Part shown: positions 1 through 64,000 of the stretch, in pieces
Layout of the letters: every line of letters starts with the position of its first letter
How positions within the stretch are numbered: position 1 is the stretch's first letter
DNA from: Candidatus Margulisiibacteriota bacterium
GTDB taxonomy: Bacteria; Margulisbacteria; WOR-1; O2-12-FULL-45-9; XYB2-FULL-48-7
Assembly (NCBI GenBank): GCA_018822365.1
Contig: JAHJKL010000070.1
Location: 1,941 to 65,940, forward strand
Direction of reading: 5' to 3'
Length of the DNA stretch: 64,000 bases
Position numbers and translations under genes: made by a program
Notes under the pieces: model-generated
Databases searched by the model: none
What the model saw: the letters and a program-made list of their open reading frames with translations, nothing else
Told to the model about the DNA's origin: nothing

Positions 1-85
1 ATTTTCCGGTCATACCAGGCGGCCAACAAGCTTATAGTCAGAACAAATAACAACCCAGGAGCAACAAATATGTAGAATAGCCCGG

Positions 86-568
86 TCATCTTCTTCTCCC
101 TAAATTATTCGACAGGATCCTGGTCGACCCGAGGTTCTTTTTAACGTCTGAGATCTGCTCGTCGACTTCTTCATATGTAAGAGCGCCCGAAGTACAGCTG
201 GCAACACAGCGCGGGATCTCGCCTTCTGTCAGCCGATCAAAACAGAGGTCGCATTTCGGAGCGATGTGCTTGAAGAGGTCCGGCTGGATCACGCCAAATG
301 GGCAAGCCAATTGGCAGGAATGGCACCCGACGCACTTGACCTGACTGCGCAAGACCAAGCCATCTTCGCTTTTCTTCATCGCCTCGTTCGGGCAAGCGGC
401 GGCGCAAGCCGGCTGATCACAATGCAAACAATGGAGCGGCACATTTGCTTCTCCAGACGGCCCGGCGTGACCGAGCAGAGAGTGCAAGTGATGACCGTAC
501 GCGCAAGCAGCCGCACAGCTGCGGCAGCCGCAACACAGATCCAGGTTCAAATAAATTCTTTTGCCCAT
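86..568 (-). CDS. Polyferredoxin-type 4Fe-4S electron-transfer subunit
   Basis: There are four or more CxxCxxCxxxC(P) motifs (CCGCRSCAAAC, CLHCDQPACAAACP, CVGCHSCQLACP, CDLC...C). It is the last gene of a tightly packed minus-strand oxidoreductase operon. Confidence 0.75.
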   Translation of the reverse strand: MGKRIYLNLDLCCGCRSCAAACAYGHHLHSLLGHAGPSGEANVPLHCLHCDQPACAAACPNEAMKKSEDGLVLRSQVKCVGCHSCQLACPFGVIQPDLFKHIAPKCDLCFDRLTEGEIPRCVASCTSGALTYEEVDEQISDVKKNLGSTRILSNNLGRRR

Positions 569-571
569 GCT

Positions 572-1993
572 TTATCCTTTATTGTTCGCCCGGTACCAGA
601 AAAAGTTTTTCGCCAGGTCGTTCCCCGCAAAATGAGTGATCTCTTCCGGCAAGATCTCTCCTGCCGGTCCGATCTTCCCAACCTCAGCGATAACTTTCTC
701 CAGATCAAAAAGCTCCCTGTTCTGGCCAGGCTTAACTTCATTAACCCGGGAAACAAGCGCCTCAACCTCCAGATCGAACAATTCCCCCAACATAACGAGA
801 TTGCTCTTTCCGCCGGCCGGCTCAACTACCGCTCCGGCCTCAACCAGCCTGCTCCCTGAAAAAATATATCTGCCCTGGGTTTCCAGATGGCTGGCCAGTG
901 GAAAAATCACTTCCTCCGCATTGTTTTTTTTAGCCGGGAAATAACGCGTCCTAACCACCAGTTTCGCCCCCCCAACCAATGGCTCCAGGTCAGAAAGGTC
1001 CTCCCCGAGCAGAAAGATCCCCTGGATCGCTCCCTGATCAAGCTTTTTCTTTAACTCATGATATGGCGCATGCCCCGGACAAAAAGCGTCGATAGCCGCA
1101 TTAACGCCGATCGTGTCGCCGCCGCTGTAAAAAACAAGCCATTTTTTATTGGCCGCTAAACCGGCCAACACCCTGGCAAAATAAACAACCAGATCATTCC
1201 GCTTTTTATTTACCCCTGGAGAAACAATGACCGTCCCTGCCGTTGCGGCGGCAAGTTCTTCGGAGACCCTCTTTAATACATCAATAGGCACACCTATCTT
1301 TTCGATCAACGGCAATATTTCCGCCTCATCTTTGCGCTTTAGCAACCCGATAAGCGCGGCCAGCAAAATTGCTTCGCTCCCCGGTTTATTCTTCAGGTGC
1401 TCGGTCGCGAACCAGGCGGCGTGAGAACGGTTAGGATCAATAACTACGATCCTGGCCCCTTTTTTGCCGTACTTAACATTATTGATCCTTTTTGAAAGTA
1501 CCGGCGAGCGGGTTAAAATGTCGCCAATGATCAATATATATTCGCTGGCTTCAACATCGGCCAATTCACCGGGCCGATCTTCTGAAACCTGCCAGGTCGA
1601 ACCAAGATAAGCGTCTTGATCGGCAGGATCTCCTCCGGCGCAGATCTGTTTGGTCCCAAGTGACACCGCTAAGGCGGCCGCCCCGCTCGCCTCTTCCAGG
1701 CTGGCCAGGGGAGAAACGACGATCCCGATCGAACCGGGGTCGATCCCTTGAAGCTCCCGGCGCACCCTGGAAAAAGCCTCTCCCCAGGAAACCCCTATCC
1801 CGCCTATGCTGGGCTGGGTAAGCCGCCCCGGATGGTTAAGCAATTCATAGTTGTAATACCCGCGAGGACATAGCGCCCCTTTATTGACCTGGCATTCCCG
1901 GTCATAATCGATCGCCTCCGCTTCACGTCCGCTGACCCGATAGGCCAGCCCGCAACCCAGCGAACAAAATAAACAAACTGATCTTTTCACCAT
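572..1993 (-). CDS. Short molybdopterin oxidoreductase catalytic subunit (FwdB/formate-dehydrogenase-like)
   Basis: The N-terminal CLFCSLGCGL motif (Cx2Cx3C) is typical of MGD oxidoreductases, and there is a candidate Mo/W-ligand Cys in 'KQICAGG'. The length of about 470 aa lacks a cap domain, as in FwdB. It is 3 nt from the downstream ferredoxin gene. Confidence 0.6.
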   Translation of the reverse strand: MVKRSVCLFCSLGCGLAYRVSGREAEAIDYDRECQVNKGALCPRGYYNYELLNHPGRLTQPSIGGIGVSWGEAFSRVRRELQGIDPGSIGIVVSPLASLEEASGAAALAVSLGTKQICAGGDPADQDAYLGSTWQVSEDRPGELADVEASEYILIIGDILTRSPVLSKRINNVKYGKKGARIVVIDPNRSHAAWFATEHLKNKPGSEAILLAALIGLLKRKDEAEILPLIEKIGVPIDVLKRVSEELAAATAGTVIVSPGVNKKRNDLVVYFARVLAGLAANKKWLVFYSGGDTIGVNAAIDAFCPGHAPYHELKKKLDQGAIQGIFLLGEDLSDLEPLVGGAKLVVRTRYFPAKKNNAEEVIFPLASHLETQGRYIFSGSRLVEAGAVVEPAGGKSNLVMLGELFDLEVEALVSRVNEVKPGQNRELFDLEKVIAEVGKIGPAGEILPEEITHFAGNDLAKNFFWYRANNKG

Positions 1994-2799
1994 GGATCAG
2001 GTATCTCCTTGACCTGCTCCCAGGTAAAGACCGGGCCATCCTTGCAGCAAAGATGGCTGCCCAGGTTGCAGTGGAAACATTTGCCGATCCCACAGCTCAT
2101 GTTCTTTTCCATCGACAGGTAAATATTTTTATCCCCGATCCCCAGGTCGAGGAGCTTTTTAGTGGCAAATTTCATCATGACCGGCGGCCCACAGACAATA
2201 GCGACCGCCAAGTCTGGTTTAACGTCGCCCGGCTGCATGATCCCGGTCACTACCCCCACCTTCCCCGTCCACGATTCGCTGCCGCGGTCAACGGTTAACA
2301 CCAGGCTGGTCTTTTCTCTTTTACCCCAGTCGGCCATTTCTTTTTTAAACGGGAGATCGTCTGGAGAGCGCGCTCCCAGGCGAAGCTCGATCTTGTTCAA
2401 TTGGTCTAGCTCATGAAAAAGGGCAAGCAGCAGGGCCCGCAAAGGAGCGATCCCCACTCCCCCTCCAATAATATAAATATCCTTCCCATGAAAATCAGGC
2501 AATGGATAAGGGCGACCGAACGGCCCGCGCAGGCCGACCATTTCACCCGGCTTAAGCTCATGCATCGCGCCGGTCGCCTGGCCGGTCTTCATCACCGTGA
2601 ATTCGATCGTTTCACTGTTTTTAGGATCGGAAGATGGAGTAAAGGGACACTCTCCCACTCCCGGCACGGTAACCTGCATAAACTGACCGGATAAAAACGG
2701 GAGACCTTTTTCCGGCTCCAGGACAAAGGTCTTGATCTGCGGCGTTTCCACGATCACTTTTTTGATCTCCGCTTTTATCGGCTGATAAGGATTGCTCAT
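1987..2799 (-). CDS. FAD/NAD(P)-binding [2Fe-2S] oxidoreductase subunit (HydG/AsrB/PyrK family)
   Basis: The N-terminal region resembles a ferredoxin-reductase FAD-binding barrel, there is a GGGVGIAP nucleotide-binding loop, and the C-terminus carries CGIGKCFHCN 2Fe-2S cysteines. It overlaps the next gene by 7 nt. Confidence 0.7.
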   Translation of the reverse strand: MSNPYQPIKAEIKKVIVETPQIKTFVLEPEKGLPFLSGQFMQVTVPGVGECPFTPSSDPKNSETIEFTVMKTGQATGAMHELKPGEMVGLRGPFGRPYPLPDFHGKDIYIIGGGVGIAPLRALLLALFHELDQLNKIELRLGARSPDDLPFKKEMADWGKREKTSLVLTVDRGSESWTGKVGVVTGIMQPGDVKPDLAVAIVCGPPVMMKFATKKLLDLGIGDKNIYLSMEKNMSCGIGKCFHCNLGSHLCCKDGPVFTWEQVKEIPDPW

Positions 2800-3845
2800 T
2801 TGTTAGGCCCACCTCTCTTTGTCAGCTCCTGATCAAGGGCGCAGAAGACCTGGCGCATATCGATGTTCCCGGCGCACCCATCGATACATCGGCCGCACCC
2901 GACACAGGTATAACGGGCTAAACGATCAAAAGAATAGTCAAATTTACAGTGATAGCGGTTTTGCAGCCGCTGGGCAAGCCTGGGCCGGGAGTTCCCCCCT
3001 CCCGCCACCTTGGCATAGCCCGCTTTCAAACAGGCATCCCAGAGTTTATGGCGTTTTCCCCCCAGGCCAACCGCCTCATCAACCAATAAAAAACAGGAAC
3101 AGGTCGGACAGATAAAATTACAAGAACTGCATTCAACGCAATCCTTGGTCAGCTCGCGCCAAACCCCGCTCTCCAGATTTCCCTTATGAAGCTCATGGAG
3201 CTCGTGATCAAAAGAAAATTGCCGGTTCGCCTGTTTTAGTTTTTCTTTAACTTTTTCGCGGGTCTCGCTTTTGATCGCTTCCGCCTGCGGCAGGACCCTG
3301 GCAAAAATATTCCGCTGGTCGTCAACGATCCTTTTCCCCCTGTCACTCCCTACCTCCACGACATATCCGTTAGGAACAACCGCTAGGCTTAGGTCAAAAC
3401 ACCTCGTTGGGAAAGGGGTCCCGCCAACCAAAGGGCAAAAACAGCTGTTGCCGCAATCGGTGCAGTCGGCTCCGATTAAAATCGTTTTTTCGCGGTTGAC
3501 CTGGTAAAAGGGGTCCTGAAACTCTCCTTCGCCGAAAACGCGGTCCAAGACGCTCACGCCCTCCAGGTCGCAGGCGCGCAAACCAAGCAAAACAAGCGGA
3601 CCGGCCGAAATATGGGCTTCCCCCGAAAAATAACGGGCCACCAACTCGGTCGTTTTAAAAAAGTACCCTTTGCCTGGTTCAACCGTTCGATATCCTGAGA
3701 GGTCTATTTTGTCTATATTGCTGCCGTCAACATCAAACCAATATTTGCGGCCATATTCCCTGGCCGGAGCAACAACGTGAGCTTTTTCCATCAGCTGTCT
3801 GATCAATTTTTCAAAGTCTTTATTGTTAACAAAATACTCACTCAT
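2796..3845 (-). CDS. 4Fe-4S dicluster subunit (sulfhydrogenase beta / AsrA-like)
   Basis: The cysteine clusters are CTDCGNSCFCP, CVECSSCNFICPTCSCF and CVGCGRCIDGC. It is the first gene of the operon and overlaps the downstream gene by 4 nt. Confidence 0.65.
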   Translation of the reverse strand: MSEYFVNNKDFEKLIRQLMEKAHVVAPAREYGRKYWFDVDGSNIDKIDLSGYRTVEPGKGYFFKTTELVARYFSGEAHISAGPLVLLGLRACDLEGVSVLDRVFGEGEFQDPFYQVNREKTILIGADCTDCGNSCFCPLVGGTPFPTRCFDLSLAVVPNGYVVEVGSDRGKRIVDDQRNIFARVLPQAEAIKSETREKVKEKLKQANRQFSFDHELHELHKGNLESGVWRELTKDCVECSSCNFICPTCSCFLLVDEAVGLGGKRHKLWDACLKAGYAKVAGGGNSRPRLAQRLQNRYHCKFDYSFDRLARYTCVGCGRCIDGCAGNIDMRQVFCALDQELTKRGGPNK

Positions 3846-3858
3846 GTCGGTATTTCCG

Positions 3859-3906
3859 ATTCTAACAAATAAGCCCCCCGTGTCAAGGTAAAGAAAATGT
3901 TATAAT
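3859..3906. promoter_or_regulatory. Divergent promoter region between the oxidoreductase operon and the DUF192 gene
   Basis: Minus strand: -35 TTGACA (plus 3881-3886), a 16-nt spacer, -10 TAGAAT (plus 3859-3864), then 13 nt to the ATG at 3845. Plus strand: extended -10 TGtTATAAT at 3898-3906, 12 nt before the ATG at 3918. Confidence 0.35.
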
Positions 3907-3917
3907 CTTCCCTTTCT

Positions 3918-4379
3918 ATGCCAATTAACTTATTGATCTTACTGCTAGGCCTGACTTTTTGGACGGTGCTCACGCCTCCCCACATGTCCAACACCGAAGC
4001 GGTCTTTCAGGCCCGGCCGGTCATCAGCGCGACCATCGGCGAGAAAACATATGAACTGGAGATCGCGGACGACCTGGCCAAACGGGGTCGCGGTCTCTCA
4101 TGGCGTAAATCACTGGCCAAAAACCGGGGAATGCTCTTCCTTTTTGAAAAACCGGACCAATATGTTTTTGTTATGGACGGCATGCTTTTTCCCCTGGATT
4201 TTATCTGGCTAAAACAAGGGGTTGTTGTTGCCCTTAAAGAAGATGTCCAGCCGTCCAAACCGGACCATTCCTCGACCAATATCGTTACCAATACACATTT
4301 TGATCAGACGATCGAACTCAACGCCGGAGAAATAAAAACAACCCATATAAAGATCGGCGATCGTGTTTCTTATTTTTGA
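3918..4379 (+). CDS. DUF192 (COG1430) family protein with N-terminal TM/signal segment
   Basis: The DUF192-like core 'GMLFLFEKPDQYVFVMDGMLFPLDFIW' is present, and there is an N-terminal hydrophobic segment. Confidence 0.55.
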   Translation: MPINLLILLLGLTFWTVLTPPHMSNTEAVFQARPVISATIGEKTYELEIADDLAKRGRGLSWRKSLAKNRGMLFLFEKPDQYVFVMDGMLFPLDFIWLKQGVVVALKEDVQPSKPDHSSTNIVTNTHFDQTIELNAGEIKTTHIKIGDRVSYF

Positions 4380-4410
4380 CTATTGTCGTGAATAATGATA
4401 TAAATTAGCC

Positions 4411-7400
4411 ATGAACAAGCCCAAATACTCGATCTCCAAACAGAATGAATTTGTGATCGGGAACTACAATCAGGCCCCGACTTTTTCCAGTTTTTTTCCC
4501 GGAATAGCGGGTATTTTTGGCTGTCCAATGTGGGTTTTTTACGCCAATCGGGGGCAGTGTATCGCCTCTGCCGGCGTCCAGGACAAGAACGGGGCGATCA
4601 TTGAGTTCCACGCCGCTAACAAAGCCTACCGAAATGCCCATCTGCAGGGGTTCAGGACTTTCCTGAAGGTCGACGGCCAATTCTACGAACCATTTGCCGA
4701 AACCTCCCCCTGCCAGAACGAGCTCCGGATCAATCCTTACGATATCAAGCTTATCGAAGAAAACCCCGATCTTAAGATCAGGGTCGAAGTTCATTTTTTC
4801 AATATTCCCGATGAGCATTTCCCGGCCCTGGCCCGGACGGTCAAGATCGTTAATCTGGGTAAAAAAGCCCGCCAGGTAGAAGTTGTCGACGGCCTGCCGA
4901 TCATCATCCCCTTTGGCTTTGAAGATTTCCTCCTCAAGAAAATGAGCCAAACGATCGAGGCCTGGTGCATTGTTGAAAATCTTGATCAGGGGGTCCCCTT
5001 CTACAAGCTAAAGGTCCTGCCGGCCGACAACGCCGAAACCAAACTGCTTAAAAAAGGGAACTTCTACCTCCCTTTCTGCCAGGATGGCCAGCCGGTCGCG
5101 ACCATCGTCGACCCAACGGTCGTCTTTGGCGAAAACAGCAGCCTGGAGAGGCCGGACAATTTTTTGGGTAAAAGTTTTAAAGTACCCGGAAAGCAAATGA
5201 CCGATGGATTTACTCCGGCCGCCTTTGCCCACAAGAAATTCACCCTGACCGGTGATTTTGAGCTCTCCTCGATCATTGGCCAGATCGACAGCCTCGACCT
5301 GCTAAATAACGACAAACCCCGACTGATGAGCCGAAGCTACCTGGAGGCAAAAGCTGCCGCCAACCAGAACCTGATCAATGGGATCGGCGATTCAATGGAC
5401 ATCCGGAGCGCCAGCCGGAGCTTTGATCTTTATTCCCGCTACACCTTTCTGGACAACGTCATGCGGGGAGGGCTCCCGCTCATGATCGGCGGCAAACCGA
5501 TCTATCTCTACTATCGCAAGCATGGCGACATGGAACGCGATTACAACGACTTCAAACTTATGCCAACCTATTTTTCCCAGGGGAACGGCAACTACCGCGA
5601 CATTAATCAAAATCGGAGGAACGACCTGTTTTTTAACCCGGAGATCAAAGAGAGCAACATTGTCCGCTTCTTTAACCTGATCCAGCTTGACGGCTTCAAC
5701 CCGCTGGTCGTGCTGGGGAGCAAATATTTCATCGAGTCGTACCACACCGCGGAAACGCTGGCCAAGAAACACCTGCGGGAACCGGAAAAGCAGGCGATCG
5801 AAAAGATCGCCCGGCCGTTCATTCTGGGCGAGCTGCTCAAAGAATTTGAGCTCGAAGGGGTCCAATACCAGACCACACGCGAGGCCTTTGCCTCCGACCT
5901 GCTGCAGAGCAGCGAGGTCGAGGAAGGGGCGGTCCATGGCGAAGGGTTCTGGATCGACCATCCCTTTTACAACACCGATTTACTGGAAAGTTTTGAGGCG
6001 GTCTATCCCGACCGGATCACCGACGTTCTCTTTAACCAAAAAAACCTGACCTTTTTCGACAATGATCATGTCGTCGTCCCGCGCCAGGAAAAATACAAGC
6101 TCTGTGACGGCAAGGTCCGCCAGTATGAAAGCGTAAAACTTGATCCCGAAAAAGCGGCCCTGATCAACCACCGGGCTGTCAACAAAAACGCCGTCCGGGT
6201 CGACCACGGCAAAGGGAAGATCTACCATACCACCCTGGCGGCCAAGCTCCTCTGCCTGATCGCCAATAAAGCGGCCACCTTTGATGCCGCCGGGATCGGC
6301 CTGGAGATGGAGGCCGACAAGCCCGACTGGTATGATGCTCTTAACGGACTGCCGGGGCTTTTAGGCTCCTCCTTGTCCGAAACCCTGGAGCTAAAAAGAG
6401 TAGCCGCCTACCTGCTCTTGCGCCTGGAAAACGGGAAGGAGCTCGTCTTGCCGGCCGAAGTCAAAGAATTTATCGACCACCTGCTCCCCATCCTGGCCGA
6501 AACAGACAGCCACAAATATTGGGAGACAACCTACCAGCTGAAAGAAAAGTACCGCCAGAAAATCAAACTTGGGATCGCTGGGAGCGAAAGCGCCATTGGA
6601 CCACAGGAAACGGAGCGGCTGCTCGGGCTGGTTATTGCCCGCTGCGACCAGGCAGTGGAAAAGGTCTTGTCCAAATACGGCAATTACTACACCTATTTCG
6701 TCAACGAGGTCAGCTCGTACGAAGAGCTAGGCCAGGAGATCAGGGTCAAAGGGTTTTGCCAGAGCCCCCTGCCTCTCTTCCTGGAGGGGTTTGTCCACGC
6801 GCTCAAGGTCGAACGGGACGCGAGCATTTACCAGCGGGTCAAAGAGAGCCCGCTCTTTGACAAAAAACTGAAGATGTACAAGGTCAATGCCCCGCTGACC
6901 GAAATGCCGGTCGAGATCGGCCGGACCCGGATCTTTGCCCCAGGCTGGCTGGAGAACGAATCGGTCTTTGTTCACATGGAATACAAATATTTGTTGGAAT
7001 TATTAAAGGCCGGATTATACAAGGAGTTCTTTACCGACTTCAAAAACGTGCTGGTCCCTTTTATGGACCCCAGGGTTTACAAGCGGAGCATCCTGGAGAA
7101 TTCTTCGTTCATCGTCAGCTCCGCCCACCCCAACGCCAAAAATCACGGACGGGGTTTCATTGCCCGGCTCTCGGGCGGGGCAGCCGAATTCATCGACATG
7201 TGGCTGACCATGACTACCGGGAAAAGGCTCTTCTTCCTCGATCAGACGGGAAAGCTCTGTTTCCAGCTCAAGCCGGTCCTCCCCGCCTGGCTTTTTAAAC
7301 AGGGGGAATTAAGCTTCAGGCTTTTTGGCAAGATCGAGGTCGTTTACCTCAACTCCAAAAGAAAAGATTCCTTTGACAAGCTCCCTCTCTCCTATAAATT

Positions 7401-7509
7401 ATTTTTTGACGACAAAGAAATCGAGATCGCCCACCCCATTATCCAAGAACCTTACGCGTCAATGATCAGGGAGCGGAAGGTCAAAAAGATCGTGGCGCGC
7501 CTCTCTTAG
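4411..7509 (+). CDS. Large (1032 aa) GH94-clan-like glycoside phosphorylase (candidate GH149/GH161-type)
   Basis: The motifs 'NGNYRDINQNRRND' and 'DKPDWYDALNG' parallel the GH94 'GFRDSNQDTLG' and 'ADWNDCLNLDQG' catalytic-region motifs found in the neighbouring GH94 gene. It is co-oriented with the GH42 and GH94 genes. Confidence 0.5.
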   Translation: MNKPKYSISKQNEFVIGNYNQAPTFSSFFPGIAGIFGCPMWVFYANRGQCIASAGVQDKNGAIIEFHAANKAYRNAHLQGFRTFLKVDGQFYEPFAETSPCQNELRINPYDIKLIEENPDLKIRVEVHFFNIPDEHFPALARTVKIVNLGKKARQVEVVDGLPIIIPFGFEDFLLKKMSQTIEAWCIVENLDQGVPFYKLKVLPADNAETKLLKKGNFYLPFCQDGQPVATIVDPTVVFGENSSLERPDNFLGKSFKVPGKQMTDGFTPAAFAHKKFTLTGDFELSSIIGQIDSLDLLNNDKPRLMSRSYLEAKAAANQNLINGIGDSMDIRSASRSFDLYSRYTFLDNVMRGGLPLMIGGKPIYLYYRKHGDMERDYNDFKLMPTYFSQGNGNYRDINQNRRNDLFFNPEIKESNIVRFFNLIQLDGFNPLVVLGSKYFIESYHTAETLAKKHLREPEKQAIEKIARPFILGELLKEFELEGVQYQTTREAFASDLLQSSEVEEGAVHGEGFWIDHPFYNTDLLESFEAVYPDRITDVLFNQKNLTFFDNDHVVVPRQEKYKLCDGKVRQYESVKLDPEKAALINHRAVNKNAVRVDHGKGKIYHTTLAAKLLCLIANKAATFDAAGIGLEMEADKPDWYDALNGLPGLLGSSLSETLELKRVAAYLLLRLENGKELVLPAEVKEFIDHLLPILAETDSHKYWETTYQLKEKYRQKIKLGIAGSESAIGPQETERLLGLVIARCDQAVEKVLSKYGNYYTYFVNEVSSYEELGQEIRVKGFCQSPLPLFLEGFVHALKVERDASIYQRVKESPLFDKKLKMYKVNAPLTEMPVEIGRTRIFAPGWLENESVFVHMEYKYLLELLKAGLYKEFFTDFKNVLVPFMDPRVYKRSILENSSFIVSSAHPNAKNHGRGFIARLSGGAAEFIDMWLTMTTGKRLFFLDQTGKLCFQLKPVLPAWLFKQGELSFRLFGKIEVVYLNSKRKDSFDKLPLSYKLFFDDKEIEIAHPIIQEPYASMIRERKVKKIVARLS

Positions 7510-7530
7510 TTTTGCTACAATGTGTGAACT

Positions 7531-9300
7531 ATGTACCCTTTTGGCGTAACTTTTTACCCCGACCAGTGGCCGCTCGGCACCTGGGAGGAGACCTTTAAAA
7601 AGATCAAAGAGAGCGGTTTAAATACTATTCGTTTTGGTGAGATGGCCTGGGACTGGGTCGAGCCGGAACCGGGGAAGTACCGCTTCTACGACCTTGACCG
7701 GGCGCTCGACCTTTGCGAAAAGATCGGCCTGCAAGTTCTGCTGGGCCTCCCTACCTCCCAGGTCCCAAGCTGGTTTTATCGAAAATACCCGAACAGCCGG
7801 CCGGTCGCCCAGGACGGGACCCTCTATCCGGAATACGGTCCCCGACCCAATATCTGCAAAGACAATCCCCATTACCGGATGCACGCCGAAAAACTGGTCC
7901 GAACTATGGTCAAGCGCTACAGCAAGCATCTGGCGGTCGCTATGTGGCAGGTCGACAACGAACCGGTCTATCCACCCCTTGACCACACCACCTCCAACGA
8001 CTTTTGCCACTGCGAACATTCCCGCCAGGCCTTTATTAAATGGGCCAGGGAAAAATACGGAACGATCAAAAAACTGAACGATGCCTGGGGGACCAGGTTC
8101 TGGACGACTACCTTCTTCTCTTTTAACGATATCCTGACCCCCAAAGCGGGGATCTGGGAAGCGGTTTCTCCGCATATTTTCCTCGACTGGTTCCGTTTCA
8201 AGACCGACAGCTTGAGCCAGTGGATCAACCACCTGGCCGACGTTGTCCGGGAATACGATAAATTCCACAAGGTTGGGACCAACGGCTTTGTCGGGATCTG
8301 CACCCGGGTTCCCGACCACAGCAAAATGGTCGGCAACCTCGACTGGTACGGGCTCGACATTTACCCCAAAGGGGGACGGATGGACCCGCAGGGGCTCGCC
8401 TTCCACTATGACCTGTGGCGGAGTTTTGTGAGGGGGACCAAAGCAGAATTCCACATCACCGAACTCCAGGGGGGACAGAATGTCCGCTGGGGCGCCCCGG
8501 AATATGTCGAGGGGCCGGAGATCCGCGGCTGGACGACCGCCGCGCTCGAGCATGGAGCCGAAGCGATCCTCTACCACGCCTGGCGGCCGCCGCTGTTTGG
8601 CGCCGAGACCGGCGGGTTTGGCATTTGCAATGTTGACGGATCATCCAGCAAGCGGCTGGAAGTAATCAAGAAGCTTGCCGGAGACATTCGCTCCGGCAAA
8701 CTTAAAAAAGCCAATTGCAAAGCTAAGCTCGCGATCGCTTATTTGCGAAGCAGTGAGATCCAGTCGTATCAGGAGCAAGGCCCGCCGCGCGGCATTGCCG
8801 GACAATGGGAAGCGGTCAGGGGCGATATCGGGATAATGTATTCGATCCTGTCGCTGGGAGGAGCTTATTCGGTCCTTTTCCAAAAAAGCGAACCGGCCGA
8901 TTTTATTTTTGAGCGCGAACTTGATAGCGGCGACCTTCCTTATAAAGTTATTTTAATGCCAAACCCCTACCTGCTTTCTCAAAAGCAATACGATAATCTG
9001 AAAAAATGGATCAGCGCCGGCGGCAAGCTGATCACCGAAGCCCGCTTTGGCCTGAAAAATGAAATGGGGCATCTGCTTGAACACCCCTTTCTGGAAGACC
9101 TGATCGGTGAAAAGTACGAATTCACCGCCCCCACTCCAACCGGCTTTATTGACGGACTGCAAGGTCGCCCGCGCAAAGAACAAGTTTTCACCAAGAAGAT
9201 CGGCAAGGGAAAAGCGGTTTACGCCAACTTCAGTCTCTTTTTGCAGATCAAGAACGGCAATAAAAAGTTGGCCAACCTGGTCAACAAAGAGCTGGCCTAA
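7531..9300 (+). CDS. GH42-family beta-galactosidase-like glycoside hydrolase (short, 589 aa)
   Basis: The N-terminus 'FGVTFYPDQWPLGTWEETFKKIKESGLNTIRFGEMAWDWVEPEPGKYRF' matches the GH42 TIM-barrel start. An 'VDNEPVY' acid/base-type motif and 'HITELQGG' are present. Confidence 0.7.
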   Translation: MYPFGVTFYPDQWPLGTWEETFKKIKESGLNTIRFGEMAWDWVEPEPGKYRFYDLDRALDLCEKIGLQVLLGLPTSQVPSWFYRKYPNSRPVAQDGTLYPEYGPRPNICKDNPHYRMHAEKLVRTMVKRYSKHLAVAMWQVDNEPVYPPLDHTTSNDFCHCEHSRQAFIKWAREKYGTIKKLNDAWGTRFWTTTFFSFNDILTPKAGIWEAVSPHIFLDWFRFKTDSLSQWINHLADVVREYDKFHKVGTNGFVGICTRVPDHSKMVGNLDWYGLDIYPKGGRMDPQGLAFHYDLWRSFVRGTKAEFHITELQGGQNVRWGAPEYVEGPEIRGWTTAALEHGAEAILYHAWRPPLFGAETGGFGICNVDGSSSKRLEVIKKLAGDIRSGKLKKANCKAKLAIAYLRSSEIQSYQEQGPPRGIAGQWEAVRGDIGIMYSILSLGGAYSVLFQKSEPADFIFERELDSGDLPYKVILMPNPYLLSQKQYDNLKKWISAGGKLITEARFGLKNEMGHLLEHPFLEDLIGEKYEFTAPTPTGFIDGLQGRPRKEQVFTKKIGKGKAVYANFSLFLQIKNGNKKLANLVNKELA

Positions 9301-9380
9301 ATTTTTTTCCTCTTTTCTCCTCGCTAGTTTTATGCTAAAATAACTGATAATCCCCACAAATAGTAGAAAGGAAAAGCATC

Positions 9381-11723
9381 ATGTCTAAGTACGGTCATTT
9401 CGACAAAAAGAATAAAGAGTTTGTGATCACCCGCCCCGACACCCCGCTCCCCTGGATCAATTATTTAGGAGCCGACGAATATTGCGCCCTGATGTCAAAC
9501 ACTGCGGGAGGCTACAGTTTTCATAAAGACCCGAAAGAGCGGCGGCTGACCCGCTACCGCTACAATAACGTCCCAATGGACCGCGGTGGTCGTTATATTT
9601 ACATTCGCGACAACAAAACCGAAAAGTTTTTCTCCCCCTCCTGGCAGCCGACCATGAAACTCGACAAATACGAATGCCGCCACGGGATCGGCTACACTGT
9701 CATTAACTCTGAGTACGCCGGGGTCAAGACCAAGACAACCTATTTTGTCCCGCTTGGTGAAAACCTGGAGATCTGGATGCTCGAGATCAGCTCCAATAAA
9801 GATCGCGATCTCTCGGTCTTCCCGTTTGTTGAGTTCTGTCTCTGGGATGCCTTAAACGACATGACCGACTATCAATACAACCTGAATATCGGCCAGACCG
9901 AATACAAAGACGGGATCATCTATCACCTCTCCCGCCACCGGGTCAATCCTGATCTCGTCGGTTTCCTCGCCTGCGCCAACGCTCTGCCAAAAGGTTTTGA
10001 CACCCAGCGCCGCGACTTTATGGGAACTTACGGCGATTTCTCCGCCCCGCGCGGGGTCGTCGAGGGAAAGATGAAAAACTCGATCGCCTGCGGCTGGTCG
10101 CCGGTCGGCGCGCTTAAGATCCCGGTCAAGCTGAAAAAAGGGGAAACAAAAACCCTGATCTTTGTCCTCGGCTTTGAAGACAATCTCGAAGGTCCGGCAA
10201 AGAAAGTGAAACAGTTCAGCAAGAAAGAAGTCATTGAAAAAGAGCTCAAGAAGCTGGCCGAATACTGGGAAGGGAACCTCAATAAGTTTGCCGTCGAAAC
10301 CCCTGATGAAGAACTGAACCTGATGGCCAACGTCTGGAACCAGTACCAGTGCCGGACCACCTTTAATTGGTCCCGCTCCGCTTCTTATTATGAATCAGGG
10401 ATCGGCCGCGGCATGGGGTTCCGCGACTCCAACCAGGACACCCTCGGTTTCGTTCACATGATCCCGGGTAAAGTTAAAGAACGGATCAAAGACCTGGCCG
10501 CCACCCAGCTAAAAGATGGGAGCGCCTACCACCAATATTCACCGCTCTACAAGAAGGCCAATCCTTCCGACCACAAATACGGCGACGACCACCTCTGGCT
10601 GATCTTTTCAACCGCCGGTTATGTTAAAGAGAGCGGCGATCTTAACTTCCTCAAAGAAGAAGTGACCTTCGCGGGCGAAGATTCCGGGACAATGTACGAA
10701 CATCTCGCCCGGGCGATAGGCTTCTCGACCTCCAACATCGGCGAGCACGGGATACCGCGGATCCTTTTTGCCGACTGGAACGACTGCCTCAACCTGGACC
10801 AGGGAAAAGGAAAAGCGGAATCGGTCATGGTGGCACAGATGCTGGTTGGGGCCGCGTATGAAATGGCCAAGCTAGCCGAACTCCTCGGTAAAAAAGAAGA
10901 CGTCAAAAAATACACGACTATTGCCGATGAGATGAAAGCGGTGATCAACGAAAGGTGCTGGGATGGCCAATGGTACACCCGCGCTTATACCGATGAGCTG
11001 GAACCTGTTGGCTCCAAGAGCTGCAAGGAAGGGAAGATCTATCTGGAAAGCCAGGCCTGGGCGGTCCTCTCGGGCACTGCCGATGAAGAACGGGCCAAGC
11101 AGTGCATGGATTCAGTAAAGAAAAACCTCTCGACCGAACACGGGATCATGGTCATGACCCCGCCTTACTCCAAGTTTTACTGGCAGCTTGGTTCGATCGG
11201 CGTTTATCCGCCGGGACTCAAGGAGAACGGCGCGATCTTCTGCCACCCTAACCCGTGGGCAATGATCGCCGAGTGCCTGATCGGCCGCGGCGACCAGGCT
11301 TACGCTTATTACCGGGCGATCCTCCCTTCGGCCCGCCTCAAGATCGCCGACCTGCACAAGACCGAACCGTACGTCTACTGCCAGATGATCGCCGGCCGCG
11401 ACCACAAGGATTTTGGCGAAGGGAAAAACTCCTGGCTGACCGGCTCCGCCTGCTGGAACTTTGTCGCCATGTCGCAATATATCATCGGGGTCCGCGCTGA
11501 CTATAAAGGGTTGATGATCGACCCGTGCATTCCCAAGGCTTGGAAAAGCTTTACCGCCCACCGGGAATTCCGCGGAGCGATTTACAATATCTCAGTTAAA
11601 AATCCTAACGGGGTCAGCAAAGGGATCAAACAAATCTCGATAGACGGCAAAGAATTAAAATCCAATGTTTTGCCGGTCGGCAAAGCGGGACAAGAATATA
11701 ACATTGAAGTTGTAATGGGGTAG
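9381..11723 (+). CDS. GH94 disaccharide phosphorylase (cellobiose/laminaribiose phosphorylase family)
   Basis: The N-terminus 'FDKKNKEFVITRPDTPLPWINYLG...NTAGGYSF' is a classic GH94 start. The motifs 'GFRDSNQDTLG' and 'ADWNDCLN' are present, and there is an RBS AGGAA upstream. Confidence 0.8.
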   Translation: MSKYGHFDKKNKEFVITRPDTPLPWINYLGADEYCALMSNTAGGYSFHKDPKERRLTRYRYNNVPMDRGGRYIYIRDNKTEKFFSPSWQPTMKLDKYECRHGIGYTVINSEYAGVKTKTTYFVPLGENLEIWMLEISSNKDRDLSVFPFVEFCLWDALNDMTDYQYNLNIGQTEYKDGIIYHLSRHRVNPDLVGFLACANALPKGFDTQRRDFMGTYGDFSAPRGVVEGKMKNSIACGWSPVGALKIPVKLKKGETKTLIFVLGFEDNLEGPAKKVKQFSKKEVIEKELKKLAEYWEGNLNKFAVETPDEELNLMANVWNQYQCRTTFNWSRSASYYESGIGRGMGFRDSNQDTLGFVHMIPGKVKERIKDLAATQLKDGSAYHQYSPLYKKANPSDHKYGDDHLWLIFSTAGYVKESGDLNFLKEEVTFAGEDSGTMYEHLARAIGFSTSNIGEHGIPRILFADWNDCLNLDQGKGKAESVMVAQMLVGAAYEMAKLAELLGKKEDVKKYTTIADEMKAVINERCWDGQWYTRAYTDELEPVGSKSCKEGKIYLESQAWAVLSGTADEERAKQCMDSVKKNLSTEHGIMVMTPPYSKFYWQLGSIGVYPPGLKENGAIFCHPNPWAMIAECLIGRGDQAYAYYRAILPSARLKIADLHKTEPYVYCQMIAGRDHKDFGEGKNSWLTGSACWNFVAMSQYIIGVRADYKGLMIDPCIPKAWKSFTAHREFRGAIYNISVKNPNGVSKGIKQISIDGKELKSNVLPVGKAGQEYNIEVVMG

Positions 11724-11744
11724 CGACTGCCCGACAATTTAAAC

Positions 11745-11766
11745 AGGAAATCGATTTCCTATTTTA
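11745..11766. terminator. Bidirectional hairpin terminator between convergent genes
   Basis: A perfect 16-bp palindrome AGGAAATCGATTTCCT is followed by ATTTTAT, lying between the GH94 stop (11723) and the stop of the minus-strand gene (11759). Confidence 0.4.
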
Positions 11767-12310
11767 TGGCAACTACCTTCGTCTTGGCGATCGTTCGACC
11801 GTCAACCACGACCCTGACAAAGTAGACCCCGTTGTCTACGGCTTCGCCAAAGACAGATCTGCCGTCCCAGACGACCCGGCTATAGCCGTCACTGCCGCGA
11901 TTGGCGCTGGTATCCGAGATCAGCCTGATCAAACTCCCCGACAGATCAAAAATATAGGCTTTTACCGGGGCATCGGTCGCATATTTATAGGCAATGGTCA
12001 CCGGCTGGCTTTCCGGAATAAATGGGTTGGGGTAAACCAGGGTCTCTCCTTCGCCGCTCGGGATTATCGCGACTGCTCCTCCCGCTTGGGGAAAAAGCGG
12101 CGTATAGACCATTGACGCCAATCCGACGCTTCCTCCGTAGCTGCCGCTGCAGATCAATCCGGCGATGCTTTCCCCCGCTACTCCATAATTAATAAAATTT
12201 GTTCCGGTAGAAGTGGCCGGACCCATGGTTAACGCCTCCGGGCTGGTGCTATAAGCAAACCCGGGGGATAAAAACAAAACCAGGCACACAATGACCAGGA
12301 GTAATCTCAT
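11759..12310 (-). CDS. Secreted protein with FlgD-Ig-like / T9SS-type C-terminal sorting domain
   Basis: There is an N-terminal signal peptide (MRLLLVIVCLVLFLSPGFA). The C-terminal 'YPNPF...YIFDLSG...WDG...NGVYFVRV...K' pattern matches Por_Secre_tail / FlgD Ig-like domains. Confidence 0.55.
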   Translation of the reverse strand: MRLLLVIVCLVLFLSPGFAYSTSPEALTMGPATSTGTNFINYGVAGESIAGLICSGSYGGSVGLASMVYTPLFPQAGGAVAIIPSGEGETLVYPNPFIPESQPVTIAYKYATDAPVKAYIFDLSGSLIRLISDTSANRGSDGYSRVVWDGRSVFGEAVDNGVYFVRVVVDGRTIAKTKVVAIK

Positions 12311-12379
12311 ATTTAAATCCTATAGTTTTTCACCCGGGGTGTCAAGAAATGCTATAATTACCAAGCAAGAGGTGGTTTT
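12311..12379. promoter_or_regulatory. Divergent promoter region
   Basis: Plus strand: extended -10 TGcTATAAT at 12350-12358, then RBS AGAGGTGG before the ATG at 12380. Minus strand: -35 TTGACA (plus 12340-12345) with a weak -10. Confidence 0.35.
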
Positions 12380-13273
12380 ATGAAAACGATTAATTGCGCG
12401 GTTACGTTGCTATTGTTTTTTTGCTTGGCCGTTCCCGCGCTGGCCGTGCCGCAATATTTAAATTATCAGGGGGTCTTGCGTGACGACCAGGGACGCCTGG
12501 TTGCCGGGACCAAGTCGCTGACCTTTAAGCTCTATGATGTTTCAACATCCGGGACCTCTCTCTGGGAAATGACCTCCCCCGAAGTCGCGGTCAATAACGG
12601 CCTCTATAATGTTCAGCTTGGCCCACTTGGTTACGCCGAGCTTGCCTCCGGCCGCCGCTGGCTCGAAATTGCCATTGGGACAGAAACTCTTTCTCCCCGG
12701 CTCGAGATCCTCTCCGTCGCCTACGCGGTAACGGCGGGCCAGGCCGAATCGGCGACCACTCTTGGGGGATACTCTCCAGCCATAACCGGGAGCGGGAGCT
12801 TTATTCCGGTCACAACTAGCGGAAAACTTGATGCGTCAGTCATTCCAACTTCCAGCGGCGGAAATGCCGATACGGTCGACAGCTTTCACGCCAACTCAAC
12901 CGCTACCGCCGGGCAGATCTTGCCCCTTGACAGCAATAAACAGCTCAAAGGGATGTCGGTTTCAGCGGAGGCTAGCGGGAACAATTACGCTTTGTTTGTT
13001 AATGGAGGGAAATTTGGGGTTAAAACCGGATCGAACATGAGCGTGGGGACCGGAACGATTACAACAGCTAGCGGGGTCTCCTTTGTCGATGTTACCAACA
13101 CAAGTATTACACCAAATAGTTTAGTGTTTCTAACAGTTGGATCTGCTGGCGCAAACAGTCATGGGGGAATAAAAGTTACAACCATTACTAATGGAGTAAA
13201 GTTTAGAGTTGCTACAATGGACAGTAGCCCTGCAACCGTTGATATCCCTTTTAATTATCTAGTTATTAATTAA
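12380..13273 (+). CDS. Secreted beta-rich protein with N-terminal 'INYQG' motif (tail-fibre-like module)
   Basis: There is a signal peptide. The stretch 'VPQYLNYQGVLRDDQGRLVAGTKSLTFKLYDVSTSGTSLWEMTSPEVAVNNGLYNVQLG' is a motif recurrent in large secreted proteins of uncultivated bacteria. The rest is Ser/Thr/Gly-rich. Confidence 0.5.
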   Translation: MKTINCAVTLLLFFCLAVPALAVPQYLNYQGVLRDDQGRLVAGTKSLTFKLYDVSTSGTSLWEMTSPEVAVNNGLYNVQLGPLGYAELASGRRWLEIAIGTETLSPRLEILSVAYAVTAGQAESATTLGGYSPAITGSGSFIPVTTSGKLDASVIPTSSGGNADTVDSFHANSTATAGQILPLDSNKQLKGMSVSAEASGNNYALFVNGGKFGVKTGSNMSVGTGTITTASGVSFVDVTNTSITPNSLVFLTVGSAGANSHGGIKVTTITNGVKFRVATMDSSPATVDIPFNYLVIN

Positions 13274-14241
13274 TAGGAACAAGTATTAATCGAGAAGTCT
13301 AGCAATTGAGGTGTGTCAACTACATTTGGCGATGTAAAAACAAATCTAACGTTTGCACATTGTTTATCAAATCCGTTATCAGTTTGAATTAAATCTCCAT
13401 TTAATGGCAACCAGGCGGACCAATTTGATCCGCAGTCTCCATTTTGAGTTTCAACATAAATATTTGTCCCATTTTGGCTCAAAATATTCATAACAACATT
13501 GGCTCCGTTTCCAAGATTATTTGGCAATGGAACGTTAATTGCTACTAGATATGAACCATATGTCTGCCCATTTAATATTAATGCGCCAGCAACTGAAAAA
13601 GGGTCTAAACTCCCAGATGGATCAACAGTCCCTATGATCCAGTTGTCTGTCTCAGAATAATTCTGTGGCGCGCAAACCGGCCCATCGGCTACGTCCGCTT
13701 CTGCCTCAACAACATCCTGAATCACATCTTCGGTAATGTCCGGAATTATATCCTGCGCGATATCCTCAATAACATCGGGGATAATATCCGGTTTAATATC
13801 TTCCGCAACATCCTGGACCACATCTTCGGTAATGTCCGGGATAACATCAAGTAACGTGTCCAGAGGGGAATCTTGTTCCACGTCAGGTAATACATCCGGC
13901 AAGACATCAGGGGTGTCGTTGTCCACATCAATAATAGTATCCAGCGCGACATCGGCTAAAGCGTCGGCCTCTTTCCCCCCGTCTAAGACATCTTCAACCG
14001 TATCGGTTAAAACATCTTTACCGTCAACGTCGGTCAATGAGGCATCGGTTAATGTTTGCTCTTTTCCCGGCGCGAGCATCTCCGCGGCAAAAGAACAACC
14101 GATTGCCAGATGAGCGGCGGTTGCCATCGCCGCTAAGCCTGACAATTGGCCAAGCTTGGCGGCCCGTATATTTGGGGTTGCTTTTGGCATCGATGTTTGT
14201 GGACGAATCCTGGAAACCATTACCGACAATCTACTGATCAT
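13270..14241 (-). CDS. Secreted (lipo)protein with acidic 8-aa tandem repeats and a Cys-containing C-terminal domain
   Basis: The ATG at 14241 is preceded by a GGAGGG RBS, and the signal peptide ends in a lipobox-like AIGC. About 15 repeats of the type 'PDI(T/I)EDV(V/I)Q' occupy residues ~60-190. The ORF-track TTG at 14253 is less likely to be the start. Confidence 0.55.
   Translation of the reverse strand: MISRLSVMVSRIRPQTSMPKATPNIRAAKLGQLSGLAAMATAAHLAIGCSFAAEMLAPGKEQTLTDASLTDVDGKDVLTDTVEDVLDGGKEADALADVALDTIIDVDNDTPDVLPDVLPDVEQDSPLDTLLDVIPDITEDVVQDVAEDIKPDIIPDVIEDIAQDIIPDITEDVIQDVVEAEADVADGPVCAPQNYSETDNWIIGTVDPSGSLDPFSVAGALILNGQTYGSYLVAINVPLPNNLGNGANVVMNILSQNGTNIYVETQNGDCGSNWSAWLPLNGDLIQTDNGFDKQCANVRFVFTSPNVVDTPQLLDFSINTCSY
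13690..13900 (-). repeat. In-frame 24-nt tandem repeat array (encodes the D/I/V-rich octapeptide repeats)
   Basis: A visible 24-nt periodicity (e.g. ggtaatgtccgggataacatc / ggtaatgtccggaattatatc variants) encodes 'DITEDVVQ/DVAEDIKP/DIIPDVIE...'. Confidence 0.6.
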
Positions 14242-15547
14242 TTTTCCCTCCAATATTCACCATTGACAGCGAAAAGTTGGTCTGGCCAAATTGCAATAAG
14301 TGGTTCCGCCTGATCTGCCTTAGCTCGTCAACAAAGACCCGGGCCGAAGGATGGCGGTTCTCAGCTTTTTTTTGAAATGCCTTGGTAAAAAAATCCGACA
14401 GCGGTTCGCCCAGAAAGGCAAAATCAGGAAGCGGGATGTTCTCGTCCATTACCCGCCGGCCGTAGGCCGAGGCATCATCGGTCGGCTTGATCGGATAAGG
14501 GGCTCGTCCCGTGATCAGCTCAAAAACAATGACCGCCAGGGCGTAATAATCGGCCCGCCAATCTGCCTCTTCCCCCCGCCAGACTTCCGGCGACATATAA
14601 AGAGGGGTACCAAATACTCCTTGTTTATAAGCTTGAGTAAGCTTGAGCGATTTTTTCCCCAGATCACGCCTAACATATTTGGCCAAACCCCAGTCACCGA
14701 TCTTGAAGCGATCGCGATCTTCCCCTTCGGTCCGGTAGACAAAAATGTTGTCAGGTTTAAGGTCGCGGTGGACTATCCCCTCCCTATGGACCGACAGCAA
14801 AGTCTCGCCGATCGAGATCGCCAGGTCCAGAACATAATCAACCGGGAAATGGTTGACCCCTTCCTGCTGTTGTTTTTTTTCAACAATGTTTTCCAACGTT
14901 CCTGAAGGCATAAATTCCATGGTAATGTATGGGATCGAACCATTAAAACTATGCAGTGGCCTGCCAGTGAGGGCGGTAAAGGTCTTCGGGCTAAGCCGAC
15001 CCAGGTCATAAAGATGGACCACCCCTTCGATCACCAGTCTCGCCTGGTTTCTCGCTTCCGCGCTTTCAAACCGGGCGATCGTCGCCGGGTCATTGAGCGA
15101 CCCTTCAAGCGGTATTTTTAACACGACATCCAGGTCAAGGCGCCGGTCATAGGCTAATATTGTTGACGCCATCCCTCCCTGGCCTAACGGTCTTTTGACC
15201 TCATAACGCTCCATAAATGACTGGTGAAGGTGGTCTTCTTTCATCGCCTGGAGAGCTGTCATTTCACCTTTTTGCAATTCCAGCTCTGCCGCATTGCCGG
15301 CTAACGTCAGTCGATCAGAAACCAAGACCTTATGCGCGCCATAACCCAACACCGCGCTCGCCAATGCCGCGACCAGGTGCGACCACGGCTTATAGAGCGG
15401 GTCGTTAAAAGAAGCTCTGACGCTCCCGTAGGCCCCGCCAACCGCACAAGCCGCGATCAATGCCCCCCTGGCTACATTGGAAGCAACTCGATGCCGGTTG
15501 GCCAACCCATCAACTCGAGCCAGCTGTTTAGTGATCGAACTGACCAT
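14231..15547 (-). CDS. Hanks-type Ser/Thr protein kinase, N-terminally membrane-anchored
   Basis: Kinase motifs are GQGGMASTI (Gly-rich loop), VVLKIP, HRDLKPDNIF, IGDWGLA and GTPLYMSPE. Two hydrophobic segments lie at the N-terminus. The start ATG overlaps the upstream stop (TAATG). Confidence 0.8.
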   Translation of the reverse strand: MVSSITKQLARVDGLANRHRVASNVARGALIAACAVGGAYGSVRASFNDPLYKPWSHLVAALASAVLGYGAHKVLVSDRLTLAGNAAELELQKGEMTALQAMKEDHLHQSFMERYEVKRPLGQGGMASTILAYDRRLDLDVVLKIPLEGSLNDPATIARFESAEARNQARLVIEGVVHLYDLGRLSPKTFTALTGRPLHSFNGSIPYITMEFMPSGTLENIVEKKQQQEGVNHFPVDYVLDLAISIGETLLSVHREGIVHRDLKPDNIFVYRTEGEDRDRFKIGDWGLAKYVRRDLGKKSLKLTQAYKQGVFGTPLYMSPEVWRGEEADWRADYYALAVIVFELITGRAPYPIKPTDDASAYGRRVMDENIPLPDFAFLGEPLSDFFTKAFQKKAENRHPSARVFVDELRQIRRNHLLQFGQTNFSLSMVNIGGKNDQ

Positions 15548-17079
15548 TAAAAAGCCCCCCGATATGTATCAATAGAAGACGCATTAATAGGAAGAAGTAT
15601 TGGCTGGAGGCTTCCATAGCCAAACATAACTAACGCAGAAATTGGGGTAATTGAACCGGCTTCATCCTTGATTCGAGACCCGCCAATTTCTGATTGGAGG
15701 TAGATCTGCCCAAATTTTATCCGACCTTGCAGGCCGGCATTGATCTGCTGATGGTTCTCCCTGCTAATTAGCCTGAAACTTGGCCCTGCCGCCAAATCGC
15801 CGCCAACAAAGGCAGCAGCCCGTGCCTGGCTTCCTCTTTGACTGTCATAATCAAAGCGGGCCGCGGCGTCAAGTTGTTCGCTAAGCCAGGCCAGTCCGGC
15901 ATAACCTCCCGCCCCAAATCCGCCAAGCTGACGGTCGCTTCCGGCTAATCCCCCGGCAAAGATATTGATCTGCTCACTAAGATGAAGCGAAAGTCCTGCA
16001 TCCCCAAATACCACTGTTTGCGGCTCTCCCCCGCTTTGCCCGATAAAAAACGAGTCGCCAAAATTAAGAGCGACCGTTTTTAAGAGCGGCAGGGTTGCCC
16101 GTCCATTTTGTCCAAAGCCAACCATGCTGGGAAGGAGTCGTCTTGAATTTTCGTCAAGCGTGGTAGCGCGAAATCTCTCTCCGCTAACCTGCAAATGAGC
16201 GGTTAACCCGGCCGATCTTAATTGCGCGGTCCCGCGCAAAGAATCTTCACCCGACCGGGATTCAGTAAAGCCTGGAGCAAGGACCAGTCCGCCGCGATAA
16301 TCAAGTTGCGTTCGCCAGGCATCGCTTCGAATAAATTGCCAGGAACCTCCGCCTATAGCAGCCAGCCCGCCAGCCTCACTAGTTACGTATCCTCCGCCAA
16401 AAACTAAACGATAATTTGTTCCAACTGAACCAGGTTTTGGCAAAGGAGCGGATCTGGTTGGTGCGGGCCTTACCTCGCTCCTTGTTTCAGCGACCGAAAT
16501 TGCGCCGCAGATCGAGGTTATTTTTGAGTTTATCCCATCAATCGAGATCGTTTCCCGGTTCAATCTGTTGTTAACCGGTAAACGGCTATTAAGTTGCACC
16601 AATAGGTCGCGAAGTGATGGAAGATACGCCAACGCCAATCCTCTTAAGCGGGTATTATCCCGGGAAAGAGCAAATTCCAGGTTTTGGGTCGCTTGTGATA
16701 GCTGCCCGCGCAGCGCCTGGTATCTCTGTTTGGCTTCCTGGATCTTATTGATGGCTACGTTTAAATTGCTAACATCTTCTTTTAAAACGTCCATCTTGTT
16801 TCGCCTGGAAATTTCGGCGATCATGTCATTTAATACTTTAAGCCTCTTTTCAAATGGATCGGTTTCCGTTGTTGATCTGGCCAGATCAATAAATATCCGG
16901 CTGGTTTCGTCGGTAAATACCAGCCCGCCGATCCCGTTGTTCAACTCCCCAACCACCTGTGCCATTGATTGAACCGCTCTCATCTCAACCAACACATTTA
17001 GTGTATCGGTGTTTTCTTTCGCTTTGGCCGGATCGATCGCCCGTCCTCTTTCAACCGTACAAATCGCGTTTATATCCAT
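15547..17079 (-). CDS. Coiled-coil plus Gly-rich beta-domain protein (no signal peptide seen)
   Basis: The ATG at 17079 is preceded by RBS AGGAG. The ORF-track start at 17169 would overlap the upstream gene. The N-terminal ~230 aa are heptad-rich, the C-terminal half is Gly/Ala/Ser-rich beta-like, and the protein ends in ...YRGAF. Confidence 0.5.
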   Translation of the reverse strand: MDINAICTVERGRAIDPAKAKENTDTLNVLVEMRAVQSMAQVVGELNNGIGGLVFTDETSRIFIDLARSTTETDPFEKRLKVLNDMIAEISRRNKMDVLKEDVSNLNVAINKIQEAKQRYQALRGQLSQATQNLEFALSRDNTRLRGLALAYLPSLRDLLVQLNSRLPVNNRLNRETISIDGINSKITSICGAISVAETRSEVRPAPTRSAPLPKPGSVGTNYRLVFGGGYVTSEAGGLAAIGGGSWQFIRSDAWRTQLDYRGGLVLAPGFTESRSGEDSLRGTAQLRSAGLTAHLQVSGERFRATTLDENSRRLLPSMVGFGQNGRATLPLLKTVALNFGDSFFIGQSGGEPQTVVFGDAGLSLHLSEQINIFAGGLAGSDRQLGGFGAGGYAGLAWLSEQLDAAARFDYDSQRGSQARAAAFVGGDLAAGPSFRLISRENHQQINAGLQGRIKFGQIYLQSEIGGSRIKDEAGSITPISALVMFGYGSLQPILLPINASSIDTYRGAF

Positions 17080-17089
17080 CTTTTTCTCC

Positions 17090-17653
17090 TCAATTGTCCT
17101 GGCACTTGCCGCCAACCACGATCTGGCCCAATGGACACCTGATCTCCTTTGGCGGCGTCTTGCTTCCATTTGTTGAAGGTGTTGACTTGACCGGCGGTGG
17201 AATGATCGATGGCGGGGAACTGGCCAACGGGGGAATAAAGCTTGCTATAGCCGGGGGAACCAGGCTCGCGCTCGGCGGAGCAGTCACAGTCGGGACCACT
17301 GTTGGGTTAATTTCTACAGGCGGACACACGGGAAGGTTTGGGGCATCAACTACAATGATCCCGGTCATTTCCTGAATACCATTCGCCCAGGCTCCACCCA
17401 GCCTTGACTCATTCTTTTTCAGATCAAGGACGGTTTTTATCCCCACCGATTCCAGGGCGGTCTTCATCGCTGGGGCTTGATCATCGTTTGGATGTCCGCA
17501 GTAATTTCGGATCAAGTAGTAGCTAACATGATCAAGCGAAGAAGTTTGATCAAGCGGGATAGTCACCCTCTCTTTTTTTGGCGCACCGCAGGCAACCGCC
17601 GCAGTTAAAGCCAAGGCAGGCATAATATTTCGAAAAGTTCGTGTTATCCTCAT
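17090..17653 (-). CDS. Lipoprotein with Pro-rich linker
   Basis: The ATG at 17653 gives 'MRITRTFRNIMPALALTAAVACG', a signal peptide with a lipobox-like Cys. A central PPxIPP-rich linker and a C-terminal CPLGQIVVGGKC follow. The stop sits within the RBS of the next gene. Confidence 0.5.
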   Translation of the reverse strand: MRITRTFRNIMPALALTAAVACGAPKKERVTIPLDQTSSLDHVSYYLIRNYCGHPNDDQAPAMKTALESVGIKTVLDLKKNESRLGGAWANGIQEMTGIIVVDAPNLPVCPPVEINPTVVPTVTAPPSASLVPPAIASFIPPLASSPPSIIPPPVKSTPSTNGSKTPPKEIRCPLGQIVVGGKCQDN

Positions 17654-17696
17654 ACACCACAATTTCGTTACAATTTAGGGAGAATTTCACTTAAAC

Positions 17697-17728
17697 AAAA
17701 AAATAACCGCGGTGATGGCCGCGGTTAT
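17697..17728 (-). terminator. Rho-independent terminator
   Basis: On the minus strand, AACCGCGGccatcaCCGCGGTT forms an 8-bp perfect stem followed by ATTTTTTTT. It lies directly downstream of the gene at 17754-18593. Confidence 0.65.
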
Positions 17729-17753
17729 TAGTCAAGGTCAGCCTAATTAAAGC

Positions 17754-18593
17754 TTATTTCGTGCCGTATTTGGTTAGATAAACCGCTCCCAAGCCACATA
17801 GTGTGGCAAAGAATTTTACAAAAAACCCAACTATTGGGACCAGTCCGACCAGGAAAAGAATGGTGACCCCGGTCAGGGTTTCAACCATCATTGGTTTATT
17901 GTAGATTTTAAACGCGTTTAATGTTTTCTTCCCTAATAGATGGGCTATCCCAAAGTAACCAAAGAAAGCGGCCAAGCCGACCAGCAAGACCCAAAGAGGA
18001 ATGATCATGATCCCGATCAGACTTATCATTAATATAAATATAACCGGCAAAAAGAGAAGGAAAACAAGGGTCCCGATCAGGAAAGAGCGCAAAAGGTTGG
18101 TCTCGACCATGCCGGAAACCTTGCCAAGCGGTTCGATAAACAGAACAACCATGATCATTGCCAAGACAATAAAACCAATAAAGGTCAGCAGCTTAAAGAA
18201 GAACAGCCCCTTAGCCATCCCGCCGTTGGTAAAGAAGACCATCGCCTGACCAAGCCCCGGAGCGGCCACTTCAACCACGCTCCCTTTAACGACTGCCCCA
18301 GGCTCCTTGATCAGCATCCCACCAACAGCAACCGCGTCTCCCTCAACTTTGGCGCTTTCCTTTAATAAAACATTTCCTCCAACAGAGACGGCCGATCCGG
18401 TGACCTTGCCAAAAACGGTGACATTGCCGCCAATCGAAACCGCGTCCTGGACCTCTGCCCCGATCGGCACAACTACTCCATCGCCAACCTTAACCAAAGA
18501 TGAATCAGCGCTTACAAGTTCTTTAATAACAGCAAAAGCAGAAGTAGAAATTAGAATAACAACCAGCAGAGCCAAAATCCTCGTTTTCATCAA
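17754..18593 (-). CDS. Membrane protein with exported beta-helix repeat (bactofilin/DUF583-like 'GxVxVxG') domain
   Basis: A signal peptide is followed by repeats 'VSIGGNVTVFGKVTGSAVSVGGNVLLKESAKVEGDAVAVGG', then 4-5 hydrophobic TM segments. It is monocistronic and has its own terminator. Confidence 0.5.
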   Translation of the reverse strand: MMKTRILALLVVILISTSAFAVIKELVSADSSLVKVGDGVVVPIGAEVQDAVSIGGNVTVFGKVTGSAVSVGGNVLLKESAKVEGDAVAVGGMLIKEPGAVVKGSVVEVAAPGLGQAMVFFTNGGMAKGLFFFKLLTFIGFIVLAMIMVVLFIEPLGKVSGMVETNLLRSFLIGTLVFLLFLPVIFILMISLIGIMIIPLWVLLVGLAAFFGYFGIAHLLGKKTLNAFKIYNKPMMVETLTGVTILFLVGLVPIVGFFVKFFATLCGLGAVYLTKYGTK

Positions 18594-18820
18594 ACACCCT
18601 CCTTGGGCAAATTGGGATTTTCCGAGTAAATTATAGGCTCGGTACCATAAAAAGTCAACCTCGCCTGGTTTTGCGTCTGCAGAGAGAATATTTAATAATC
18701 CTCTCTCTTAGCCACGACCAGCGGAGCCAGGTTTTAAGTTCCCTGGCGCTCATCGTAATTTCTCTAACTTGATTGACCGGCAACTGATAAACCACTTTAT
18801 ACATATATTTTCCCTTCCTA

Positions 18821-20347
18821 CTACTTATGACTTTTTCTATCGAGCGCCCGATACTGGGTCGCTTCCGCCACATGTTCGGCTAAGATCTCTGTTTCCCCTT
18901 GCAGATCGGCGATCGTTCTGGAAACTTTTAACACCCGATCATAAGAACGGGCGCTTAAACCAAGATGCACAACCGCCGCTTTTAACAGGTTTTCCGCTTC
19001 CTTCCCCAGTCGGCAATATTCCCGGAGCTGTTTTGAAGTCATTCGGGAATTGCAAAAAGTCTTGCTCCCGCTAAAACGCTCTTTTTGCTTTTTCCGGGCG
19101 GCCACAACCCTCTCTCTAATATTTATCGAAGGTTCGCCATCCGGCTGAGCGGTTAATTCTTCGCGGTTCAATCTGGGGATCTCAACCTGCAGGTCGATCC
19201 GGTCCAGAAGAGGACCAGACAATTTAGCCCAGTAATTCTGAGCTTTTAACGGGGAACAGACACATGGCCTGACCGGGTCAAGATAGTTGCCGCAGGGACA
19301 GGGATTCATCGCCGCTACCAGCATAAATTCGGCCGGATAGGTCAGTGTGGCTTGCGCCCGCGAGATGGTTACTTTCCCATCTTCCAGCGGTTGGCGCAAA
19401 ACTTCTAAAACCCGCCGGTCAAACTCCGGAAACTCGTCAAGAAAAAGAACCCCCAAATGCGAAAGAGAGACCTCTCCCGGCTTTGGAATGCGGCCCCCTC
19501 CAATTATCCCAACATCGGAAGTAGTATGATGCGGCGAGCGAAAGGGGCGCCGCTTCACTAGCGGCGTTTTACTGTCGAGCAGGCCGGCAACCGAATAGAG
19601 GGTCGCGACTTCCAGCGCTTCTTCAATAGAAAGGGGAGGAAGTATCCCGGGGAGCCTCCGGGCTAGCATCGTTTTGCCAGAGCCGGGAGAACCGACCAGC
19701 AAAATGTTGTGTCCACCGGCCGCCGCTACCTCAAGGGCTCTTTTGCCATGCCCCTGCCCTTTGATATCGTTAAAGTCGAGCTCGCTTTCGATCGCTCCTT
19801 CCAACAGTTTCGCACTATCAATTATATGCGGAGAAAGGATGCTTTCTCCGTTAATATGTTCGATCGCCTGGCGCAGAGTTCCAACCCCAATTACCTCCAG
19901 CCCTTCCACTAGCGCCGCTTCTTCCGCGTTCTCCATTGAGACCAGGATCTTCTTCCGTCCCTCTTTTCTCGCCGCCAGACAGACCGGCAGAATGCCGTTG
20001 ATCCGACGGACCGTGCCGTCGAGCGAGAGCTCTCCCAGGACAACTTCGTGCAACTCCCCTTTGACCGTCCCGGCCTGAGCCAGCATCCCGAGCGCGATCG
20101 GCAAATCGTACATTGGCCCTTCTTTCCTGATATCGGCCGGGGCGAGATTGATCGTAAAATATCCCGGCGGAAATTCGTAGCCGCAGTTCAAGATCGCCGA
20201 ACGGACCCGATCGCGGGACTCACGGACCGAGGCGTCCGGCAAGCCAACAATGGTTTGGCCTGGAAGCCCTTTCTGCGAATTTATCTCTACTTCTACAAAG
20301 ATCGCCTCAAGCCCATTAACCGCCGCAGAAACAACTTTGGTCAACAT
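18821..20347 (-). CDS. yifB: YifB/ComM family Mg-chelatase-like AAA+ ATPase
   Basis: The N-terminus 'AVNGLEAIFVEVEINSQKGLPGQTIVGLPDASVRESRDRV' is followed by Walker A GSPGSGKT and C-terminal ComM motifs. Confidence 0.85.
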   Translation of the reverse strand: MLTKVVSAAVNGLEAIFVEVEINSQKGLPGQTIVGLPDASVRESRDRVRSAILNCGYEFPPGYFTINLAPADIRKEGPMYDLPIALGMLAQAGTVKGELHEVVLGELSLDGTVRRINGILPVCLAARKEGRKKILVSMENAEEAALVEGLEVIGVGTLRQAIEHINGESILSPHIIDSAKLLEGAIESELDFNDIKGQGHGKRALEVAAAGGHNILLVGSPGSGKTMLARRLPGILPPLSIEEALEVATLYSVAGLLDSKTPLVKRRPFRSPHHTTSDVGIIGGGRIPKPGEVSLSHLGVLFLDEFPEFDRRVLEVLRQPLEDGKVTISRAQATLTYPAEFMLVAAMNPCPCGNYLDPVRPCVCSPLKAQNYWAKLSGPLLDRIDLQVEIPRLNREELTAQPDGEPSINIRERVVAARKKQKERFSGSKTFCNSRMTSKQLREYCRLGKEAENLLKAAVVHLGLSARSYDRVLKVSRTIADLQGETEILAEHVAEATQYRALDRKSHK

Positions 20348-20715
20348 CCGGTCACCTCAAACGCATTTTCATATTGCTCAATGACCGGCTCTTCCCCAGT
20401 ACGGCGAATTATCGTCAAAACGTCAAAACGACAGTTGGTCTCTTTGATCTTATTAATATAGAGGTAATAGCGGGCGGTTCGAATGAGGTTCTCTTTTTTA
20501 TTTTTGCTGATCGCCGCCGCCGGGTGGCGCAAGTTTTTGTAGGAATAATTTTTTACTTCGACAAATACCAGCAGGGAATCGCGGCGGACTACAATATCAA
20601 TCTCTCCCTGGTGGGAACGGAAGTTTTTCGCCAGGATTTCATACCCCTGGTTCATATAATATTCTTCTGCTATCGACTCTCCATTCACCCCAAGTAAATA
20701 ACTAGCCATTGTCAT
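20341..20715 (-). CDS. yraN: YraN family (UPF0102) endonuclease
   Basis: 'GESIAEEYYMNQGYEILAKNFRSHQGEIDIVV...LVFVEVK' matches UPF0102. It is adjacent to yifB, as is conserved. Confidence 0.75.
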   Translation of the reverse strand: MTMASYLLGVNGESIAEEYYMNQGYEILAKNFRSHQGEIDIVVRRDSLLVFVEVKNYSYKNLRHPAAAISKNKKENLIRTARYYLYINKIKETNCRFDVLTIIRRTGEEPVIEQYENAFEVTGC

Positions 20716-20792
20716 GCGGCCTAACCAGCAATTTTATTGCCAAAAAAATCCCCCCATCTTCTATGGCTGATCTAGATGATGAGGGGATGCGG

Positions 20793-21065
20793 TTAATTTA
20801 CTGCATCGTAAAGATGCTGGCCCATGGAGAATCGGATGACATTGCGAGCCGGGATGGTCAGTTTTTTCCCGGTTTGCGGATTTCGTCCGGGGCGAGCTTT
20901 GCGGCGAAGCTTCTTCCAAGTTCCGAAACCGACGAGGCGAACATTCTGCCCTTTCTTCAGCGACCCTTCGATCGCGGTAAAAGTAGTATCAAGGATGTTC
21001 ATTATCTTGGCTTTCGGCATTTTTGTTTGTTTGGAAACAAAAGCACAGAGATCTTGTTTATTCAT
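20793..21065 (-). CDS. hup: HU family DNA-binding protein
   Basis: It is 90 aa, starting 'MNKQDLCAFVS...GFGTWKKLRRKARPGRNPQTGKKLTIPARNVIRFSMG', which matches the HU/IHF fold signature. Confidence 0.85.
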   Translation of the reverse strand: MNKQDLCAFVSKQTKMPKAKIMNILDTTFTAIEGSLKKGQNVRLVGFGTWKKLRRKARPGRNPQTGKKLTIPARNVIRFSMGQHLYDAVN

Positions 21066-21125
21066 TCACTTCACCTCCTCTCTTCGTTGATTGACACGGA
21101 TTATATCAACGTCCTCGTTTGTATG

Positions 21126-21740
21126 TCAAGCAGAACATAGGGTTTTGGCAACCGGGCTGAATGATCGTCTGTGGATCGGGCAAGGGCCCCATTGTTTGAG
21201 GAGCAGAAGATGCTCCCTGGTCCCGTACCCTTTGTGGGCAAAAAAGTTGTACTCCGGGTATTTCTCGTGATATTTTCCCATCAAGCGGTCGCGGGTCACC
21301 TTGGCAAGGATCGAGGCGGCGGCGATCGACGGGCTCTTGGCATCCCCGCCATTTATCCCCCGGGCCGGAACATTGCTTTTAATTCGGTATCGTTCCCCAT
21401 CGATCAACAAATAATCCGGCCTGACCGCAAGCTTCCGCACCGCTCTCTCCATTGCCAGGAAGTTCGCCCTGCCAATATTGATCCGGTCGATCTCCAGGTG
21501 GCTAATGGTCGAGATCCCGACACTGATCGCACATTTGCTGATCTCCTTAAAAAGCTTTTCCCTCTGGCGTGCGGTCAATTGTTTTGAATCGTTAAGTCCG
21601 GGGAGAAAATATTTATTTGGCAGGATAACCGCGGCCGCGACCAGCGGCCCTGCCAGCGGGCCTCGTCCCGCTTCGTCAACTCCCGCAATTAGTTTAAAGC
21701 CTTGGCGGGCAAGACGGTTTTCGTAAACTGCGGAAAGCAT
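21126..21740 (-). CDS. rnhB: Ribonuclease HII
   Basis: The motifs 'GVDEAGRGPLAGPLVAAAVIL' and 'DSKQLTARQRE' are present. Confidence 0.85.
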   Translation of the reverse strand: MLSAVYENRLARQGFKLIAGVDEAGRGPLAGPLVAAAVILPNKYFLPGLNDSKQLTARQREKLFKEISKCAISVGISTISHLEIDRINIGRANFLAMERAVRKLAVRPDYLLIDGERYRIKSNVPARGINGGDAKSPSIAAASILAKVTRDRLMGKYHEKYPEYNFFAHKGYGTREHLLLLKQWGPCPIHRRSFSPVAKTLCSA

Positions 21741-21743
21741 TGA

Positions 21744-22310
21744 TTATAGAATTAAGCCGATTTTATTAAGGGGCCAGATCAGGCAGATCGCCTGGCCGAT
21801 CAGGTTCTTCATCGGCAGGAATTTCAGCGTTCCGGATGAGTCTTTCCAGTAGCGGCTGTCAAACGAGGCCGCCCGGTTATCTCCCATAACAAAGCAATGT
21901 TCCTGGGGTATGTTGACCGGCCCGAAATTAGCAAAATCCTCATTCTTGGGATGCTTTTCGGCTACCGGCTGGTCATTGATATAAATGACCCCATTTTTGA
22001 TCTGCAGTTTTTCTCCCGGCAGACCAACCAGCCGTTTGATCAGGTCCTTTTTTCCGGGGCCGACTTCCGGTGTCTGCCGGAAAACTACCACCTCAAAACG
22101 GCGGGGTTGGCGAAAATGGTAAATAACTTTGTTGACAACGATCCGGTCGCCAATATCAAGGCTTGGGACCATCGATTCGGAAGGGATCCAAAATACTTGA
22201 AGAAAAAAGGCCCTGATAACCAGGGCCAATAAAAGCGCTACTACTATCGTTTCTAGCCAGTCAAACGCCCAGTGATTAAGCCTGGGCACTTTCCGCGACT
22301 CCTTCTTCAA
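21744..22310 (-). CDS. lepB: Signal peptidase I
   Basis: There is an N-terminal TM segment, the 'IPSESMVPSL' catalytic-Ser box and a 'GDNRAASFDSRYW' box. Confidence 0.8.
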   Translation of the reverse strand: MKKESRKVPRLNHWAFDWLETIVVALLLALVIRAFFLQVFWIPSESMVPSLDIGDRIVVNKVIYHFRQPRRFEVVVFRQTPEVGPGKKDLIKRLVGLPGEKLQIKNGVIYINDQPVAEKHPKNEDFANFGPVNIPQEHCFVMGDNRAASFDSRYWKDSSGTLKFLPMKNLIGQAICLIWPLNKIGLIL

Positions 22311-22635
22311 CCCTGATGGCGCGGCTTCCGATCCTCTTTCTTAAATAGTAAAGCTTCGCCCGGCGGGTCTTCCCGATCCTAACCAGGTCGACATGGTCGA
22401 TCTTTGGTGAATTGATCGGAAAGGTCCTCTCTACGCCGACACCCTGAACGATCCTGCGGACAGTAAAGTTCTTTCTGGCGCCGACACCGGAAAGCTTGAG
22501 GACGATCCCTTCAAACCCCTGAACCCGTTCTTTTCCGCCTTCGATGATCTTGGAGAAAACCTTGACGGTGTCCCCCACTTTGAAATTCTGGATTTTCCTT
22601 ATTGTGCCGTTCTCAATTTCCTGGATCACTGACAT
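22276..22635 (-). CDS. rplS: 50S ribosomal protein L19
   Basis: 'FKVGDTVKV...ERVQGFEGIVLK...GARKNFTVRRI' matches L19. Confidence 0.85.
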   Translation of the reverse strand: MSVIQEIENGTIRKIQNFKVGDTVKVFSKIIEGGKERVQGFEGIVLKLSGVGARKNFTVRRIVQGVGVERTFPINSPKIDHVDLVRIGKTRRAKLYYLRKRIGSRAIRVEEGVAESAQA

Positions 22636-22664
22636 GACATTGCTCCTTTTTCTCCGGCTGCCGG

Positions 22665-23219
22665 CTACGCGCCAAGCAACCTGTCTAATATTATAGCAAC
22701 CGCGGACCGAACTGACAAATGATTGTACTCGGTCGGTCCAACGATTGGGTCAAGAACTTCATCTACCCTGTCAAACACTTCGTCCGCCATCCCCCAGCCT
22801 GTCCCAAATAAAAGCAAATAAACATCGTCTTTTTCTTTCAATGCCCTGCGGAGCGCCTCAAATTTTATTGTCCCTCGCGGTTTGGCCGAGGTCGCTATGA
22901 CTTTTGGCTTGCGTCCCTCGCTCTTCGTCACTTCGTCTATCGCTTCGTCCAGGGTCGCCTTTATGGAGATCAGCTTAAAAGCTTCTGCCCTGGTCCAGTT
23001 GAACTCCTGACTTCCCTCGTCCATCCAAAACTCAAATATTCTCTGGGCAAAACTTCTTTGCGTCGGCAAAGGATTGACCACAAAATATTTTTTCACACCG
23101 AACGTCACGGCCGACCTGGCGATATCGTGCAGATCAAACCCGGTGATACAGGTCGTTACGATCTCTCGCTTTTTGTTGTAGATCGGATGATGCAGCAAAG
23201 CCAAATACAATTTGCTCAT
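22665..23219 (-). CDS. TM1570-like SPOUT-fold putative RNA methyltransferase (uncharacterised)
   Basis: It sits between trmD and rplS, as TM1570 does in Thermotoga. The C-terminus 'LLLFGTGWGMADEVF' resembles a SPOUT AdoMet-binding knot region. The assignment is tentative. Confidence 0.35.
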   Translation of the reverse strand: MSKLYLALLHHPIYNKKREIVTTCITGFDLHDIARSAVTFGVKKYFVVNPLPTQRSFAQRIFEFWMDEGSQEFNWTRAEAFKLISIKATLDEAIDEVTKSEGRKPKVIATSAKPRGTIKFEALRRALKEKDDVYLLLFGTGWGMADEVFDRVDEVLDPIVGPTEYNHLSVRSAVAIILDRLLGA

Positions 23220-23947
23220 TGGCCTTCTTCCCTGAACAGTTCGGTCATTAACGCCCTGTCGCCCTCGTTAAACTCGATCTCGGCCAACAGATCGGGACGC
23301 TGGAACAAGGTTTTCTGCAGGGCAGCCTTTTTACGCCATCGTTTGATCTGCGCATGATGCCCGGAAAGCAATACTTCAGGGACCTTTGCCCCCTCAAACG
23401 TTTCCGGCTTGGTGAAGCTGGGAAAATCAAGCCATCCGGCAAAGAACGAATCACCTTCAACAGAAGAAACTTCCTTCACTACGCCGGGAATTTGCCTGGC
23501 AACCGCGTCGATCACGATCATCGCCGGAAGCTCGCCTCCGGTCACGACAAAGTCGCCGATCGAAACCTTTTCGTCGATCATTGGGGCGACCCGCTCGTCG
23601 ATCCCTTCATAATGGCCACAGACAAAGACCAACTGTTCAAACCTGGCAAGTTGATTAACCTTTGCCTGGGTCAGTTTTTCCCCGGTCGGGCAAAGCAAGA
23701 TCACCTTTTTATTTGCTTCCATTTTCAAAGATCTTATGGCCTGCGCCACAATATCAGCTTTCATGACCATCCCAGGCCCGCCGCCGTAAGGAGTGTCATC
23801 GGCTGTTTTATGCTTGTCGAGGGCAAAGTCGCGGATATTGATAACCCGTAAATTCAAAAGGCCCTTTTCCCGGGCCTTTTGGATCAGACTTTCACTCATC
23901 GGTCCCTGAAACATTTCAGGGAAAAGAGTTAATACGTCAACGCGCAT
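23216..23947 (-). CDS. trmD: tRNA (guanine37-N1)-methyltransferase
   Basis: 'MRVDVLTLFPEMF...' is the TrmD N-terminus, followed by 'YGGGPGMVMKADIV'. Confidence 0.85.
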   Translation of the reverse strand: MRVDVLTLFPEMFQGPMSESLIQKAREKGLLNLRVINIRDFALDKHKTADDTPYGGGPGMVMKADIVAQAIRSLKMEANKKVILLCPTGEKLTQAKVNQLARFEQLVFVCGHYEGIDERVAPMIDEKVSIGDFVVTGGELPAMIVIDAVARQIPGVVKEVSSVEGDSFFAGWLDFPSFTKPETFEGAKVPEVLLSGHHAQIKRWRKKAALQKTLFQRPDLLAEIEFNEGDRALMTELFREEGQ

Positions 23948-24367
23948 TTAAGCGCCGCGGATCTCCTGGACGATCCCGTCTTTAACGAGGATCTCAGCTC
24001 CGCCAACCTTCTTATAGAGATTGTCGCCAATGCCAACCGAAACCGGCCCTTCCAATGGGCCCTGAACAAATTCAGAGCCGATCTGCAGGCGCTTGGCTTC
24101 TTCGATCTTCATCGTCAGGTCGGACTTTGAAGCCGCCTGACGGTTCCGTTCTTCATCAAGCTGATGTTTGAAAGCGGCCGCTTTCTGCATCAACCCTTTT
24201 TTCTTCAGGTCTTCTAAATAATTTTTGCTCTGGCTTTCCATCTGCCCCAACTGGCCGTCCAGATTGGCGATCGCTCTTTCTAATTCCTTGATCAAGTTCT
24301 GCTTGAAAGCTTCGGTCACGATCGCTTTTACCATAACTACTCTTTTTAATTCTATTGCGCCTGACAT
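23948..24367 (-). CDS. YlqD-like coiled-coil protein of the rpsP operon
   Basis: It is a 139-aa coiled-coil protein in the position that ylqD occupies in the Firmicute-type rpsP-KH-ylqD-(rimM)-trmD-rplS arrangement. It is not RimM, because the PRC-barrel motifs are absent. Confidence 0.35.
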   Translation of the reverse strand: MSGAIELKRVVMVKAIVTEAFKQNLIKELERAIANLDGQLGQMESQSKNYLEDLKKKGLMQKAAAFKHQLDEERNRQAASKSDLTMKIEEAKRLQIGSEFVQGPLEGPVSVGIGDNLYKKVGGAEILVKDGIVQEIRGA

Positions 24368-24368
24368 A

Positions 24369-24623
24369 TTAAATTCCTCCCCGCTGTTTGTCTTCGGTAA
24401 TTATTTCAACGTTAACCTTTTTTTGCTGTTTAGCCGCCGCCGCTTTGACGATCGTCCTGATCGCGTTGGCGATCCGGCCTTCGCGGCCGATCACTTTCCC
24501 CGAATCTTCCGGCGCGGTCTTGACTTCGATCACATTAAGAGTGGCGCCATCGATCTCTTTAACATCAACCTGTTCCGGCTTGTCTACTAGAAATTTAGTG
24601 ATGTATTCAACCAGCTCTTTCAT
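24369..24623 (-). CDS. KH-domain RNA-binding protein (YlqC/UPF0109)
   Basis: It is 84 aa and contains the KH GXXG loop 'VIGREGRIANAIRTI'. Confidence 0.75.
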   Translation of the reverse strand: MKELVEYITKFLVDKPEQVDVKEIDGATLNVIEVKTAPEDSGKVIGREGRIANAIRTIVKAAAAKQQKKVNVEIITEDKQRGGI

Positions 24624-24626
24624 TGA

Positions 24627-24992
24627 CTAGCCTCCTTGGGCTTTTTCTTCGGCCGCAGGGGGTTTCACCGGCGCGGCAGCCGGTGCCGCAGCTTCTGCCG
24701 GAGTTTCCTGCTTTGATTTACGTTTTGGCAGGCTGGCCAGATCGATCGGCGGCATCACGCCCGCCTTGCCGAGTAAGATCCTGACTTTTTCTGTTGGCTG
24801 GGCCCCTTTTTTCAGCCATTCCTTTATCTGTTCATCTTTTAAATTAAAAAGCGGGGTCTCGATCCCGGGCTGATAATTGCCCAAAACACAGATAACGGCG
24901 CTCGCCGGCGAACGACTTTCGTCTTGCACGACCAACCGGTATACCGGTCTGTTTTTGGTCCCAACTCTCTGTAGCTTAATTTTTGCTGCCAT
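24627..24992 (-). CDS. rpsP: 30S ribosomal protein S16
   Basis: The N-terminus is 'MAAKIKLQRVGTKNRPVYRLVV'. Confidence 0.85.
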   Translation of the reverse strand: MAAKIKLQRVGTKNRPVYRLVVQDESRSPASAVICVLGNYQPGIETPLFNLKDEQIKEWLKKGAQPTEKVRILLGKAGVMPPIDLASLPKRKSKQETPAEAAAPAAAPVKPPAAEEKAQGG

Positions 24993-25045
24993 GTTTTAAC
25001 CTCATTCTAAAAATATTCAGCTTGTCTGACGCAAAGCCTTTGTTA

Positions 25046-26089
25046 TTATAGCATAGAGAGGCGTTTTTTGTAAGAGGAAAAATTGTCTCTGATCTCTTCC
25101 AGGCTGTCTCCGCCAAATTTTTCCAGAAAAGCATTGGCAATTTCCAGCGCGACCACCGCCTCTCCAACCACCCCCGCAGCCTCCACCGCACTGACATCTG
25201 ATCTTTCCACATGAGCCTTGGTTGGTTTTTTTGTTGTTAGATCAACGGAATTCAACGGATTAAGCAGGGTTGAGATCGGCTTCATGGCGGCCTTCAAAAC
25301 GATCGCCTCACCGTTGGTAACCCCACCTTCTAACCCTCCTGCATGGTTGGTTTTATGATAAAAGCCCCGATCCTGGTCATGGAATATTTCATCATGGACC
25401 TTTGATCCATGTAAAGAGGCGGCGGCAAAGCCAAGCCCGATCTCGACCCCTTTAATGGCCGGGATCGCCATAACCGCCTGAGCCAATTTTCCATCCAAAC
25501 GCCGATCCCATTGCGTGTAGCTTCCTAACCCGGCAGGAAGACCAGAAGCAACGACCTCAAATATCCCGCCTAAGGTATCCCCCTCTTCCCGGGCCTTGTC
25601 GATCGCCGAGTCAATTGCTGCTTTCCCTTCTACTCCCCCCTCTTGAACAACCCGGCTGTTTATTTCAATGGCAAATTCCCCCAACAATTTTTTGGCAATT
25701 GCTCCGGCCGCCACCCGACCGGCCGTCTCCCTGGCGGAAGCCCGCTCTAAAACATTGCGGATATCTTTTTGGCTGTATTTGATCGCCCCAGCCAGGTCGG
25801 CATGACCCGGGCGTATCCTGGAGATCGGCTGACCAAAAAACTCGGTACTCTTGTTCTTTATTAGTAAAGAGATCGGACTCCCAATGGTCAGTCCCTGCCT
25901 CACGCCGGATAATAATTCAGCAATATCCTGTTCGATCTTCATCCGTGCGCCGCGGCCCGCTCCGCCTTGCCTGCGCGCCAGATCTTTGGCCAGGTCATCG
26001 GCCGATAAAGGCAAATTTGCCGGACACCCGTCTAAAATAACGGTTAAGGCCGGGCCATGAGATTCTCCAGCAGTCAAATAACGCAACAT
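25046..26089 (-). CDS. aroC: Chorismate synthase
   Basis: The N-terminus is '[25 protein letters not shown]', with canonical motifs throughout. Confidence 0.9.
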
Positions 26090-26115
26090 GCTTATGATTA
26101 TATCATGCTGTTTTA

Positions 26116-26147
26116 TAATTGAATATATTCAATTAATGTTGTACTAT
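26116..26147. promoter_or_regulatory. 20-bp perfect palindrome overlapping a sigma70-like promoter (candidate operator)
   Basis: TAATTGAATATATTCAATTA (26116-26135) lies in the aroC/PAS divergent intergenic region. Within it sit -35 TTGAAT (26119-26124) and, 17 nt on, -10 TACTAT (26142-26147) reading toward the PAS-ilv operon. An aroC-side TATAAT (minus, plus coordinates 26097-26102) lies 7 nt from the aroC ATG. Confidence 0.4.
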
Positions 26148-26163
26148 TTGGCTGGTCATAGTA

Positions 26164-27708
26164 GTGGTTTTCTATTCTAGATCATTGGGGTGCGCCATAA
26201 ATAACAAACTTATTGCCCCTGCCTTCCGAGTTACCCTCATCTACGCCATTCTTGGCGTTATCTGGATCATTTCGACCGATCTGATAATTGAAGCGCTCGT
26301 CACCTCCCCCAAGCAAATGACGATAATGCAAACTTATAAAGGAATTGCTTTTGTCCTTATTAGCACCTTGACGGTTTTCCTGGTTGCCTACCGGGAAATG
26401 GTCTTAAAGTTAAAGGCCGAGGGACTCCAGTTGCATGCCGAAAAATATTTCGACAATTTGTTCAGCCATTCAGCCACCCCGTCATTATTGTTAAAACAAG
26501 GGAAGATCGCCAGCGCCAACCAGGCCTTTCTCGTAATGTTTGGCCTTCCTAGTTTTAGCGAGCTGGCCGGCAAGGATCTGGCCTCGCTCTCTCCCGAAAA
26601 ACAGCCGGGCGGCCTTATGTCAAAAGAAAAGGCGAAAAGCGAAATCGAGACCGCGCTGGCAAAAGGGGCCAATCGTTTGGAGTGGCTCTTTGCCCGCAAA
26701 GACGGCTCCATTTTCTTGGGCGACATCGCGATAACCTCGATAGGTTCGCCGGAAGAGAACGCTTTGTACGTGACCGCAAACGATATCACCGAAAGAAAAA
26801 AACGCGAAGACCATTTAAAGAAAAGCGAAGAAGCTTACCGGACCCTGGCGGAAAACCTGCCGGGACTTGTTTTTCGCTGTCATCTGGCAAACGGGCACCA
26901 AATGGAGTTTTTTAACAATATGCTCGGCCCGCTGACCGGTTTTACGCCCGATGAATTAAAAAAGGGGGAGTTCTGCTCGTTTGATCCGATCATTCATCCG
27001 GATGATAAGCAGTTTGTTTTTGATACGATCAAAGAAGTCACGCTAAACAACAAGCCGTTCCGTATTGAATTCCGCCTGTTGCACAAGACCGGTGATGTAA
27101 AATATGTTATCCAGCGCGGCCGCCCGGTCTATGATGAGTCGGGCAAGGCTATCTATATCGATGGGGTCTTTTTTGACCTGACCGAAAGCAAGCGGACCGA
27201 AAAGTCCCTGGCCGAAAGCGAAAAGAAATTTCAAACCCTCTTTGAGGTTTCCCCCAACCCGCTCTTCGTCGAGGCACTCGACGGCAAGGTCCTTGACTGC
27301 AATAGCGCGGCAGCCGCTATTTTTGGCTACGGCAAAGAGGAGTTCCTGAAGCTGAACACCAAAGACCTGGTCCCGCCGGATGTCGCCTCTTCGTTCCCGG
27401 AGCTGGTCAAAGCCGTCCTGGAAAAAGGAGAGTTTCAAGTCGAAGCGCTAAACAAAAAAAAGAACGGGACTTTTTTCCCTGCGGCCGTCCGGATTAAAGC
27501 GATCGAGATCAACGGACAAAAATGCGTCCTAACCTCTGTTCAGGATATAACCGAGCAAAAAGCCGCGGAAATAAAAACCAAAGATAAAATACAGACCCTG
27601 GCCCAGATCAGCGACGCCGCTACCGGCCGGGAATTGCGCCTGATCGAAATGGAAAAAGAGGTCAACCTGCTCCAAAAAGAGCTCGGCCGGGAACCAAAAT
27701 ATAAATAA
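26164..27708 (+). CDS. Membrane-anchored PAS-domain sensor protein without a recognisable output domain
   Basis: Two N-terminal TM helices are followed by three PAS-like S-boxes (for example 'AYRTLAENLPGLVFRCHL' and 'FQTLFEVSPNPLFVEALDGKVLDCNSAAAAIFGY') and a C-terminal coiled coil. No HisKA, HATPase or GGDEF domain is present. The start codon is uncertain; the ORF-track start is GTG. Confidence 0.7.
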   Translation: MVFYSRSLGCAINNKLIAPAFRVTLIYAILGVIWIISTDLIIEALVTSPKQMTIMQTYKGIAFVLISTLTVFLVAYREMVLKLKAEGLQLHAEKYFDNLFSHSATPSLLLKQGKIASANQAFLVMFGLPSFSELAGKDLASLSPEKQPGGLMSKEKAKSEIETALAKGANRLEWLFARKDGSIFLGDIAITSIGSPEENALYVTANDITERKKREDHLKKSEEAYRTLAENLPGLVFRCHLANGHQMEFFNNMLGPLTGFTPDELKKGEFCSFDPIIHPDDKQFVFDTIKEVTLNNKPFRIEFRLLHKTGDVKYVIQRGRPVYDESGKAIYIDGVFFDLTESKRTEKSLAESEKKFQTLFEVSPNPLFVEALDGKVLDCNSAAAAIFGYGKEEFLKLNTKDLVPPDVASSFPELVKAVLEKGEFQVEALNKKKNGTFFPAAVRIKAIEINGQKCVLTSVQDITEQKAAEIKTKDKIQTLAQISDAATGRELRLIEMEKEVNLLQKELGREPKYK

Positions 27709-27719
27709 AGGATCAATCC

Positions 27720-28052
27720 ATGGTTAAGATCACCGAATTTCTGGAAGGGGTCAGCACCCTCGACCAAAAATTCATCGGGACGGTCGCTTTTCGCAGTGAA
27801 GAGCTGACCCTTCCCGATGGAAGCAAAGTCGCCCTGGGCCTTGATGACGGGCACTGGGTCCTGGTTTATCAGGAAAGATCAGGGGCCCCGTTCGAGGTCT
27901 TTGATTACTCCGCTCACGACCGGAAAATATTCATCGACAAAAAGCCTGGCGGGGCCGGCGAACTGGCCCGCTTTAAAAAGATCATCCAATATTTTTTGTC
28001 GCACGGTCAAACGGCCGACCTGGTCACCATTCTTCCTCCGGAGGTCGCCTGA
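27720..28052 (+). CDS. Hypothetical protein (110 aa)
   Basis: An AAGGA RBS precedes it. Its stop overlaps the next ORF's ATG (TGATG), so it is co-transcribed with the ilv genes. Confidence 0.4.
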   Translation: MVKITEFLEGVSTLDQKFIGTVAFRSEELTLPDGSKVALGLDDGHWVLVYQERSGAPFEVFDYSAHDRKIFIDKKPGGAGELARFKKIIQYFLSHGQTADLVTILPPEVA

Positions 28053-28273
28053 TGAGCGAGCTTTACGGCCTCGGCTCGTTCGGGATCGTCCCGCATTTAA
28101 GCGATGACGCGCTCAAACAGGCAAAATATGCCGACATTAAAAGCCAGGCCGGGCGGATCGCATACCTTTCTGCCGCCGGAAGAAGAGGGGGCAAACCAAC
28201 GACCGAAGAAGGGATTAAGCCGGCCAAAGGGGCCTTGAAATGGATCGCTAAATTGCTCGAGGAGGAAAACTAA
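28052..28273 (+). CDS. Hypothetical small basic protein (73 aa)
   Basis: It is translationally coupled on both sides (TGATG upstream, TAATG into ilvD). Confidence 0.35.
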
Positions 28274-29922
28274 TGAGAAGCGACGCTTTAAAAAAACGGG
28301 CCCCGATCCGCTCACTGATCCACGCCACCGGCGTTTCATCCAAGGAAATGAAAAAACCGTTCATCGGTCTGGCCTCAAGCTTTACCGACCTGGTCCCCGG
28401 CCATGTTGATATGCGCTCCCTGGAAAGAGCAATTGAAAAAGGGATCCATGCCGGAGGCGGCGTCTCCTTCACTTTTGGCCTGCCGGCCATTTGTGACGGT
28501 ATCGCCATGGGACATAAAGGAATGCACTACTCCCTCCCCTCCCGCGAACTGATCGCCGACACTATTGAATCTGTTGCCGAAGCCCACCAGCTCGACGGGC
28601 TGGTCCTCCTGACCGCCTGCGACAAGATCACCCCGGGAATGCTGATGGCGGCCGCCCGGCTTGACATTCCAACGATCCTGGTCACCGCCGGCCCGATGCT
28701 GGCCGGTTGCTATAAAATGACCCGGCTTGACCTGGTCCACGACACGTTTGAGGCTGAAGCCGCTTATAAGCAGGGGAAGATCAGTAAAACAGACCTCGAG
28801 AACCTGACCCTCAACGCTTGTCCGGGAGCCGGCTCATGCTCCGGCATGTTCACCGCCAATACCATGGCTTGCGCTGGAGAAGCACTTGGCATGTCTCTCC
28901 CCTTCTGCGGCACCTCGCTGGCGGTCTCATCCAAGAAAAAGATGCTCGCTTACGAAAGCGGCCAAAAGATCGTCGAGCTGGTCGAGAAGAAGATCACGCC
29001 GCGCAAGATCATGAACCTGAAGGCTTTCACCAACGCCATTCGGATCGACATGGCGCTTGGCGGCTCGACCAACGCGGTCCTGCACCTGACCGCTATCGCC
29101 CGGGAAGCGGGGATCAAGCTCCCGCTCGAACTATTTGATGAGATCAGCAAAGCGACGCCGCATCTCACCAGCCTCCGTCCCGGCGGCAATCATTTTATGG
29201 AAGATTTTGAGCGCGCCGGCGGTGTCCCGGCCGCGATGCACGTCATGCAAAAAATGCTTCTCGACAACCCGACCGTCTCCGGCCTATCCATTAAACAGAT
29301 CGCCGCTGGCGGAGAGGTTTATGACAAGGACATTATTCGCGCAACAACCAATCCCTACCACAAAGAAGGAAGCCTGGCAGTTCTAAAAGGGAACATCGCG
29401 CCGGAAGGCGGCGTCGTCAAACAGACCGCGGTTTCAGCCAAGATGATGAAGTTTACCGGCAAAGCCAAAGTTTTCGACTCCGAAGATGCCGCCCAGAAGG
29501 CGATCCTTAGCGGCAAGATCAAAGCCGGAGATGTTGTCGTCATCCGCTATGAAGGGCCAAAAGGAGGCCCTGGGATGCGCGAAATGCTCTACCCGACTTC
29601 AGCGATCGCCGGGATGGGGCTGTCGGACTCGGTTGCCCTGATCACCGACGGGCGCTTTTCCGGCGGGACCCGCGGCCCCTGCATCGGCCATGTTTCCCCG
29701 GAAGCGGCAGCCGGCGGGCCGATCGCCATCGTCAAAGATGGGGATATAATTGAGATCGACATTCATAATAGAAAGCTTAACGTTAAATTAAGCGACGTGG
29801 AAATAAACCTGCGCCTGAGGCAATGGAAAGAACCTAAGCCGAAGTTCGATTCGGGCTGGCTGGCTCGTTACCAGAAGCTCGTGACTTCAGCCAGCACAGG
29901 AGCGGTCCTCAAAGCTTTTTGA
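28273..29922 (+). CDS. ilvD: Dihydroxy-acid dehydratase
   Basis: It contains '[17 protein letters not shown]' and 'CDKITPGM' and is full length. Confidence 0.9.
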
Positions 29923-29953
29923 AATCCCTCCTCTTCTATGGTAAAATTAGCGT

Positions 29954-31630
29954 ATGGAAATCTCCGGCGCGCAAGCATTACTTGAGTCGTTAAAGCACGA
30001 AGGGGTCGATATTATTTTCGGTTACCCCGGCGGGGTTCTACTGCCGCTTTATGACGCCATGTACGCCAATAAGGATATTAAACACATTTTAGTTCGGCAC
30101 GAACAAGGGGCGGCGCATGCCGCCGACGGCTACGCCAGGGCAACCGGCAAAGTTGGGGTCTGCCTCGCGACCTCTGGCCCCGGCGCCACGAACCTGATCA
30201 CCGGGATCGCGACCGCTTATATGGATTCAATTCCGATGGTTGCTATTACCGGACAGGTCGCGACCCCCCTCCTTGGGCGCGATTCCTTCCAGGAGGCTGA
30301 CCTGACCGGTATCACCATGCCGATCACCAAGCATAATTATCTAGTCAAAAAGACCGAAGACCTGCCGCGGATCATCAAAGAGGCCTTTTATATTGCCAGA
30401 ACCGGGCGCCCCGGTCCTGTCTTGATCGATATTCCTAAAGATGTCCTGGTAAATAAGATCAAATATAAATATCCTGATAAAGTGGAGCTGGAAAGTTATA
30501 AGCCGAATTTCGAGGGCCACCCGAAACAAATTAATATGGCGGTCAAGGCGATCGCCGCCGCCCAAAAAGCGGTCATTTACGCCGGTGGCGGAGTTATCGC
30601 CTCTGATGCCAATAAGGAACTTAAAGAGCTGGCTGAAAAGTGCAATTTCCCGGTCACCACCACCTTGATGGGGATCGGCGGTTTTCCCGGCACCCATGAA
30701 TTATCGCTCGGGATGCTCGGGATGCACGGAACAGCTTATGCCAACTACGCGGTGACCGAATGCGACCTGTTGATCTCTATCGGCGCCCGCTTTGACGACC
30801 GGGTCACCGGTCACATCGCCCGCTTTGCTCCCAATGCGAAAATCATCCACATTGATATTGATCCGGCGGAGATCGGCAAGAATGTCCGGGTTGATGTGCC
30901 TATAGTCGGTGATGTTAAAAAAGTGCTGCAAGCCCTGTTGGCCAAGCTCCCGGCCAAAGAGAAAAACCAGCCCTGGCTCGACCAGATCGGCGAATGGAAA
31001 AAGAAGTTCCCGCTCTCCTACAAAAAGGAAGGGGGGCTCAAGCCGCAATTTATCATTGAAGAGCTCTACGCCCTGACCAAAGACCGGGAAACAGTCATTG
31101 TCACCGAAGTCGGCCAGCACCAGATGTGGGCCGGCATGTTCTATCAATACGATAAACCGCGCAACTGGATCTCTTCCGGCGGTTTAGGGACCATGGGCTT
31201 TGGTCTGCCGGCCGCCAACGGAGCCCAGTTTGGGCGGCCTAACGCGCTGGTGGTCGATATTGCCGGTGACGGTTCGATCCAGATGAATATCCAGGAGTTG
31301 ACCACCGCGGTCAACAACCGCCTGCCGATCAAGATCTTTGTGCTCAACAACTGTTTTTTGGGGATGGTCCGGCAGTGGCAGGAGCTGATCTACGACCGGC
31401 ACTATTCCCATACCCAGCTCTGCAATAATCCCGACCTGGTGAAGATCGCCGAAGCTTACGGGGCGGTCGGCCTGCGGGTCACCAAAGAAGAAGAGGTCCG
31501 CCCGGCCATGGAAAAAGCGTTGGCGATCAACGATCGTCCGGTCCTGATCGATTTTGTAACAGCCAAAGAGGAGAACGTGTTCCCCTTTGTCCCACCCGGG
31601 CAGGCGATCAATGAAATGATCATTGATTAG
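29954..31630 (+). CDS. ilvB: Acetolactate synthase large subunit
   Basis: ThDP-enzyme motifs 'GYPGGVLLPLYDA' and 'GDGSIQMNIQEL' are present. Confidence 0.9.
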   Translation: MEISGAQALLESLKHEGVDIIFGYPGGVLLPLYDAMYANKDIKHILVRHEQGAAHAADGYARATGKVGVCLATSGPGATNLITGIATAYMDSIPMVAITGQVATPLLGRDSFQEADLTGITMPITKHNYLVKKTEDLPRIIKEAFYIARTGRPGPVLIDIPKDVLVNKIKYKYPDKVELESYKPNFEGHPKQINMAVKAIAAAQKAVIYAGGGVIASDANKELKELAEKCNFPVTTTLMGIGGFPGTHELSLGMLGMHGTAYANYAVTECDLLISIGARFDDRVTGHIARFAPNAKIIHIDIDPAEIGKNVRVDVPIVGDVKKVLQALLAKLPAKEKNQPWLDQIGEWKKKFPLSYKKEGGLKPQFIIEELYALTKDRETVIVTEVGQHQMWAGMFYQYDKPRNWISSGGLGTMGFGLPAANGAQFGRPNALVVDIAGDGSIQMNIQELTTAVNNRLPIKIFVLNNCFLGMVRQWQELIYDRHYSHTQLCNNPDLVKIAEAYGAVGLRVTKEEEVRPAMEKALAINDRPVLIDFVTAKEENVFPFVPPGQAINEMIID

Positions 31631-31641
31631 GAAGGATTAAC

Positions 31642-32124
31642 ATGAGACATATAATATCAGTTGTAGTCGAGAATAAGCCCGGGGTCCTGACCCGGGTAGC
31701 GGGGCTTTTTGCCCGCCGGGGCTTTAACATCGAGAGCCTGGCTGTCGGCACGACCGAAACCCCTGATATTTCCAGAATGACGATCGTCGCCGAGGGGGAC
31801 GAACAGGACCTGGAGCAGATCATCAAACAGCTTTATAAGCTGATCGACACTATGAAAGTCTTTGACCTGCCGGCCGACAAAGCGATCGAACGGGAACTTG
31901 TGCTGATCAAGGTTGCGGCTAATGACAAGACCCGGCAGGAGATCACCCAGATCGTCGATATTTTCCGGGGGAAGGTCGTCGACGTGGCGGAAACCTCGAT
32001 GACCATTGAGATCGTCGGGGACGAGAACAAGGTTTCAGGCGCGGAAAAGCTGCTTACAAAATTTGGCATCCGCGAGTTGGTCCGAACCGGCGTCATCGGC
32101 CTAATGCGCGGCAGCGCCGAGTAA
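31642..32124 (+). CDS. ilvN: Acetolactate synthase small (regulatory) subunit
   Basis: The ACT-domain start is 'HIISVVVENKPGVLTRVAGLFARRGFNIESL'. Confidence 0.85.
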   Translation: MRHIISVVVENKPGVLTRVAGLFARRGFNIESLAVGTTETPDISRMTIVAEGDEQDLEQIIKQLYKLIDTMKVFDLPADKAIERELVLIKVAANDKTRQEITQIVDIFRGKVVDVAETSMTIEIVGDENKVSGAEKLLTKFGIRELVRTGVIGLMRGSAE

Positions 32125-32151
32125 TTTATTCCACAAAAGGGAGAGATTCAA

Positions 32152-33156
32152 ATGGCAAAAGTTTATTATGACCAGGACGCTGATCTTAACGTATTAAAAG
32201 GGAAGATAATCGCCGTTGTCGGCTACGGCTCGCAGGGACGGGGTCAATCTCTCAACCTGAAGGATAGCGGATTGAACGTCGTAATCGCCCTGCGCGACGA
32301 TTCCCCCAGCCGTGAAAAGGCAAAAGCAGACGGCCAGAAGGTTGTTTCGATCTCTGAAGCGGCCAAGACCGCCGACATCCTCCAGATCCTGGTCCCCGAC
32401 GAGCTTCAGGGAGACGTTTACAAGGAAGAGATCGCTCCGCACATGAAGGCGGGGAAGACCTTAATGTTCTCTCATGGCTTTAACATCCACTTCGGCCAGA
32501 TCGTTCCGCCAAAAGACGTTGATGTTATTATGGTCGCCCCCAAAGGACCGGGCCCGATGGTTCGGATCATGTACGAACAGGGAGCGGGAGTTCCTTCACT
32601 GATCGCCATTCACCAGGACGCTTCCGGCAAAGCCAAGCAAACTGCCCTCGCCTATGCCAAAGGGATCGGCGGGACACGCGCCGGAGTTTTTGAAACGACT
32701 TTCAAGGAAGAAACTGAAACCGACCTCTTCGGTGAGCAGACCGTCCTGTGCGGCGGGACTTCGGCCCTGGTTAAAGCGGGCTTTGAAACCCTGGTCGAAG
32801 CCGGGTATCAGCCGGAAATGGCCTATTTTGAATGCTTGCACGAACTTAAGCTCATCGTTGACCTGATGTATGCCAAGGGAATTTGGGGGATGCGCCAGGC
32901 GATCAGCAACACCGCCAAATGGGGAGATGTCACGGTTGGGCCCAAGATCATCGACGCCGGGGTCAAAGCCCGGATGAAAGAGGCGCTAACCAACATTCAA
33001 AACGGCACCTTTGCAAAAGAGTGGATAGCGGAAAGCAAATCCGGCCGGAAAAACTTTAACGCCCTGCTGGAAAAAGACAAGGGTCACCTCATCGAAAAAG
33101 TCGGGGGCGAACTCCGCAAGATGATGAATTGGCTGGATCCCAAGAAAAAGCAATAG
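32152..33156 (+). CDS. ilvC: Ketol-acid reductoisomerase
   Basis: '[18 protein letters not shown]' is the Rossmann motif, and KARI motifs are present throughout. Confidence 0.9.
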
Positions 33157-33158
33157 CT

Positions 33159-34439
33159 TTAGCTGAGCTCTTTTCGAGAATTGGGAATAAAGATGGTAAA
33201 AGTTGTTCCCGTCCCGGGTTTGGTCGTTACTTTGATCTCTCCCCCTATCTCATCGATAAGCTTTTTCACGATATAAAGGCCAAGGCCGGTCCCTTCCGCC
33301 TCTGATTTTGTCGTATAAAATGCGTTAAAGATCGTCGGAAGAGCAGATTCGGCAATGCCGGGCCCATTGTCACTGACCGCCAAACGAACACCTTCCGGCT
33401 CATTTTTCGTCATCACGACAATTTTCCCTCTTTCTCCGACAGCCTGGCAGGCGTTCTTGACCAGGTTCATGACGATCTGGATCAGTTTTTGTTTATTGCC
33501 GACCATCATGGGCTCTGCGGGGTCGGGAATAAACTCGAACTCTATCCCCTTCCGGCGAATATCAGAGGCGTTTAAAGACTTTACGCCAAAGACCGCTTCG
33601 TTAACCGAAAACACTGAATTGCCGGCATTCCCCCGTCCCAGGTCCTGGGTTGTTTGCACGATCGTCTTGATCTGCTCCAAAGAATTCTGTGCCCCCTCAA
33701 GATAATATTTGATCTTACCAAAACCAGCCGGCAGGGACCCTTTGCGCTCAACAAGCTCGGCTATCAGATAGATCGCCCCATACAATCCGGTCAGATAATT
33801 GTTGAGCTCGTGGGCGACCCCGGACAGAACAAGCCCGATCTCGGCCAACCGTGACTGTTCCCGGGCGATCTCTTCAGCTTTGTTCCGTTCAATCTCGATC
33901 CGCTGTTGGTTTAGTAATAACTCGATCATCGAAGGGAGCAATGCTTCGGCCTCGTTTTTTTCCAGATAACAATCGACCGTCTGGCTTACCGAAACCCCTG
34001 ACCGACTGTGCTCTTCGACCGGATCGTATTCGGTCAGCACGATGATCTTGGCATGTTTTTGCTGGCTCCGGATCTTTGCCGCCAATTCGTCAGCAGAGGT
34101 CGTTTCCTTAACGTCAATTATCGCTAAATTAGGAGAGTGCCCCATTAGCAGCGGAATGGTCTCCTGTCCGGCCGGCAACTTAACAAGCTCATGCCCCATG
34201 TTCGGGACCATCTTGTCCATTTTGCCGATCAACGATTTGTCGTTGCTGACCAACAAAACAACCCTCTTGCCAAAGAGGGGCCCATCAGAACTGTGCCCTA
34301 CCCTCCCGCGGCTCGAAAACAATAATGTATACGTCCCGGATTCACTCCTGGTCGCGGCCGCTCGCCATCTCGCCTTAACTTGATTGTGTAATAGAGGTGC
34401 GCTCCAAATCGTTCTTCGTATTGAGGATATATGGACCAT
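33159..34439 (-). CDS. Hybrid sensor histidine kinase with N-terminal receiver-like domain
   Basis: A receiver-like block (KRVVLLV...LAIIDV) is followed by an H-box 'HELNNYLTGL' and HATPase N/G boxes (DNGPGI, GTGLGL). The exact start is uncertain. Confidence 0.75.
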   Translation of the reverse strand: MVHISSIRRTIWSAPLLHNQVKARWRAAATRSESGTYTLLFSSRGRVGHSSDGPLFGKRVVLLVSNDKSLIGKMDKMVPNMGHELVKLPAGQETIPLLMGHSPNLAIIDVKETTSADELAAKIRSQQKHAKIIVLTEYDPVEEHSRSGVSVSQTVDCYLEKNEAEALLPSMIELLLNQQRIEIERNKAEEIAREQSRLAEIGLVLSGVAHELNNYLTGLYGAIYLIAELVERKGSLPAGFGKIKYYLEGAQNSLEQIKTIVQTTQDLGRGNAGNSVFSVNEAVFGVKSLNASDIRRKGIEFEFIPDPAEPMMVGNKQKLIQIVMNLVKNACQAVGERGKIVVMTKNEPEGVRLAVSDNGPGIAESALPTIFNAFYTTKSEAEGTGLGLYIVKKLIDEIGGEIKVTTKPGTGTTFTIFIPNSRKELS

Positions 34440-34494
34440 ATTACTCTTTGTCGCCGGGCAACAATATTAATTTCATAATATTTTGCCTGGGTGG

Positions 34495-35178
34495 TTAAAA
34501 TTGAAGTCTTAGTGAGTTTTTCCTTAACCAGGCCCTTCGCTGTTTATGGTCGGGGATGACCGAGGAAACCTTAGCCCAGAAATGACACGAATGGTCAAGA
34601 TGGCACAGATGGCTCAACTCGTGGACAACGACGTAATCGATCACTTCTATTGGGGCCATGATCAGCTTCCAGTTGAAATTAATGCTTCCTCGCCTGCTGC
34701 AGCTTCCCCATTGCCGCCGGTGCTCTTTTATGGCAACCTTGCCTGGGAATAGCCGCATCCGGGCCGCGTAAAGCTCAAGTCTTGCGACGATCAAACGTTT
34801 AGCTTCATTAATATACCATTCTCTGATCAGCCTTTTCCGGTTAATGATGCCGGTCTCCTGCCCGCCAGTCGCGACAAGTATCTCTTCAGCCCGCAAGTAA
34901 ACGCCTTTCGGCAGATGGCCCCCTTGTGACAAGGTATGCTCTTTCCCTAAAAAGAGAAGCTTCTCTCCAGGCTTGAACTCCTTAGGCTTCGGCCATTCCC
35001 GGCTGGCAAAATAAGCCAGCTTGGACTCGATCCAGCCCTGTTTGTCTCTCAATACCTTAACGATCTCCGATTTTCCAACCCATTTGGGAGCGGCAACCAC
35101 GACCCCTTTATGAGGGTCGATCGTTATCCCAATACTTCGCCGCCGGCCGCTTCTTTTTAATTGATAAGAAAAAGCCAT
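34495..35178 (-). CDS. YgjP-like (DUF45) metal-dependent hydrolase
   Basis: It has the 'VVVHELSHLCHLDHS' HExxH motif. The ATG at 35178 (MAFSYQ...) is preferred over the upstream ORF-track start. Confidence 0.65.
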   Translation of the reverse strand: MAFSYQLKRSGRRRSIGITIDPHKGVVVAAPKWVGKSEIVKVLRDKQGWIESKLAYFASREWPKPKEFKPGEKLLFLGKEHTLSQGGHLPKGVYLRAEEILVATGGQETGIINRKRLIREWYINEAKRLIVARLELYAARMRLFPGKVAIKEHRRQWGSCSRRGSINFNWKLIMAPIEVIDYVVVHELSHLCHLDHSCHFWAKVSSVIPDHKQRRAWLRKNSLRLQF

Positions 35179-35218
35179 GACCAGATGATAACATATCAAT
35201 ATGTTATAATTCATTATT

Positions 35219-35815
35219 ATGAAAAACAAAATATTATTGGTTTTCTTATTGCTAATTTTCGCGGCGACCCTGACCGCGGCAGGAAGGACAAAAAAAATGG
35301 AAAAAACTTACGCGATCCTGGAGACCTCGATGGGAAAGATCGTTGTCGAACTGCTCGATAAAGAGGCGCCGCAAACGGTCAAGAACTTTGTCGGCCTGGC
35401 CAAAGGAGAGATCGGCTGGATGGACCCTAAGACCGGCGAGATCGAAAAGAAGCCCCTTTATAATGGAACGATTTTTCATCGGGTAATTCCCGAGTTCATG
35501 ATCCAAGGGGGAGACCCTTTGGGGAATGGCATGGGGGGACCCGGCTATCGGTTTGAAGACGAAACCCCGCAAGAGACCAGCTTTGATGAGCCCGGGAGAC
35601 TTGCCATGGCCAATTCGGGGCCCAATACCAATGGAAGCCAGTTCTTCATTACGGTCGCCGAGACCCCATGGCTTGACGGAAAACACACGATCTTTGGCAA
35701 GGTGGTCAAGGGGTACGATATCGCAGAAAAGATCTCCACGGTTGGCCGCGATGAGCGCGACCGGCCGCTCAAAGAAGTTGTTTTAAAAAAAGTGACGATC
35801 ACCAACAAACCATGA
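35219..35815 (+). CDS. ppiB: Cyclophilin-type peptidyl-prolyl cis-trans isomerase, secreted
   Basis: A signal peptide is followed by 'FHRVIPEFMIQGGDP' and 'MANSGPNTNGSQFFIT'. Confidence 0.85.
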   Translation: MKNKILLVFLLLIFAATLTAAGRTKKMEKTYAILETSMGKIVVELLDKEAPQTVKNFVGLAKGEIGWMDPKTGEIEKKPLYNGTIFHRVIPEFMIQGGDPLGNGMGGPGYRFEDETPQETSFDEPGRLAMANSGPNTNGSQFFITVAETPWLDGKHTIFGKVVKGYDIAEKISTVGRDERDRPLKEVVLKKVTITNKP

Positions 35816-36264
35816 ACGAATTAGCCGTTTTTCTCCTGGCGGCTATCCCGGTCTTTGAGGTCAGAGGAGCGGTTCCGCTGGGAATTGCGGTTTACAAGCT
35901 GGCGCCGCCTACCGTTGTTCTGCTTAGCATTTTAGGCAGCATTCTGCCGATCTTCCCGCTGCTCTGGTTCCTGGAAAACATTACCGAACACCTGGAAAAG
36001 ATCCCCGTATTTAATAATTTTCTCCAATGGTTATTCACCCGAACCCGTTCGAAAAGCGGTCTGATCAAAGAGATGGAATTGATCGGCTTAACCATTTTTA
36101 TCGCCATCCCCTTCCCCGGAACCGGGGTCTGGACCGGAACGATCGCCGCCTATCTCCTCGGCCTGCGCTGGGGTCCGACCTTTTTTGCCGGATTTATCGG
36201 AACAACTATCGCATCCATTTTGGTTGCCGCCGCGACCTTAGGCGTGATAAACTTTATCCTATGA
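35812..36264 (+). CDS. Small multidrug-export-like membrane protein (COG2426 family)
   Basis: It is a 150-aa protein with four TM segments. It overlaps the PPIase stop and the dxr start. Confidence 0.5.
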   Translation: MNELAVFLLAAIPVFEVRGAVPLGIAVYKLAPPTVVLLSILGSILPIFPLLWFLENITEHLEKIPVFNNFLQWLFTRTRSKSGLIKEMELIGLTIFIAIPFPGTGVWTGTIAAYLLGLRWGPTFFAGFIGTTIASILVAAATLGVINFIL

Positions 36265-37394
36265 AAAAAGGGATCGTCATCCTTGGCTCCACCGGCTCCA
36301 TCGGGAAGCAGGCGCTGGAGATCGTCTCCATCTATCCCAGCCGGCTGAATGTTGTTGCCCTGGCCGCCAAGAACGATATCCCGGTCCTGGTCGAACAGAT
36401 CAATAAGTTCCAGCCCCAACTTGTCGCGCTGGCAACCGAAGAAGGAAAACAGAAACTACTTGCCGCTTTGCCGGAGATCAAAGCGGAGGTTGTTGTTGGC
36501 CCGGATGGTTTAGTCAAAGCAGCCACCATGACGACCGCCAAACTGGTCGTGGTCGCGATTCCCGGCGCCGCCCCGCTCTCAGCCGCTTTTGCTGCTGTTC
36601 ATGCCAAGAAAGATATCGCCCTCGCCACCAAAGAGGTCCTGGTTGCCGCCGGGGAACTGTTTATTAAAGAGGTTGTTGCTAACAAAGTTAAATTATTTCC
36701 GATCGACAGCGAACACAGCGCCATCGCCCAGTGTTTAAAAGGGGAAGACCGTAAAACCATTAAAAAGGTCATCCTAACCGCTTCAGGCGGTCCGTTCCTG
36801 AAAACCCCTGCTGAAAAGTTCGCTTCATTAACCGCCAAAGAAGCATTAAAACACCCGACCTGGAAGATGGGGCCCAAGGTCACCATCGATTCCGCGACCT
36901 TAATGAATAAGGGACTGGAAGTGATCGAAGCGCACCACCTTTTTGGGCTGGATTATTCCCAGATCGAAGTTATTATCCACCCGGAAAGCACCATTCACTC
37001 TATGGTTGAGTTTATTGACGGATCGGTCATCGCCCAGTTAGGCGCCCCTGACATGCGGATCCCGATCCAGTATGCGCTCCTGGAAGAAGAACGACAACAA
37101 AATATGTGGGGTCGGCTCGATTTTACCAAAGTCGCGCAACTGACGTTCCAAAAACCTGACTTTGTTAAGTTCCCCTGTCTGAAATACGCCTATGACGCGG
37201 GAAAAAAAGGGGGGACGACAACCGCGGTGCTTAACGCCGCCAGTGAAGTGGCGGTCCGCCAGTTCCTTGACGGCAAGATCAACTTCGCCCAGATCCCCCA
37301 GCGGATTAAAGCGGTCCTTGATAAACACGAGAGCCAACCGATCGCCTCGCTGGAGACCATCCTGGCTGCCGATACCTGGGCCAGATCAAATTAA
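36262..37394 (+). CDS. dxr: 1-deoxy-D-xylulose 5-phosphate reductoisomerase
   Basis: The true start is 'MKKGIVILGSTGSIGKQALEIV' at 36262. The longer ORF-track N-terminus is an artefact. DXR motifs are present throughout. Confidence 0.9.
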
Positions 37395-37481
37395 ATATTT
37401 TTTATTCTCCTGAATTTTCTTCATCTTTTTAACGATATATCAGTAAGCGACTGTTTAAGTCAAGCAAAAAGAGGCGTTTTT

Positions 37482-38111
37482 TTGGGAATAATTTCAGCTG
37501 TTATAAGAAATATTGGGGGGCAAATTAAACCAAGATCACCATGCCTTGTTAATAGAGGACCATATCGCCTCCCCGGCAATACGGCTCCCGTTCAACCACA
37601 AGAAGCCTTTATCAGAGAAAAGCTCGCGAGAAGCATTTCAACGATGAGGACTGATAAAGCCGGCAGGATTACGTATCTTTCGTTGAAAAATATAACCGAT
37701 AGCGACATTCCCCCATTGCAAGCCTTGTCTAATTTGCAGCGGTTGTACTTATGGGGAAGTCAAGTTTCAGATGCCGGTTTGTCTCACCTCTCATCTCTCT
37801 CTAACCTGCAAGAATTGTATCTTTTTAGCAGTCTTGTCACTGATGCCGGCCTCCCCTCTCTTTCATCCTTATTAAATCTGCAAATATTGTATCTGCGTAA
37901 CGCTCAAATTACTGATGCCGGCCTCCCACAACTCTCTCACCTGTCAAATTTATATTGGTTGGATCTAACAGGCGCCAGAGTCTCTGACCTAGGTTTAGCG
38001 CATCTTTTATCCTTAACTAATTTGCAGCGGCTGGAACTAAGGCACACCCAGGTTACGGAAGCCGGGATCACTAATTTTAACAAAACAATGCCAACCTGTA
38101 ATATTTATTAA
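37482..38111 (+). CDS. Leucine-rich repeat protein (24-aa RI/Cys-containing-type LRRs)
   Basis: There are six repeats of the form 'LSxLSNLQxLYLxxxxVTDAGLxxLSxL'. No signal peptide is present. The start is TTG or a downstream ATG (MRTDK). Confidence 0.65.
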   Translation: MGIISAVIRNIGGQIKPRSPCLVNRGPYRLPGNTAPVQPQEAFIREKLARSISTMRTDKAGRITYLSLKNITDSDIPPLQALSNLQRLYLWGSQVSDAGLSHLSSLSNLQELYLFSSLVTDAGLPSLSSLLNLQILYLRNAQITDAGLPQLSHLSNLYWLDLTGARVSDLGLAHLLSLTNLQRLELRHTQVTEAGITNFNKTMPTCNIY

Positions 38112-38120
38112 CGCCCTAAC

Positions 38121-38156
38121 GTCCTGGCCACCGATACCTGGGCAAGGACCGCCTAA
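38121..38156 (+). repeat. Degenerate duplicate of the dxr 3' end (12 codons plus stop)
   Basis: 'gtcctggccaccgatacctgggcaaggaccgcctaa' encodes VLATDTWARTA*, compared with the dxr terminus 'atcctggctgccgatacctgggccagatcaaattaa' (ILAADTWARSN*). The downstream 'cctgaaattcc' also echoes 'cctgaattttc' found after dxr. Confidence 0.55.
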
Positions 38157-38195
38157 CAACCTGAAATTCCCGCCGATAGTTGACGACGTTTTTTT

Positions 38196-39080
38196 ATGAT
38201 ACCAAAAGTGAAGTTTTACGATCTCACTGCCGCTGGAAGACGGTTCCTCAACGATAACGAGGTCTGTACTTTTTATTTCGATCGCACCAATTTAAGGGCT
38301 CGAGGAGGGATGTCACATATCCATGAACAAACCTTGCTCAGCGGCAAAAAGGTCGCCACCAAGGGGCTCCCGGACGATAAGCCGATCAACCCCGAAAACG
38401 TGTTCTATCTAGCCAATGAAGCCAGGGGGCTGGCCACCCTTCTTCAAGACAAACCGCACCCAAATATTATTGATTATTTCGGCCTCGTCCGCATCGGCGA
38501 ACGCCCCTTTATCATAATGGAACTGTTAGAGGAGCAGGACCAATCAAATCGCTCTCTCGGCTCCCCCCTCCCGGTGGATGAAGTTTTAACGATCGGCCTG
38601 GGGATCGCGAAAGGATTGCATCACGTCCACAAGCACGGCTTGACCCACCGGGACGTAAAACCAAGCAATTTTGTCGGCACGAAACTGATCGATTTCGCCT
38701 TTTGCTGGAAAAACGGCCTCCCCATCGTCATTGACGGTCACCAGCATAGCAGCGGCACCTCCGGCTACTTTTCCCCGGCGATCGTTAGCGGCTCCGAACC
38801 GACCATTCAAGACGATATATATTCCCTTGGTGTCTCTCTCTTTGAGATGCTCACCGGCAAATTAGCCCTCCCCCCCGGGATCGATCCCCATATTTCCAGG
38901 AATCTCCTGGGGAGCAGGATCGCTGATCTTGCTGTTTGCCGGGGTTTAACGCCAGGTATTGCTGAACTCCTATTTACCGCGACCAAAACTACGCCTGAAG
39001 TCGGGGTCATGAGGGAAAGTGGTTTTTCCAGTTGCCGCGACGTCATCCGCTTTATCAAATCCTTAATTAACGTCGATTGA
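38196..39080 (+). CDS. Atypical protein-kinase-like protein (possible pseudokinase)
   Basis: It has the catalytic loop 'HRDVKPSNF' and 'DFA' in place of DFG. There is no canonical GxGxxG loop, and an APE-like motif is absent. Confidence 0.6.
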   Translation: MIPKVKFYDLTAAGRRFLNDNEVCTFYFDRTNLRARGGMSHIHEQTLLSGKKVATKGLPDDKPINPENVFYLANEARGLATLLQDKPHPNIIDYFGLVRIGERPFIIMELLEEQDQSNRSLGSPLPVDEVLTIGLGIAKGLHHVHKHGLTHRDVKPSNFVGTKLIDFAFCWKNGLPIVIDGHQHSSGTSGYFSPAIVSGSEPTIQDDIYSLGVSLFEMLTGKLALPPGIDPHISRNLLGSRIADLAVCRGLTPGIAELLFTATKTTPEVGVMRESGFSSCRDVIRFIKSLINVD

Positions 39081-39118
39081 TCGTGAAAGCCTCGTCTTTT
39101 TTATGATATAATTATTTA

Positions 39119-40837
39119 ATGAGTAAATTTGATTTGGAAACCCTGCGCCACTCAACTTCCCACGTCCTGGCCCAAGCGGTCATGGAAATCTTTCCCGGAG
39201 TAAAACTGGGGATTGGGCCTTCGACCGACGACGGATTTTACTACGACTTCGACCTGCCGCAAGCAATCACCCCGGAAGACCTCCCCAAGATAGAAAAAGC
39301 GATGAAAGATATCTGTAAAAAGAACCAGAAATTCGAACGGCGGGAAGTCAGCAAGGACGAAGCAATTAAATTATTCGAGGAAAGAGGAGAAAAATACAAG
39401 GCCGAAATCATCAAAGAAATAGAGGCCGACAAGGTTTCGCTCTATCATAACGGCGATTTTTTCGATCTTTGCCGCGGCCCTCACGTTGATTTTACCGGCC
39501 GGATCAAGGCCTTCAAGCTCCTCTCCATTGCTGGCGCCTACTGGCGCGGCCTTGAAACTAATCCGATGATGCAACGGATCTATGGGACCGTTTTCCCAAC
39601 TAAAGAGGAGCTTGATGCTTACTTAAAGAACCTAGAAGAGGCTAAGAAACGAGACCACCGCAAACTTGGTAAGGAGCTCGACCTCTTTTCGCTCCACGAA
39701 GAAGCCGGGGCCGGGCTGGTTTATTACCATCCAAAAGGAGCCATGCTCCGGAGTTTGATCGAAGATTTCATGAAGAAGGAAAATCTTAAGCGCGGGTATG
39801 AACAGGTTTACATTCCCCACATCGCCAAGATCGACCTTTGGAATACTTCCGGCCACACCAATTATTACCGCGAAAATATGTATTTTATGAAGATCGATGA
39901 ACAGGAATACGTGGTCAAACCAATGAACTGCCCCGGTCACATCCTGATCTACAGCCGGAAGACCAGAAGTTATCGCGACCTGCCGATCCGCTACTTTGAG
40001 TTTGGCACGGTTTATCGCTATGAAAAATCCGGGGTCTTGCATGGCCTTCTCCGTGTCCGGGGTTTTACCCAAGATGACGCTCATATCTTCTGCCGTGAGG
40101 ACCAGCTCGAAGGGGAGATCGTTCAAACCTTAGATTTTATCGCGTTTGTCATGAAAACCTTTGGTTTTGACTTCAAGATCAACCTTTCCACCCGCCCGGA
40201 AAGCTTTGCCGGGACGGCTGATAATTGGGACAGAGCAACCGCTATTCTGGAAAAAGCGCTTCAGGATCGGGGGCTTCCGTTTGAGATCGACCCAGGAGCA
40301 GGGGTTTTTTACGGTCCAAAGATCGATGTTAAACTGAAAGACTCCCTCGGCCGCGCCTGGCAGGGACCAACAGTCCAGGTCGACTTCAATCTCCCCCAGC
40401 GCTTTAACCTTAATTATATTGGCGAAGATGGCAAGCAACAGACCCCGGTTATGGTTCATCGCGCTATTCTGGGCAGCCTGGAGCGATTTATTGGCGCTCT
40501 AATTGAACATTACGGGGGGGCATTCCCATTCTGGCTCGCCCCCACCCAAGTCTCTATCTTGCCTGTTTCCGACCGTCATAATGATTACTCGGAAAAAGTC
40601 GCCGCCCAGCTCCGGGAGATCGGCGTCCGGGTCGAGGTTGACGCCAGGCGGGAAACGATCGGGGCCAAGATCAGGAACGCCCAGTTGGCCAAGGTCCCCT
40701 ATATGCTGATTCTTGGCGATAAAGAAGAACAAGCCGGCACGGTCGCCATCCGCTCCAGGGAAAAGGGTGAGCTTGGCGTTAAGACCATCCAGGATTTTTC
40801 CTTTGACCTCCGCCCTGAAATGCGCTATAATACATAG
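39119..40837 (+). CDS. thrS: Threonine--tRNA ligase (lacks N-terminal TGS domain)
   Basis: It begins at the N2/editing region 'LRHSTSHVLAQAV'. Class II motifs and the anticodon-binding domain are present. It is 572 aa against about 640 aa typical. Confidence 0.9.
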   Translation: MSKFDLETLRHSTSHVLAQAVMEIFPGVKLGIGPSTDDGFYYDFDLPQAITPEDLPKIEKAMKDICKKNQKFERREVSKDEAIKLFEERGEKYKAEIIKEIEADKVSLYHNGDFFDLCRGPHVDFTGRIKAFKLLSIAGAYWRGLETNPMMQRIYGTVFPTKEELDAYLKNLEEAKKRDHRKLGKELDLFSLHEEAGAGLVYYHPKGAMLRSLIEDFMKKENLKRGYEQVYIPHIAKIDLWNTSGHTNYYRENMYFMKIDEQEYVVKPMNCPGHILIYSRKTRSYRDLPIRYFEFGTVYRYEKSGVLHGLLRVRGFTQDDAHIFCREDQLEGEIVQTLDFIAFVMKTFGFDFKINLSTRPESFAGTADNWDRATAILEKALQDRGLPFEIDPGAGVFYGPKIDVKLKDSLGRAWQGPTVQVDFNLPQRFNLNYIGEDGKQQTPVMVHRAILGSLERFIGALIEHYGGAFPFWLAPTQVSILPVSDRHNDYSEKVAAQLREIGVRVEVDARRETIGAKIRNAQLAKVPYMLILGDKEEQAGTVAIRSREKGELGVKTIQDFSFDLRPEMRYNT

Positions 40838-40858
40838 GTTGTATGGGGGTTAAGAACT

Positions 40859-41368
40859 ATTAAACAGTACCAGGTTAACGAGCGCATTTGGGCAAAAGAA
40901 GTCAGACTGATTGACGAAAACGGACAACAGCTTGGCAATTGCCCAACCCCAGACGCACTTAAGCTTGCTCGCGAGCGGGGCTACGATCTTATCCTGATCG
41001 CGCCGACCGCGACTCCGCCCGTCGCCAAGATCGGCGATATTGGCAAGCTCAAGTATGAACTTTCAAAAAAAGAAAAAGAGGCACGCAAGTCCTCTAAATC
41101 AGGGGTTATAAAAGAGGTTAAGCTCTCCCCCAAGATCGCCCAGCATGATTTTGACGTGCGGGTTAATAAGACCAAAGAATTCCTCGCGAAGGGTTACAAG
41201 GTCAAGATCAATATTTTCTTCCGGGGGCGGGAAATGGCCCATAAAGAACTGGGACACCGGGTCCTGGGCAGGATGATCGAAGCGATTACGGAGGCGGGCA
41301 AGCCAGAGGCTCCTCCAAAAATGGAAGGTAAGAACCTAAATTTAATGCTTGCGCCGGTGAAACACTAA
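40859..41368 (+). CDS. infC: Translation initiation factor IF-3 (non-AUG start)
   Basis: The IF-3 sequence 'IKQYQVNERIWAKEVRLIDENGQQLG...' has no in-frame ATG. The frame is open from the thrS stop TAG (40835-40837), and the candidate start is AUU at 40859. The ORF track shows only the C-terminal 70 aa. Confidence 0.7.
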   Translation: MKQYQVNERIWAKEVRLIDENGQQLGNCPTPDALKLARERGYDLILIAPTATPPVAKIGDIGKLKYELSKKEKEARKSSKSGVIKEVKLSPKIAQHDFDVRVNKTKEFLAKGYKVKINIFFRGREMAHKELGHRVLGRMIEAITEAGKPEAPPKMEGKNLNLMLAPVKH

Positions 41369-41565
41369 TGCCAAAAGCAAAAACAAGACGAGCGGCCGCA
41401 AAAAGGTTTGAAATTAAAAAGTCGGGAAAGATCTTAAGACGGTCTTCCGGATTACGCCACCTTTTGGAATGGAAATCTGCGTCCAAAAGACGGCGTCTGA
41501 AAGCGAAAAAAGAAGTTTCGCCTTCGGATGTCAGGCGGATCCACGATATGCTCCCAGGAGGCTAA
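41368..41565 (+). CDS. rpmI: 50S ribosomal protein L35
   Basis: 'MPKAKTRRAAAKRFEIKKSGKILRR' matches L35. Confidence 0.85.
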   Translation: MPKAKTRRAAAKRFEIKKSGKILRRSSGLRHLLEWKSASKRRRLKAKKEVSPSDVRRIHDMLPGG

Positions 41566-41568
41566 GAA

Positions 41569-41919
41569 ATGGTTAGGGTTAAAAGAGGTTTTGTCGCTCG
41601 TCGCCGCAGAAAAAAGGTTTTCGCCAGGGCTAAAGGTTTCCGGCAAACAGTCCGGACCCAGTTCAGGCGGGCCAAGACCGCCGTTTTCAAGGCTATGACC
41701 CATGCGACCCGCGGTCGTCGCCAAAAAAAGCGGGACATGAGGGCCCTCTGGATCGGACGAATCAACGCCGCAGCGGTTGCCGCCGGTCTTAAATACAACA
41801 CCTTTATTGCCGGCCTTAAAAAAGCCGGGGTCCTGCTCGACCGTAAAATGCTGGCCGATCTGGCCATGAACGATCCGGCTACATTTGCCCAGATCGTTGA
41901 AGTCGCCCGCAAGCCATGA
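41569..41919 (+). CDS. rplT: 50S ribosomal protein L20
   Basis: '[24 protein letters not shown]' matches L20. Confidence 0.9.
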
Positions 41920-42407
41920 TCGAAATGATTGTCGGCGGGTTAGGTTTTGACCCGCGCAATCTCTCCCCTTTGGTTCTACTGCGCGATCAGGATGAGCTGA
42001 ATTTCCTTCCTATCTGGATCGGCGTTTTTGAAGCGGCCGCCGTTGCCATGGAACTCCAGGGGGTCAAACCTCCCCGCCCCATGACCCACGATCTCCTACA
42101 AAACACCATCGATGCGCTGGGAGGAAAGATCAAGCAGGTCGCCATCAACGACGTTAAAGATGGGACCTTCTTTGCCGTTATCAACGTGGAGAATAAAGAA
42201 GGGAAGGTTTTGGGGATCGATGCCCGGCCATCGGACGCGATCGCCCTGGCGGTCCGCTGTCACGCCCCGATCTTTGTCGCGGAAACGGTCATGGTGCAAG
42301 CCAAACTGGTCAACTCCGAAAAAGATGCCGAAGAGACCAAGAAGTTCAACGATTTCGTCCAGAACATCCGCCCCGAAGATTTTACCAAATACTACAACAA
42401 GGATTAA
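41916..42407 (+). CDS. Bifunctional nuclease family protein (DUF151/BFN)
   Basis: '[20 protein letters not shown]' is the DUF151 core. Confidence 0.7.
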
Positions 42408-42763
42408 CTGCGGGAGATCAGGATCACCCCGAGTATAATAACTGAAATTCCTATCCACCGGACCAGGCTGACCGGCTCACGAAAAAAGAGCATTGAGGCC
42501 AGGGCGACCAGAACATAGGCAACGCTGACCATGGGATAAACCAGGCTAAGCGGCAGGCGGGAAAGGACAACAAGCCAGAAGATCGAAGAAAGCCCAAAAC
42601 AAACAAAGCCAAAAAAGACCCAGGGGTTCATAAATATCGGAATAAGTTTGACCAGAATCTGGCTGAACGGGAACGCGCCAAACACGACCATCCCCTTTTT
42701 CATCATCAGTTGGCCGGTTACCGCGAGTAAAACGGAGACGATCAAAATTAAATAATTTCCCAT
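42404..42763 (-). CDS. Small 4-TM transporter (SMR/EamA-like, ArnE-like)
   Basis: It is 119 aa with four hydrophobic helices. Confidence 0.5.
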   Translation of the reverse strand: MGNYLILIVSVLLAVTGQLMMKKGMVVFGAFPFSQILVKLIPIFMNPWVFFGFVCFGLSSIFWLVVLSRLPLSLVYPMVSVAYVLVALASMLFFREPVSLVRWIGISVIILGVILISRS

Positions 42764-43180
42764 TTAAAGTTCCTTCCTGTTTTCAAGATTTCCGTCTATT
42801 AATTCACCGCAGATAAAAGCCCTGGCTTGCGAAAAACAGCCTATCGAATAAACCCGGCCCCCCTCCCTCTCCCTGACTACTTTAACCTCTCCCCGACCTA
42901 AAACAAACCGTTCGCCGATCGCGCTTCCCGCCAACCAGGCTTTTATATTCCCCGAAGGGGGTGGCATATCGGTGAACCAGGCATGGTTTTTATCGATCCT
43001 TGCGCTGGCTAATTCCAATCCACCGGATGCCAGCCAATACGCCCTTTCCTTGTCAAACAAAGCCCTTGTCGTCCAGAGGGTATTATAAACTATTCTGGCG
43101 GTAATTACACCCAAGGCCAGCAACGTTCCTCCAATTATTATTACCAACAAAAGAGCGACACCATGTCTCATTTTTTGCAT
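42764..43180 (-). CDS. Pseudopilin-like protein (minor, GspK/J-like)
   Basis: It has an N-terminal hydrophobic helix and is the last gene of the prepilin operon. Confidence 0.45.
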   Translation of the reverse strand: MQKMRHGVALLLVIIIGGTLLALGVITARIVYNTLWTTRALFDKERAYWLASGGLELASARIDKNHAWFTDMPPPSGNIKAWLAGSAIGERFVLGRGEVKVVREREGGRVYSIGCFSQARAFICGELIDGNLENRKEL

Positions 43181-43578
43181 ACAATTATTTCCCTTTTATT
43201 GATTTCTATCGCCAGCTCTCTGCTGCTGATCAATTTGCAAACGAACCGGTCAATCTCTCCAGCGTTGGTCAACGGTTGCTTGACCGCGGTTTTCCTTTTT
43301 ACTATCCCTTCTTCATAAACATAGCCGCTCCCAACCCCATCAATAACCAAAGAGATCTCCTTTGACGAGACAATCGTCTGGCTTGCAGCCGATCTAAGCT
43401 CTCTGGTTAATCGAGCGGCCAAGATACTTTCGGCCTGGCGCTTTAAGCTGGTTTTTATTATCTTGTCGGCGCTCCGGACCTCTGCTGAAAACAAGAGAAT
43501 GATCGTCGGAATTATAGCCGCCAGCAAACTTATCGCCAACAGCGCTTCGATCAATGTAAAGCCTTTACGTCCGCTCAT
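43168..43578 (-). CDS. Prepilin-type N-terminal cleavage/methylation domain protein (minor pseudopilin)
   Basis: 'KGFTLIEALLAISLLA' is a class III signal. Confidence 0.65.
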   Translation of the reverse strand: MSGRKGFTLIEALLAISLLAAIIPTIILLFSAEVRSADKIIKTSLKRQAESILAARLTRELRSAASQTIVSSKEISLVIDGVGSGYVYEEGIVKRKTAVKQPLTNAGEIDRFVCKLISSRELAIEINKREIIVCKK

Positions 43579-43892
43579 TTTGCCCTCCGCAAGGTTGAAA
43601 GAAGAAGCGGCTTATGGCCCAAACTGTTAATTATCAAGTCAATTTTGACAATATTTTCGGCATATAGTGTAACAATAAAATGATGATCCGGGCCATCAAC
43701 GAGTTTTGTATAATCATCCGCCAGCTCGATCTCGGCCAGTGCTTTTTGGGCGACAGCTATGGAATTGGCATAATATTGTTCCTGGTCGGTTATTTTCCCT
43801 GTCTGCTTAAAGATCGACAGCGAGCCAAATGAGAAAAGAAAAAGCAAAGCGGCAGCGACCAGGACTTCTATCAAAGTGTATCCTTTATTCAC
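43575..43892 (-). CDS. Prepilin-type minor pseudopilin (GspI-like)
   Basis: 'KGYTLIEVLVAAALL' is a class III signal. Confidence 0.65.
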   Translation of the reverse strand: MNKGYTLIEVLVAAALLFLFSFGSLSIFKQTGKITDQEQYYANSIAVAQKALAEIELADDYTKLVDGPDHHFIVTLYAENIVKIDLIINSLGHKPLLLSTLRRAK

Positions 43893-44250
43893 CCCTGACC
43901 CTCCCGGCGGAAGAAATTATCACCTTTCGAGGTTTGCCGGATCTAATGTTCAAAACAAGGGTCCCTGAGCCTCCCGGCAGAGTATATCCATCTGCGGTAA
44001 AAATAATTGATTTTGCCGAAGGGGCGGTCACGCCAGGCAGGATCGGACTAATTGTTTTGCATTCCGCCTGGCCAGAAGTGGCCAAAGCCAAAGCCTGCCC
44101 TCGTCTTAGATTGGAAACCGACAGACTGGCGGCAGTTTTGACCAACAACCGGTCTTTTAGCCGGTTCACCGACGGCAGCATAATAATGGTTAATAAGCTG
44201 AAAATAGCCAGCACGGCTAAAAGCTCGACCAGCGTGAACCCCCGCCTCAT
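43885..44250 (-). CDS. Prepilin-type minor pseudopilin (GspH-like)
   Basis: 'RRGFTLVELLAVLAIFSLL' is a class III signal. Confidence 0.65.
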   Translation of the reverse strand: MRRGFTLVELLAVLAIFSLLTIIMLPSVNRLKDRLLVKTAASLSVSNLRRGQALALATSGQAECKTISPILPGVTAPSAKSIIFTADGYTLPGGSGTLVLNIRSGKPRKVIISSAGRVRGE

Positions 44251-44265
44251 CCCCGCACCCTCCCT

Positions 44266-45111
44266 TTACTTCTTCTCGACTACCAAATTATCTATCAGCC
44301 TTGTCTGCCCGATCCAAATCGCCAGGGCGACCAGGACTTTTTTTGCATCAAATCCAGCTTCGGCCAATGTTTCCGGGTCTGCCAACTCAATATAATCGAT
44401 CTTTGCCAGCGGCTCTTTTTCAACGAGTTCTCTTAGCTGTTGCTTGATCGCATTTATTGGCTCTTTGCTGATTTTCTCCTTGGCCAATTGCAGCGCCCGG
44501 AAAATAACCCCGGCCGCCTCCCTTTCGTCCAACTTTAGATAATCGTTACGTGAACTTTTTGCCAGGCCATTCGCCTCTCTAATCGTCGGCATCGTCACGA
44601 TCTCGATCGGAAAATTCAGGTCTTTCGTCATTTTCCTGATGATCAGCTGCTGCTGATAGTCCTTTTCCCCAAAAAAAGCGAGATCCGGCCGGGTTAAATT
44701 AAACAGCTTAGCGACAACCGTCAATACTCCGGAAAAATGGCCGGGCCGGCTCTTGCCGCAAAGCGCCTCAACCAACCCCCCGTTAATTTCGACATTTGCA
44801 GAAAAGCCGGCCGGGAACATCGCCTCCGCCTCTGGTGTAAAAACCACGTCAATTTCATAAGGGGTGAGCAAGGCCAGGTCTTTGTTAAGATCCCGGGGAT
44901 AATTTTTAAAATCTTCGTTTGGGCCAAACTGCTTTGGATTAACAAATATTGAAACTACCAGAAAATCGCATTTTTTTCTGGCCGCTTCAACCAGCGACAG
45001 GTGCCCTTCATGGAGTGCTCCCATGGTCGGGACCAGTCCGACCCTCTTTCCGGCCCGCCGGACCTCGCCGGTAAGCCGCTGCAGCTCCAGCGGATCGGCT
45101 ATCGCTTTCAC
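44266..45111 (-). CDS. panC: Pantoate--beta-alanine ligase
   Basis: It contains 'VGLVPTMGALHEGHLSL'. Confidence 0.9.
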   Translation of the reverse strand: MKAIADPLELQRLTGEVRRAGKRVGLVPTMGALHEGHLSLVEAARKKCDFLVVSIFVNPKQFGPNEDFKNYPRDLNKDLALLTPYEIDVVFTPEAEAMFPAGFSANVEINGGLVEALCGKSRPGHFSGVLTVVAKLFNLTRPDLAFFGEKDYQQQLIIRKMTKDLNFPIEIVTMPTIREANGLAKSSRNDYLKLDEREAAGVIFRALQLAKEKISKEPINAIKQQLRELVEKEPLAKIDYIELADPETLAEAGFDAKKVLVALAIWIGQTRLIDNLVVEKK

Positions 45112-45206
45112 CCTATTTTACCGCCCAGAATCTCGCGATCGACCAAAGGACTATCGCCAAAACCAGAGCAAGCAGCTTAAGCCCGGCGTTTTTGGTGAAA
45201 AATTCC

Positions 45207-47390
45207 TTAAGCATTGCCCCCCTCCTTTGGAGTTTCTTCCTTGTTTTCAGCTGTGGGGCGCTGCCAAGCGGCGTAATCGCATTTCGGGTAATTGCTGCAG
45301 CAGTAAAATATCCGCCCTTTCCTGGTCTTTTTCATCACGACATCCCCGTCGTCTTTGGGGCACTTGACCCCGATCTTGCGGAGCAATGGCTTGGTCGTTT
45401 TACAGGTGGGGTAATCTGAGCAGGCCAGGAACGAGCCAAAGCGTCCATGCTTGATAACCATCGGCTTGCCGCATTTCGGGCAATTTTCCTGGACCTCCGG
45501 GGCCGCTCCTTCCCCTTCCGGTTTTTCTACGTCCTTGGTATAAGTGCATTTTGGATAGTCGGAACAGGCATAAAAATCACCATACCGGCCCTGGCGGATA
45601 ACCAGCTTGTTGCCGCATTTCGGGCAGAGTTCGTCGGTCATGATCTCTTTTTTAACCTTTTCCATTTTGATATCCGCTTCGGCCAGCGCCGCCGCGAATG
45701 GCTTATAAAACTTTTTCAAGACGTCAACCCATTCGATCTTGTTGTCAATAATGTCGTCAAGCTGGTCTTCCATGTCGGCGGTAAAGGTAATGTCCATGAT
45801 CTCCGGAAAGTGCTTGACCAACAGCCCGTTGGTCACGACCCCGATCTCGGTCGGTTTGAGCGCCCGTCCCTCTTTCTCAACATACCCGCGGTCCTGGATC
45901 GTTGAAAGAATTGGGGCATAGGTCGACGGCCGGCCGATCCCCTTGTGCTCCAGCTCCTTGACCAAAGAAGCCTCGGTATAGCGGGCGGGGGGTTGGGTAA
46001 AGTGCTGCTCGGGCCGGACCTCTTGTTTTTTCAGCTCTTCTTTTTCCGTTAAAGCCGGGAGCCGCCCTTCTTTCTCTTCTTCTTCGTCAAAGCTTTCTTC
46101 ATACAGCTTTAAAAACCCGTCAAATTTAATGACCGATCCGGTCGACCGGAAAACATATTCTCCTGCGGCAATATCAACCGAGGTCTGGTCAAAGATCGCG
46201 CTCTCCATCTGACAGGCGACAAAGCGCTTCCAGATGAGTTCGTAAAGCCTGAACTCGTCCGGCGGCAATGCCTCTTTTATCTTTTCCGGTGTTCTGGCGA
46301 TCGAGGTCGGCCGGATCGCTTCGTGGGCATCCTGGGCCGACTTTTTGGTTTTATAGTGGTTAGCGTCCTTCGGCATATATTTACCGCCAAATTTGTCTTC
46401 AACAAAGAGACGAACTTCCTTTAAGGCCTCGTCGGAGATCCGAACAGAGTCGGTGCGCATATAAGTAATAAGACCAACCCGGCCTTCTCCTTCGACTTCC
46501 TCGCCCTCATAAAGCTTTTGCGCTAAAAGCATCGTCTTCTTGGGAGAAAACCCTAGCTTTCTGGCCGCTTCCTGCTGGAGCGAGCTGGTGATAAAAGGAG
46601 GGGCAGGATGGCGGTTCTGTTCTTTTTTGCGGACCTCCTTGACGATATACGAAGCATTTTCCAGCTCCTTCATGATCTGGTCAACCGCTTCTTTTGACGG
46701 GATTATATTATCCTTCTTTTCCGGTGATGTGGGACGACCGCCAACCGCGTGGGTCCCCTTGGCGACCAAACGGGCCGAGAACTCCTCTTCCTTCTCTGTT
46801 GCCAATTGAGCAATAACGTCCCAATACTCGATCGCCTGGAACTTCTTGATCTCCGCTTCCCGCTCGCAGATCAACCGGACAGCAACCGACTGGACACGGC
46901 CGGCCGATAAACCTTTGCGGACCTTTTTCCAAAGGAGAGGGCTAAGCTTATAGCCGACCAACCGGTCCAACACCCTCCTGGCTTGTTGAGCATTTACCCG
47001 TGCTTCATCTATCTCTCTGGGTGTTTTGATCGCCTTGGCAACCGCCACTTTAGTAATTTCGTGAAATTCTATCCGCTTCGTTTTTTTGGCTACGTCTAAA
47101 ATAGCATTAAGATGCCAAGCGATCGCTTCACCTTCCCGGTCCGGATCTGGGGCCAGATAAACCATTTTCGCCTTGGCCGCATCTTTTTTTAGTTCTTTGA
47201 CAATATTCTCTTTTCCTTTAATGATCTTATAGTTTGGCTCAAAATCATGGTCAACTTTAACCCCAAGCGATTTGGGGGGGAGGTCGCGAATATGTCCGCC
47301 GCTCGCTTTAACTTCATATTCCTTCCCTAAAAACTTTCCCAAAGTCCTGGCTTTTGCCGGGGACTCTACAATAACTAAATTTTTCGCCAT
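45207..47390 (-). CDS. topA: DNA topoisomerase I
   Basis: The N-terminus 'LVIVESPAKARTL' is followed by TOPRIM/toprim-fold motifs and C-terminal C4 zinc ribbons (CPKCG...C..C, three times). Confidence 0.9.
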   Translation of the reverse strand: MAKNLVIVESPAKARTLGKFLGKEYEVKASGGHIRDLPPKSLGVKVDHDFEPNYKIIKGKENIVKELKKDAAKAKMVYLAPDPDREGEAIAWHLNAILDVAKKTKRIEFHEITKVAVAKAIKTPREIDEARVNAQQARRVLDRLVGYKLSPLLWKKVRKGLSAGRVQSVAVRLICEREAEIKKFQAIEYWDVIAQLATEKEEEFSARLVAKGTHAVGGRPTSPEKKDNIIPSKEAVDQIMKELENASYIVKEVRKKEQNRHPAPPFITSSLQQEAARKLGFSPKKTMLLAQKLYEGEEVEGEGRVGLITYMRTDSVRISDEALKEVRLFVEDKFGGKYMPKDANHYKTKKSAQDAHEAIRPTSIARTPEKIKEALPPDEFRLYELIWKRFVACQMESAIFDQTSVDIAAGEYVFRSTGSVIKFDGFLKLYEESFDEEEEKEGRLPALTEKEELKKQEVRPEQHFTQPPARYTEASLVKELEHKGIGRPSTYAPILSTIQDRGYVEKEGRALKPTEIGVVTNGLLVKHFPEIMDITFTADMEDQLDDIIDNKIEWVDVLKKFYKPFAAALAEADIKMEKVKKEIMTDELCPKCGNKLVIRQGRYGDFYACSDYPKCTYTKDVEKPEGEGAAPEVQENCPKCGKPMVIKHGRFGSFLACSDYPTCKTTKPLLRKIGVKCPKDDGDVVMKKTRKGRIFYCCSNYPKCDYAAWQRPTAENKEETPKEGGNA

Positions 47391-47409
47391 TTGAATCTCC
47401 TTTTAAGTC

Positions 47410-47439
47410 ATGTTAACAGACCGCCCCCCACACTGTCAA
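47410..47439 (-). promoter_or_regulatory. Candidate sigma70 promoter of topA
   Basis: On the minus strand, -35 TTGACA (plus 47434-47439), an 18-nt spacer, -10 TAACAT (plus 47410-47415), then RBS GGAG nine nt before the ATG. Confidence 0.35.
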
Positions 47440-47554
47440 ACAAAGCAACTTTATTGCCATTTGGCGGGGATCACATCATTATATTAGTATCGTCAAGCAA
47501 TATAAATAATTTCGGCTTATATGTTCAACCGCATTTTTTGGCGTATTCGGGGGA

Positions 47555-49186
47555 TTAACGGTGAAATTTTTTCTCTATTTCTATCTCAGTTAAACCAAAT
47601 ATTAATGGCCGCCCGTGCGGGCAGGTAGTTGGATTTTCGGTTAAAAACAGGTTGCGGATCAATGTCGTCATTTCGACAGTAGTCATCGGTTCACCAGCCT
47701 TGACCGCTCCATGACAGGCAACCGATTTCCGTAGATTCTCCTTTTTAGCTTCTACCTGGTCGCTTTTTCCGGTTGCTAATAAATCATTGGCAATATCAAC
47801 AAACAACCCTACCCCTCCATTTTTCCCGCTGATCGCGGGTATCCCCCTTAAAATAAAACTATTTCGCCCAAATTCCTCGACCTCAAAACCAAAGGACTGA
47901 ATTAGGCTCAGGTTTTCTTTCACGACTACGGCAGCTGGCAGTTCCAATTCGATAGTTTCCGGCAGCAATAATGCTTGAACATTTACTTTTTCACCCTGGC
48001 GGCTTAACTGGTCATAAATGATCCTCTCATGCGCCGCGTGCTGATCAATAACCGACAATCCGCTTCCGTCAGTTGCCACAATATAAGCCTGTTTTAGCTG
48101 ATAAAGAGGAATAAGCGGCTGTTCCGGGCCGATCACCGCATCCGATGGGGCCTGGACCGCGGGAGTATTTTCACCCGCAAAAAAACCATCAAGCGTTTGC
48201 GGCTCCCAAACATTTTGATTATAGTTTTGAGGCTGGCGGCTAAAGTCCTGGCTACCGGATGAGACAGGGGTGATCGTTTTTAAGGCGCTCCTGGATGCGC
48301 TCCGGACAGCCTCCATCACCTCCTGATTCTTCATAAATTTTACTTCTATCTTGGTCGGGTGAACATTGACGTCTACTTCTCCGGGATCGATCGTAACCGA
48401 GAGGATCGCGATCGGATAGCGGTTGTTCGGTATATATGTCCTGTAAGTTTCTTCAAGCGCCCGATTTAAAAGAAAGCTCCTAACGTATCGGGAATTAACA
48501 AAAAAGTTCTCGTACCCCTTATCAACGCGGGAGATCGTCGGCCGACTGATCATTCCAGCTACCTTTCCGGAGCCAAAGCTATGGTTTACCGGCAGCAGCT
48601 CCCTGGCGACCGCCGCGCCGTAAACAGCGATGACCGCGGCCAAAAGATCGCCAACCCCGCTGGAAAAAAGGAGCGTTTTACCATCGGACACATATTTGAA
48701 CGATATTCCCGGATAAGCCAGGACATACTTGGCGATAATATCTCCGCACCGGCCGATCTCGGTCGCGTTTGATTTTAGGAATTTCCTGCGGACCGGGGTG
48801 TTGTGGAAAAGATCCTTTACTTCAATGGTCAGGCCGGCAGACGGGTTCTTTTCGATCTTAAGATGCGAAATGCTGGCGATCGACGGCAAAGCTTCCCCGC
48901 GAAAGCCAAGCGTCCTAATGTTAAAAAGGTCATCGACAGACCTGATCTTTGAGGTCGAATGACGCTCCAGGGAAAGAGAGATCTCTTTTTCGGTCATGCC
49001 GCAGCCATTGTCCGAGACCCTGATCAGTTTTTTTCCGCCATCCTCAATTTCAACAACGATCCGATCGGCACCGGCATCGATCGAGTTTTCAACCAATTCT
49101 TTAACAACCGAAGCGGGACGTTCAACCACCTCGCCGGCGGCGATCTTGTTGATCAAATCCTCGGGCAATAGTTTTATCTCTGGCAT
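47555..49186 (-). CDS. mutL: DNA mismatch repair protein MutL
   Basis: The start 'MPEIKLLPEDLINKIAAGEVVERPASVVKELVENSIDAGA' is at 49186. The ORF-track N-terminal extension is unlikely to be translated. Confidence 0.85.
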   Translation of the reverse strand: MPEIKLLPEDLINKIAAGEVVERPASVVKELVENSIDAGADRIVVEIEDGGKKLIRVSDNGCGMTEKEISLSLERHSTSKIRSVDDLFNIRTLGFRGEALPSIASISHLKIEKNPSAGLTIEVKDLFHNTPVRRKFLKSNATEIGRCGDIIAKYVLAYPGISFKYVSDGKTLLFSSGVGDLLAAVIAVYGAAVARELLPVNHSFGSGKVAGMISRPTISRVDKGYENFFVNSRYVRSFLLNRALEETYRTYIPNNRYPIAILSVTIDPGEVDVNVHPTKIEVKFMKNQEVMEAVRSASRSALKTITPVSSGSQDFSRQPQNYNQNVWEPQTLDGFFAGENTPAVQAPSDAVIGPEQPLIPLYQLKQAYIVATDGSGLSVIDQHAAHERIIYDQLSRQGEKVNVQALLLPETIELELPAAVVVKENLSLIQSFGFEVEEFGRNSFILRGIPAISGKNGGVGLFVDIANDLLATGKSDQVEAKKENLRKSVACHGAVKAGEPMTTVEMTTLIRNLFLTENPTTCPHGRPLIFGLTEIEIEKKFHR

Positions 49187-49193
49187 AACTGTT

Positions 49194-50489
49194 TTAAATA
49201 AATTGCCGGACCATTTCGGCAAATCCCGGGAACGAGGTTTCGATGCAATCGGTATCTTCAATTACTGTCCGGCCAGTCGCGCAAAGCCCGGCGATCGCCA
49301 TCGCCATGGCGATCCGGTGGTCGCCGGAACTTTCAATCGTTCCCCCTTTTAGCTTTACCGGCCCTGATATCCGCAAGCCATCATCAAGCTCCTCGACTGC
49401 CACCCCAAACTTACGAAGCTCCGTCGCGATCGTTTTGATCCGGTCGCTCTCTTTAACTCTTAACTCCCGGGCATCCCGGATCTCAGTAACCCCTTCCGCT
49501 TGCGACGCCAGCACGGCAATGATCGGGATCTCGTCAATAATTCTCGGGATTATCTCCCCGTCAATTTTAATGCCGTGGAGCCGGGCTGATCGGGCAACGA
49601 TCTCGCCTCGCGGTTCGCCCGATATAATAATTTCATTTTCAACCTCAACCGAGCCCCCCATGCGATGAATGATCTCTAAAATACCGGTCCTGGTCGGATT
49701 AAGTCCAACATTCCTGATCCTTAGCTCCGAGCCCGTAACCATGGTCGCCGCCGCCAAAATAAACGCGGCCGAAGAAATATCCCCCGGAACATCAACCTCT
49801 CTGGCGTTTAGTTCCTGGGTTGGCTTCAAAGTGACCAATCCACCCCGTTCGATCGTTCCCCCAAAATGTTCAATCATGCGCTCGGTATGGTCCCTTGAAA
49901 AGTTTTTCTCTCGAACGGTGGTTTCCCCCTCCGCGTATAATCCGGCCAACAGGACCGCAGATTTGACCTGGGCGGACGCGACCGGCAGTTCATAGTTTAT
50001 CCCGTGTAATTTCCCGCCATTAATTATTAAGGGAGGAAAGAGTTCTCCCTCTTTGCCCGGCATTGCTCGCCCCTGAATATCGGCCCCCATTGACCTAAGC
50101 GGTTTAGCGATCCGCCCCATCGGCCGTCGCCCGATCGACTCGTCGCCACTGATCTCTGCCGTAAAGCTCTGTCCCGCTAAAATCCCGGCAAGCAAACGGA
50201 TGGTAGTTCCCGAATTGCCGGTGTAAAGTCGTTCTCTGGGCCGGACCAACCCCCTGAGCCCCTTCCCCTTAACTCTGATCTCAGTTTTGTTTTTCTTGAT
50301 CTCGATCCCCAGCTTCCGGAAGCAGTCGATCGTCGCCAGGCAATCGGCGCTGGCCAAAAATCCGGTTATTTTGGTCTCGCCATTAGCGATAGAACCAATC
50401 ATGATCGCCCGATGGGAGATGGACTTATCTCCCGGGACGGTTATTTCCCCCGTAATGGCTTTGGCTTGCTGGACAAGGAGTTGGCTCAT
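49194..50489 (-). CDS. aroA: 3-phosphoshikimate 1-carboxyvinyltransferase
   Basis: It contains 'ITVPGDKSISHRA' and 'LGNSGTTIRLLAG'. Confidence 0.9.
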   Translation of the reverse strand: MSQLLVQQAKAITGEITVPGDKSISHRAIMIGSIANGETKITGFLASADCLATIDCFRKLGIEIKKNKTEIRVKGKGLRGLVRPRERLYTGNSGTTIRLLAGILAGQSFTAEISGDESIGRRPMGRIAKPLRSMGADIQGRAMPGKEGELFPPLIINGGKLHGINYELPVASAQVKSAVLLAGLYAEGETTVREKNFSRDHTERMIEHFGGTIERGGLVTLKPTQELNAREVDVPGDISSAAFILAAATMVTGSELRIRNVGLNPTRTGILEIIHRMGGSVEVENEIIISGEPRGEIVARSARLHGIKIDGEIIPRIIDEIPIIAVLASQAEGVTEIRDARELRVKESDRIKTIATELRKFGVAVEELDDGLRISGPVKLKGGTIESSGDHRIAMAMAIAGLCATGRTVIEDTDCIETSFPGFAEMVRQFI

Positions 50490-50529
50490 GACGCTATAAG
50501 TATACCAAACTATTGGCGACTTTCACACA

Positions 50530-51228
50530 ATGTGCTACGATAGCTTTATGGACGATTTAGGGCAAAGAATTGAGTTTCACTCCCATTCGATCTTTAGTGA
50601 CGGGCTCCTTCTCCCCGCCGCCCTGGTCCGGGAAGCCGAGGTCAAAGGGCACATGGCGCTGGCGATCACCGATCATGTTGACGAGTCGAACCTTGAATCT
50701 GTAATCAAAGCGTTAACTCATTTCGAGCGGGAGACCAAGGGAAAGCTCCCGCTTATCTTCATTCCCGGGGTTGAGCTAAGTTATATCCAACCCAAATATA
50801 TCTCGAACTACGCAAAAAAGGCCCGTAAACTTGGGGCTCGCCTGATCATTGTCCACGGCGAATCGCCGGTTGAGGCGGTCTATCCGGGGACTAACCGGGC
50901 GGCGGTCGCGGCCAATGGAATCGCCGATATTTTAGCTCACCCGGGCAAGCTTACCGCGGAAGAAGCTTCGCTGGCGGCTAAGCATGGGGTTTACCTGGAA
51001 TTGACCGCCAAGCCTGGCCACAACTCGACTAACCGCCATGTTGCCGCTCAAGCAAAGCTAGCGGGGGCAAAGCTGATCGTTGACACCGATTGCCATGATG
51101 AAAAAGGACTGATCTCCCAGGAGCAGGCCTTGCAGATCTGCAGGGAGGCTGGGTTAAGCGACGAGGAAGCCCGGATCGTGGTACGGGATAACGCGCGAGA
51201 GCTGCTTAAGAGAATCGAACGTCCATAG
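50530..51228 (+). CDS. PHP-domain phosphoesterase (candidate histidinol phosphatase)
   Basis: PHP metal-binding residues 'HSHSIFSDG' and 'ITDH' are present. It is convergent with hisD. Confidence 0.55.
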   Translation: MCYDSFMDDLGQRIEFHSHSIFSDGLLLPAALVREAEVKGHMALAITDHVDESNLESVIKALTHFERETKGKLPLIFIPGVELSYIQPKYISNYAKKARKLGARLIIVHGESPVEAVYPGTNRAAVAANGIADILAHPGKLTAEEASLAAKHGVYLELTAKPGHNSTNRHVAAQAKLAGAKLIVDTDCHDEKGLISQEQALQICREAGLSDEEARIVVRDNARELLKRIERP

Positions 51229-52474
51229 AATGGCCATGAGCATCCAGCCCTTCTACTTCGCTTAATAATTTAACATCTTTCCAAACATTTTTCAGCGCCG
51301 GCTTGGTGTAGCCGATAATGCTTTGGTGTTTTATAAAATCATAGACCCCCAGGGGAGATGAGAAGCGGGCTGTCCCGCCCGTCGGCAGGACATGGTTTGG
51401 TCCGGCGATATAGTCGCCGACCGCGACCGGTGAGTGCGGGCCCAAAAATACCGCGCCGGCGTTTTTCACTTTTTCCAGGACCCTCTGCGGCGATCCGATC
51501 TCCAAGCCCAGATGTTCAGGGGCGATCTTGTTCGATAGTTCTACCGCTTTCCCCAGGCTTTCCACGTGGAACAAATAGATCTCCGATCCTTCAATTATCT
51601 CCTGTCGTTTCAGTTTGATCTTTTGTTCGGCCAGCTCTTTCTGGACCCCGTCGATCATTGGCTTTGAAGTGGTTATCAATATTGCGACCGAGCCGGGGCC
51701 GTGTTCCGCCTGGGCCAAAAGGTCGGCCGCAATAAATTCCGGAAAAGCGTCGTCATCGGCAATGATCAAGACATCTGATGGGCCGGCCAAACTCTCGATC
51801 CCAACTACGCCAAAGACCTGTTTCTTGGCCAGCATCACGTAAATATTTCCCGGGCCGACAATTTTATCAACTCGACGAATGCTTTCTGTCCCGTACGCCA
51901 GAGCGGCTATCGCTTGTGCGCCGCCAGCCTGGTAGACCTCGTTGACCCCTACTTCTTTGGCGGCAACCAGGACATATGGGCTGATCGGCGGCGGGGAGAC
52001 CAGGACGATCTCCTTAACCCCTGCAACCTTGGCCGGGATCACATTCATCACTACTGACGACGGGTAAGTCGCCCGTCCGCCAGGGACATAAACCCCCACT
52101 CTTTCCAGCGGAACCAACCGCTGCCCCATGATCACATCCAAAGGGAGGGTTTCAAACCACTCGTCGTTTTTTTGTTTTTTATGAAAGGCGGTAATATTCT
52201 GGATCGCCTTGGTCAATGCATCAAGAAACCCGATTTTCACCTTGTCGTATGCCGCATTTATCTCATCATCGCTTATCCTGATCTTGCCCGGTAGTATTTC
52301 CACCCCATCATATTTCCTTGAGTAATCGATCAGGGCGGCATCCCCTTCCCGCCTGGTCCGGGCCACGATCTCTTTCACGGTCTTTTCTTCAGGAAATTCA
52401 CCGCTCAAGCTTTTTTGCGCAACAAGCCTCGCTACTTCTTTTTCTACTTCCGCTCCGGTTACGATCTTAAGCAT
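51206..52474 (-). CDS. hisD: Histidinol dehydrogenase
   Basis: The start 'MLKIVTG' is at 52474, an 8-nt overlap with the upstream stop. HisD motifs are present throughout. Confidence 0.85.
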   Translation of the reverse strand: MLKIVTGAEVEKEVARLVAQKSLSGEFPEEKTVKEIVARTRREGDAALIDYSRKYDGVEILPGKIRISDDEINAAYDKVKIGFLDALTKAIQNITAFHKKQKNDEWFETLPLDVIMGQRLVPLERVGVYVPGGRATYPSSVVMNVIPAKVAGVKEIVLVSPPPISPYVLVAAKEVGVNEVYQAGGAQAIAALAYGTESIRRVDKIVGPGNIYVMLAKKQVFGVVGIESLAGPSDVLIIADDDAFPEFIAADLLAQAEHGPGSVAILITTSKPMIDGVQKELAEQKIKLKRQEIIEGSEIYLFHVESLGKAVELSNKIAPEHLGLEIGSPQRVLEKVKNAGAVFLGPHSPVAVGDYIAGPNHVLPTGGTARFSSPLGVYDFIKHQSIIGYTKPALKNVWKDVKLLSEVEGLDAHGHSMDVRFS

Positions 52475-53552
52475 TGATGATCGAGCCCCTCTCAATGATC
52501 GTGTTATCGGCCAGAATAACCCCCTCGCCGATCCTGACGTCATCTTTTATCGTGCAATTAAAACCAATGATACACCCGCTTAATGAAACGTGGTTGCCGA
52601 TCTTGCAACCGTGCCAGATGATCGCCCTTTCCAGCACGGATTCGGCCCCGATCTTCACGTCATGTCCGATTATCGAATGGCCGTTTATTCTTGTCTCGGG
52701 CCCGACGATCGACCGGTCGCCGACCAATGCCGGGCCATTGATCTTTGCTGTTTTGTCGACCGCTGTTCCTTCGCCCAGCCAAACATCCTTGCCAGCCTTG
52801 CTGCCGGATATTTTTATCTCAACTTCTTCTCTTAAGATCGCTTCGTGCGCCTGACGGTATTGGGCCGGCTTGCCGATGTCTATCCAGTAGCGGTCAGAAA
52901 AGAAAGCGAACATCGGCTCGCCGCCGGCCAACAATTCCGGAAAGAGCTGCCGTTCAAAAGAATGCTCCACCCCTTTGGGGACTTTTTTAAATACTTCCGG
53001 CTCAATAATATAAAACCCGGCGTTGATCCTGTCCGTTGCCCCGTAAGCCGCGTAGAGCGAGATTTTTTCCCAGCTCGGCTTTTCCACAAAATGGGTGATC
53101 TTCCCTTCATGATCGGCAATGACCAGCCCATACGCGGTCGGATCTTCAACCTTGGTCAATGAGAGGGTCACCCTGGCCTTTTTCCTTTTATGCAGGGCGA
53201 TCATTTCAGTGAGGTTGATATCGGTTAAAATATCGCCGTTAACGACCACCAGCGGATCACGATCAAAGAACTCTTCGGCATTTTTAACCGCGCCGGCCGT
53301 CCCCAGCGGATACTTTTCGATCGAGTAATAGATCTTTACGCCAAGCTTTTTCCCGTCGTCCAGAATCTCCTGGATGTTCCCCATTAAATAGTGGAGGTTA
53401 AGGATCACTTCTTTTATGCCATGCCGCCTTAGCAGTTCGATCTGGTGCATGACAAACGGCCGGTTCACTACAGGCACGATAGGTTTTGGGGTATTGTAGG
53501 TCAGGGGCCTTAGTCTTGTCCCATATCCTCCGGCAATGATCACTGCCTTCAT
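52467..53552 (-). CDS. NDP-sugar pyrophosphorylase (mannose-1-phosphate guanylyltransferase-like) with C-terminal left-handed beta-helix
   Basis: 'MKAVIIAGGYGTRLRPLT' is the nucleotidyltransferase start, and C-terminal hexapeptide repeats follow. Confidence 0.75.
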   Translation of the reverse strand: MKAVIIAGGYGTRLRPLTYNTPKPIVPVVNRPFVMHQIELLRRHGIKEVILNLHYLMGNIQEILDDGKKLGVKIYYSIEKYPLGTAGAVKNAEEFFDRDPLVVVNGDILTDINLTEMIALHKRKKARVTLSLTKVEDPTAYGLVIADHEGKITHFVEKPSWEKISLYAAYGATDRINAGFYIIEPEVFKKVPKGVEHSFERQLFPELLAGGEPMFAFFSDRYWIDIGKPAQYRQAHEAILREEVEIKISGSKAGKDVWLGEGTAVDKTAKINGPALVGDRSIVGPETRINGHSIIGHDVKIGAESVLERAIIWHGCKIGNHVSLSGCIIGFNCTIKDDVRIGEGVILADNTIIERGSIINA

Positions 53553-54610
53553 CTGGACATTTCCTTTTTCAGCCTGGTTATCGCTTCGATCGTCGTCGGA
53601 TCGATCCCCTGAAGAATGGCGGCATAAACACTGGCAAAATCAGCCAAAAGGACCAGCGAAGCAAGGCGGGCGAACCGCGATTTCCCTTGCGAGAAAAACT
53701 CATTGATCCCGCCAAACTGCTGGCTCAAAAGAGACTTGGTTATTTCGATCCGTTTTTTTATCCGCTCATTGTCCGCCTCATCCCTTAAAATAATTAGGGC
53801 AAAGTTATATTTGTCCCTGGACATGGCAAAATAACTGGCGGTTTCGTTGTGGTTAACTTCTGGAAAAACGCTGGCAAAGGCGGGCAATTTTGTGTTTTCG
53901 TTAAACTGGTTTTTAAAGCGGTTGGCGACCGCGCCGGTCGTTCCGGCCGAGCCAATTATCACCGGGATCTTTCCGGCGATCTTTTTGGCCAACTGCTTGG
54001 CCGGGTTGCTCCGAACCGGGTTTGACGCCGAATACTCATCGCGCAGTTTTTTTATTAACGGCAAGCTCCTGAGTATCTCCGCTTCCTGCTCCTCAATCAC
54101 CCCAAGCCGGCCCAAAACCTGAAGCAAAGGAACAAAAAGGTACATCAGCGCCGCCCTCGGCTGAAAACCCGTCGGGATAAGGACCATCGGCCAATTCTTT
54201 TGCGAAGCCATCTCTTTTAGTTTCCCGCCTGAAGTAATGCAGACAACCCGCGCGCCGCGAGCCTCCGCCTGACGGACGACGGCAAGGGTCTCTTCTGTTT
54301 CTCCGGAATAAGAAACCGCAACAACGGTCGCTTCGCTATCAACGTAGTCTGGCAACGAATAATTCTTAACGATAGTCACCGGACAGGTCAGGGGAAAAGC
54401 ATCGGCCAGGATCTCCCCGGAAATACCCGACCCACCCATTCCGGAGATCACTACTAGTTTGGTCTTGAGCTTTTGTTCAATCGTGCCGATCAGCGGGAGC
54501 TTTAAGGCCGTTTCTATCATTGCCGGGACCTGTTCGACAGCAACCAGCATCTTCCCTTTGTCTATCTCGGCAACTTTTTCCTTTGTGTCTAAAAGTTCGA
54601 TCTCCGCCAT
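53549..54610 (-). CDS. Bifunctional phosphoglucose/phosphomannose isomerase (SIS domain)
   Basis: The SIS motif 'VVISGMGGSGISGE' is present. Its length and architecture match PGI/PMI. Confidence 0.7.
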   Translation of the reverse strand: MAEIELLDTKEKVAEIDKGKMLVAVEQVPAMIETALKLPLIGTIEQKLKTKLVVISGMGGSGISGEILADAFPLTCPVTIVKNYSLPDYVDSEATVVAVSYSGETEETLAVVRQAEARGARVVCITSGGKLKEMASQKNWPMVLIPTGFQPRAALMYLFVPLLQVLGRLGVIEEQEAEILRSLPLIKKLRDEYSASNPVRSNPAKQLAKKIAGKIPVIIGSAGTTGAVANRFKNQFNENTKLPAFASVFPEVNHNETASYFAMSRDKYNFALIILRDEADNERIKKRIEITKSLLSQQFGGINEFFSQGKSRFARLASLVLLADFASVYAAILQGIDPTTIEAITRLKKEMSR

Positions 54611-55803
54611 TATTCTTCAGCTTTGGCGATCTTTCCTTTCAATACCTCGATCGCCTTTTTTAATTGCGCGTCAATAAATCCTGATTTTGTTTTTAGCGCC
54701 GACTCGGCTGTTTCTTCGGCTTCGCTCGTCGGCAAGCTGACCACGACTTCCGCGGAGATCCCTTTCTTGTTAATATCTTCACCGTTGGGCGTTTGATATT
54801 TCGCGATCGTCAAAAGCAGCGCCGATCCATCCTGGAGCTGACGCACGTTCTGGACCGAAGCCTTGCCGAACGAGTGCTCCCCGACCAGGGTCGCGACCTT
54901 GTGGTCCCGCAGCGCACCAGCCAGGATCTCTGAGGCCGACGCGGACGATTCATTAATCAGCATCACGACCGGCTTTTTCCAGATCACCCTGCCGGTAGAT
55001 TCCAGCAGCTCCCTTTTCCCTTCGCGGTCAACGGTCTGGACGATCGTTCCGTTAGGAATGAACATGCTCCCGATCTCTATCGCCATTTGCAGCAGCCCTC
55101 CACCGTTCCCCCTGACGTCGATGATCAGCCCGTCGGCCTCTCGGTTCTCCCGCATCGCTTTTTCAACTTCCCGGGCGGTGTTCATGTTCTCAAAGGTGTT
55201 AAGTTTTATATAAAGAATGTTTGGCTCATATCTTTTTACGACGACGCTTTTGATCACGATCTTGTCCCTGCCTAAAATATAATCCCTGGTTTCCTTCCAG
55301 CCTTTCCGCCAAATCGCCAGCTTAACCTTGCTGCCGCGCGGGCCCCTGATCATGCTGACCGCTTCGTCCAGTGCCATATGCTTTGTTTCTTTTTCGTCGA
55401 TCTTTATGATCTTGTCTCCCGCCCGCAACCCGGCCTTATCCGCAGGAGTCCCATCGATCGGAGAAATGACCGCCAGCTGGTTGTCTTTCATCCCAATGTA
55501 AATACCTATGCCGAAATATTGCCCGCTCATCCTGATCTTCATTTCTTTGTAGGGCTGCGGCTCAAGAAAACGGGTATATGGATCATCAAGAGATTCCAGC
55601 ATCCCCCTGATCGAACCATATACCATTTTTTGGCTGTCGACTTTTTTATCCACATAATCATTCCTGACCAGGTCCAAAGCCTGCAGGTAAACTTCGAATT
55701 TTCTCTCAAACTCTCCCTGGGCGACCCCTTTACCGATAAAAAAAGCGGTTACCGAGATCATAACTATCGCAATCCCCACCTGGAACTTTTTATTGTTAAT
55801 CAT
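54610..55803 (-). CDS. ctpA: Carboxy-terminal processing (S41) protease with PDZ domain
   Basis: The S41 motifs are 'LIDVRGNGGG' and 'SASASEILAGAL'. The ATG at 55803 has a GGAGGG RBS. Confidence 0.8.
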   Translation of the reverse strand: MINNKKFQVGIAIVMISVTAFFIGKGVAQGEFERKFEVYLQALDLVRNDYVDKKVDSQKMVYGSIRGMLESLDDPYTRFLEPQPYKEMKIRMSGQYFGIGIYIGMKDNQLAVISPIDGTPADKAGLRAGDKIIKIDEKETKHMALDEAVSMIRGPRGSKVKLAIWRKGWKETRDYILGRDKIVIKSVVVKRYEPNILYIKLNTFENMNTAREVEKAMRENREADGLIIDVRGNGGGLLQMAIEIGSMFIPNGTIVQTVDREGKRELLESTGRVIWKKPVVMLINESSASASEILAGALRDHKVATLVGEHSFGKASVQNVRQLQDGSALLLTIAKYQTPNGEDINKKGISAEVVVSLPTSEAEETAESALKTKSGFIDAQLKKAIEVLKGKIAKAEE

Positions 55804-55813
55804 CGCTTCCCTC

Positions 55814-56938
55814 CTACATTTTTGGCAAATATTTCGCCGGGTTGACCGGTCTTCCATTTTTACGCACTTCAAAATGCAAATGCGGGCCGGTTGAATAACC
55901 GGTGCTCCCTTCCAGCCCGATCGTTTGTCCCTGTATTATTTTTGATCCGACGGTCGCGTAGATCCTGGACATGTGGGCATAGACCGTGGACATCCCTCGC
56001 CCATGATCAATAACAACTGCTTTGCCGTATCCGTCCCACCAGCCGGCAAAGATGATCTCTCCGGAATCGGCCGCAACTATCGGCGATCCGTATTTATCCG
56101 CGATATCGATCCCAGTGTGTCTTCCCTGGATCCTATGCCTGACACCGAATCTAAGAGTGATCCTGCCTTTTAACGGCCAGATAAATTTCCCTGTGCTCGT
56201 GACCTCAACCCCGGACCTCTCAGCCACTTTCTTCTGGATCAAGACCTCGAGTTCCCTGGAGCTTTGCTCCAGCTCGGCAACCTTCTTTTCGTAACCCTTT
56301 TCTCGTTCCTTTAGTTCGCTGGCTATCTTCTTTTTTTCTTCCAGCTGCTGCGCGATCTTGTCTTTTTCGCCCGCAACTACCACCACCAGGCTTTTTATCT
56401 CCTTGGTCCGGTCCTGAAGGATCGATCTCTTTGACTTGGAGGCTGACAAATAATTCTTTGTCTTTTTGATCAGGGTCGCATCGCTCTCGATCACCCGCTG
56501 AAAATAATAGAACCGGTTCAGAAAATCAGACATTGACCTTGAGCCCAAAAACAGATCAAGATAATTTATCCGTCCATTGACGTAAGCTTCTCGAACTCTT
56601 TTCCTCAATATATCGGCTGATTTGCCGATCTCACTCTCTGCCTTGCGCAGTTCAACCGAGAGCTGGCCGATCTCTTTTTCGTTGGTTTGGATCTTTTCCT
56701 TGGCCATGCTGATCTTGCGATTGGCGCTTTTCAGCTGCCGCGTGACTACAACAAGCTTACCCAGGGCCTCTTGTCTTTGCTCCCGGGTCTGCTTTAGTTT
56801 TTCCTTGTTCTCTTCCAGGGCCTGGCGGATCGTCTCCAACTTTGTCTGCTCATCGGGCGGGGCCGCTTCTTCCGCTCTAGCCTGACATGCCAACCCAGCA
56901 ATGAACAGGATAATAATTATCTTGACCAGAAGCTTCAT
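55814..56938 (-). CDS. M23 peptidase with N-terminal coiled coil (EnvC-like)
   Basis: A signal peptide and a long coiled coil are followed by the C-terminal 'HTGIDIA...GYGKAVVIDHGRGMSTVYAH' LytM domain. Confidence 0.8.
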   Translation of the reverse strand: MKLLVKIIIILFIAGLACQARAEEAAPPDEQTKLETIRQALEENKEKLKQTREQRQEALGKLVVVTRQLKSANRKISMAKEKIQTNEKEIGQLSVELRKAESEIGKSADILRKRVREAYVNGRINYLDLFLGSRSMSDFLNRFYYFQRVIESDATLIKKTKNYLSASKSKRSILQDRTKEIKSLVVVVAGEKDKIAQQLEEKKKIASELKEREKGYEKKVAELEQSSRELEVLIQKKVAERSGVEVTSTGKFIWPLKGRITLRFGVRHRIQGRHTGIDIADKYGSPIVAADSGEIIFAGWWDGYGKAVVIDHGRGMSTVYAHMSRIYATVGSKIIQGQTIGLEGSTGYSTGPHLHFEVRKNGRPVNPAKYLPKM

Positions 56939-56978
56939 GAACTATAAATACTATCACAATTGAACAGCTCTCTCAAGA

Positions 56979-58241
56979 TTAGCGAAAAAGCCCCCGGGCC
57001 CTCTTTAATCGATGGTATTTTACCGCGAAACGGTGGGCCTCGTCGCGGACCCTTTGCAGCAGCTGCAACGCGGCTGACTCCCGCCCTAATTCAAGCGGTT
57101 TCCCTTGGTCCGGTAAAATTATTCTTTCCTCTTTTTTAGCCAAACCGATCATCGGAACCCCCTCCCCAGCCGTCCCTTTTATCCCGGCTAATGCTCCTCC
57201 CAGCTGCGGCAGACCACCATCGATCAGGATCAAGTCGGGGAGCGGCAGCTGCCTTGATAGTCCTCCGCCGTAGCGCCTTTTAACAACTTCGTTCATTGAG
57301 CGGACATCGTTCGGCTCCCCTTTGACCGAGCGTATCATAAATCTACGGTAATGCGGCTTGAACGGCGATCCGTCGGTAAAAACGACCATTGATGCCACAA
57401 TATATGACCCGGAAGTATTGGAAATATCGAACGCCTCTATCCTGGACGGCAAAGTCGGCAAACCCAGCGCATCCCGCAGTTTAATTAACGCTTTGGGCTC
57501 TTCCGGCCCGGTGCTTTCCGGCTGTTTTCTTTTTTCAACTATCTTTGTCAAATAACTGATCCGGTCGCGCAAGCTTGCGGCTGTTTCGAATTCCTTTGCT
57601 CCGGAGGCTTTCTCCATTTCCAGCCGCAACTTGCCGATAAGCCTGCTTAATTTCCCCTTTAATAGCTCTTTAATGCTGGTAACGATTGAACGATATTCCG
57701 CCTGGCTGATCCTGTCAATGCAAGGGCCGGGACAAACACCTATCCTAAAGTACAGGCAGGGTTGAGGCTTTTTTTTCAGAGGAGAATCCTTGCACCAGCG
57801 AAAAGGAAATATTTTTTTTATCATCCTTAACAGCTCTTTAGCCATAACCCCGGTGTATGGGCCGAAGTAAAGGGCGCCGTCTCTTTGCTTGCGGCGCGCC
57901 ATTATAAGCCGCGGCCACTCTTCTTTTACGGTAAGCTTGAGATATGGATATGATTTGTCGTCTTTTAAGTTGATGTTGTACCTGGGGCGGTACTTTTTAA
58001 CAAACTGGTCCTCGAGCAGCAAGGCATCCATCTCCGACCCGGTGATCTGGTAGTCCAGGTCGCAAGCCCTGCGCAGCAAAAGGTTTGTCTTAATATCTGG
58101 CTCGCGGTTAAAATAGGAAAGTACGCGTCGTTTCAGCGCTTTTGCTTTGCCGACATAAATGATCGAGCCTGTCCGATCCTTGAAGATATATACCCCGGGG
58201 GAATTCGGCAGCTGCGAAGCTTTTTCCCGGAGAGAAGGCAT
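56979..58241 (-). CDS. uvrC: Excinuclease ABC subunit C, short form lacking the C-terminal (HhH)2
   Basis: The GIY-YIG start 'PGVYIFKDRTGSIIYVGKAKALKRR' is present, then the UvrB-interaction and RNase H-like endonuclease regions. It ends before the HhH domain (420 aa). Confidence 0.75.
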   Translation of the reverse strand: MPSLREKASQLPNSPGVYIFKDRTGSIIYVGKAKALKRRVLSYFNREPDIKTNLLLRRACDLDYQITGSEMDALLLEDQFVKKYRPRYNINLKDDKSYPYLKLTVKEEWPRLIMARRKQRDGALYFGPYTGVMAKELLRMIKKIFPFRWCKDSPLKKKPQPCLYFRIGVCPGPCIDRISQAEYRSIVTSIKELLKGKLSRLIGKLRLEMEKASGAKEFETAASLRDRISYLTKIVEKRKQPESTGPEEPKALIKLRDALGLPTLPSRIEAFDISNTSGSYIVASMVVFTDGSPFKPHYRRFMIRSVKGEPNDVRSMNEVVKRRYGGGLSRQLPLPDLILIDGGLPQLGGALAGIKGTAGEGVPMIGLAKKEERIILPDQGKPLELGRESAALQLLQRVRDEAHRFAVKYHRLKRARGLFR

Positions 58242-58247
58242 CTCCCG

Positions 58248-58673
58248 TTACTTGGCGGCGACGATTACTTTCGGCGCGGCTACAATGTCGTGAAACAGCT
58301 TGATCTTAACCTGGTATTCACCGATCATTTTGATCGGGGCGGCCAATTCTATTTTTCTCTTGTCAATTTCATGGCCAGCCGTTTTCTTGATCTCTTCCGC
58401 GATATCGGCGGTAGTAATCGTTCCGAAAAGCCGGCCTTCTTCTCCCGCGTTCGCGCTCAGGTTAACCTCAAGGGCTGTCAATTGTGCCGCTAATTCCTGC
58501 AACTCGGCCCTGCGCTTATCCAGCTTCCCTTTTCGCTTTTCCCGCCTTTTTCCGGCAGCGATCACCGCTGCAGGAGTGGCCAGTATGGCCAGTTTGTTTG
58601 GTATCAAATAATTACGGGCATAGCCGTTGGAAACCTCTTCGATCCTGTCGTCTTCAACAAAGATTACTTTCAT
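58248..58673 (-). CDS. rplI: 50S ribosomal protein L9
   Basis: 'MKVIFVEDDRIEEVSNGYARNYLIP' matches L9. Confidence 0.85.
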   Translation of the reverse strand: MKVIFVEDDRIEEVSNGYARNYLIPNKLAILATPAAVIAAGKRREKRKGKLDKRRAELQELAAQLTALEVNLSANAGEEGRLFGTITTADIAEEIKKTAGHEIDKRKIELAAPIKMIGEYQVKIKLFHDIVAAPKVIVAAK

Positions 58674-58674
58674 A

Positions 58675-58929
58675 TTAATCCACCATATACGGCACTAAGC
58701 CGACCTCTCTTGACCTTTTAACCGCTTTTGCTACCATCCGCTGATGCAGGGCGCAGCAACCGCTGAGCCGCCGCGGAGCGATCTTGCCGCGATCGGTCAT
58801 AAACCGCCTGACAAAAGCCACGTCTTTAAAGTCTATCTTTTTGTCGTCTATGCAAAAAATGCACGGCTTGCGCTTCCTTTTTTTAAATTGTGATGGTTTC
58901 CCTTTCCGTTCTCTTTCCTTGCCTTCCAT
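58675..58929 (-). CDS. rpsR: 30S ribosomal protein S18
   Basis: 'IDFKDVAFVRRFMTDRGKIAPRRLSG' matches S18. Confidence 0.9.
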   Translation of the reverse strand: MEGKERERKGKPSQFKKRKRKPCIFCIDDKKIDFKDVAFVRRFMTDRGKIAPRRLSGCCALHQRMVAKAVKRSREVGLVPYMVD

Positions 58930-58942
58930 TATTCACCTCTCC

Positions 58943-59356
58943 TTAAAATGGGGCCTCTTCAGTATCGATTTTTTCCGGCCCGGCTTCGCTCGCTACCGGC
59001 GCCTCAGCCGTGTCACCCTTTCTTCCCAGCATCTGCATATTGTCGGCCACAACCTCCGACATGGTTTTCTTTTGGCCGTCCTTTCCAACATAACCTCTGA
59101 TCTGCAGGCGCCCTTCGATCGCGACCGGACGCCCTTTTTTCAAAAATTCACCGCATACTTCAGCCAGCCTTCGCCAGGCAACGATATTGATAAAATCAAC
59201 ATCCTGTCCGCTCTTGCCGCCGTCTCCACCGTCGGCATCGCTTTTTTTGATCCGATTGACCGCAATGGTGAACCGGGCGACCGCTATCCCGCTTGGGGTG
59301 TAGCGCAATTCCGGGTCTCTGGTCAGGTTGCCGATCAAAAATGCTTTGTTATACAT
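58943..59356 (-). CDS. ssb: Single-stranded DNA-binding protein
   Basis: The start 'MYNKAFLIGNLTRDPELRYTPSG' is at 59356. An OB fold is present, and the acidic tip ends ...EEAPF. Confidence 0.85.
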   Translation of the reverse strand: MYNKAFLIGNLTRDPELRYTPSGIAVARFTIAVNRIKKSDADGGDGGKSGQDVDFINIVAWRRLAEVCGEFLKKGRPVAIEGRLQIRGYVGKDGQKKTMSEVVADNMQMLGRKGDTAEAPVASEAGPEKIDTEEAPF

Positions 59357-59357
59357 G

Positions 59358-59762
59358 TTAAAAAGGAAGGTCCTCCGCCGCTTCGAGGTCCGCCATTTCT
59401 GCGTCGCCAACGGCAGCAACCGCCTCTTCTTTCCTTGTCTTGGCGGCCTGACCTTTGTCAAGAGGAACAATGCTCCTGGCGACAACTTCCGTAACCCATT
59501 GGCGCTGACCGTTCTGACCGTCAAATGAACGGTTTTGGATCCGCCCTTCAACTAAAACCATTAACCCTTTTTTTAAACGGTCCTTGCTCTCCTCCGCTAA
59601 TTTGCGCCAGGCAACCACATCGATGTAATCAACCGCGTTCTCGCCAAAAGAGCGCTCGACTTCCAGTCTGAACTTAGCGACCGGCAGGCCATTTACTGTT
59701 ATTCTGCTGTCCAGTTCTTCAACAAGGCGGCCAACCAGTATTATTCGATTAAGATTCGCCAA
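59358..59762 (-). CDS. Second SSB-family paralogue
   Basis: 'NRIILVGRLVEELDSRITVNGLPVAKFRLEV...VAWRKLAE' matches the SSB fold, and the acidic tip ends ...EDLPF. It lies directly upstream of ssb. Confidence 0.7.
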   Translation of the reverse strand: MANLNRIILVGRLVEELDSRITVNGLPVAKFRLEVERSFGENAVDYIDVVAWRKLAEESKDRLKKGLMVLVEGRIQNRSFDGQNGQRQWVTEVVARSIVPLDKGQAAKTRKEEAVAAVGDAEMADLEAAEDLPF

Positions 59763-60141
59763 CCGCTTCCCCTTTTATTTCACCAACATTGACCGCCTCA
59801 AGCGGAGTCCCGATTATCTCTTTTTTCTCTACAGGAGCTTCTGTTTGGACAAAAGCGTTGGTTAAAAAATACCTCGTAACGTTTTCGGTCACTTTTAAGA
59901 GGGCCTTTACCTCGGCCGGCAGATTTGCCGGTCCCTTTAGCCTTACCAAAACATAAAAGCCGTTTGCCTGTCTTTTGGCCTTTTTAAACACCGAATTAAG
60001 CCGCCTTACTCCCCATTTTTCAACACTGTCAATCTCACCCTTTAAAGATTTGATTTTATCGCTGATTTTATCGATAATTAGCCCGATTTTCTCTTCTCCG
60101 AGTATCGGGTCCATGATCATGATCAATTCATATGCTTTCAA
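59749..60141 (-). CDS. rpsF: 30S ribosomal protein S6 (TTG start)
   Basis: 'MKAYELIMIMDP' has a TTG start preceded by RBS GGAGG. Confidence 0.85.
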   Translation of the reverse strand: MKAYELIMIMDPILGEEKIGLIIDKISDKIKSLKGEIDSVEKWGVRRLNSVFKKAKRQANGFYVLVRLKGPANLPAEVKALLKVTENVTRYFLTNAFVQTEAPVEKKEIIGTPLEAVNVGEIKGEAVGES

Positions 60142-60189
60142 TGAAATAACCTCCGTTTTTTAATATTATTTTTTTCTTAATGAGTAATT

Positions 60190-60218
60190 ATTGTAGCATA
60201 ATTAAAGGAAATAAGCAA
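60190..60218 (-). promoter_or_regulatory. Candidate promoter of the rpsF-ssb'-ssb-rpsR-rplI operon
   Basis: On the minus strand, -35 TTGCTT, a 17-nt spacer, then extended -10 TGcTACAAT. Confidence 0.35.
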
Positions 60219-60222
60219 TCTG

Positions 60223-61314
60223 TTAAACGTTGAACCTGATGACTATAATATCTCCATCTTCGACTATATACTCCTTCCCTTCGGTCTTTAAAACCCCTTT
60301 TTCCCTCGCTTTGGGATAAGAGCCGCAATCGATCATTTCCTGATATCGGATAACTTCGGCCGCAATAAAGCCTCTCTCCATGTCTGAGTGGATCTTCCCG
60401 GCCGCCTGAGGGGCTTTTGCCCCTTTTTGGATCGTCCAGGCATGCGTCTCTTTCTCTCCAGCTGTAAAAAAAGTGATCAAATTCAACAGTTCATAGCTTG
60501 ACCGGATCAACTGGGCAAGGGCCGACTCTTTGATCCCCATTCCTTCCATCAGGCTTAATGCTTCCTCAACCGGGAGCTCGGCAATTTCAGCCTCAAGCTT
60601 TGAGCAGATGGTGACAACTTTTGCTCCCTGTTCCCTGGCAATACCTTGAATCTGCTTGATCTGCTCCGGGCTCCCGTCTTCATCAACATTAGCAACATAT
60701 AACACCGGCTTCAGCGTGATCAGAGAAAACTCTCGCAGTAGTTTTAGGTCGTCCGAACTCATGGAAGAAACAAGCGATCTTGCCGGCTGGCCTTTGTCTA
60801 AAAGCTCTTTTATCTTTTCGAGCAGATGAAGCGTCCTTAAGATATCCTTATCCCCGCTCTTGATCGCTTTCCTGATCGATTCAAATCGCTTTTCAATGGT
60901 TGCCAGATCGGCTAAGATCAGTTCTGCCTCAATAATTTCGATGTCACGGCGCGGATCGACCGCTCCCTCAACGTGGACAACATCTTCGGCGGAAAAACAA
61001 CGGACAACATGGGCAATAGCATCAACCTCGCGAATATGGGCCAGGAATTTATTTCCTAACCCTTCTCCCTTGTGGGCCCCTTTGACCAGACCGGCAATAT
61101 CATAAAATTCAATGATCGCCGGGACAACCTTTTTAGAGCTGAAAAGCTTGACCAAAGCTTCAATTCTTGGGTCAGGGACTTCCACGACCCCGATGTTCGG
61201 ATCGATCGTACAAAATGGGTAATTAGATGCCTGCGCCTTTGCTCTGGACAAGGCATTAAAAAGCGTTGACTTCCCAACATTAGGGAGGCCAACGATCCCG
61301 ATCGATAGCCCCAT
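60223..61314 (-). CDS. ychF: Ribosome-binding ATPase YchF
   Basis: The motifs 'GIVGLPNVGKSTLFNAL', 'NYPFCTIDPNIG' and a TGS-like C-terminus are present. Confidence 0.9.
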   Translation of the reverse strand: MGLSIGIVGLPNVGKSTLFNALSRAKAQASNYPFCTIDPNIGVVEVPDPRIEALVKLFSSKKVVPAIIEFYDIAGLVKGAHKGEGLGNKFLAHIREVDAIAHVVRCFSAEDVVHVEGAVDPRRDIEIIEAELILADLATIEKRFESIRKAIKSGDKDILRTLHLLEKIKELLDKGQPARSLVSSMSSDDLKLLREFSLITLKPVLYVANVDEDGSPEQIKQIQGIAREQGAKVVTICSKLEAEIAELPVEEALSLMEGMGIKESALAQLIRSSYELLNLITFFTAGEKETHAWTIQKGAKAPQAAGKIHSDMERGFIAAEVIRYQEMIDCGSYPKAREKGVLKTEGKEYIVEDGDIIVIRFNV

Positions 61315-62519
61315 TATTTTTTAACCAATGTCAGGGCTTTTTTCTTCAGCTCCGCCGCTTTATCGGTCTTTTCCCACGGCAGATCCAGATCGTTGCGGCC
61401 AAAATGACCGTAAGCGGCCACCTGTTTGTAGATCGGCCGGCGCAGATCAAGATTTTTAATGATCAATCCCGGCCGCAGATCAAACACTTCATCAATGATT
61501 TTAGCGATCTCGCTGTCCGGGATTTTTCCTGTTCCAAATGTATCTACCATGATCGAAAGCGGATGAGCGATCCCGATCGCGTAGGCAAGCTGAACCTCGC
61601 AGCGCTTCGCTAGTTCTGCCGCAACAACATTCTTGGCGACCCAGCGGGCGGCATACGCGCCTGACCGATCGACTTTTGTCGGATCTTTGCCGCTAAATGC
61701 TCCGCCGCCGTGGCGCGAGTAGCCCCCATAAGTATCAACAATGATCTTTCGCCCGGTAACCCCGGAGTCTCCCTGCGGCCCACCGATCACAAAGCGCCCG
61801 GTTGGATTGACGTAATACTTGGTATCCTTGTCTACCATTTCCTTAGGCAAAACCTTGGCAACGACCTTTTCCAAAACATCTTTTTCCAGTTTTTTAGGAT
61901 CGATCTCGGGAGAATGCTGGGCGGCGACCAGCACGGTGTGGATCCTGACCGGCCGGTCATTTTTGTACTCGATCGTCACCTGGGATTTCCCGTCAGGGCG
62001 CAAGTAGGGCATCTCGCCGTTCTTGCGGACTTCGGCAAGCCTTTTGCTTAGCTTATGGGCCAAAACGATCGGCATCGGCATCAACTCGGCTGTTTCGTCA
62101 CAGGCAAAACCGAACATTAACCCCTGGTCGCCTGCGCCGATCGACTCCAGGTCTTCTTTGACCACTTCGCCCCCTCTGATCTCTAACGCGGTGTCAACCC
62201 CACGGGCGATATCCTTGCTCTGCTCCTTTAGGGAAACCAGCACGCCTGAGGTTTCCCAGTCAAAGCCATATTTTGCGTCGGTATAGCCGATCTCTTTTAT
62301 GGTCTCCCTAACAATTTGCGGGATCTCAACGTAACAGCCGGTGGTCACTTCGCCGGCAACAACACAAAGACCGTTGGTCACCAGGGTCTCAACCGCAACC
62401 CGGCCGACCGGGTCTTTGGCCAAGATCGCATCCAGGATCGCGTCAGAAATTTGATCGCATACCTTGTCTGGGTGCCCCTCGGTCACTGATTCTGAAGTAA
62501 ACAAATAGTTTTTATCCAT
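61314..62519 (-). CDS. metK: S-adenosylmethionine synthetase
   Basis: It contains '[25 protein letters not shown]' and '[16 protein letters not shown]'. Confidence 0.9.
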
Positions 62520-62562
62520 GGCGTATCCTCCCTAATGTATATGAATCTGCGACTGGAATGTC

Positions 62563-62593
62563 AGTCTACAATACTAATAAATGGACTGTCAAG
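62563..62593 (-). promoter_or_regulatory. Candidate metK promoter (short leader, no room for a SAM riboswitch)
   Basis: On the minus strand, -35 TTGACA, an 18-nt spacer, -10 TAGACT. The leader is about 35 nt and carries RBS GGGAGGA. Confidence 0.3.
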
Positions 62594-62606
62594 CTTACGC
62601 GGTCGT

Positions 62607-63803
62607 TTAATTGCTGGTCAGCGCCTGCTCCAGGACCAAGGCTTCCGTTGAGGCGATCCTTTTGATCGAATTAACAAAGGCGGCTATTCCTACTTTATCG
62701 TTCTCTGTTAAGCCTTCTTTTTCGGCCGCGATCCTGATCCTGGGAAGCATGGCTTCGGCTTTTATGGAGACATTTTTAAGCTGGCTCCGCTCCGTTAATA
62801 TCTTTTCCAACCAGACATTCCCCGGATCGTTTGGCTGTTCATACATGATTTTCATCGCCTCTTCCGCTTCATCGCGGCAACTTTCAGCCGCTAAGAATAA
62901 TGCTTTGCCAAACCCATCGTCATTCGCGGTTAAAATCTGTTTAACATTATTTCTGGCAAATATTTCTTTCCAGGTTGCGTCCGTCCCTTTTATGGTTTTT
63001 TCTCCCCATTTCCCCCAATTATAGGCTTCATAAACAGCTCCGCCCGGAACCAACAATGGGGTTGCCAGAAAGTCCAGCCCGGCAATCTCCAAAAACTGGT
63101 ACCCGTTCCCGGCCGCATATTCCTGCTGGGTGCTAAAGCCAAAGAGCATTTTAAGCGTCTCTTCGGTTTGCTTTCTTGCCTTGTCTAGGTCGGTTGTTCC
63201 TGAGCTATCGCTTCCCGGCCAAATTTCCCCTAACGTTCGCAGAAGAAGCCCTCTTTCCAGACGACCGGCGATCCACCTCGCAGCCGATAGTTTTATTTGT
63301 TGATTGCGCGGGTTTGCTTCCGGCAATGAGCCTGCGGCATAAAAGCTGCCGGATTCGGTTTTTTCCTTGGACCGGCTCTTCCCGGCCAAAAAACATGAAT
63401 AGCGGGCTACCGCCTTGGTTTGTTCAGTTATTATTGCCCAAGTGCCGGACTCATGGTATTTTTTCCAGGGGGAATCGTCGCCAACAATGATCTTTTCTTC
63501 ACCAACCGGCAGGAACTTCCAGTCGGTAAAATTATAGGCCATTAAATTGGCGGTTGCCTGCAATGGGAAACCTGCGGTCCGGGAGCCGTCCTTTATCTCC
63601 CAGTCGACTTCGAACGCTTTCCCGGCCGGCAGGGCAACGACATTCAAGGGAATAAATGGAAAAGAAAGCCCCACCTCCACCTCTGTTTCGCTGGGCGAAA
63701 ACATCAATGACTTTATTCCGCCTAATTTAATGCCATTTGAGTCGGCCAATGTAACCGTGGAAAACATCGACAAGAGGCAAACAAGAACCAATGCATTTTT
63801 CAT
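62607..63803 (-). CDS. Secreted hypothetical protein (about 398 aa)
   Basis: The ATG at 63803 gives the signal peptide 'MKNALVLVCLLSMFSTVTLA'. There is no recognisable domain. An extended -10 TGtATAAT lies immediately upstream. Confidence 0.5.
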   Translation of the reverse strand: MKNALVLVCLLSMFSTVTLADSNGIKLGGIKSLMFSPSETEVEVGLSFPFIPLNVVALPAGKAFEVDWEIKDGSRTAGFPLQATANLMAYNFTDWKFLPVGEEKIIVGDDSPWKKYHESGTWAIITEQTKAVARYSCFLAGKSRSKEKTESGSFYAAGSLPEANPRNQQIKLSAARWIAGRLERGLLLRTLGEIWPGSDSSGTTDLDKARKQTEETLKMLFGFSTQQEYAAGNGYQFLEIAGLDFLATPLLVPGGAVYEAYNWGKWGEKTIKGTDATWKEIFARNNVKQILTANDDGFGKALFLAAESCRDEAEEAMKIMYEQPNDPGNVWLEKILTERSQLKNVSIKAEAMLPRIRIAAEKEGLTENDKVGIAAFVNSIKRIASTEALVLEQALTSN

Positions 63804-63895
63804 ATTAATGAAATTATACACCTCCTGGCTTTTGACTCAAGTCAAAGACTGGCCGCTTCTTATGAAGTATCTTTTCTAAACAAGGAGGATTACAC

Positions 63896-64000
63896 ATGGC
63901 AACAAGAGAGATAATTGAGATCGACCGAACATTATGTAATGGTTGCGGGCTTTGTACATCAGCCTGCGCGGAAGGGGCGCTAAAAATTGACCAGGAAGGT
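63896..64000 (+). CDS. 4Fe-4S ferredoxin-domain protein, N-terminal fragment (runs off the window end)
   Basis: A strong RBS AAGGAGGA is followed by '[31 protein letters not shown]', which has a CxxCxxCxxxC motif. Confidence 0.5.

Follow-up and report, generated by a model that had tools for sequence, protein, structure and literature searches.

In the Vlp, Vsa and Vsp lipoproteins of Mycoplasma, the signal region is conserved and precedes a charged tandem-repeat region in which the number of units varies between close relatives. In DNA these units are nearly perfect copies, and the repeats make up the exposed C-terminus of the protein, which bears no folded tip. Asp-rich repeats, those of RTX proteins among them, stay disordered as long as no Ca2+ is bound. 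Some Margulisbacteria, the group from which the DNA studied here originates, are ectosymbionts.

By the account of El Rayes et al. (bioRxiv 10.1101/2021.01.05.425367), roughly one in two of the lipoproteins that E. coli sends to its outer membrane has a disordered N-terminal linker. The mosaic adhesive trimer (MAT) fibres of Bdellovibrio provide a case of exchangeable ends: two fibres have N-termini that are 75% identical and a C-terminus that was exchanged in evolution (Caulton et al. 2024, PMC10769870). The surface receptor of the MAT N-domain is stated as unknown in that work (PMC10769870).

Here we describe a gene from a 64,000-nucleotide stretch of a Candidatus Margulisiibacteriota contig (JAHJKL010000070.1; this whole stretch is referred to below as the window). 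The encoded protein is made of three modules: a putative signal peptide extending to Cys49, a 122-aa polyanionic region and a 138-aa C-terminal beta-sandwich with paired cysteines. In our estimate, the reading with the best claim (probability about 0.6) is that of an envelope lipoprotein, found only in Margulisbacteria, in which a disordered acidic tether would present an exchangeable, lectin-like tip.

Results

Organization of the locus

The gene spans positions 13270..14241 on the minus strand and is an intact ORF of 323 aa. Its likely start is the ATG at 14241, with GGAGGG-AAAA just 5′ to it (GGAGGG lying 4 nt upstream); a TTG at 14253, chosen mechanically, is the alternative start and would yield a 327-aa product (ORF 13270..14253, minus strand). 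A database search identified a protein 100% identical to the product (P0001, “hypothetical protein KKC80_03860”, from a Candidatus Margulisbacteria MAG), and the protein gave no family match in Pfam or NCBIfam (E ≤ 0.01), PHROG or PADLOC. The gene had been noticed in a first-pass annotation for its acidic repeats; the minus-strand orientation, the lipobox, the 4-aa period, the fold of the C-terminal domain and the cassette replacement are features absent from that account.

Immediately upstream lies the gene for a Hanks-type Ser/Thr kinase (14231..15547, minus strand; Pkinase match, 1.2e-28). Its stop overlaps the start of the acidic-repeat gene by 11 nt, an arrangement that suggests co-transcription and possibly translational coupling. 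The kinase also matches the defence system PD-T4-6 (8.8e-51), a result put down to generic Hanks-kinase similarity. The upstream 540-aa protein was considered as an outer-membrane barrel on account of its ...YRGAF terminus, and this assignment was dropped as orthologues do not keep that terminus. On the other side, a convergent ORF of 297 aa (12380..13273, plus strand) encodes a predicted secreted, fibre-like protein, and the stop codons of the two genes overlap. The match of the fibre-like protein to NCBIfam NF053851 (Bdello_MAT_N) is weak (33.8 bits, under the curated cutoff of 60), as is its match to K1-lyase_C. Its N-domain may thus be said to resemble the Bdellovibrio MAT N-domain weakly, the relationship being one of resemblance only.

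The N-terminal part of the acidic-repeat protein (residues 1-49; 14095..14241, minus strand) comprises a basic n-region, an Ala-rich hydrophobic stretch and a lipobox-like motif, HLAIG-C49. The hydropathy maximum falls at residues 33-45. As the mark of a lipoprotein we took a lipobox, [LVI][ASTVI][GAS]C, at the end of a signal peptide whose n-region is basic and whose h-region is hydrophobic. The H-L-A-I-G-C49 sequence agrees with a permissive, PROSITE-style lipobox; the n-region, at about 30 aa, is unusually long, and the hydrophobic stretch is poor in some relatives from the same family. Cys49 is invariant among the aligned family members and is preceded by G or A in 8/8 of them. From these features we infer that the protein is lipid-modified. 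Secretion, proposed in the initial description, finds indirect support in the hydrophobic stretch, in the family-invariant lipobox-like Cys and in the even Cys counts of the C-terminal domains (see below).

The acidic region is periodic in protein and degenerate in DNA

Residues 65-186 (13684..14049, minus strand) form a polyanionic region built on the tetrapeptide D-[VI]-[ILA]-[PEQ]. Its 122 residues include 32 Asp (26%), 9 Glu and 3 Lys, giving a net charge of -38, while V, I and L together make up 34%. The interval agrees with that assigned to the repeats at first (13680-14055), the strongly negative charge reported then is borne out by the count over residues 65-186, and the DVLPDVLPDV units noted upstream are indeed there. 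The periodicity exceeds chance. Autocorrelation of the acidic protein sequence amounts to 0.31, 0.29, 0.25 and 0.27 at lags of 4, 8, 12 and 16 residues, respectively, and none of these four values was attained in any of 5000 shuffles (0/5000). For the DNA, the autocorrelation is 0.43 at a lag of 12 nt and 0.455 at one of 24 nt, with off-period values of 0.25-0.32; the 24-nt periodicity noted at first thus passed the autocorrelation check proposed for it.

The repeats are built on units of 4 aa (12 nt), of which about 20 clean ones can be counted. Among the Asp-initiated units, 20/23 have this length, and super-periods of 8 aa and 16 aa are also present. Asp residues recur at i, i+4, position i+1 is taken by V or I, and Pro appears about every 8 residues. 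The first-pass annotation had spoken of some 15 near-perfect octapeptides. The octads that it quoted are present in the protein, but the description was overstated, the unit being a tetrapeptide and the tandem-repeat finder (TRF) scoring 5.6 copies at 59% match. TRF did find a 24-nt array, confined to 139/376 nt of the interval originally claimed. This sole segment scoring as a DNA tandem array (13710..13848, minus strand) encodes DVIPDITEDVVQDVAE / DIKPDIIPDVIEDIAQ / DIIPDITEDVIQDVVE and can be described as 24 nt x 5.6 copies (59% match) or as 48 nt x 2.9 copies (69% match). Six DNA copies were found in the array, which are 63-72% alike; one pair of copies 96 nt apart is exceptional in being 88% identical over 43 nt. 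Near-identical head-to-tail units of the type that characterizes contingency loci are not seen, the match being 59% when the unit is taken as 24 nt and 69% when it is taken as 48 nt. At the DNA level, the array is degenerate and not slippage-prone.

In the full-length AF2 model, residues 1-219 have pLDDT values below 50 and the acidic region adopts no secondary structure; the run used only 8 sequences, so that the low pLDDT constitutes weak evidence of disorder. Charge-hydropathy analysis places the region marginally on the disordered side (mean hydropathy 0.496 compared to a boundary of 0.525 at a net charge of 0.31 per residue). The acidic region is thus predicted to be intrinsically disordered, in line with the disordered spacer suggested at the outset, which both analyses favour as a prediction.

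Distribution, gene order and conservation of the family

A HMMER scan of 1.8 billion representative proteins returned 14 matches, about 10 of which cover the full-length domain. All of the named sources are Margulisbacteria / WOR-1. A word-indexed search with the C-domain profile produced P0018 as the sole additional member, and scans of genomes and metagenomes, in which the kinase and the N-terminal half of the protein served as queries, yielded only the known WOR-1 genome and unrelated kinases. Judged by sequence, the family is new, having no membership in any curated family, but the protein is of a known kind. Family members share a plan in which an N-terminal stretch closing with a Cys leads into a linker rich in Asp (65-122 aa) and then into the C-domain, with Ig-like domains inserted in some. 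The linkers contain 15-26% Asp and carry a net charge per residue of -0.10 to -0.31. Their period differs by lineage, being 4/8/16 aa in the lineage of the window protein, 5 aa (xD[VI][IL]Q) in P0005, P0007 and P0018, and 9 aa (EADVAETLQ) in P0004, where Asp is partly replaced by Glu.

These relatives provide the grounds for viewing the protein as a contingency or size-variable surface protein, whose 24-nt array would slip and thereby change the length of the tether or switch expression. Relatives that are more than 90% identical differ by whole units, as P0004 (504 aa) and P0022 (495 aa) do by one 9-aa unit; likewise, P0009 and P0021 differ by 17 aa and P0019 and P0020 by 8 aa. DNA repeats are cleaner in the relatives, where a 27-nt unit occurs in 5.9 copies with 80% match and one of 81 nt reaches 90%, and the occurrence of periods of 4, 5 or 9 aa depending on lineage points to repeated birth of arrays. 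In the lineage of the window protein, DNA copies are just 59-72% alike. There, across the three genomes that make up the strain sample, L001/L002 have the same copy number bar a 2-aa EA indel in spite of a genome DNA identity of about 75%, and L003 is identical up to the cassette breakpoint described below. Moreover, a unit length that is a multiple of 3 makes frame switching impossible, and the array is the most conserved region of the protein (88%). Thus, the expansion and contraction by slippage that had been anticipated finds no support for this array, and the comparison of copy number among strains, proposed along with it, shows no change in the lineage itself and whole-unit indels in relatives with cleaner repeats. 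We consider slippage the least supported reading of the window array and an improbable one. Evidently, slippage shaped the linkers of the family over time, and this particular array is now degenerate and stable.

Gene order is kept in L001/L002, L003 and L011/L012, where a 510-552-aa protein is followed by the Ser/Thr kinase, the acidic-repeat protein and the convergent fibre-like gene. Past the fibre gene, the cluster continues with a 183-aa FlgD-Ig/T9SS-tail protein, GH94 and GH42. The first gene of the conserved cluster encodes a coiled-coil protein. Adjacency of the kinase and acidic-repeat genes is retained in L001, L002, L003 and L011, and the tail-to-tail pairing with the fibre gene in six loci (L001, L003, L004, L010, L011/L012). 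L013 contains a family member and a kinase, with no fibre neighbour.

The window and the WOR-1 genome locus L001 are about 75% identical in DNA across the locus. At the amino acid level, identity is 68% in the signal region, 88% in the acidic region (117/133, with one 2-aa EA indel) and 44% in the C-domain, and ranges from 65% to 96% in neighbouring genes. On this alignment, the repeat linker is the best-conserved part of the protein. Comparison of acidic-region codons showed 85 to be identical, 25 to differ synonymously and 15 non-synonymously, a ratio which indicates that the acidic peptide is under purifying selection. This ratio, together with an ORF that is intact in three genomes, supports translation of the repeats, as initially assumed; the possibility that they lie in a wrong or untranslated frame is ruled out by the conservation and by the synonymous/non-synonymous ratio. 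A tether that is the best-conserved part of its protein and contains 34% V/I/L is unusual for a pure entropic spacer, which suggests a more specific role, such as contact with a binding partner or ion-induced folding. The strong conservation and the V/I/L-richness of the tether keep two other readings alive.

One of them sees the region as a cation-dependent stalk, in which the spaced Asp residues would bind Ca2+ or Mg2+ and either fold into a rigid rod or bridge anionic polymers of the envelope. Such a function would make sense of the strict i, i+4 spacing of the 32 Asp and of the V or I that occupies i+1, and of a purifying selection (88% identity, synonymous exceeding non-synonymous changes) that goes beyond the need of a mere spacer; the marginal position of the region in the charge-hydropathy plot (0.496 versus 0.525) also speaks for it. 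Against this, the acidic region matches no known Ca-binding family, and neither an RTX or other known Ca2+-binding motif (e.g., GGxGxDxUx) nor a corresponding profile was found in the protein with Pfam and NCBIfam, the repeat unit having no Gly. Furthermore, the periods vary among relatives and Asp gives way in part to Glu in P0004, so that no fixed coordination geometry is conserved; Pro recurs about every 8 residues, and AF2 assigns the region no structure. We regard the stalk as a doubtful alternative, albeit one with some weight.

The other reading takes the acidic region as a docking or sorting element, either a signal for surface export or the binding site of the fibre N-domain, in which case the lipoprotein would serve as the cell-surface anchor of the fibre. 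The tail-to-tail pairing with the fibre gene, conserved at six loci, fits well with this notion, as do the high conservation of the tether and the weak likeness of the fibre N-domain to that of Bdellovibrio MAT (33.8 bits). Yet this last match is under the curated cutoff, L013 has a family member without a fibre neighbour, and tether and fibre N-domain show no co-variation beyond phylogeny. Docking or sorting therefore strikes us as very unlikely to be the function of the region.

The C-terminal domain is a predicted beta-sandwich

Residues 186-323 (13273..13686, minus strand) constitute a domain of 138 aa with 4 Cys, corresponding to the Cys-containing C-terminal domain recognized from the start. 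AF2 modelling from a nine-sequence alignment gave a confident, all-beta structure (mean pLDDT 83.8, pTM 0.82), a beta-sandwich with the jelly-roll fold of the CBM / galactose-binding-like superfamily. A Foldseek search against viral models returned the tip-attachment protein J and proteins with F5/8 type C domains. The number of Cys is even in all nine aligned C-domains; the outermost two are invariant and the internal pair is gained or lost jointly, a pattern that fits disulfides in an extracytoplasmic protein. The HMM search suggested earlier for this domain gave no Pfam or NCBIfam match, and no curated CBM or Pfam family claims the domain by sequence, neither in these collections (E ≤ 0.01) nor when the family profile was compared with PDB sequences. 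Identity to the fold matches is only 5-15% and the superfamily is very large, which is why no ligand can be named. The jelly roll is a ligand-binding fold, and the C-domain most likely binds a glycan or another surface ligand.

A cassette spanning the ends of both genes is replaced in a near-identical strain

Identity between the window and L003 stands at 99.9% both from 17707 to 13763 and from 13064 to 7398, and between these two segments blastn aligns nothing. The strain-variable cassette thus delimited by blastn and base-by-base comparison of the breakpoints (13064..13763; 700 bp, GC 0.40) carries the C-terminal parts of both convergent genes; in its place L003 has 993 unrelated bp, also with a GC content of 0.40. 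The left break is sharp and falls within the acidic array, following ...GATGTTATTGAGGA / ...CCCGATGTTATTGAGGA (..PDVIE). On the right, the break falls within the fibre gene, directly past the codons for ..GTGTIT, so that the last ~70 aa of the fibre protein (13064-13273) are part of the swapped cassette. Both ORFs are intact and in frame in the window as well as in L003. The L003 protein has the same signal region and the same first two-thirds of the array, followed by a short acidic stretch of its own and then by a C-terminal domain that differs from that of the window protein and is about 190 aa long. This replacement domain has a sub-threshold Pfam match to 3keto-disac_hyd (ConA-like; E 0.0025) and insignificant PDB matches; the database search for homologues gave none and hence points to no donor. 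In the fibre protein, the 228-aa N-part is identical between the two strains and the tip is 39% identical. The replacement is documented in a single strain pair, from metagenome-assembled genomes. No copy of the L003 cassette is present in the 64-kb window, and silent donor cassettes of the type used in pilin antigenic variation were therefore discarded as a source.

The GC content of the window is 0.51 and drops to a trough of 0.34-0.37 at 13100-13600. Similarity to L001 is lost between 13062, which is the right-hand point at which the L003 comparison also breaks, and the linker/C-domain junction at 13639. The C-domain of the window protein shares 63% identity with its L004 counterpart, against 43% with that of the syntenic L001 orthologue, an order reversed by the fibre shaft (61% for L004 versus 87% for L001), in which L004 is the most distant. 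DNA similarity between the window and L004 begins exactly at the linker/C-domain junction, at 13657. These alignments place the module boundaries in a cluster, within the acidic tether or at its end. This may be because an unstructured, periodic linker tolerates in-frame joints; alternatively, similar Asp-Val/Ile codon runs in paralogues may offer short homologies. The notion of a permissive joint draws on one in-array breakpoint and two junction-adjacent boundaries.

The coincident replacement of the two tips admits a stronger interpretation, namely that the lipoprotein and fibre genes together form a two-gene “tip cassette” for surface recognition, whose binding domains would be exchanged jointly as a low-GC module, with the array acting as a joint that permits recombination and, perhaps, as the place where the fibre docks. 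We consider this tentative and rather unlikely in so complete a form.

Discussion

Under the reading that we favour, that of a tethered lipoprotein with an exchangeable tip, the signal peptide with its lipobox-like Cys would anchor the protein in the envelope by lipid, and the polyanionic, disordered tether of ~120 aa would hold the tip away from the membrane. The tip itself would be the disulfide-braced beta-sandwich of the CBM / galactose-binding-like type, predicted to be a binding domain. The tether would represent the conserved “handle” and the tip the exchangeable part, the tips of the two convergent genes being contained in one low-GC variable segment. A repetitive, unstructured linker would tolerate any in-frame joint.

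That a secreted protein should have an acidic linker of low complexity is, by itself, ordinary. The locus adds to this a small, unannotated and Margulisbacteria-restricted family that combines a lipobox, a periodic Asp-rich tether and a CBM-like domain, and is encoded in a conserved cluster alongside a Ser/Thr kinase and a fibre-like protein. For a phylum that is known from metagenomes alone, its members provide candidates for proteins of cell-surface recognition. The most interesting element of the locus is the strain-level double-tip replacement, a natural case in which strains with 99.9% identical flanks differ by the replacement of a domain, one breakpoint lying in a repeat linker and the tip of the neighbour being replaced simultaneously. 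If true, a tip-cassette system would give uncultured Margulisbacteria a means of strain-specific adhesion.

How does this protein relate to systems already described? Outer-membrane lipoproteins of the RcsF and Pal type, as presented in bioRxiv 10.1101/2021.01.05.425367, have their parts in the order predicted for it: signal peptide, lipobox Cys, long unstructured linker and folded C-terminal domain. It departs from them in a linker that is far longer (~135 aa), strictly periodic, highly conserved and of net charge -38. Its own lipidation and envelope location are putative. The Mycoplasma Vlp, Vsa and Vsp proteins are similar in layout, but variation in repeat number is here a property of relatives of the window protein only, its own array being degenerate and stable.

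As to the tip, CBM61, CBM16, CBM22 and F5/8 type C domains have a galactose-binding-like beta-sandwich as found in the window protein, which is 5-15% identical to them. The phage baseplate and tip proteins of phi812 (9euf) and HFTV1 (9h4p) have the fold common to the CBM / galactose-binding-like group. Unlike the CBMs, the family described here comprises about 10 members, all named ones from Margulisbacteria, and has no sequence match in Pfam, NCBIfam or PDB. Finally, the combination of a conserved N-part and an exchangeable C-terminal domain, with sharp in-frame junctions and near-identical flanks, is reminiscent of phage tail fibres and MAT fibres. In contrast to these, the acidic-repeat protein is not a fibre, and its “shaft” is a disordered acidic repeat rather than a trimeric beta-helix; a further difference is that, in the pair formed by L003 and the window, a single event exchanged the tips of both convergent genes together.

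C-terminal exchange in two convergent genes and their neighbourhood

Facing the acidic-repeat gene (13270-14241, minus strand) from the other side is a plus-strand gene at 12380-13273, coding for a secreted fibre-like protein of 297 aa. Its conserved N-domain (VPQYLNYQGVLRD...) gives a weak match to NCBIfam Bdello_MAT_N (33.8 bits against a cutoff of 60), and its tip, the C-terminal ~70 aa, a weak match to K1-lyase_C. This ~70-aa tip is swapped from strain to strain. The stop codons of the two genes overlap, and an intergenic terminator is therefore absent. GC content drops sharply to 0.34-0.37 at 13100-13600, the position of both convergent C-terminal domains, against a window mean of 0.51. 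GC is just as low (0.40) in the cassette that replaces these C-terminal parts in the near-identical strain (L003).

Elsewhere in the family, the L004 member (89-1603) and its relatives P0022 and P0021 carry near-perfect acidic repeats of 9 aa (EADVAETLQ; 27-nt unit). These proteins differ by whole repeat units at more than 90% identity, hence copy-number variation is real elsewhere in the family. The member P0017 (649 aa), from the more distant Margulisiibacteriota genome L013, has two Ig-like domains, plus a LamG-like insertion inside the C-terminal beta-sandwich domain.

Neighbouring genes

The minus-strand gene at 11759-12310 encodes a secreted protein of 183 aa with a FlgD_ig-like, T9SS-type C-terminal sorting domain (TIGR04183, 31.1 bits, over the cutoff of 23), which is notable in a Margulisbacteria genome. 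Farther away, a plus-strand ORF of 1032 aa (4411-7509), without a match in Pfam and PHROG searches, lies beside GH42 and GH94 genes and is kept in L003 and in the WOR-1 genome locus L001.

Directly upstream of the family gene, in an arrangement kept in four loci, is a minus-strand gene (14231-15547) that encodes a Ser/Thr kinase of the Hanks type, whose N-terminal part contains hydrophobic segments. At L013, an AAA_14/DUF4143 ATPase gene is inserted in the interval between kinase and family gene (region 3349-4671). Upstream of the kinase, at every syntenic locus, lies the gene for a 540-aa protein without family (15547-17169, minus strand), whose N-half resembles a coiled coil and whose C-half is rich in Gly. 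The protein shares only 65% identity with its L001 orthologue, and its OMP-like ...YRGAF terminus is kept in neither L011 nor L013. The kinase itself matches the PADLOC PD-T4-6 kinase models at 8.8e-51, a score that probably reflects generic kinase similarity.

Follow-up and report, generated by a model that had tools for sequence, protein, structure and literature searches.

Organisation of the dxr-thrS locus

In the 64-kb stretch of DNA analysed here (the window), an LRR protein gene and a Hanks-type Ser/Thr protein kinase gene lie between dxr and thrS (Table 1). The flanking genes are well conserved, with the dxr product showing 90% amino acid identity to that of sister species L085 and L086 and 67-73% to those of other Saganbacteria, and the thrS product 95% to that of L085. 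The LRR gene product matches Pfam LRR_4 (7.5e-16) and has a full-length homologue in L085 (49% identity over 142 aa), where the corresponding ends read MGIISA.. and KTMPTCNIY* against MGAITS.. and KKMPHCHVFI* in the window; the GC content of the gene (0.41-0.46, vs about 0.50-0.55 in the flanks) was counted for a foreign origin. The kinase matches Pfam Pkinase (8.4e-24) and is only 36-40% identical to the kinase of L085, while its homologue in L083 (P0002) is full-length, 82-83% identical and conserved over the N-terminal 38 aa, which supports the ATG at 38196 as the start.

The locus structure of the window recurs in two further independent assemblies, L001 and L002, which differ from the window by 2 and 11 SNPs, respectively, none of them in the repeats described below and 4 of the 11 in L002 inside the LRR gene; an assembly artefact, which an earlier note on this DNA had listed for checking, is thereby excluded. 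The same note had reported that no recombinase gene accompanies the insertion, and a Pfam search across 30.5-43.4 kb (identical or related loci) agrees with this, as does the absence of a recombinase within 6-8 kb of the locus in the window, L001 or L085. Terminal inverted repeats and an attC-like hairpin were also sought at the locus, and neither was found.

Table 1. Features of the dxr-thrS locus (positions in the window)
Feature	Position	Strand	Remarks
dxr (1-deoxy-D-xylulose-5-phosphate reductoisomerase)	36261..37394	+	377 aa, intact; three DXP reductoisomerase Pfam domains, E 1e-35 to 1e-41
Junction copy A, working dxr 3' end (ILAADTWARSN*)	37359..37394	+	
Spacer A, 5' region of LRR gene	37395..37481	+	
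LRR protein gene, later insert	37482..38111	+	209 aa, TTG start
9-nt joint CGCCCTAAC, LRR stop codon to copy B	38112..38120	+	read from sequence
Junction copy B (VLATDTWARTA*), native dxr 3' end in displaced position, no longer coding	38121..38156	+	
Spacer B, ancestral dxr-kinase spacer	38157..38195	+	
Hanks-type Ser/Thr protein kinase ('type 1'), older insert	38196..39080	+	294 aa
Kinase-thrS spacer with predicted thrS promoter	39081..39118	+	
thrS (threonyl-tRNA synthetase)	39119..40837	+	572 aa, intact; Pfam tRNA_SAD, tRNA-synt_2b, HGTP_anticodon

Gene order in relatives

In six related lineages (L003, L004, L006, L009, L171 and L172/173), dxr is followed by thrS within 7-40 nt, which bears out both the proposed original adjacency of the two genes and the view of the LRR and kinase genes as insertions, and answers the synteny check that had been suggested. 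In L083 and L086, dxr is followed by the kinase gene across one junction and the LRR gene is absent from that position (thrS starts 3' of the kinase in L083, and the L086 contig ends inside the kinase), while the order dxr-LRR-kinase-thrS is shared by the window and L085. The two genes had been described as equivalent, cassette-like arrivals; instead, the kinase is older, being present in L083 and L086 without the LRR gene, and the LRR gene came later. Gene order among these lineages establishes that the junction passed from adjacent dxr and thrS, through gain of the kinase, to gain of the LRR gene.

The dxr-tail duplicate follows the LRR gene in its distribution, as both LRR-bearing loci have it, against 0/9 of the LRR-less loci scanned (L003-L010, L083), a comparison in which the downstream sequence of L086 is too short to be informative and the relic in L170 has a different cargo. 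Of the junction duplication that had been proposed for each insertion, the part concerning the LRR gene holds, this gene being bracketed by two copies of the native junction (dxr tail and some 45 nt of spacer), but no junction duplication is demonstrable for the kinase insertion.

Two copies of the dxr 3' end

Copies A and B match at 26 of 36 positions, a level never reached by shuffled sequences, and the reported duplication of the dxr end therefore stands. A repeat search returned 22/25 identity between 37360-37384 and 38122-38146 (spacing 762 nt), with a 13-nt perfect core, and the local alignment score of 35 compares with 14.3 +/- 2.0 (maximum 26) in 2000 dinucleotide shuffles. A degenerate 22-mer has these two sites only in the 64 kb, even with <=3 mismatches, and zero matches in 100 shuffles. 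Chance similarity or mis-assembly is an extremely improbable source of this repeat: it is short (36 nt) and degenerate in the window, but 0/2000 and 0/100 shuffles reach the observed match, orthologous repeats occur in L085 (on a 455-kb contig) and L170, and the three assemblies agree.

The match is unevenly distributed, with 20/23 identities in the first 23 nt and 6/13 in the last 13 nt (Fisher P=0.018), and such an abrupt divergence after nt 23 is what would be expected at a recipient/donor crossover. In copy A the first 23 nt are native-like, whereas the last 13 nt, CAGATCAAATTAA, would be foreign or novel. Copy B had been regarded as a degenerate secondary copy, yet it is copy B that resembles the dxr tail of L085/L086 more closely (31/36, vs 25/36 for copy A), above all in the last 13 nt (12/13 vs 7/13), although the spacer beside it matches that of the sister only at 24/42. 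It lies next to conserved spacer blocks, and its final 9 nt before the stop codon and the spacer that follows match the dxr end and dxr-kinase spacer of L083. At the level of sequence, these comparisons establish copy B as the original dxr end, displaced and directly followed by the ancestral dxr-kinase spacer. A and B have three states in common, at positions 6, 15 and 16, that are not those of L085/L086, and the left halves of the two copies may therefore come from one lineage. No breakpoint was visible inside dxr by sliding window. The 9-nt stretch CGCCCTAAC shows no significant similarity to dxr or thrS and is probably the non-homologous joint of the insertion.

The earlier note had also pointed to a similar 'cctgaa..' stretch after both copies, and while this similarity is not significant within the window (P=0.20), the block CCTG[AC]A(A)TT lies 3' of every dxr-tail copy in four relatives, so the stretch represents real homology.

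Spacers and the thrS promoter

Spacer A contains CCTGAATTTTC (37409-37419), a -10-like box CATCTTTTTAACGATATATC (37422-37441) and a Shine-Dalgarno GAGG (37471-37474) 7 nt 5' of the TTG start. It is homologous to the dxr-LRR spacer of L085 (44/74), and for its first ~45 nt the homology extends to the dxr-kinase spacer of the window and those of L083, L085 and L086. Spacer B contains CCTGAAATTCC (38160-38170), CCGATAG (38173-38179), TTGACG (38180-38185) and a T7 run (38189-38195); its blocks align with L083, L085-B and L086, while the T-run is specific to the present genome, L083 having TAAAAGTCTGT in its place. In the kinase-thrS spacer, where no Rfam leader or riboswitch was found, CCTCGTC (39090-39096) and T6 (39097-39102) precede TGATATAAT (39104-39112), which ends 6 nt 5' of the thrS ATG, scores 10/12 in a promoter scan and has the upstream TG present. 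The form TGnTATA[AC]T is found 6-10 nt 5' of the thrS ATG in L003, L004, L006, L008, L009, L083, L085 and L171, and TGATATAAT is best read as the extended -10 box of a predicted leaderless-type thrS promoter. An extended -10 box of this type also precedes many other genes in the window.

A start motif had been described before the LRR gene, the kinase gene and thrS. The strings do exist, and the pair of exact TTTTTTATGATA copies at 38190 and 39097 is beyond chance (P=0.002 for the CGT-TTTTTTATGATA alignment), but the pre-LRR region reaches only P=0.06 against the thrS copy, through an alignment on the 37422-37441 box rather than the T-run at the LRR start, and the T-runs are not conserved at orthologous positions of L083 or L085. 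As a junction duplication the motif was rejected, what stands before thrS being the conserved extended -10 and the T-runs being absent in relatives. Likewise, the 'ATGATA' that the kinase was thought to borrow as a pseudo-start from the thrS leader corresponds, before thrS, to the conserved extended -10 TGATATAAT, while the ATG-ATA of the kinase is a conserved Met-Ile start, L083 having ATGATT with no T-run before it.

Parallel insertions in related genomes

Another example of the dxr-tail repeat around an LRR gene has been found in L085, where it is 122 nt long, 121/122 identical and begins at the LRR stop codon, giving a joint of 0 nt (the stop abuts the dxr fragment) vs 9 nt in the window. 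That the right joints of the two species both fall within 0-9 nt of the LRR stop may point to one ancestral event, or to a cassette with a defined end. In L170 the cargo at the same junction differs (a YgiT/MqsA-type zinc-finger ORF) and is followed by a relic in which a 66-nt thrS 5' fragment is fused to a ~139-nt dxr 3' fragment at a 7-nt microhomology, AAGCGGT; a joint of this kind is what circularisation or tandem duplication of a dxr3'-cargo-thrS5' segment should produce. L008 also has a different insert at the dxr/thrS junction.

A proposed route for the gain of the LRR gene

We favour, with moderate confidence, a history of two nested gains at the ancestral dxr|thrS junction of one Saganbacteria (WOR-1) clade, the LRR gene having arrived by homology-anchored integration; the recombination pathway, the existence of a donor carrying dxr-LRR, and whether the insertions in the window and L085 were one event or two are what we infer. 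In the older step, the ~290-aa Ser/Thr kinase gene would have been placed between dxr and the thrS promoter. In the younger step, the LRR gene with its own 5' region would have been inserted at the very 3' end of dxr, on DNA that also included a dxr-tail-plus-spacer segment from another Saganbacterium and that paired with the resident dxr end. Integration may have proceeded by a single homologous crossover of a circularised fragment (insertion-duplication, Campbell-type) or, as a close alternative, by homologous crossover at only one end, the other end being joined illegitimately, and neither would need a dedicated recombinase. Either would leave dxr intact with a partly foreign tail (copy A, RSN*), then the insert, and then the original 36-nt end of dxr (copy B, RTA*), displaced downstream as a non-coding relic that is still joined to the old dxr-kinase spacer.

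Several observations weigh against this proposal. The shared stretch of 23-36 nt, with its 13-nt core, is short for a RecA-dependent crossover unless it was trimmed from an L085-like length, and no genome carrying dxr(..WARSN*)-LRR, and so qualifying as donor, was identified. For the states shared by A and B, a linear one-ended event or a duplication in situ would be a better fit than a circle contributed by a distant donor, and the L085 repeat is 99% identical while its LRR gene is 49% identical to that of the window, which requires two independent recent insertions or gene conversion. The similar position of the right joints in both species and the lack of a visible breakpoint inside dxr also count against the proposal.

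The in-situ duplication would involve unequal exchange at a microhomology that gave a spare copy of the junction, with the LRR gene entering one of the copies later, by capture or transfer in a separate event, and is in our judgement distinctly improbable. The duplicated part would be the dxr 3' end with its spacer (plus, in L170, the 5' end of thrS). The L170 thrS5'|dxr3' joint at AAGCGGT is a classical novel joint of a tandem duplication, the two copies in the window share the three lineage-specific states, and spacers A and B are homologous over ~45 nt. However, this reading requires an extra, unexplained event for the LRR gene and predicts initially identical spacers, whereas A and B agree at about 52-64% only, and this holds for L085 too, despite its 99% identical tails; the sudden divergence in the last 13 nt fits foreign DNA better than drift, and no thrS fragment is detectable in the window.

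It is also unlikely, if a little less so, that a single ancient LRR|dxr-fragment insertion was followed by spread of the islet through double-crossover exchange in dxr and thrS, with the relic trimmed to 36 nt here and the LRR gene lost by repeat-mediated deletion in L086 and L083. The right joints at nearly the same position and the homology of the LRR genes and their upstream spacers end to end are consistent with such a history. The kinase types are moreover incongruent with dxr and thrS (window-L083: kinase 82-83%, dxr 72%; window-L085: kinase 36-40%, dxr 90%, thrS 95%), which shows recombinational exchange at the islet. Against this, gene conversion would be needed for the 121/122 repeats of L085, as would two independent LRR losses, and an initial illegitimate or single-crossover event is still required, which makes this a variant history and not another mechanism.

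Comparison with known systems

The proposed homology-anchored gain is close to Campbell-type insertion of a circular, non-replicating DNA bearing the 3' fragment of a gene (the 'insertion-duplication mutagenesis' of the laboratory), which likewise leaves an intact gene, the insert and a 5'-truncated direct second copy of the gene end, uses no dedicated recombinase and is reversible by recombination between the repeats. In E. coli, single crossovers of circular molecules with a partial segment gave duplications of 109-950 bp (PMC3240628), as compared with 36, 122 and about 139 nt in the present locus family. The present case differs in being a natural event in an uncultivated phylum, with an inferred circle and with homology in the window that is very short and diverged (26/36). 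Homology-facilitated illegitimate recombination, as in S. pneumoniae, Acinetobacter baylyi and Pseudomonas stutzeri, resembles it in the use of a conserved upstream gene as anchor and in the microhomology joint, here in relative L170; classical events of this kind combine insertion with deletion of recipient DNA at 3-10 bp of microhomology (PMC3240628), whereas duplication is seen here. The present locus is also like the displacement model for orphan effector, immunity or toxin 3' ends at T6SS, Rhs and CDI loci, where a new module takes the 3' end of a conserved gene and the old end with its partner is kept downstream (PMC5361080), except that here a housekeeping enzyme gene takes the place of a polymorphic toxin as anchor, and the cargo consists of LRR protein and kinase instead of effector-immunity pairs.

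Elements such as e14 and phage 21 at E. coli icd integrate in the 3' end of a gene, carry a substitute end, and encode an integrase with a fixed att core. As at dxr, their target stays functional with a slightly different element-borne 3' end and the native end becomes the far direct repeat, but the dxr locus lacks an integrase, its insert amounts to one gene of 0.7 kb, and repeat boundaries differ from lineage to lineage. Site-specific integration, with the dxr tail (~23-36 nt core) as att site and the LRR gene as a minimal cassette served by a recombinase elsewhere, is a quite unlikely reading; the unit would resemble a cis-mobilisable element or an Xer-exploiting module that brings a substitute dxr end. 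In its favour, direct repeats with the 13-nt perfect core flank a one-gene insert, dxr remains intact and takes a surrogate stop codon in unchanged register, L085 and L086 agree at 36/36 positions over the last 36 nt of dxr (dxr overall 86%), and the unit contains an imperfect 9-nt dyad, GTCCTsGCC..GGCmAGGAC. However, repeats of 36, 122 and about 139 nt leave no fixed site boundary, the 36/36 run is not exceptional because further 30-41-nt identical runs occur in L085/L086 dxr, the dyad folds no better than shuffles (z -0.4, -1.0) and is absent in L083, the L170 joint lies at a thrS/dxr microhomology and not at a common core, and the three loci searched to 6-8 kb are recombinase-free.

Integron gene cassettes are likewise one-gene units in series at one site, with older ones pushed downstream, although no intI, attI or attC paired inverted repeats are found here and the units have their own expression signals. 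In genomic islets or hot spots between core genes, which are exchanged through homologous recombination in their flanks, as here, highly conserved flanks (dxr 90%, thrS 95%) enclose content that is divergent or variable in presence (LRR 49% or absent, kinase 36-40% vs 82%, other inserts in L008 and L170); the present case is of very small scale, with one or two genes, and its relic repeats record the route of one gain. The locus appears to carry a clear, if rather ordinary, trace of genes gained with no dedicated recombinase involved, and recombination between its direct repeats would be a simple way to lose the LRR gene precisely.

Organisation of the dxr-thrS junction

In the Saganbacteria/Margulisiibacteriota (WOR-1) genome from which the window comes, dxr and thrS are separated by a leucine-rich repeat (LRR) protein gene, a copy of the dxr end and a gene for a Ser/Thr kinase, as set out in the table below. 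Two further independent assemblies of the same species (L001, L002) have the same locus structure, with repeats that do not differ from those of the window, and the arrangement is therefore not an assembly artefact. The long form of the kinase is backed by 38 N-terminal residues conserved in L083, a contig with a close kinase homologue; both gene callers begin the kinase 38 codons too late, at Met39 (38310, 256 aa). The LRR gene has been left uncalled in the NCBI annotation of L002, and two gene callers disagree there. The downstream copy of the dxr end lies in frame with the LRR gene, 12 nt past its TAA (38109-38156), and read-through would add RPNVLATDTWARTA; this shared frame is probably due to chance, since the corresponding copy is out of frame in the sister-species locus L085. 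At 42764-43611 (-), 3-4 kb downstream, several small genes lie clustered; one of them encodes a prepilin-type N-terminal methylation domain (type IV pilin/pseudopilin-like), and the cluster could be relevant to DNA uptake.

Features of the dxr-thrS junction, kinase alleles of related loci and extended -10 boxes of the window
Feature	Position	Remarks
dxr	36261-37394	followed by 87-nt spacer
LRR-protein gene	37482-38111	TTG start; followed by 9 nt
Copy of dxr end (36 nt)	38121-38156	followed by 39-nt spacer
Ser/Thr kinase gene	38196-39080	followed by 38-nt spacer
thrS	39119-40837	
Kinase alleles (~290 aa, two deeply diverged)	window 38196-39080; L083 1760-2650; L085 10216-11094; L086 2438-2509	
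Extended -10 boxes before ATG	3898-3920; 4396-4413; 7510-7533; 29935-29956; 39104-39121	
Extended -10 boxes	26089-26105; 50489-50506; 56938-56955; 63803-63820	minus strand
Extended -10 boxes	35178-35221	both strands

Order of states in related genomes

An earlier note on this DNA had proposed that dxr and thrS were originally adjacent, and synteny comparison bears this out, as thrS directly follows dxr in six lineages of Saganbacteria (L003, L004, L006, L009, L171 and L172/173; dxr 67-73% identical). At these empty junctions the thrS ATG is preceded, at 6-7 nt, by a TGATATA[AC]T box, which in many cases overlaps the stop codon of dxr. The one close kinase homologue (82% identity), on L083, occurs in the order dxr, 45 nt, kinase, thrS promoter and thrS, with a single junction and no LRR gene. 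A dxr search led to two sister species at 90% identity, of which one (L086) has the kinase directly after dxr and lacks the LRR gene, and the other (L085, a 455-kb contig) has dxr, LRR gene, kinase and thrS. In L085 the LRR gene is flanked by two direct copies of a 122-nt stretch from the dxr 3' end (121/122 identical), the second of which begins at the final base of the LRR stop codon. In a systematic scan a duplicate of the dxr tail was present in both loci that bear the LRR gene and in none of the nine assessable loci that lack it (L003-L010, L083), L086 being outside this result as it has too little downstream sequence. These states in relatives indicate a series that leads from dxr|thrS to dxr-kinase-thrS and then to dxr-LRR-relic-kinase-thrS.

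Identity of the two dxr ends

The duplication of the dxr end, reported from inspection in the earlier note, was recovered by repeat search as a 22/25 identity between copies 762 nt apart. It stands well clear of shuffled sequence, with a local alignment score of 35 against 14.3 +/- 2.0 in 2000 shuffles, and a degenerate 22-mer of the dxr tail matches these two sites only, with 0 matches in 100 shuffles. Over the full 36 nt the copies agree at 26 positions, and the agreement is uneven, with 20/23 in the first 23 nt and 6/13 in the last 13 nt (Fisher P=0.018).

Comparison with the dxr tail of the sister species (VLAADAWARTA*) shows which copy is native. The downstream copy (VLATDTWARTA*) matches this tail at 31/36 positions, whereas the functional upstream copy (ILAADTWARSN*) does so at only 25/36; in the last 13 nt the values are 12/13 and 7/13, respectively. 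The downstream copy also runs straight into a spacer with blocks common to the dxr-kinase spacers of L083, L085 and L086 (in order, CCTG[AC]AATT, 12-14 nt, CGAT[AG], TTGAC). Because of this better match and the contiguity with conserved spacer blocks, the downstream copy is identified as the original dxr end, displaced, and the upstream copy as native in its left part and foreign in its right part. The similarity switch after nt 23 of the upstream copy is consistent with a homologous crossover. The same two blocks recur in the spacer after the upstream copy, and this spacer shows homology (44/74) to that 5' of the L085 LRR gene, from which it follows that the duplicated unit comprises the dxr tail plus ~45 nt; the dxr-downstream region of another Saganbacterium thus seems to have come in with the LRR gene.

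Several further traces of the event were sought. Sliding-window identity of dxr against L085 and L086 gave no clear switch that would mark a recombination breakpoint within the gene, and a dxr or thrS fragment hidden in the 9-nt joint or in the LRR 3' end was rejected by local alignment (P=0.27 and 0.16). The L083 dxr tail is uninformative as an acquisition from the window clade, with WARTAL-type tails also found in other Saganbacteria (P0326, P0296), and the agreement of the L085 and L086 tails at 36/36 positions is a weak sign of a conserved site, given other identical runs of 30-41 nt in the gene.

How the LRR gene came in

Cassette-like insertion at dxr-thrS, as claimed in the earlier note, is upheld for the LRR gene. 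The further claim that each insertion duplicated the junction holds for the LRR gene, where dxr tail and spacer are repeated, and not for the kinase gene, for which no duplication is demonstrable. In the window, in L085 and in L170, a locus of a further related lineage, an intact dxr is followed by an insert and then by a 5'-truncated direct copy of the dxr end, and no machinery has been found beside these parts at the locus. This anatomy, an intact target, an insert and a truncated direct copy of the target's end, is that of insertion-duplication, in which a circular DNA with part of the target integrates by a single crossover. In a study of Escherichia coli, duplications of 109-950 bp were the main product of such single crossovers of circles, whereas classical homology-facilitated illegitimate recombination yields insertion with deletion, at 3-10 bp of microhomology (PMC3240628). 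Here recipient sequence has been duplicated, unlike the deletion usual in the latter process, which points instead to single crossover of circles (PMC3240628); the right joint of the window lies at 38112-38120, and microhomology at a non-homologous joint is seen only in the relative L170.

A comparable pattern has been described for T6SS, Rhs and CDI loci, where in the 'displacement' model a conserved gene receives its 3' end from a new module, and the former end is pushed downstream together with its partner (PMC5361080). The order seen here, dxr with a new tail, then the LRR gene and, after it, the former tail with its spacer and the kinase gene, resembles these arrays of orphan modules, although the content differs, being dxr, an LRR protein and a Hanks kinase, with no polymorphic toxin and cognate immunity gene. 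On the strength of the anatomy, the E. coli precedent and the displacement pattern, integration that was anchored in homology and independent of a recombinase is the reading we lean towards, with reserve; it would have proceeded either by circular single crossover or by a one-ended linear event at the dxr end.

The LRR gene may have come in by one ancestral insertion or by two recent ones. The right-hand joints, which lie 0 nt (L085) and 9 nt (window) after the LRR stop, speak for a single event, while the 99% identity of the L085 repeat and the far better preservation of the downstream copy in the window (31/36) than of its adjoining spacer (24/42) speak for two recent events.

A third lineage shows the same junction with different cargo. 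In L170 (6143-6721), the C-terminus encoded by dxr (72.5% identical) is extended and aberrant (..WAREVVSATCEFRCNPL*), and this long tail is followed by an ORF of the YgiT/MqsA zinc-finger type. After this cargo a 66-nt pseudo-fragment of the thrS 5' end is fused to a dxr 3' fragment of ~139 nt with a normal-looking tail, and the fusion point falls inside a 7-nt microhomology, AAGCGGT, found in both thrS and dxr. Such a joint would be expected if illegitimate recombination had turned a dxr3'-cargo-thrS5' segment into a circle or a tandem duplicate, and the thrS(+66)|dxr(-185) joint at AAGCGGT resembles what a circle-closure joint would look like. In L008, another WOR-1 genome, an unrelated 204-aa ORF (8173-8787), with no match in Pfam, NCBIfam or PADLOC, lies between dxr and thrS without a dxr-tail relic.

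A bolder reading takes the dxr-end/thrS-promoter junction as a recurrent landing pad of Saganbacteria, at which self-contained units of an LRR 'sensor' and a Ser/Thr kinase would be gained, lost and swapped, each piece of dxr tail serving as its own homology arm, so that recombinase-free cassettes would excise as circles between direct repeats and re-integrate by single crossover in any genome with dxr; the fast-diverging LRR/kinase pair would then possibly be a defence or sensing module. We regard this as improbable. The LRR gene as a dedicated mobile cassette was rejected, its best database homologues (39-47% identity) lying in unrelated contexts, and so was a phage origin, with no kinase relatives in viral contigs and a sole LRR match of 38% in a giant-virus bin.

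Comparison with known mobile elements

As in site-specific integrative elements of the e14/phage 21 type, including cis-mobilisable remnants, the insert is bounded by direct repeats derived from the target (attL/attR-like). Unlike in such elements, independent insertions share no fixed core or boundaries, and no recombinase gene was found by Pfam within 6-8 kb on either side, as the earlier note had also observed of the insertion. Insertion at a fixed att site by a recombinase whose gene lies elsewhere in the genome is less likely than homology-anchored integration because the distance from the start of the repeat to the dxr stop varies (36 nt in the window, 122 nt in L085 and ~185 nt in L170), and because no recombinase is found within that distance.

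Integron cassettes carry an attC site with imperfect inverted repeats (R''/L''...L'/R') that folds as a hairpin, a feature that the locus lacks. Folded as DNA, the regions 3' of the LRR gene and of dxr, the tail copies and the junctions did no better than shuffles (z -0.38, -0.99, -0.16), and an attC/hairpin reading was rejected; no local inverted repeats were reported at the locus, and the single GCCTAAC at 38149 is compatible with chance. Integrons also have an adjacent intI and attI, whereas here only housekeeping genes were identified by Pfam (in L001, corresponding to 30.5-43.4 kb of the window, and in L085). Transposons and insertion sequences differ in their transposase domain, of which there is none here, in their terminal inverted repeats, absent from the insert ends, and in their target-site duplications of 2-15 bp, as opposed to the duplications of 23-122 nt seen here.

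Divergence of the LRR and kinase genes

The window and L085 are close in the flanking genes (dxr 90%, thrS 95% identical), yet their kinases are only 36-40% identical; these are nevertheless collinear end to end, and both have unusual GGMS and KLIDFAF motifs. The kinases of the window and L083, on the other hand, are 82-83% identical, with dxr at only 72%. This conflict between the distribution of kinase types and the relationships of dxr and thrS implies allele exchange between lineages at the locus. Presence of the LRR gene is independent of kinase type, as the first type occurs with it in the window and without it in L083, and the second with it in L085 and without it in L086.

Homology between the window and L085 LRR genes extends over their whole length, at 49% identity, and the LRR region has a low GC content. 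The window and L002 differ by 11 SNPs in 7.8 kb, of which four (37630, 37757, 37760 and 37825) affect the 630-nt LRR gene, two of these being non-synonymous when codon positions are read by hand; dxr has one SNP, and the kinase gene and thrS three, all synonymous, the kinase and thrS proteins being 100% identical. This suggests that selection on the LRR gene is relaxed or diversifying. The locus is a small hypervariable LRR/kinase islet exchanged by recombination. The LRR proteins of the window (37482-37499) and L085 (9209-9226) start with MG(I/A)I(S/T)(A/S), without a signal peptide; the resemblance to the eukaryotic N-myristoylation motif (MGxxxS/T) may be coincidence.

The kinase is a generic Hanks-type enzyme. 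Models in PADLOC for PD-T4-6, a single-gene anti-phage defence system, match both kinase types (3e-30 and 2e-29), but in the generic catalytic domain only and no better than generic models, with comparable matches to Pfam Pkinase, a PknB-type NCBIfam model and StkP structures. Among JGI metagenomes, searched with generic kinase motifs as patterns for further kinase-bearing loci, the best match was 36% identical.

The thrS promoter and the T-run motif

The ATGATA before thrS, which the earlier note took for a pseudo-start in the thrS leader, instead belongs to an extended -10 box, TGATATAAT (39104-39112), that ends 6 nt before the ATG and is kept in all relatives. TGnTAnnnT occurs 6-11 nt 5' of the ATG, without a Shine-Dalgarno sequence, at ~11 other genes of the window, with an identical ATGATATAAT 5' of the gene starting at 26089, and TGATATAAT with at most one mismatch is found 21 times, against 9.0 +/- 3.4 expected. 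Such boxes mark many operon-first genes of the window, which suggests that leaderless or near-leaderless mRNAs are common in this Saganbacterium. Between 30 and 46 kb no Rfam match (E<=1) to a thrS leader RNA, T-box or riboswitch was obtained.

As for the T-run 'start motif' said to precede the LRR gene, the kinase gene and thrS, a 12-mer is indeed common to the kinase start and the thrS promoter (P=0.002). The T-run is absent before the L083 kinase (TAAAAGTCTGTATGATT) and before the L085 LRR gene (GAGGTCACTATG), and that of thrS is kept in L083 and not in L085; as neither the T-run of the kinase gene nor that of the LRR gene is conserved, they are not relics of junction duplication.

Implications

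Of the model first put forward, ancestral adjacency, cassette-like insertion and duplication of the junction by the LRR gene stand, the role given to ATGATA was wrong, and the kinase part is unsupported. The class of event is a known one, of which the locus offers a clean natural case in a setting that is new. The -10 boxes 6-11 nt before the start codon apparently drive many genes here, which affects the calling of start codons. The series of states is unusually complete for an uncultivated phylum: it runs from an empty junction through a single insert to a pair of inserts with a relic, and is joined by a parallel case in which the relic is longer and fresher; together, these states indicate that a gene can be added inside the end of an essential gene while leaving that gene unbroken and with no need for the machinery of a mobile element. 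Short 3'-end relics of housekeeping genes are a searchable signature of recombinase-free gene gains in metagenome-assembled genomes.

Follow-up and report, generated by a model that had tools for sequence, protein, structure and literature searches.

The combination of leucine-rich repeats (LRRs) with a protein kinase is a feature of eukaryotic LRR receptor kinases, of IRAK/Pelle and of Roco/LRRK, and immune receptors often use LRRs as sensor domains. YopM-type LRR scaffolds bind and activate kinases; YopM itself, whose repeats are 20-22 residues long, is secreted as a type III effector and targets host kinases. Stk2 of Staphylococcus is a stand-alone defence kinase. Literature searches on Margulisbacteria and LRRs, and on bacterial Hanks-type kinases and LRRs, found nothing relevant. 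Here we describe an LRR gene and a kinase gene located between dxr and thrS in a Candidatus Margulisbacteria genome, using a window of 64,000 nucleotides (the whole stretch of DNA that was analysed) and loci of other genomes, designated by L numbers. We consider it probable that both are accessory genes and that the dxr-thrS slot in which they lie is prone to recombination, the pair being a kinase and an optional LRR adaptor, regulator or substrate.

Results

The slot between dxr and thrS

A preliminary description of this DNA had placed the two open reading frames exactly where we find them, on the forward strand (Table 1), and the context that it gave, with dxr 5′ and thrS 3′ of the pair, was borne out by Pfam searches of the flanks. 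The flanking proteins share 89-90% (dxr) and 94-96% (thrS) amino acid identity with those of L085, L088 and L089. A thrS promoter-like site marks where the variable slot ends on the right, and TGATATA(A/C)T is kept 5′ of thrS in L001, L005, L006, L008, L010, L011 and L087. No terminator-like site was found in positions 37200-39300, i.e. none between dxr, the LRR gene, the kinase gene and thrS, and an Rfam scan of 36000-41500 gave zero matches. Nor were further defence, mobile-element or secretion-system genes seen in the neighbourhood of the cassette. In the NCBI record the LRR open reading frame is absent from the gene calls and the start codon of the kinase gene is placed 38 codons too far downstream. 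The identical kinase entry at NCBI is labelled Candidatus Margulisbacteria bacterium, and the contig belongs to assembly GCA_043812375.1.

Table 1. Features of the dxr-thrS region, in window coordinates.
Feature	Position	Strand	Description and evidence
dxr (DXP reductoisomerase)	36261..37394	+	Conserved left flank; the identical gene of L003/L004 matches Pfam DXP_reductoisom families
LRR-gene leader	37395..37481	+	Homologous to the LRR-gene leader in L085
LRR protein gene, 209 aa	37482..38111	+	TTG start; Pfam LRR_4, repeat register, family alignment, AF2, Foldseek
dxr 3′-end relic, 40 nt	38117..38156	+	Reads ...VLATDTWARTA*, former stop codon included; 37/40 against the real L088 dxr tail
Ancestral dxr-kinase spacer	38157..38195	+	100% identity to the dxr-kinase spacer of LRR-less L088
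Hanks-type Ser/Thr kinase gene, "KLIDFA" subfamily type A, 294 aa	38196..39080	+	Pkinase, StkP/PknB alignment, AF2, Foldseek
thrS promoter-like site, extended -10 (TGATATAAT)	39083..39112	+	Consensus scan 10/12 with TG
thrS (threonyl-tRNA synthetase)	39119..40837	+	Conserved right flank; Pfam tRNA_SAD, tRNA-synt_2b, HGTP_anticodon

A stand-alone bacterial Hanks-type kinase

The downstream gene codes for a Hanks-type Ser/Thr protein kinase of bacterial type that stands alone. Its product matches Pfam Pkinase (PF00069) with 84.8 bits against a cut-off of 31.7 (8.4e-24), and its best sequence match in the PDB is StkP (1.8e-15), with whose catalytic residues K56, E75, D153, N158 and D166 align residue by residue. 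All catalytic residues are retained, i.e. K56 (beta3), E75 (alphaC), the HRD motif, K155, N158 and D166; they are invariant columns in an alignment of 39 sequences, in which the only near-invariant departures of the query are G168A and E195A. The motif HRDVKPSN, retained as the preliminary description had reported, occupies residues 151-158 (38646-38669). Likewise confirmed were DFA in place of DFG (residues 166-168; 38691-38699), a change that defines the whole subfamily described below, and the loss of the APE motif, at whose position the protein has SPA (A195); the canonical DFG glycine and APE glutamate are thus both missing. A canonical glycine-rich loop had been described as lacking: the loop is indeed non-canonical (A-R-G-G-M-S versus GxGxxG), but degenerate rather than missing. 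The P+1 GT motif of protein kinases (G187-T188) and the subdomain IX Asp (D207) are present and conserved. The protein belongs to the superfamily despite DFA and SPA, which affect conserved motifs and not catalytic residues, and is an atypical member of it.

The AlphaFold (AF2) model of the kinase (pLDDT 80, pTM 0.84) shows a bilobal kinase fold and has PknB (5u94/1o6y) and Stk1 (9ymt) as top Foldseek matches (TM 0.67-0.77); IRAK4 and Pto are also among the best fold matches, and all four have a probability of 1.00. With NCBIfam PknB_PASTA (NF033483) the score is 89.8 bits against a cut-off of 450, only the kinase domain being covered, and the protein ends at residue 294. Neither the kinase nor the LRR protein has a transmembrane segment or a signal peptide. 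The kinase gave no Pfam match to APH, Kdo/WaaP, ABC1 or RIO at E <= 1, and weak overlapping matches of small-molecule-kinase families to the catalytic loop were found in relatives only. The suggestion that the protein might be a pseudokinase or a small-molecule kinase did not hold up, given the retained catalytic residues, the GT motif and subdomain IX Asp, the lack of APH or Kdo matches and a dN/dS of 0.07; a full-length match to a housekeeping small-molecule kinase, looked for by Pfam, was not found. We regard either identity as unlikely, and the conserved residues suggest that the kinase would be catalytically active.

The KLIDFA subfamily

On the basis of a motif table of ten members, their loci and a gap in HMM scores (members at least 426 bits, next protein 172 bits), we define a kinase subfamily, "KLIDFA", in which DFG is replaced by DFA in all ten members. 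Nine of them sit between dxr and thrS in Margulisbacteria-type loci (window, L088, L001, L085, L089, L087, L104 and L090, the last with two); the tenth, L093, has a different genomic context. The subfamily is small and lineage-restricted, occupying one chromosomal slot in one clade, L093 apart. Its members are compact stand-alone proteins of 290-334 aa with K[LV]IDFA and GTxxY motifs and, in most, a GG[MY][SA]-type loop. All ten members retain the beta3 Lys, the catalytic Asp, the Asn and the DFA Asp; nine retain the alphaC Glu, and nine the catalytic-loop Lys. The HRD arginine is kept by type A alone, the APE glutamate is gone in most members, and the catalytic loop of L093 is HADINGGN, with loss of its lysine. 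In active kinases the DFG glycine hardly ever varies; its loss, the restriction of the HRD Arg to type A and the Lys loss in L093 would be compatible with a reduced or non-catalytic function.

The kinase is under strong purifying selection: between the window and L088 dN/dS was 0.073 at a dS of 0.37, and between L085 and L089 dN/dS was 0.11. The N-terminal 38 codons are likewise constrained. Codon usage of the kinase gene is native (GC3 z = 0.27). With Ala in every member and catalytic residues under strong purifying selection, the subfamily is a natural test of the necessity of the DFG glycine.

The LRR protein

The LRR protein belongs to a bacterial LRR family. It matches Pfam LRR_4 (7.5e-16; 58.2 bits versus a cut-off of 27), and LRR_8 (29 versus 27 bits) and LRR_6 (27.8 versus 23.4) exceed their cut-offs as well. 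A "Cys-type" assignment of the repeats, made earlier, is unsupported, the best models being LRR_4 and LRR_6. Six 24-residue LRRs form residues 62-205 (37665-38096); the view that the protein consists almost entirely of such units is right as to the units and overstated as to their extent, since they make up about 70% of the protein and residues 1-61 are of another kind. At the DNA level, four 55-nt copies are spaced by multiples of 72 nt; the repeats share 62-71% nucleotide identity with each other, and the consensus is kept in all. The AF2 model (pLDDT 83 overall) shows a strand/helix solenoid from residue 60 (pLDDT 88-98), preceded by a low-confidence segment (residues 1-39) and a helical cap (40-60) and closed by a C-terminal cap, TQVTEAG...MPTC. 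Its top Foldseek matches are internalins, FBXL2 and a Chlorobium Roco LRR, with LegL1 also among the matches. Internalin models (NCBIfam InlA/InlH) gave 38 bits against cut-offs of 1050-1600. The N-terminus is not signal-like, as already stated in the preliminary description, and the protein is probably cytoplasmic. The N-terminus is rich in Ser, Thr and Pro. A Shine-Dalgarno-like GAGG lies 7 nt 5′ of the TTG start.

Codon usage of the LRR gene is atypical (GC3 0.41, z = -2.85 in the window); taking the window and L085 together, GC3 is 0.40-0.41 for the LRR gene versus 0.55-0.65 for kinase and flanks. Two near-identical strains differ by SNPs of higher density in the LRR gene than in its neighbours, and 2/4 of the LRR gene SNPs are non-synonymous, as compared with 0/4 in neighbouring genes. 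Codon usage, SNPs, divergence and the lack of an NCBI gene call are compatible with a passenger or a decaying gene.

A second LRR gene was found in L085. It is intact (277 aa) and has the same MG-x-I start, leader and position, beside a 36%-identical kinase. In a blastn alignment of the window with L085, homology extends beyond the dxr stop codon to 37440. The LRR proteins of the two loci share approximately 41% identity. By blastp the L085 protein ranks 33rd of 121 against the window LRR protein, with nothing significant over the N-terminal 61 residues; at this level a blastp-based orthology is indistinguishable from generic LRR similarity and was rejected. Because blastp similarity is that low, orthology of the two LRR genes rests on position, shared leader and termini. 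An earlier reading of our own, which took the LRR gene for a late, truncated, window-only insertion on the basis of LRR-less L001 and anchored relatives, was revised after an exhaustive HMMER search had found L085.

Insertion, relics and presence of the LRR gene

In four Margulisbacteria/Saganbacteria relatives (L005, L006, L008 and L011) dxr directly adjoins thrS. The LRR stop codon of the window is followed by 25 nt that repeat the dxr 3′ end with 22/25 identity, and 0/500 shuffles scored that high; the functional copy of this duplicated tail is the last approximately 35 nt of dxr, with the repeat core at 37360-37384. By strict local alignment the duplication in the window is not significant beyond 25-40 nt. 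In L085 the dxr-tail relic after the LRR gene measures 124 nt, of which 123 are identical to the dxr tail of L085 itself. LRR-less L088 and L089 match the relic and spacer. CCTGAA..ACGATA motifs common to the spacers are suggestive only. The sequence comparison thus supports an insertion of genes into a housekeeping locus, and the scars previously proposed find their counterpart in the dxr-tail relic. Because direct repeats of the dxr 3′ end bracket the LRR gene, this gene would be insertable, and losable, by homologous recombination, a mechanism of gain and loss that we infer from the repeats.

The LRR gene is present in two of the five type A/B loci (window and L085) and missing from L088, L001 and L089. 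The proposed pairing of LRR gene and kinase is therefore not a fixed one: the closest kinase orthologues, L088 (95%) and L001 (83%), have no LRR gene, and the LRR gene is not ubiquitous in relatives at this position. In the 17 loci examined, it occurs solely directly upstream of a KLIDFA kinase. Pfam found nothing significant in the 204-aa ORF of L010 or the 124-aa ORF of L104, PADLOC had no match to the L010 ORF, and PHROGs matches were generic for the kinase and LRR proteins and none for the orphan ORFs.

Cassette types and signs of exchange

The partner in the upstream position differs by kinase type: A and B have an LRR gene there, type C has a 124-aa ORF that is conserved, and type D has a second kinase. 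Having a partner specific to each kinase type, together with the lack of a terminator-like site, is a hint of LRR-kinase coupling. Across genomes the flanks share 89-98% amino acid identity, yet kinases of types A and B share only 36-37%. Between the window and L088, the kinase dS of 0.37 compares with approximately 1.05 for the flanks, and nucleotide identity is approximately 91% over 38117-39307 versus approximately 84% beyond. These sequence patterns are signs of exchange or replacement of the whole cassette among related genomes. Import of a dxr 3′ segment was also considered, and identity in windows moved along dxr showed no clear sign of it. The locus is a miniature variable cassette in the reduced genome of a candidate phylum, lying between two essential genes and combining deeply diverged types, an optional partner with gene-tail direct repeats, and signs of exchange.

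Discussion

As to function, our best guess is that an accessory kinase acts in the cytoplasm, with the LRR protein as its optional adaptor. The kinase would be soluble and active, its activation segment would be unusual and less flexible, and its control might be exerted by a partner instead of the usual DFG flip. The LRR protein may interact with the kinase as an optional adaptor, regulator or substrate. That the kinase persists without the LRR gene is evident from the three of five type A/B loci in which the latter is missing.

Possible, though in our judgement clearly the weaker account, is that the two genes are functionally unrelated neighbours, the kinase being a resident accessory gene and the LRR gene an independent passenger in a permissive slot. 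Such a passenger would fit the absence of an LRR gene beside the closest kinase orthologues (L088, L001) and in L089, the low GC3 of the LRR gene relative to kinase and flanks in both the window and L085, the unrelated orphan ORFs that occupy the slot in L010, L087 and L104, and the direct-repeat brackets that the LRR gene has of its own. It fits less well with the finding that LRR genes lie only directly 5′ of KLIDFA kinases in the 17 loci, that the two cassette types which carry them are deeply diverged and have the LRR gene at the same position behind a homologous leader, and that the depth of LRR divergence (~41%) parallels that of the kinase (~36%). We think it unlikely that the LRR ORF is an unexpressed, decaying leftover of an imported gene beside a kinase that functions alone. 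The frame of 209 codons is intact, the C-terminal cap complete and the repeat positions canonical; the repeats are old, to judge from their 62-71% nucleotide identity, and have kept their consensus throughout; GAGG precedes the start by 7 nt, the L085 counterpart of 277 aa is intact, and AF2 predicts a confident solenoid. These observations weigh against decay, which is favoured by the missing NCBI gene call, the TTG start, the atypical codon usage, the lack of the N-terminal membrane anchor typical of most family relatives, and the SNPs (two of four non-synonymous, at a density above that of the neighbours).

Loss of catalysis, with the kinase acting as a non-catalytic scaffold or ATP-binding switch, is improbable in our view. 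By the usual criterion a pseudokinase lacks one or more of the Lys/Asp/Asp residues, and none of these is lost in the window protein or in any of the ten members; conservation of the beta3 Lys, of the Asn and of both the catalytic and the DFA Asp (10/10), of the alphaC Glu and loop Lys (9/10 each) and dN/dS values of 0.07-0.11 point the same way, as against the family-wide loss of the DFG glycine, an APE glutamate that most members have lost, an HRD arginine in type A only, the degenerate Gly-rich loop and HADINGGN in L093. Similarly improbable is a polymorphic anti-phage or self/non-self system in which the LRR protein senses a foreign protein and the kinase, as a Stk2-like effector, phosphorylates host or invader proteins. 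In a version that we rate no higher, the module is horizontally exchanged, the LRR protein or the partner of another type recognises a non-self protein and switches on the DFA-type kinase, and frequency-dependent selection maintains the types; if true, prokaryotes would have, in two genes, a counterpart of LRR-kinase innate immune receptors. A hypervariable cargo between conserved flanks, deep types at one site in close relatives, signs of recent exchange and the variable partner position would all suit a conflict of this kind, as would matches to the PADLOC models PD-T4-6 (3.1e-30, model positions 15-212 of 292) and mad6 (4.9e-27). These matches appear generic and were not taken as evidence of defence: PD-T4-6 models also flag a kinase with PASTA-like modules in every S. 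thermophilus genome analysed, with a very mild phenotype (PMC11514479). NCBIfam scores for MAD6 (58 versus 460) and PglW (40 versus 990) are far under the cut-offs, PADLOC matches neither the LRR protein nor the L010 ORF, PHROGs matches are generic, no defence or mobile-element genes lie nearby, and the kinase is also found alone. We consider it very improbable that the genes are a split relative of eukaryotic LRR receptor kinases or a secreted effector pair for a eukaryotic host. IRAK4 and Pto are among the fold matches of the kinase, internalins, LegL1 and FBXL2 among those of the LRR protein, and both LRR proteins (window and L085) start with MG-x-I-(S/T), which may recall an N-myristoylation signal. 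The best sequence and fold matches are nevertheless bacterial (StkP, PknB and Stk1; Planctomycetes-type LRR proteins), signal peptides and transmembrane segments are absent, the codons of the kinase are native, and no secretion-system genes lie nearby. The label of a eukaryote-like split pair, given in the preliminary description, is not supported, as both proteins have their closest relatives among bacteria and no fused relatives were seen: an LRR domain occurred in 0/120 of the best-listed kinase relatives and a kinase domain in 0/120 of the best-listed LRR relatives.

Comparison with known systems

The window kinase shares the fold and all catalytic residues of PknB, StkP and Stk1; it differs from them in having no transmembrane segment, no PASTA or other sensor domains, and in its DFA, SPA (not SPE/APE) and AxGxxS loop. 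With the PD-T4-6 defence kinase it has in common a kinase-domain protein in a variable locus, its C-terminal third being uncovered by that model. The LRR protein is 39-47% identical over the repeats to anchored LRR proteins of Planctomycetota, Verrucomicrobiota, Polyangiales and Obscuribacterales, which share with it the 24-residue unit LxxLxLxxTxVTDAGLxxLxxLxx, a TxVTxAG...LP..I cap and an AVxxIxxxGG-like module preceding the repeats. In contrast to these relatives, it has no N-terminal hydrophobic anchor, only six repeats, and a non-homologous, low-confidence N-terminus. The anchored proteins are annotated as "leucine-rich repeat domain-containing protein" or "internalin A".

The Chlorobium Roco LRR superimposes on the LRR model with an rmsd of 2.2 (34% identity over 140 columns). 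Unlike LRR receptor kinases and Roco proteins, the pair consists of two ORFs, 84 nt apart, with a dxr-tail relic in the gap, and it has no transmembrane helix, signal peptide or Roc-COR GTPase; its LRR part, moreover, is optional. The likeness to YopM is one of functional analogy only: the LRR protein is a small soluble solenoid and a possible adaptor of a Ser/Thr kinase, and both genes here are chromosomal and their products bear no secretion signal. If LRR protein and kinase do not cooperate, the locus holds a passenger gene beside an accessory kinase of the ordinary sort; if they do, it would represent a minimal two-component form of the LRR-plus-kinase logic of eukaryotic immune receptors.

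Kinase class and predicted activity

Both open reading frames between dxr and thrS lie exactly where the preliminary description had placed them. A protein identical to the product of the downstream gene is deposited at NCBI ("Candidatus Margulisbacteria bacterium", assembly GCA_043812375.1), with its start at M39 (256 aa), within the Gly-rich loop. As the 38 codons upstream of M39 (38196-38309) are under purifying selection relative to an 83%-identical orthologue (pN 0.09, pS 0.91), the deposited start is probably wrong and 38196 the real one.

The product matched Pfam Pkinase with 84.8 bits (cut-off 31.7), neither APH nor Kdo being among its Pfam matches at E <= 1, and its best PDB match was StkP (1.8e-15). 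The motifs first read from the sequence were correct (HRDVKPSN, residues 151-158; DFA, 166-168; SPA at the APE/SPE position), and the Gly-rich loop is degenerate (A-R-G-G-M-S) rather than missing. Alignment with StkP revealed retention of the beta3 Lys K56, the alphaC Glu E75, the catalytic Asp, Lys and Asn (D153, K155 and N158) and the Mg-binding D166; across a 39-sequence alignment, near-invariant columns were altered at G168A and E195A only. The AlphaFold model (pLDDT 80, pTM 0.84) best matched the folds of PknB and Stk1 (TM 0.67-0.77), followed by IRAK4 and Pto. Given its P+1 "GT" motif and subdomain IX Asp, the protein was classified as a protein kinase and not a small-molecule kinase. 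No transmembrane segment or additional domain was found, and the gene has native codon usage (GC3 z = 0.27). On the reading with the best support, it encodes an accessory Hanks-type kinase that resides in the cytoplasm, represents a new DFA subfamily and is probably catalytically active.

The window encodes a second, canonical Hanks-type kinase, whose N-terminus has a hydrophobic segment and whose motifs read GQGGMAS, HRDLKPDN, DWG and SPE; an ordinary membrane-associated Ser/Thr kinase is thus present in the genome as well. Adjacent to this kinase gene is an ORF rich in acidic DV(L/I)PD(V/I)-type repeats; no other long ORF in the window has so low a GC3 (0.40).

The KLIDFA subfamily

When 1.84 billion representatives were searched exhaustively with HMMER, nothing above 39% identity emerged outside the protein's own cluster, but P0315 and P0309, two stand-alone relatives of full length, were recovered, and "KLIDFA" is common to them and the window protein. 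A four-member profile set this family apart (members at least 426 bits vs 172 bits for the next protein). In all ten members collected, D-F-A with its Asp, the beta3 Lys and the catalytic Asp and Asn are present; the alphaC Glu is kept in nine, the exception being the first kinase of locus L090. The HRD arginine is kept in type A only (window, L088, L001), and dN/dS within types (0.073 and 0.11) indicates strong purifying selection. The catalytic-loop Lys is missing in one member, L093, which may be a pseudokinase because its catalytic loop is degenerate (HADINGGN). This member lies outside the dxr-thrS slot, adjoining PolX-like, RNase H-like and DJ-1-like ORFs. The tandem kinases of L090 overlap by 4 nt and carry HADIKPEN/VIDFAL and HVDIKPQN/LIDFAF, respectively.

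A variable slot between dxr and thrS

Insertion into a housekeeping locus, as proposed from the sequence, is supported by locus comparison: four Margulisbacteria/Saganbacteria relatives (L005, L006, L008, L011) pass from dxr directly to the thrS promoter and thrS, and in others the slot holds varied contents, among them KLIDFA kinases of type A (window, L088, L001), B (L085, L089), C (L087, L104) or D (L090, two in tandem). In the window and L085 the gene upstream of the kinase is an LRR gene; both type C loci have a conserved orphan ORF there, L090 has a second kinase, and L088, L001 and L089 have no gene. In L010 the slot holds an unrelated orphan ORF. Neither this ORF nor the type C one had a significant Pfam or PHROGs match, and PADLOC, run on the L010 ORF only, gave none. 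The 12-mer TTTTTTATGATA is shared by the start codon region of the kinase gene and the extended -10 promoter of thrS; it may be a footprint of kinase entry into the spacer. Beyond thrS, downstream of ribosomal protein genes, small pseudopilin-like genes form a cluster that L085 and L104 conserve; their products have hydrophobic N-termini of the methylation type.

Positions of the features in the window and in related loci
Locus	Feature	Position	Strand	Size or start
Window	Acidic-repeat ORF	13270-14253	-	327 aa
Window	Canonical kinase	14231-15547	-	438 aa
Window	dxr	36261-37394
Window	Frame open to LRR stop	37395-38111
Window	LRR gene	37482-38111	+	209 aa, TTG start
Window	LRR start with PYRL	37482-37500
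Window	dxr-tail relic	38117-38156		40 nt
Window	12-mer, kinase start	38190-38201
Window	Kinase gene	38196-39080	+	294 aa
Window	12-mer, thrS promoter	39097-39108
Window	thrS	39119-40837
Window	Pseudopilin-like cluster	42764-44250	-
L010	Orphan ORF	7173-7787		204 aa
L085	dxr-end repeats	6796-6919, 7826-7949		124 nt
L085	LRR start with PYRL	6994-7012
L087	Orphan ORF	529-903		124 aa
L104	Orphan ORF	3765-4139		124 aa
L090	Tandem kinases	3934-5807
L093	Kinase	3352-4272

The presumed insertion scar proved real: 11 nt past the LRR stop lies a 25-nt stretch matching the dxr 3' end at 22/25 positions, a score reached by 0/500 shuffles. Of the 40 nt past the LRR gene, 37 agree with the real dxr tail of L088, and the spacer that follows is 100% identical to the L088 dxr-kinase spacer. 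In L085 the LRR gene is bracketed by two directly repeated copies of the dxr 3' end (123/124 identical), much better preserved than the relic in the window, which implies that either the insertion is recent or gene conversion has occurred. The two loci have homologous leaders between dxr and the LRR gene. Single-crossover integration would leave such direct repeats of the dxr tail around the LRR gene, and these would permit its precise loss by recombination.

Among the window and L088 (type A) and L085 and L089 (type B), amino acid identity is 89-95% for dxr and 94-98% for thrS, with 36-37% for the kinase between the two types; the window and L001 share 72% in dxr and 83% in the kinase. Between the window and L088, dS is 0.37 for the kinase, 1.07 for dxr and 1.03 for thrS, and nucleotide identity is approximately 91% over 38117-39307 and 84% beyond. 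Recombination through the conserved flanks has probably replaced whole cassettes in this slot.

The LRR protein as an optional neighbour

NCBI annotation calls no gene in the LRR reading frame, which is open from the first codon past the dxr stop, in the frame of dxr. Its product matched Pfam LRR_4 (7.5e-16), LRR_8 and LRR_6, each above cut-off, and contains six 24-residue repeats (residues 62-205), reflected in the DNA by 55-nt copies spaced at multiples of 72 nt. In the AlphaFold model, residues 1-39 are of low confidence and precede a helical cap, followed by a solenoid predicted with confidence; internalins, FBXL2 and the Chlorobium Roco LRR are the nearest solved folds. The window and L085 proteins share an MG-x-I-(S/T) start and a PYRL motif; their N-terminal regions are otherwise unalignable and of low confidence.

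As a neighbour of the kinase, the LRR protein is optional. That each kinase type has its own upstream partner, and that no terminator-like site was found between the genes, hints at a partnership. A passenger or decaying gene would fit its absence from three of the five type A/B loci, its atypical codon usage in the window and L085 (GC3 0.40-0.41) and its SNPs between near-identical strains, two of four being non-synonymous. The observation of an LRR and kinase gene pair is confirmed and its interpretation supported in part: the eukaryote-like split receptor kinase is not borne out, as no fused relatives occur among the best matches listed, the nearest relatives are bacterial and membrane or secretion signals are absent. 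A role in conflict or defence is a minority possibility, to which the sole pointer is the population pattern. PADLOC PD-T4-6 models match the kinase; this match is generic, since the same models flag a kinase present in every S. thermophilus genome analysed (PMC11514479). The LRR protein has the repeat unit and C-terminal cap, but not the N-terminal anchor, of the bacterial family to which it belongs and whose named members are from Planctomycetota, Verrucomicrobiia, Polyangiales and Obscuribacterales.
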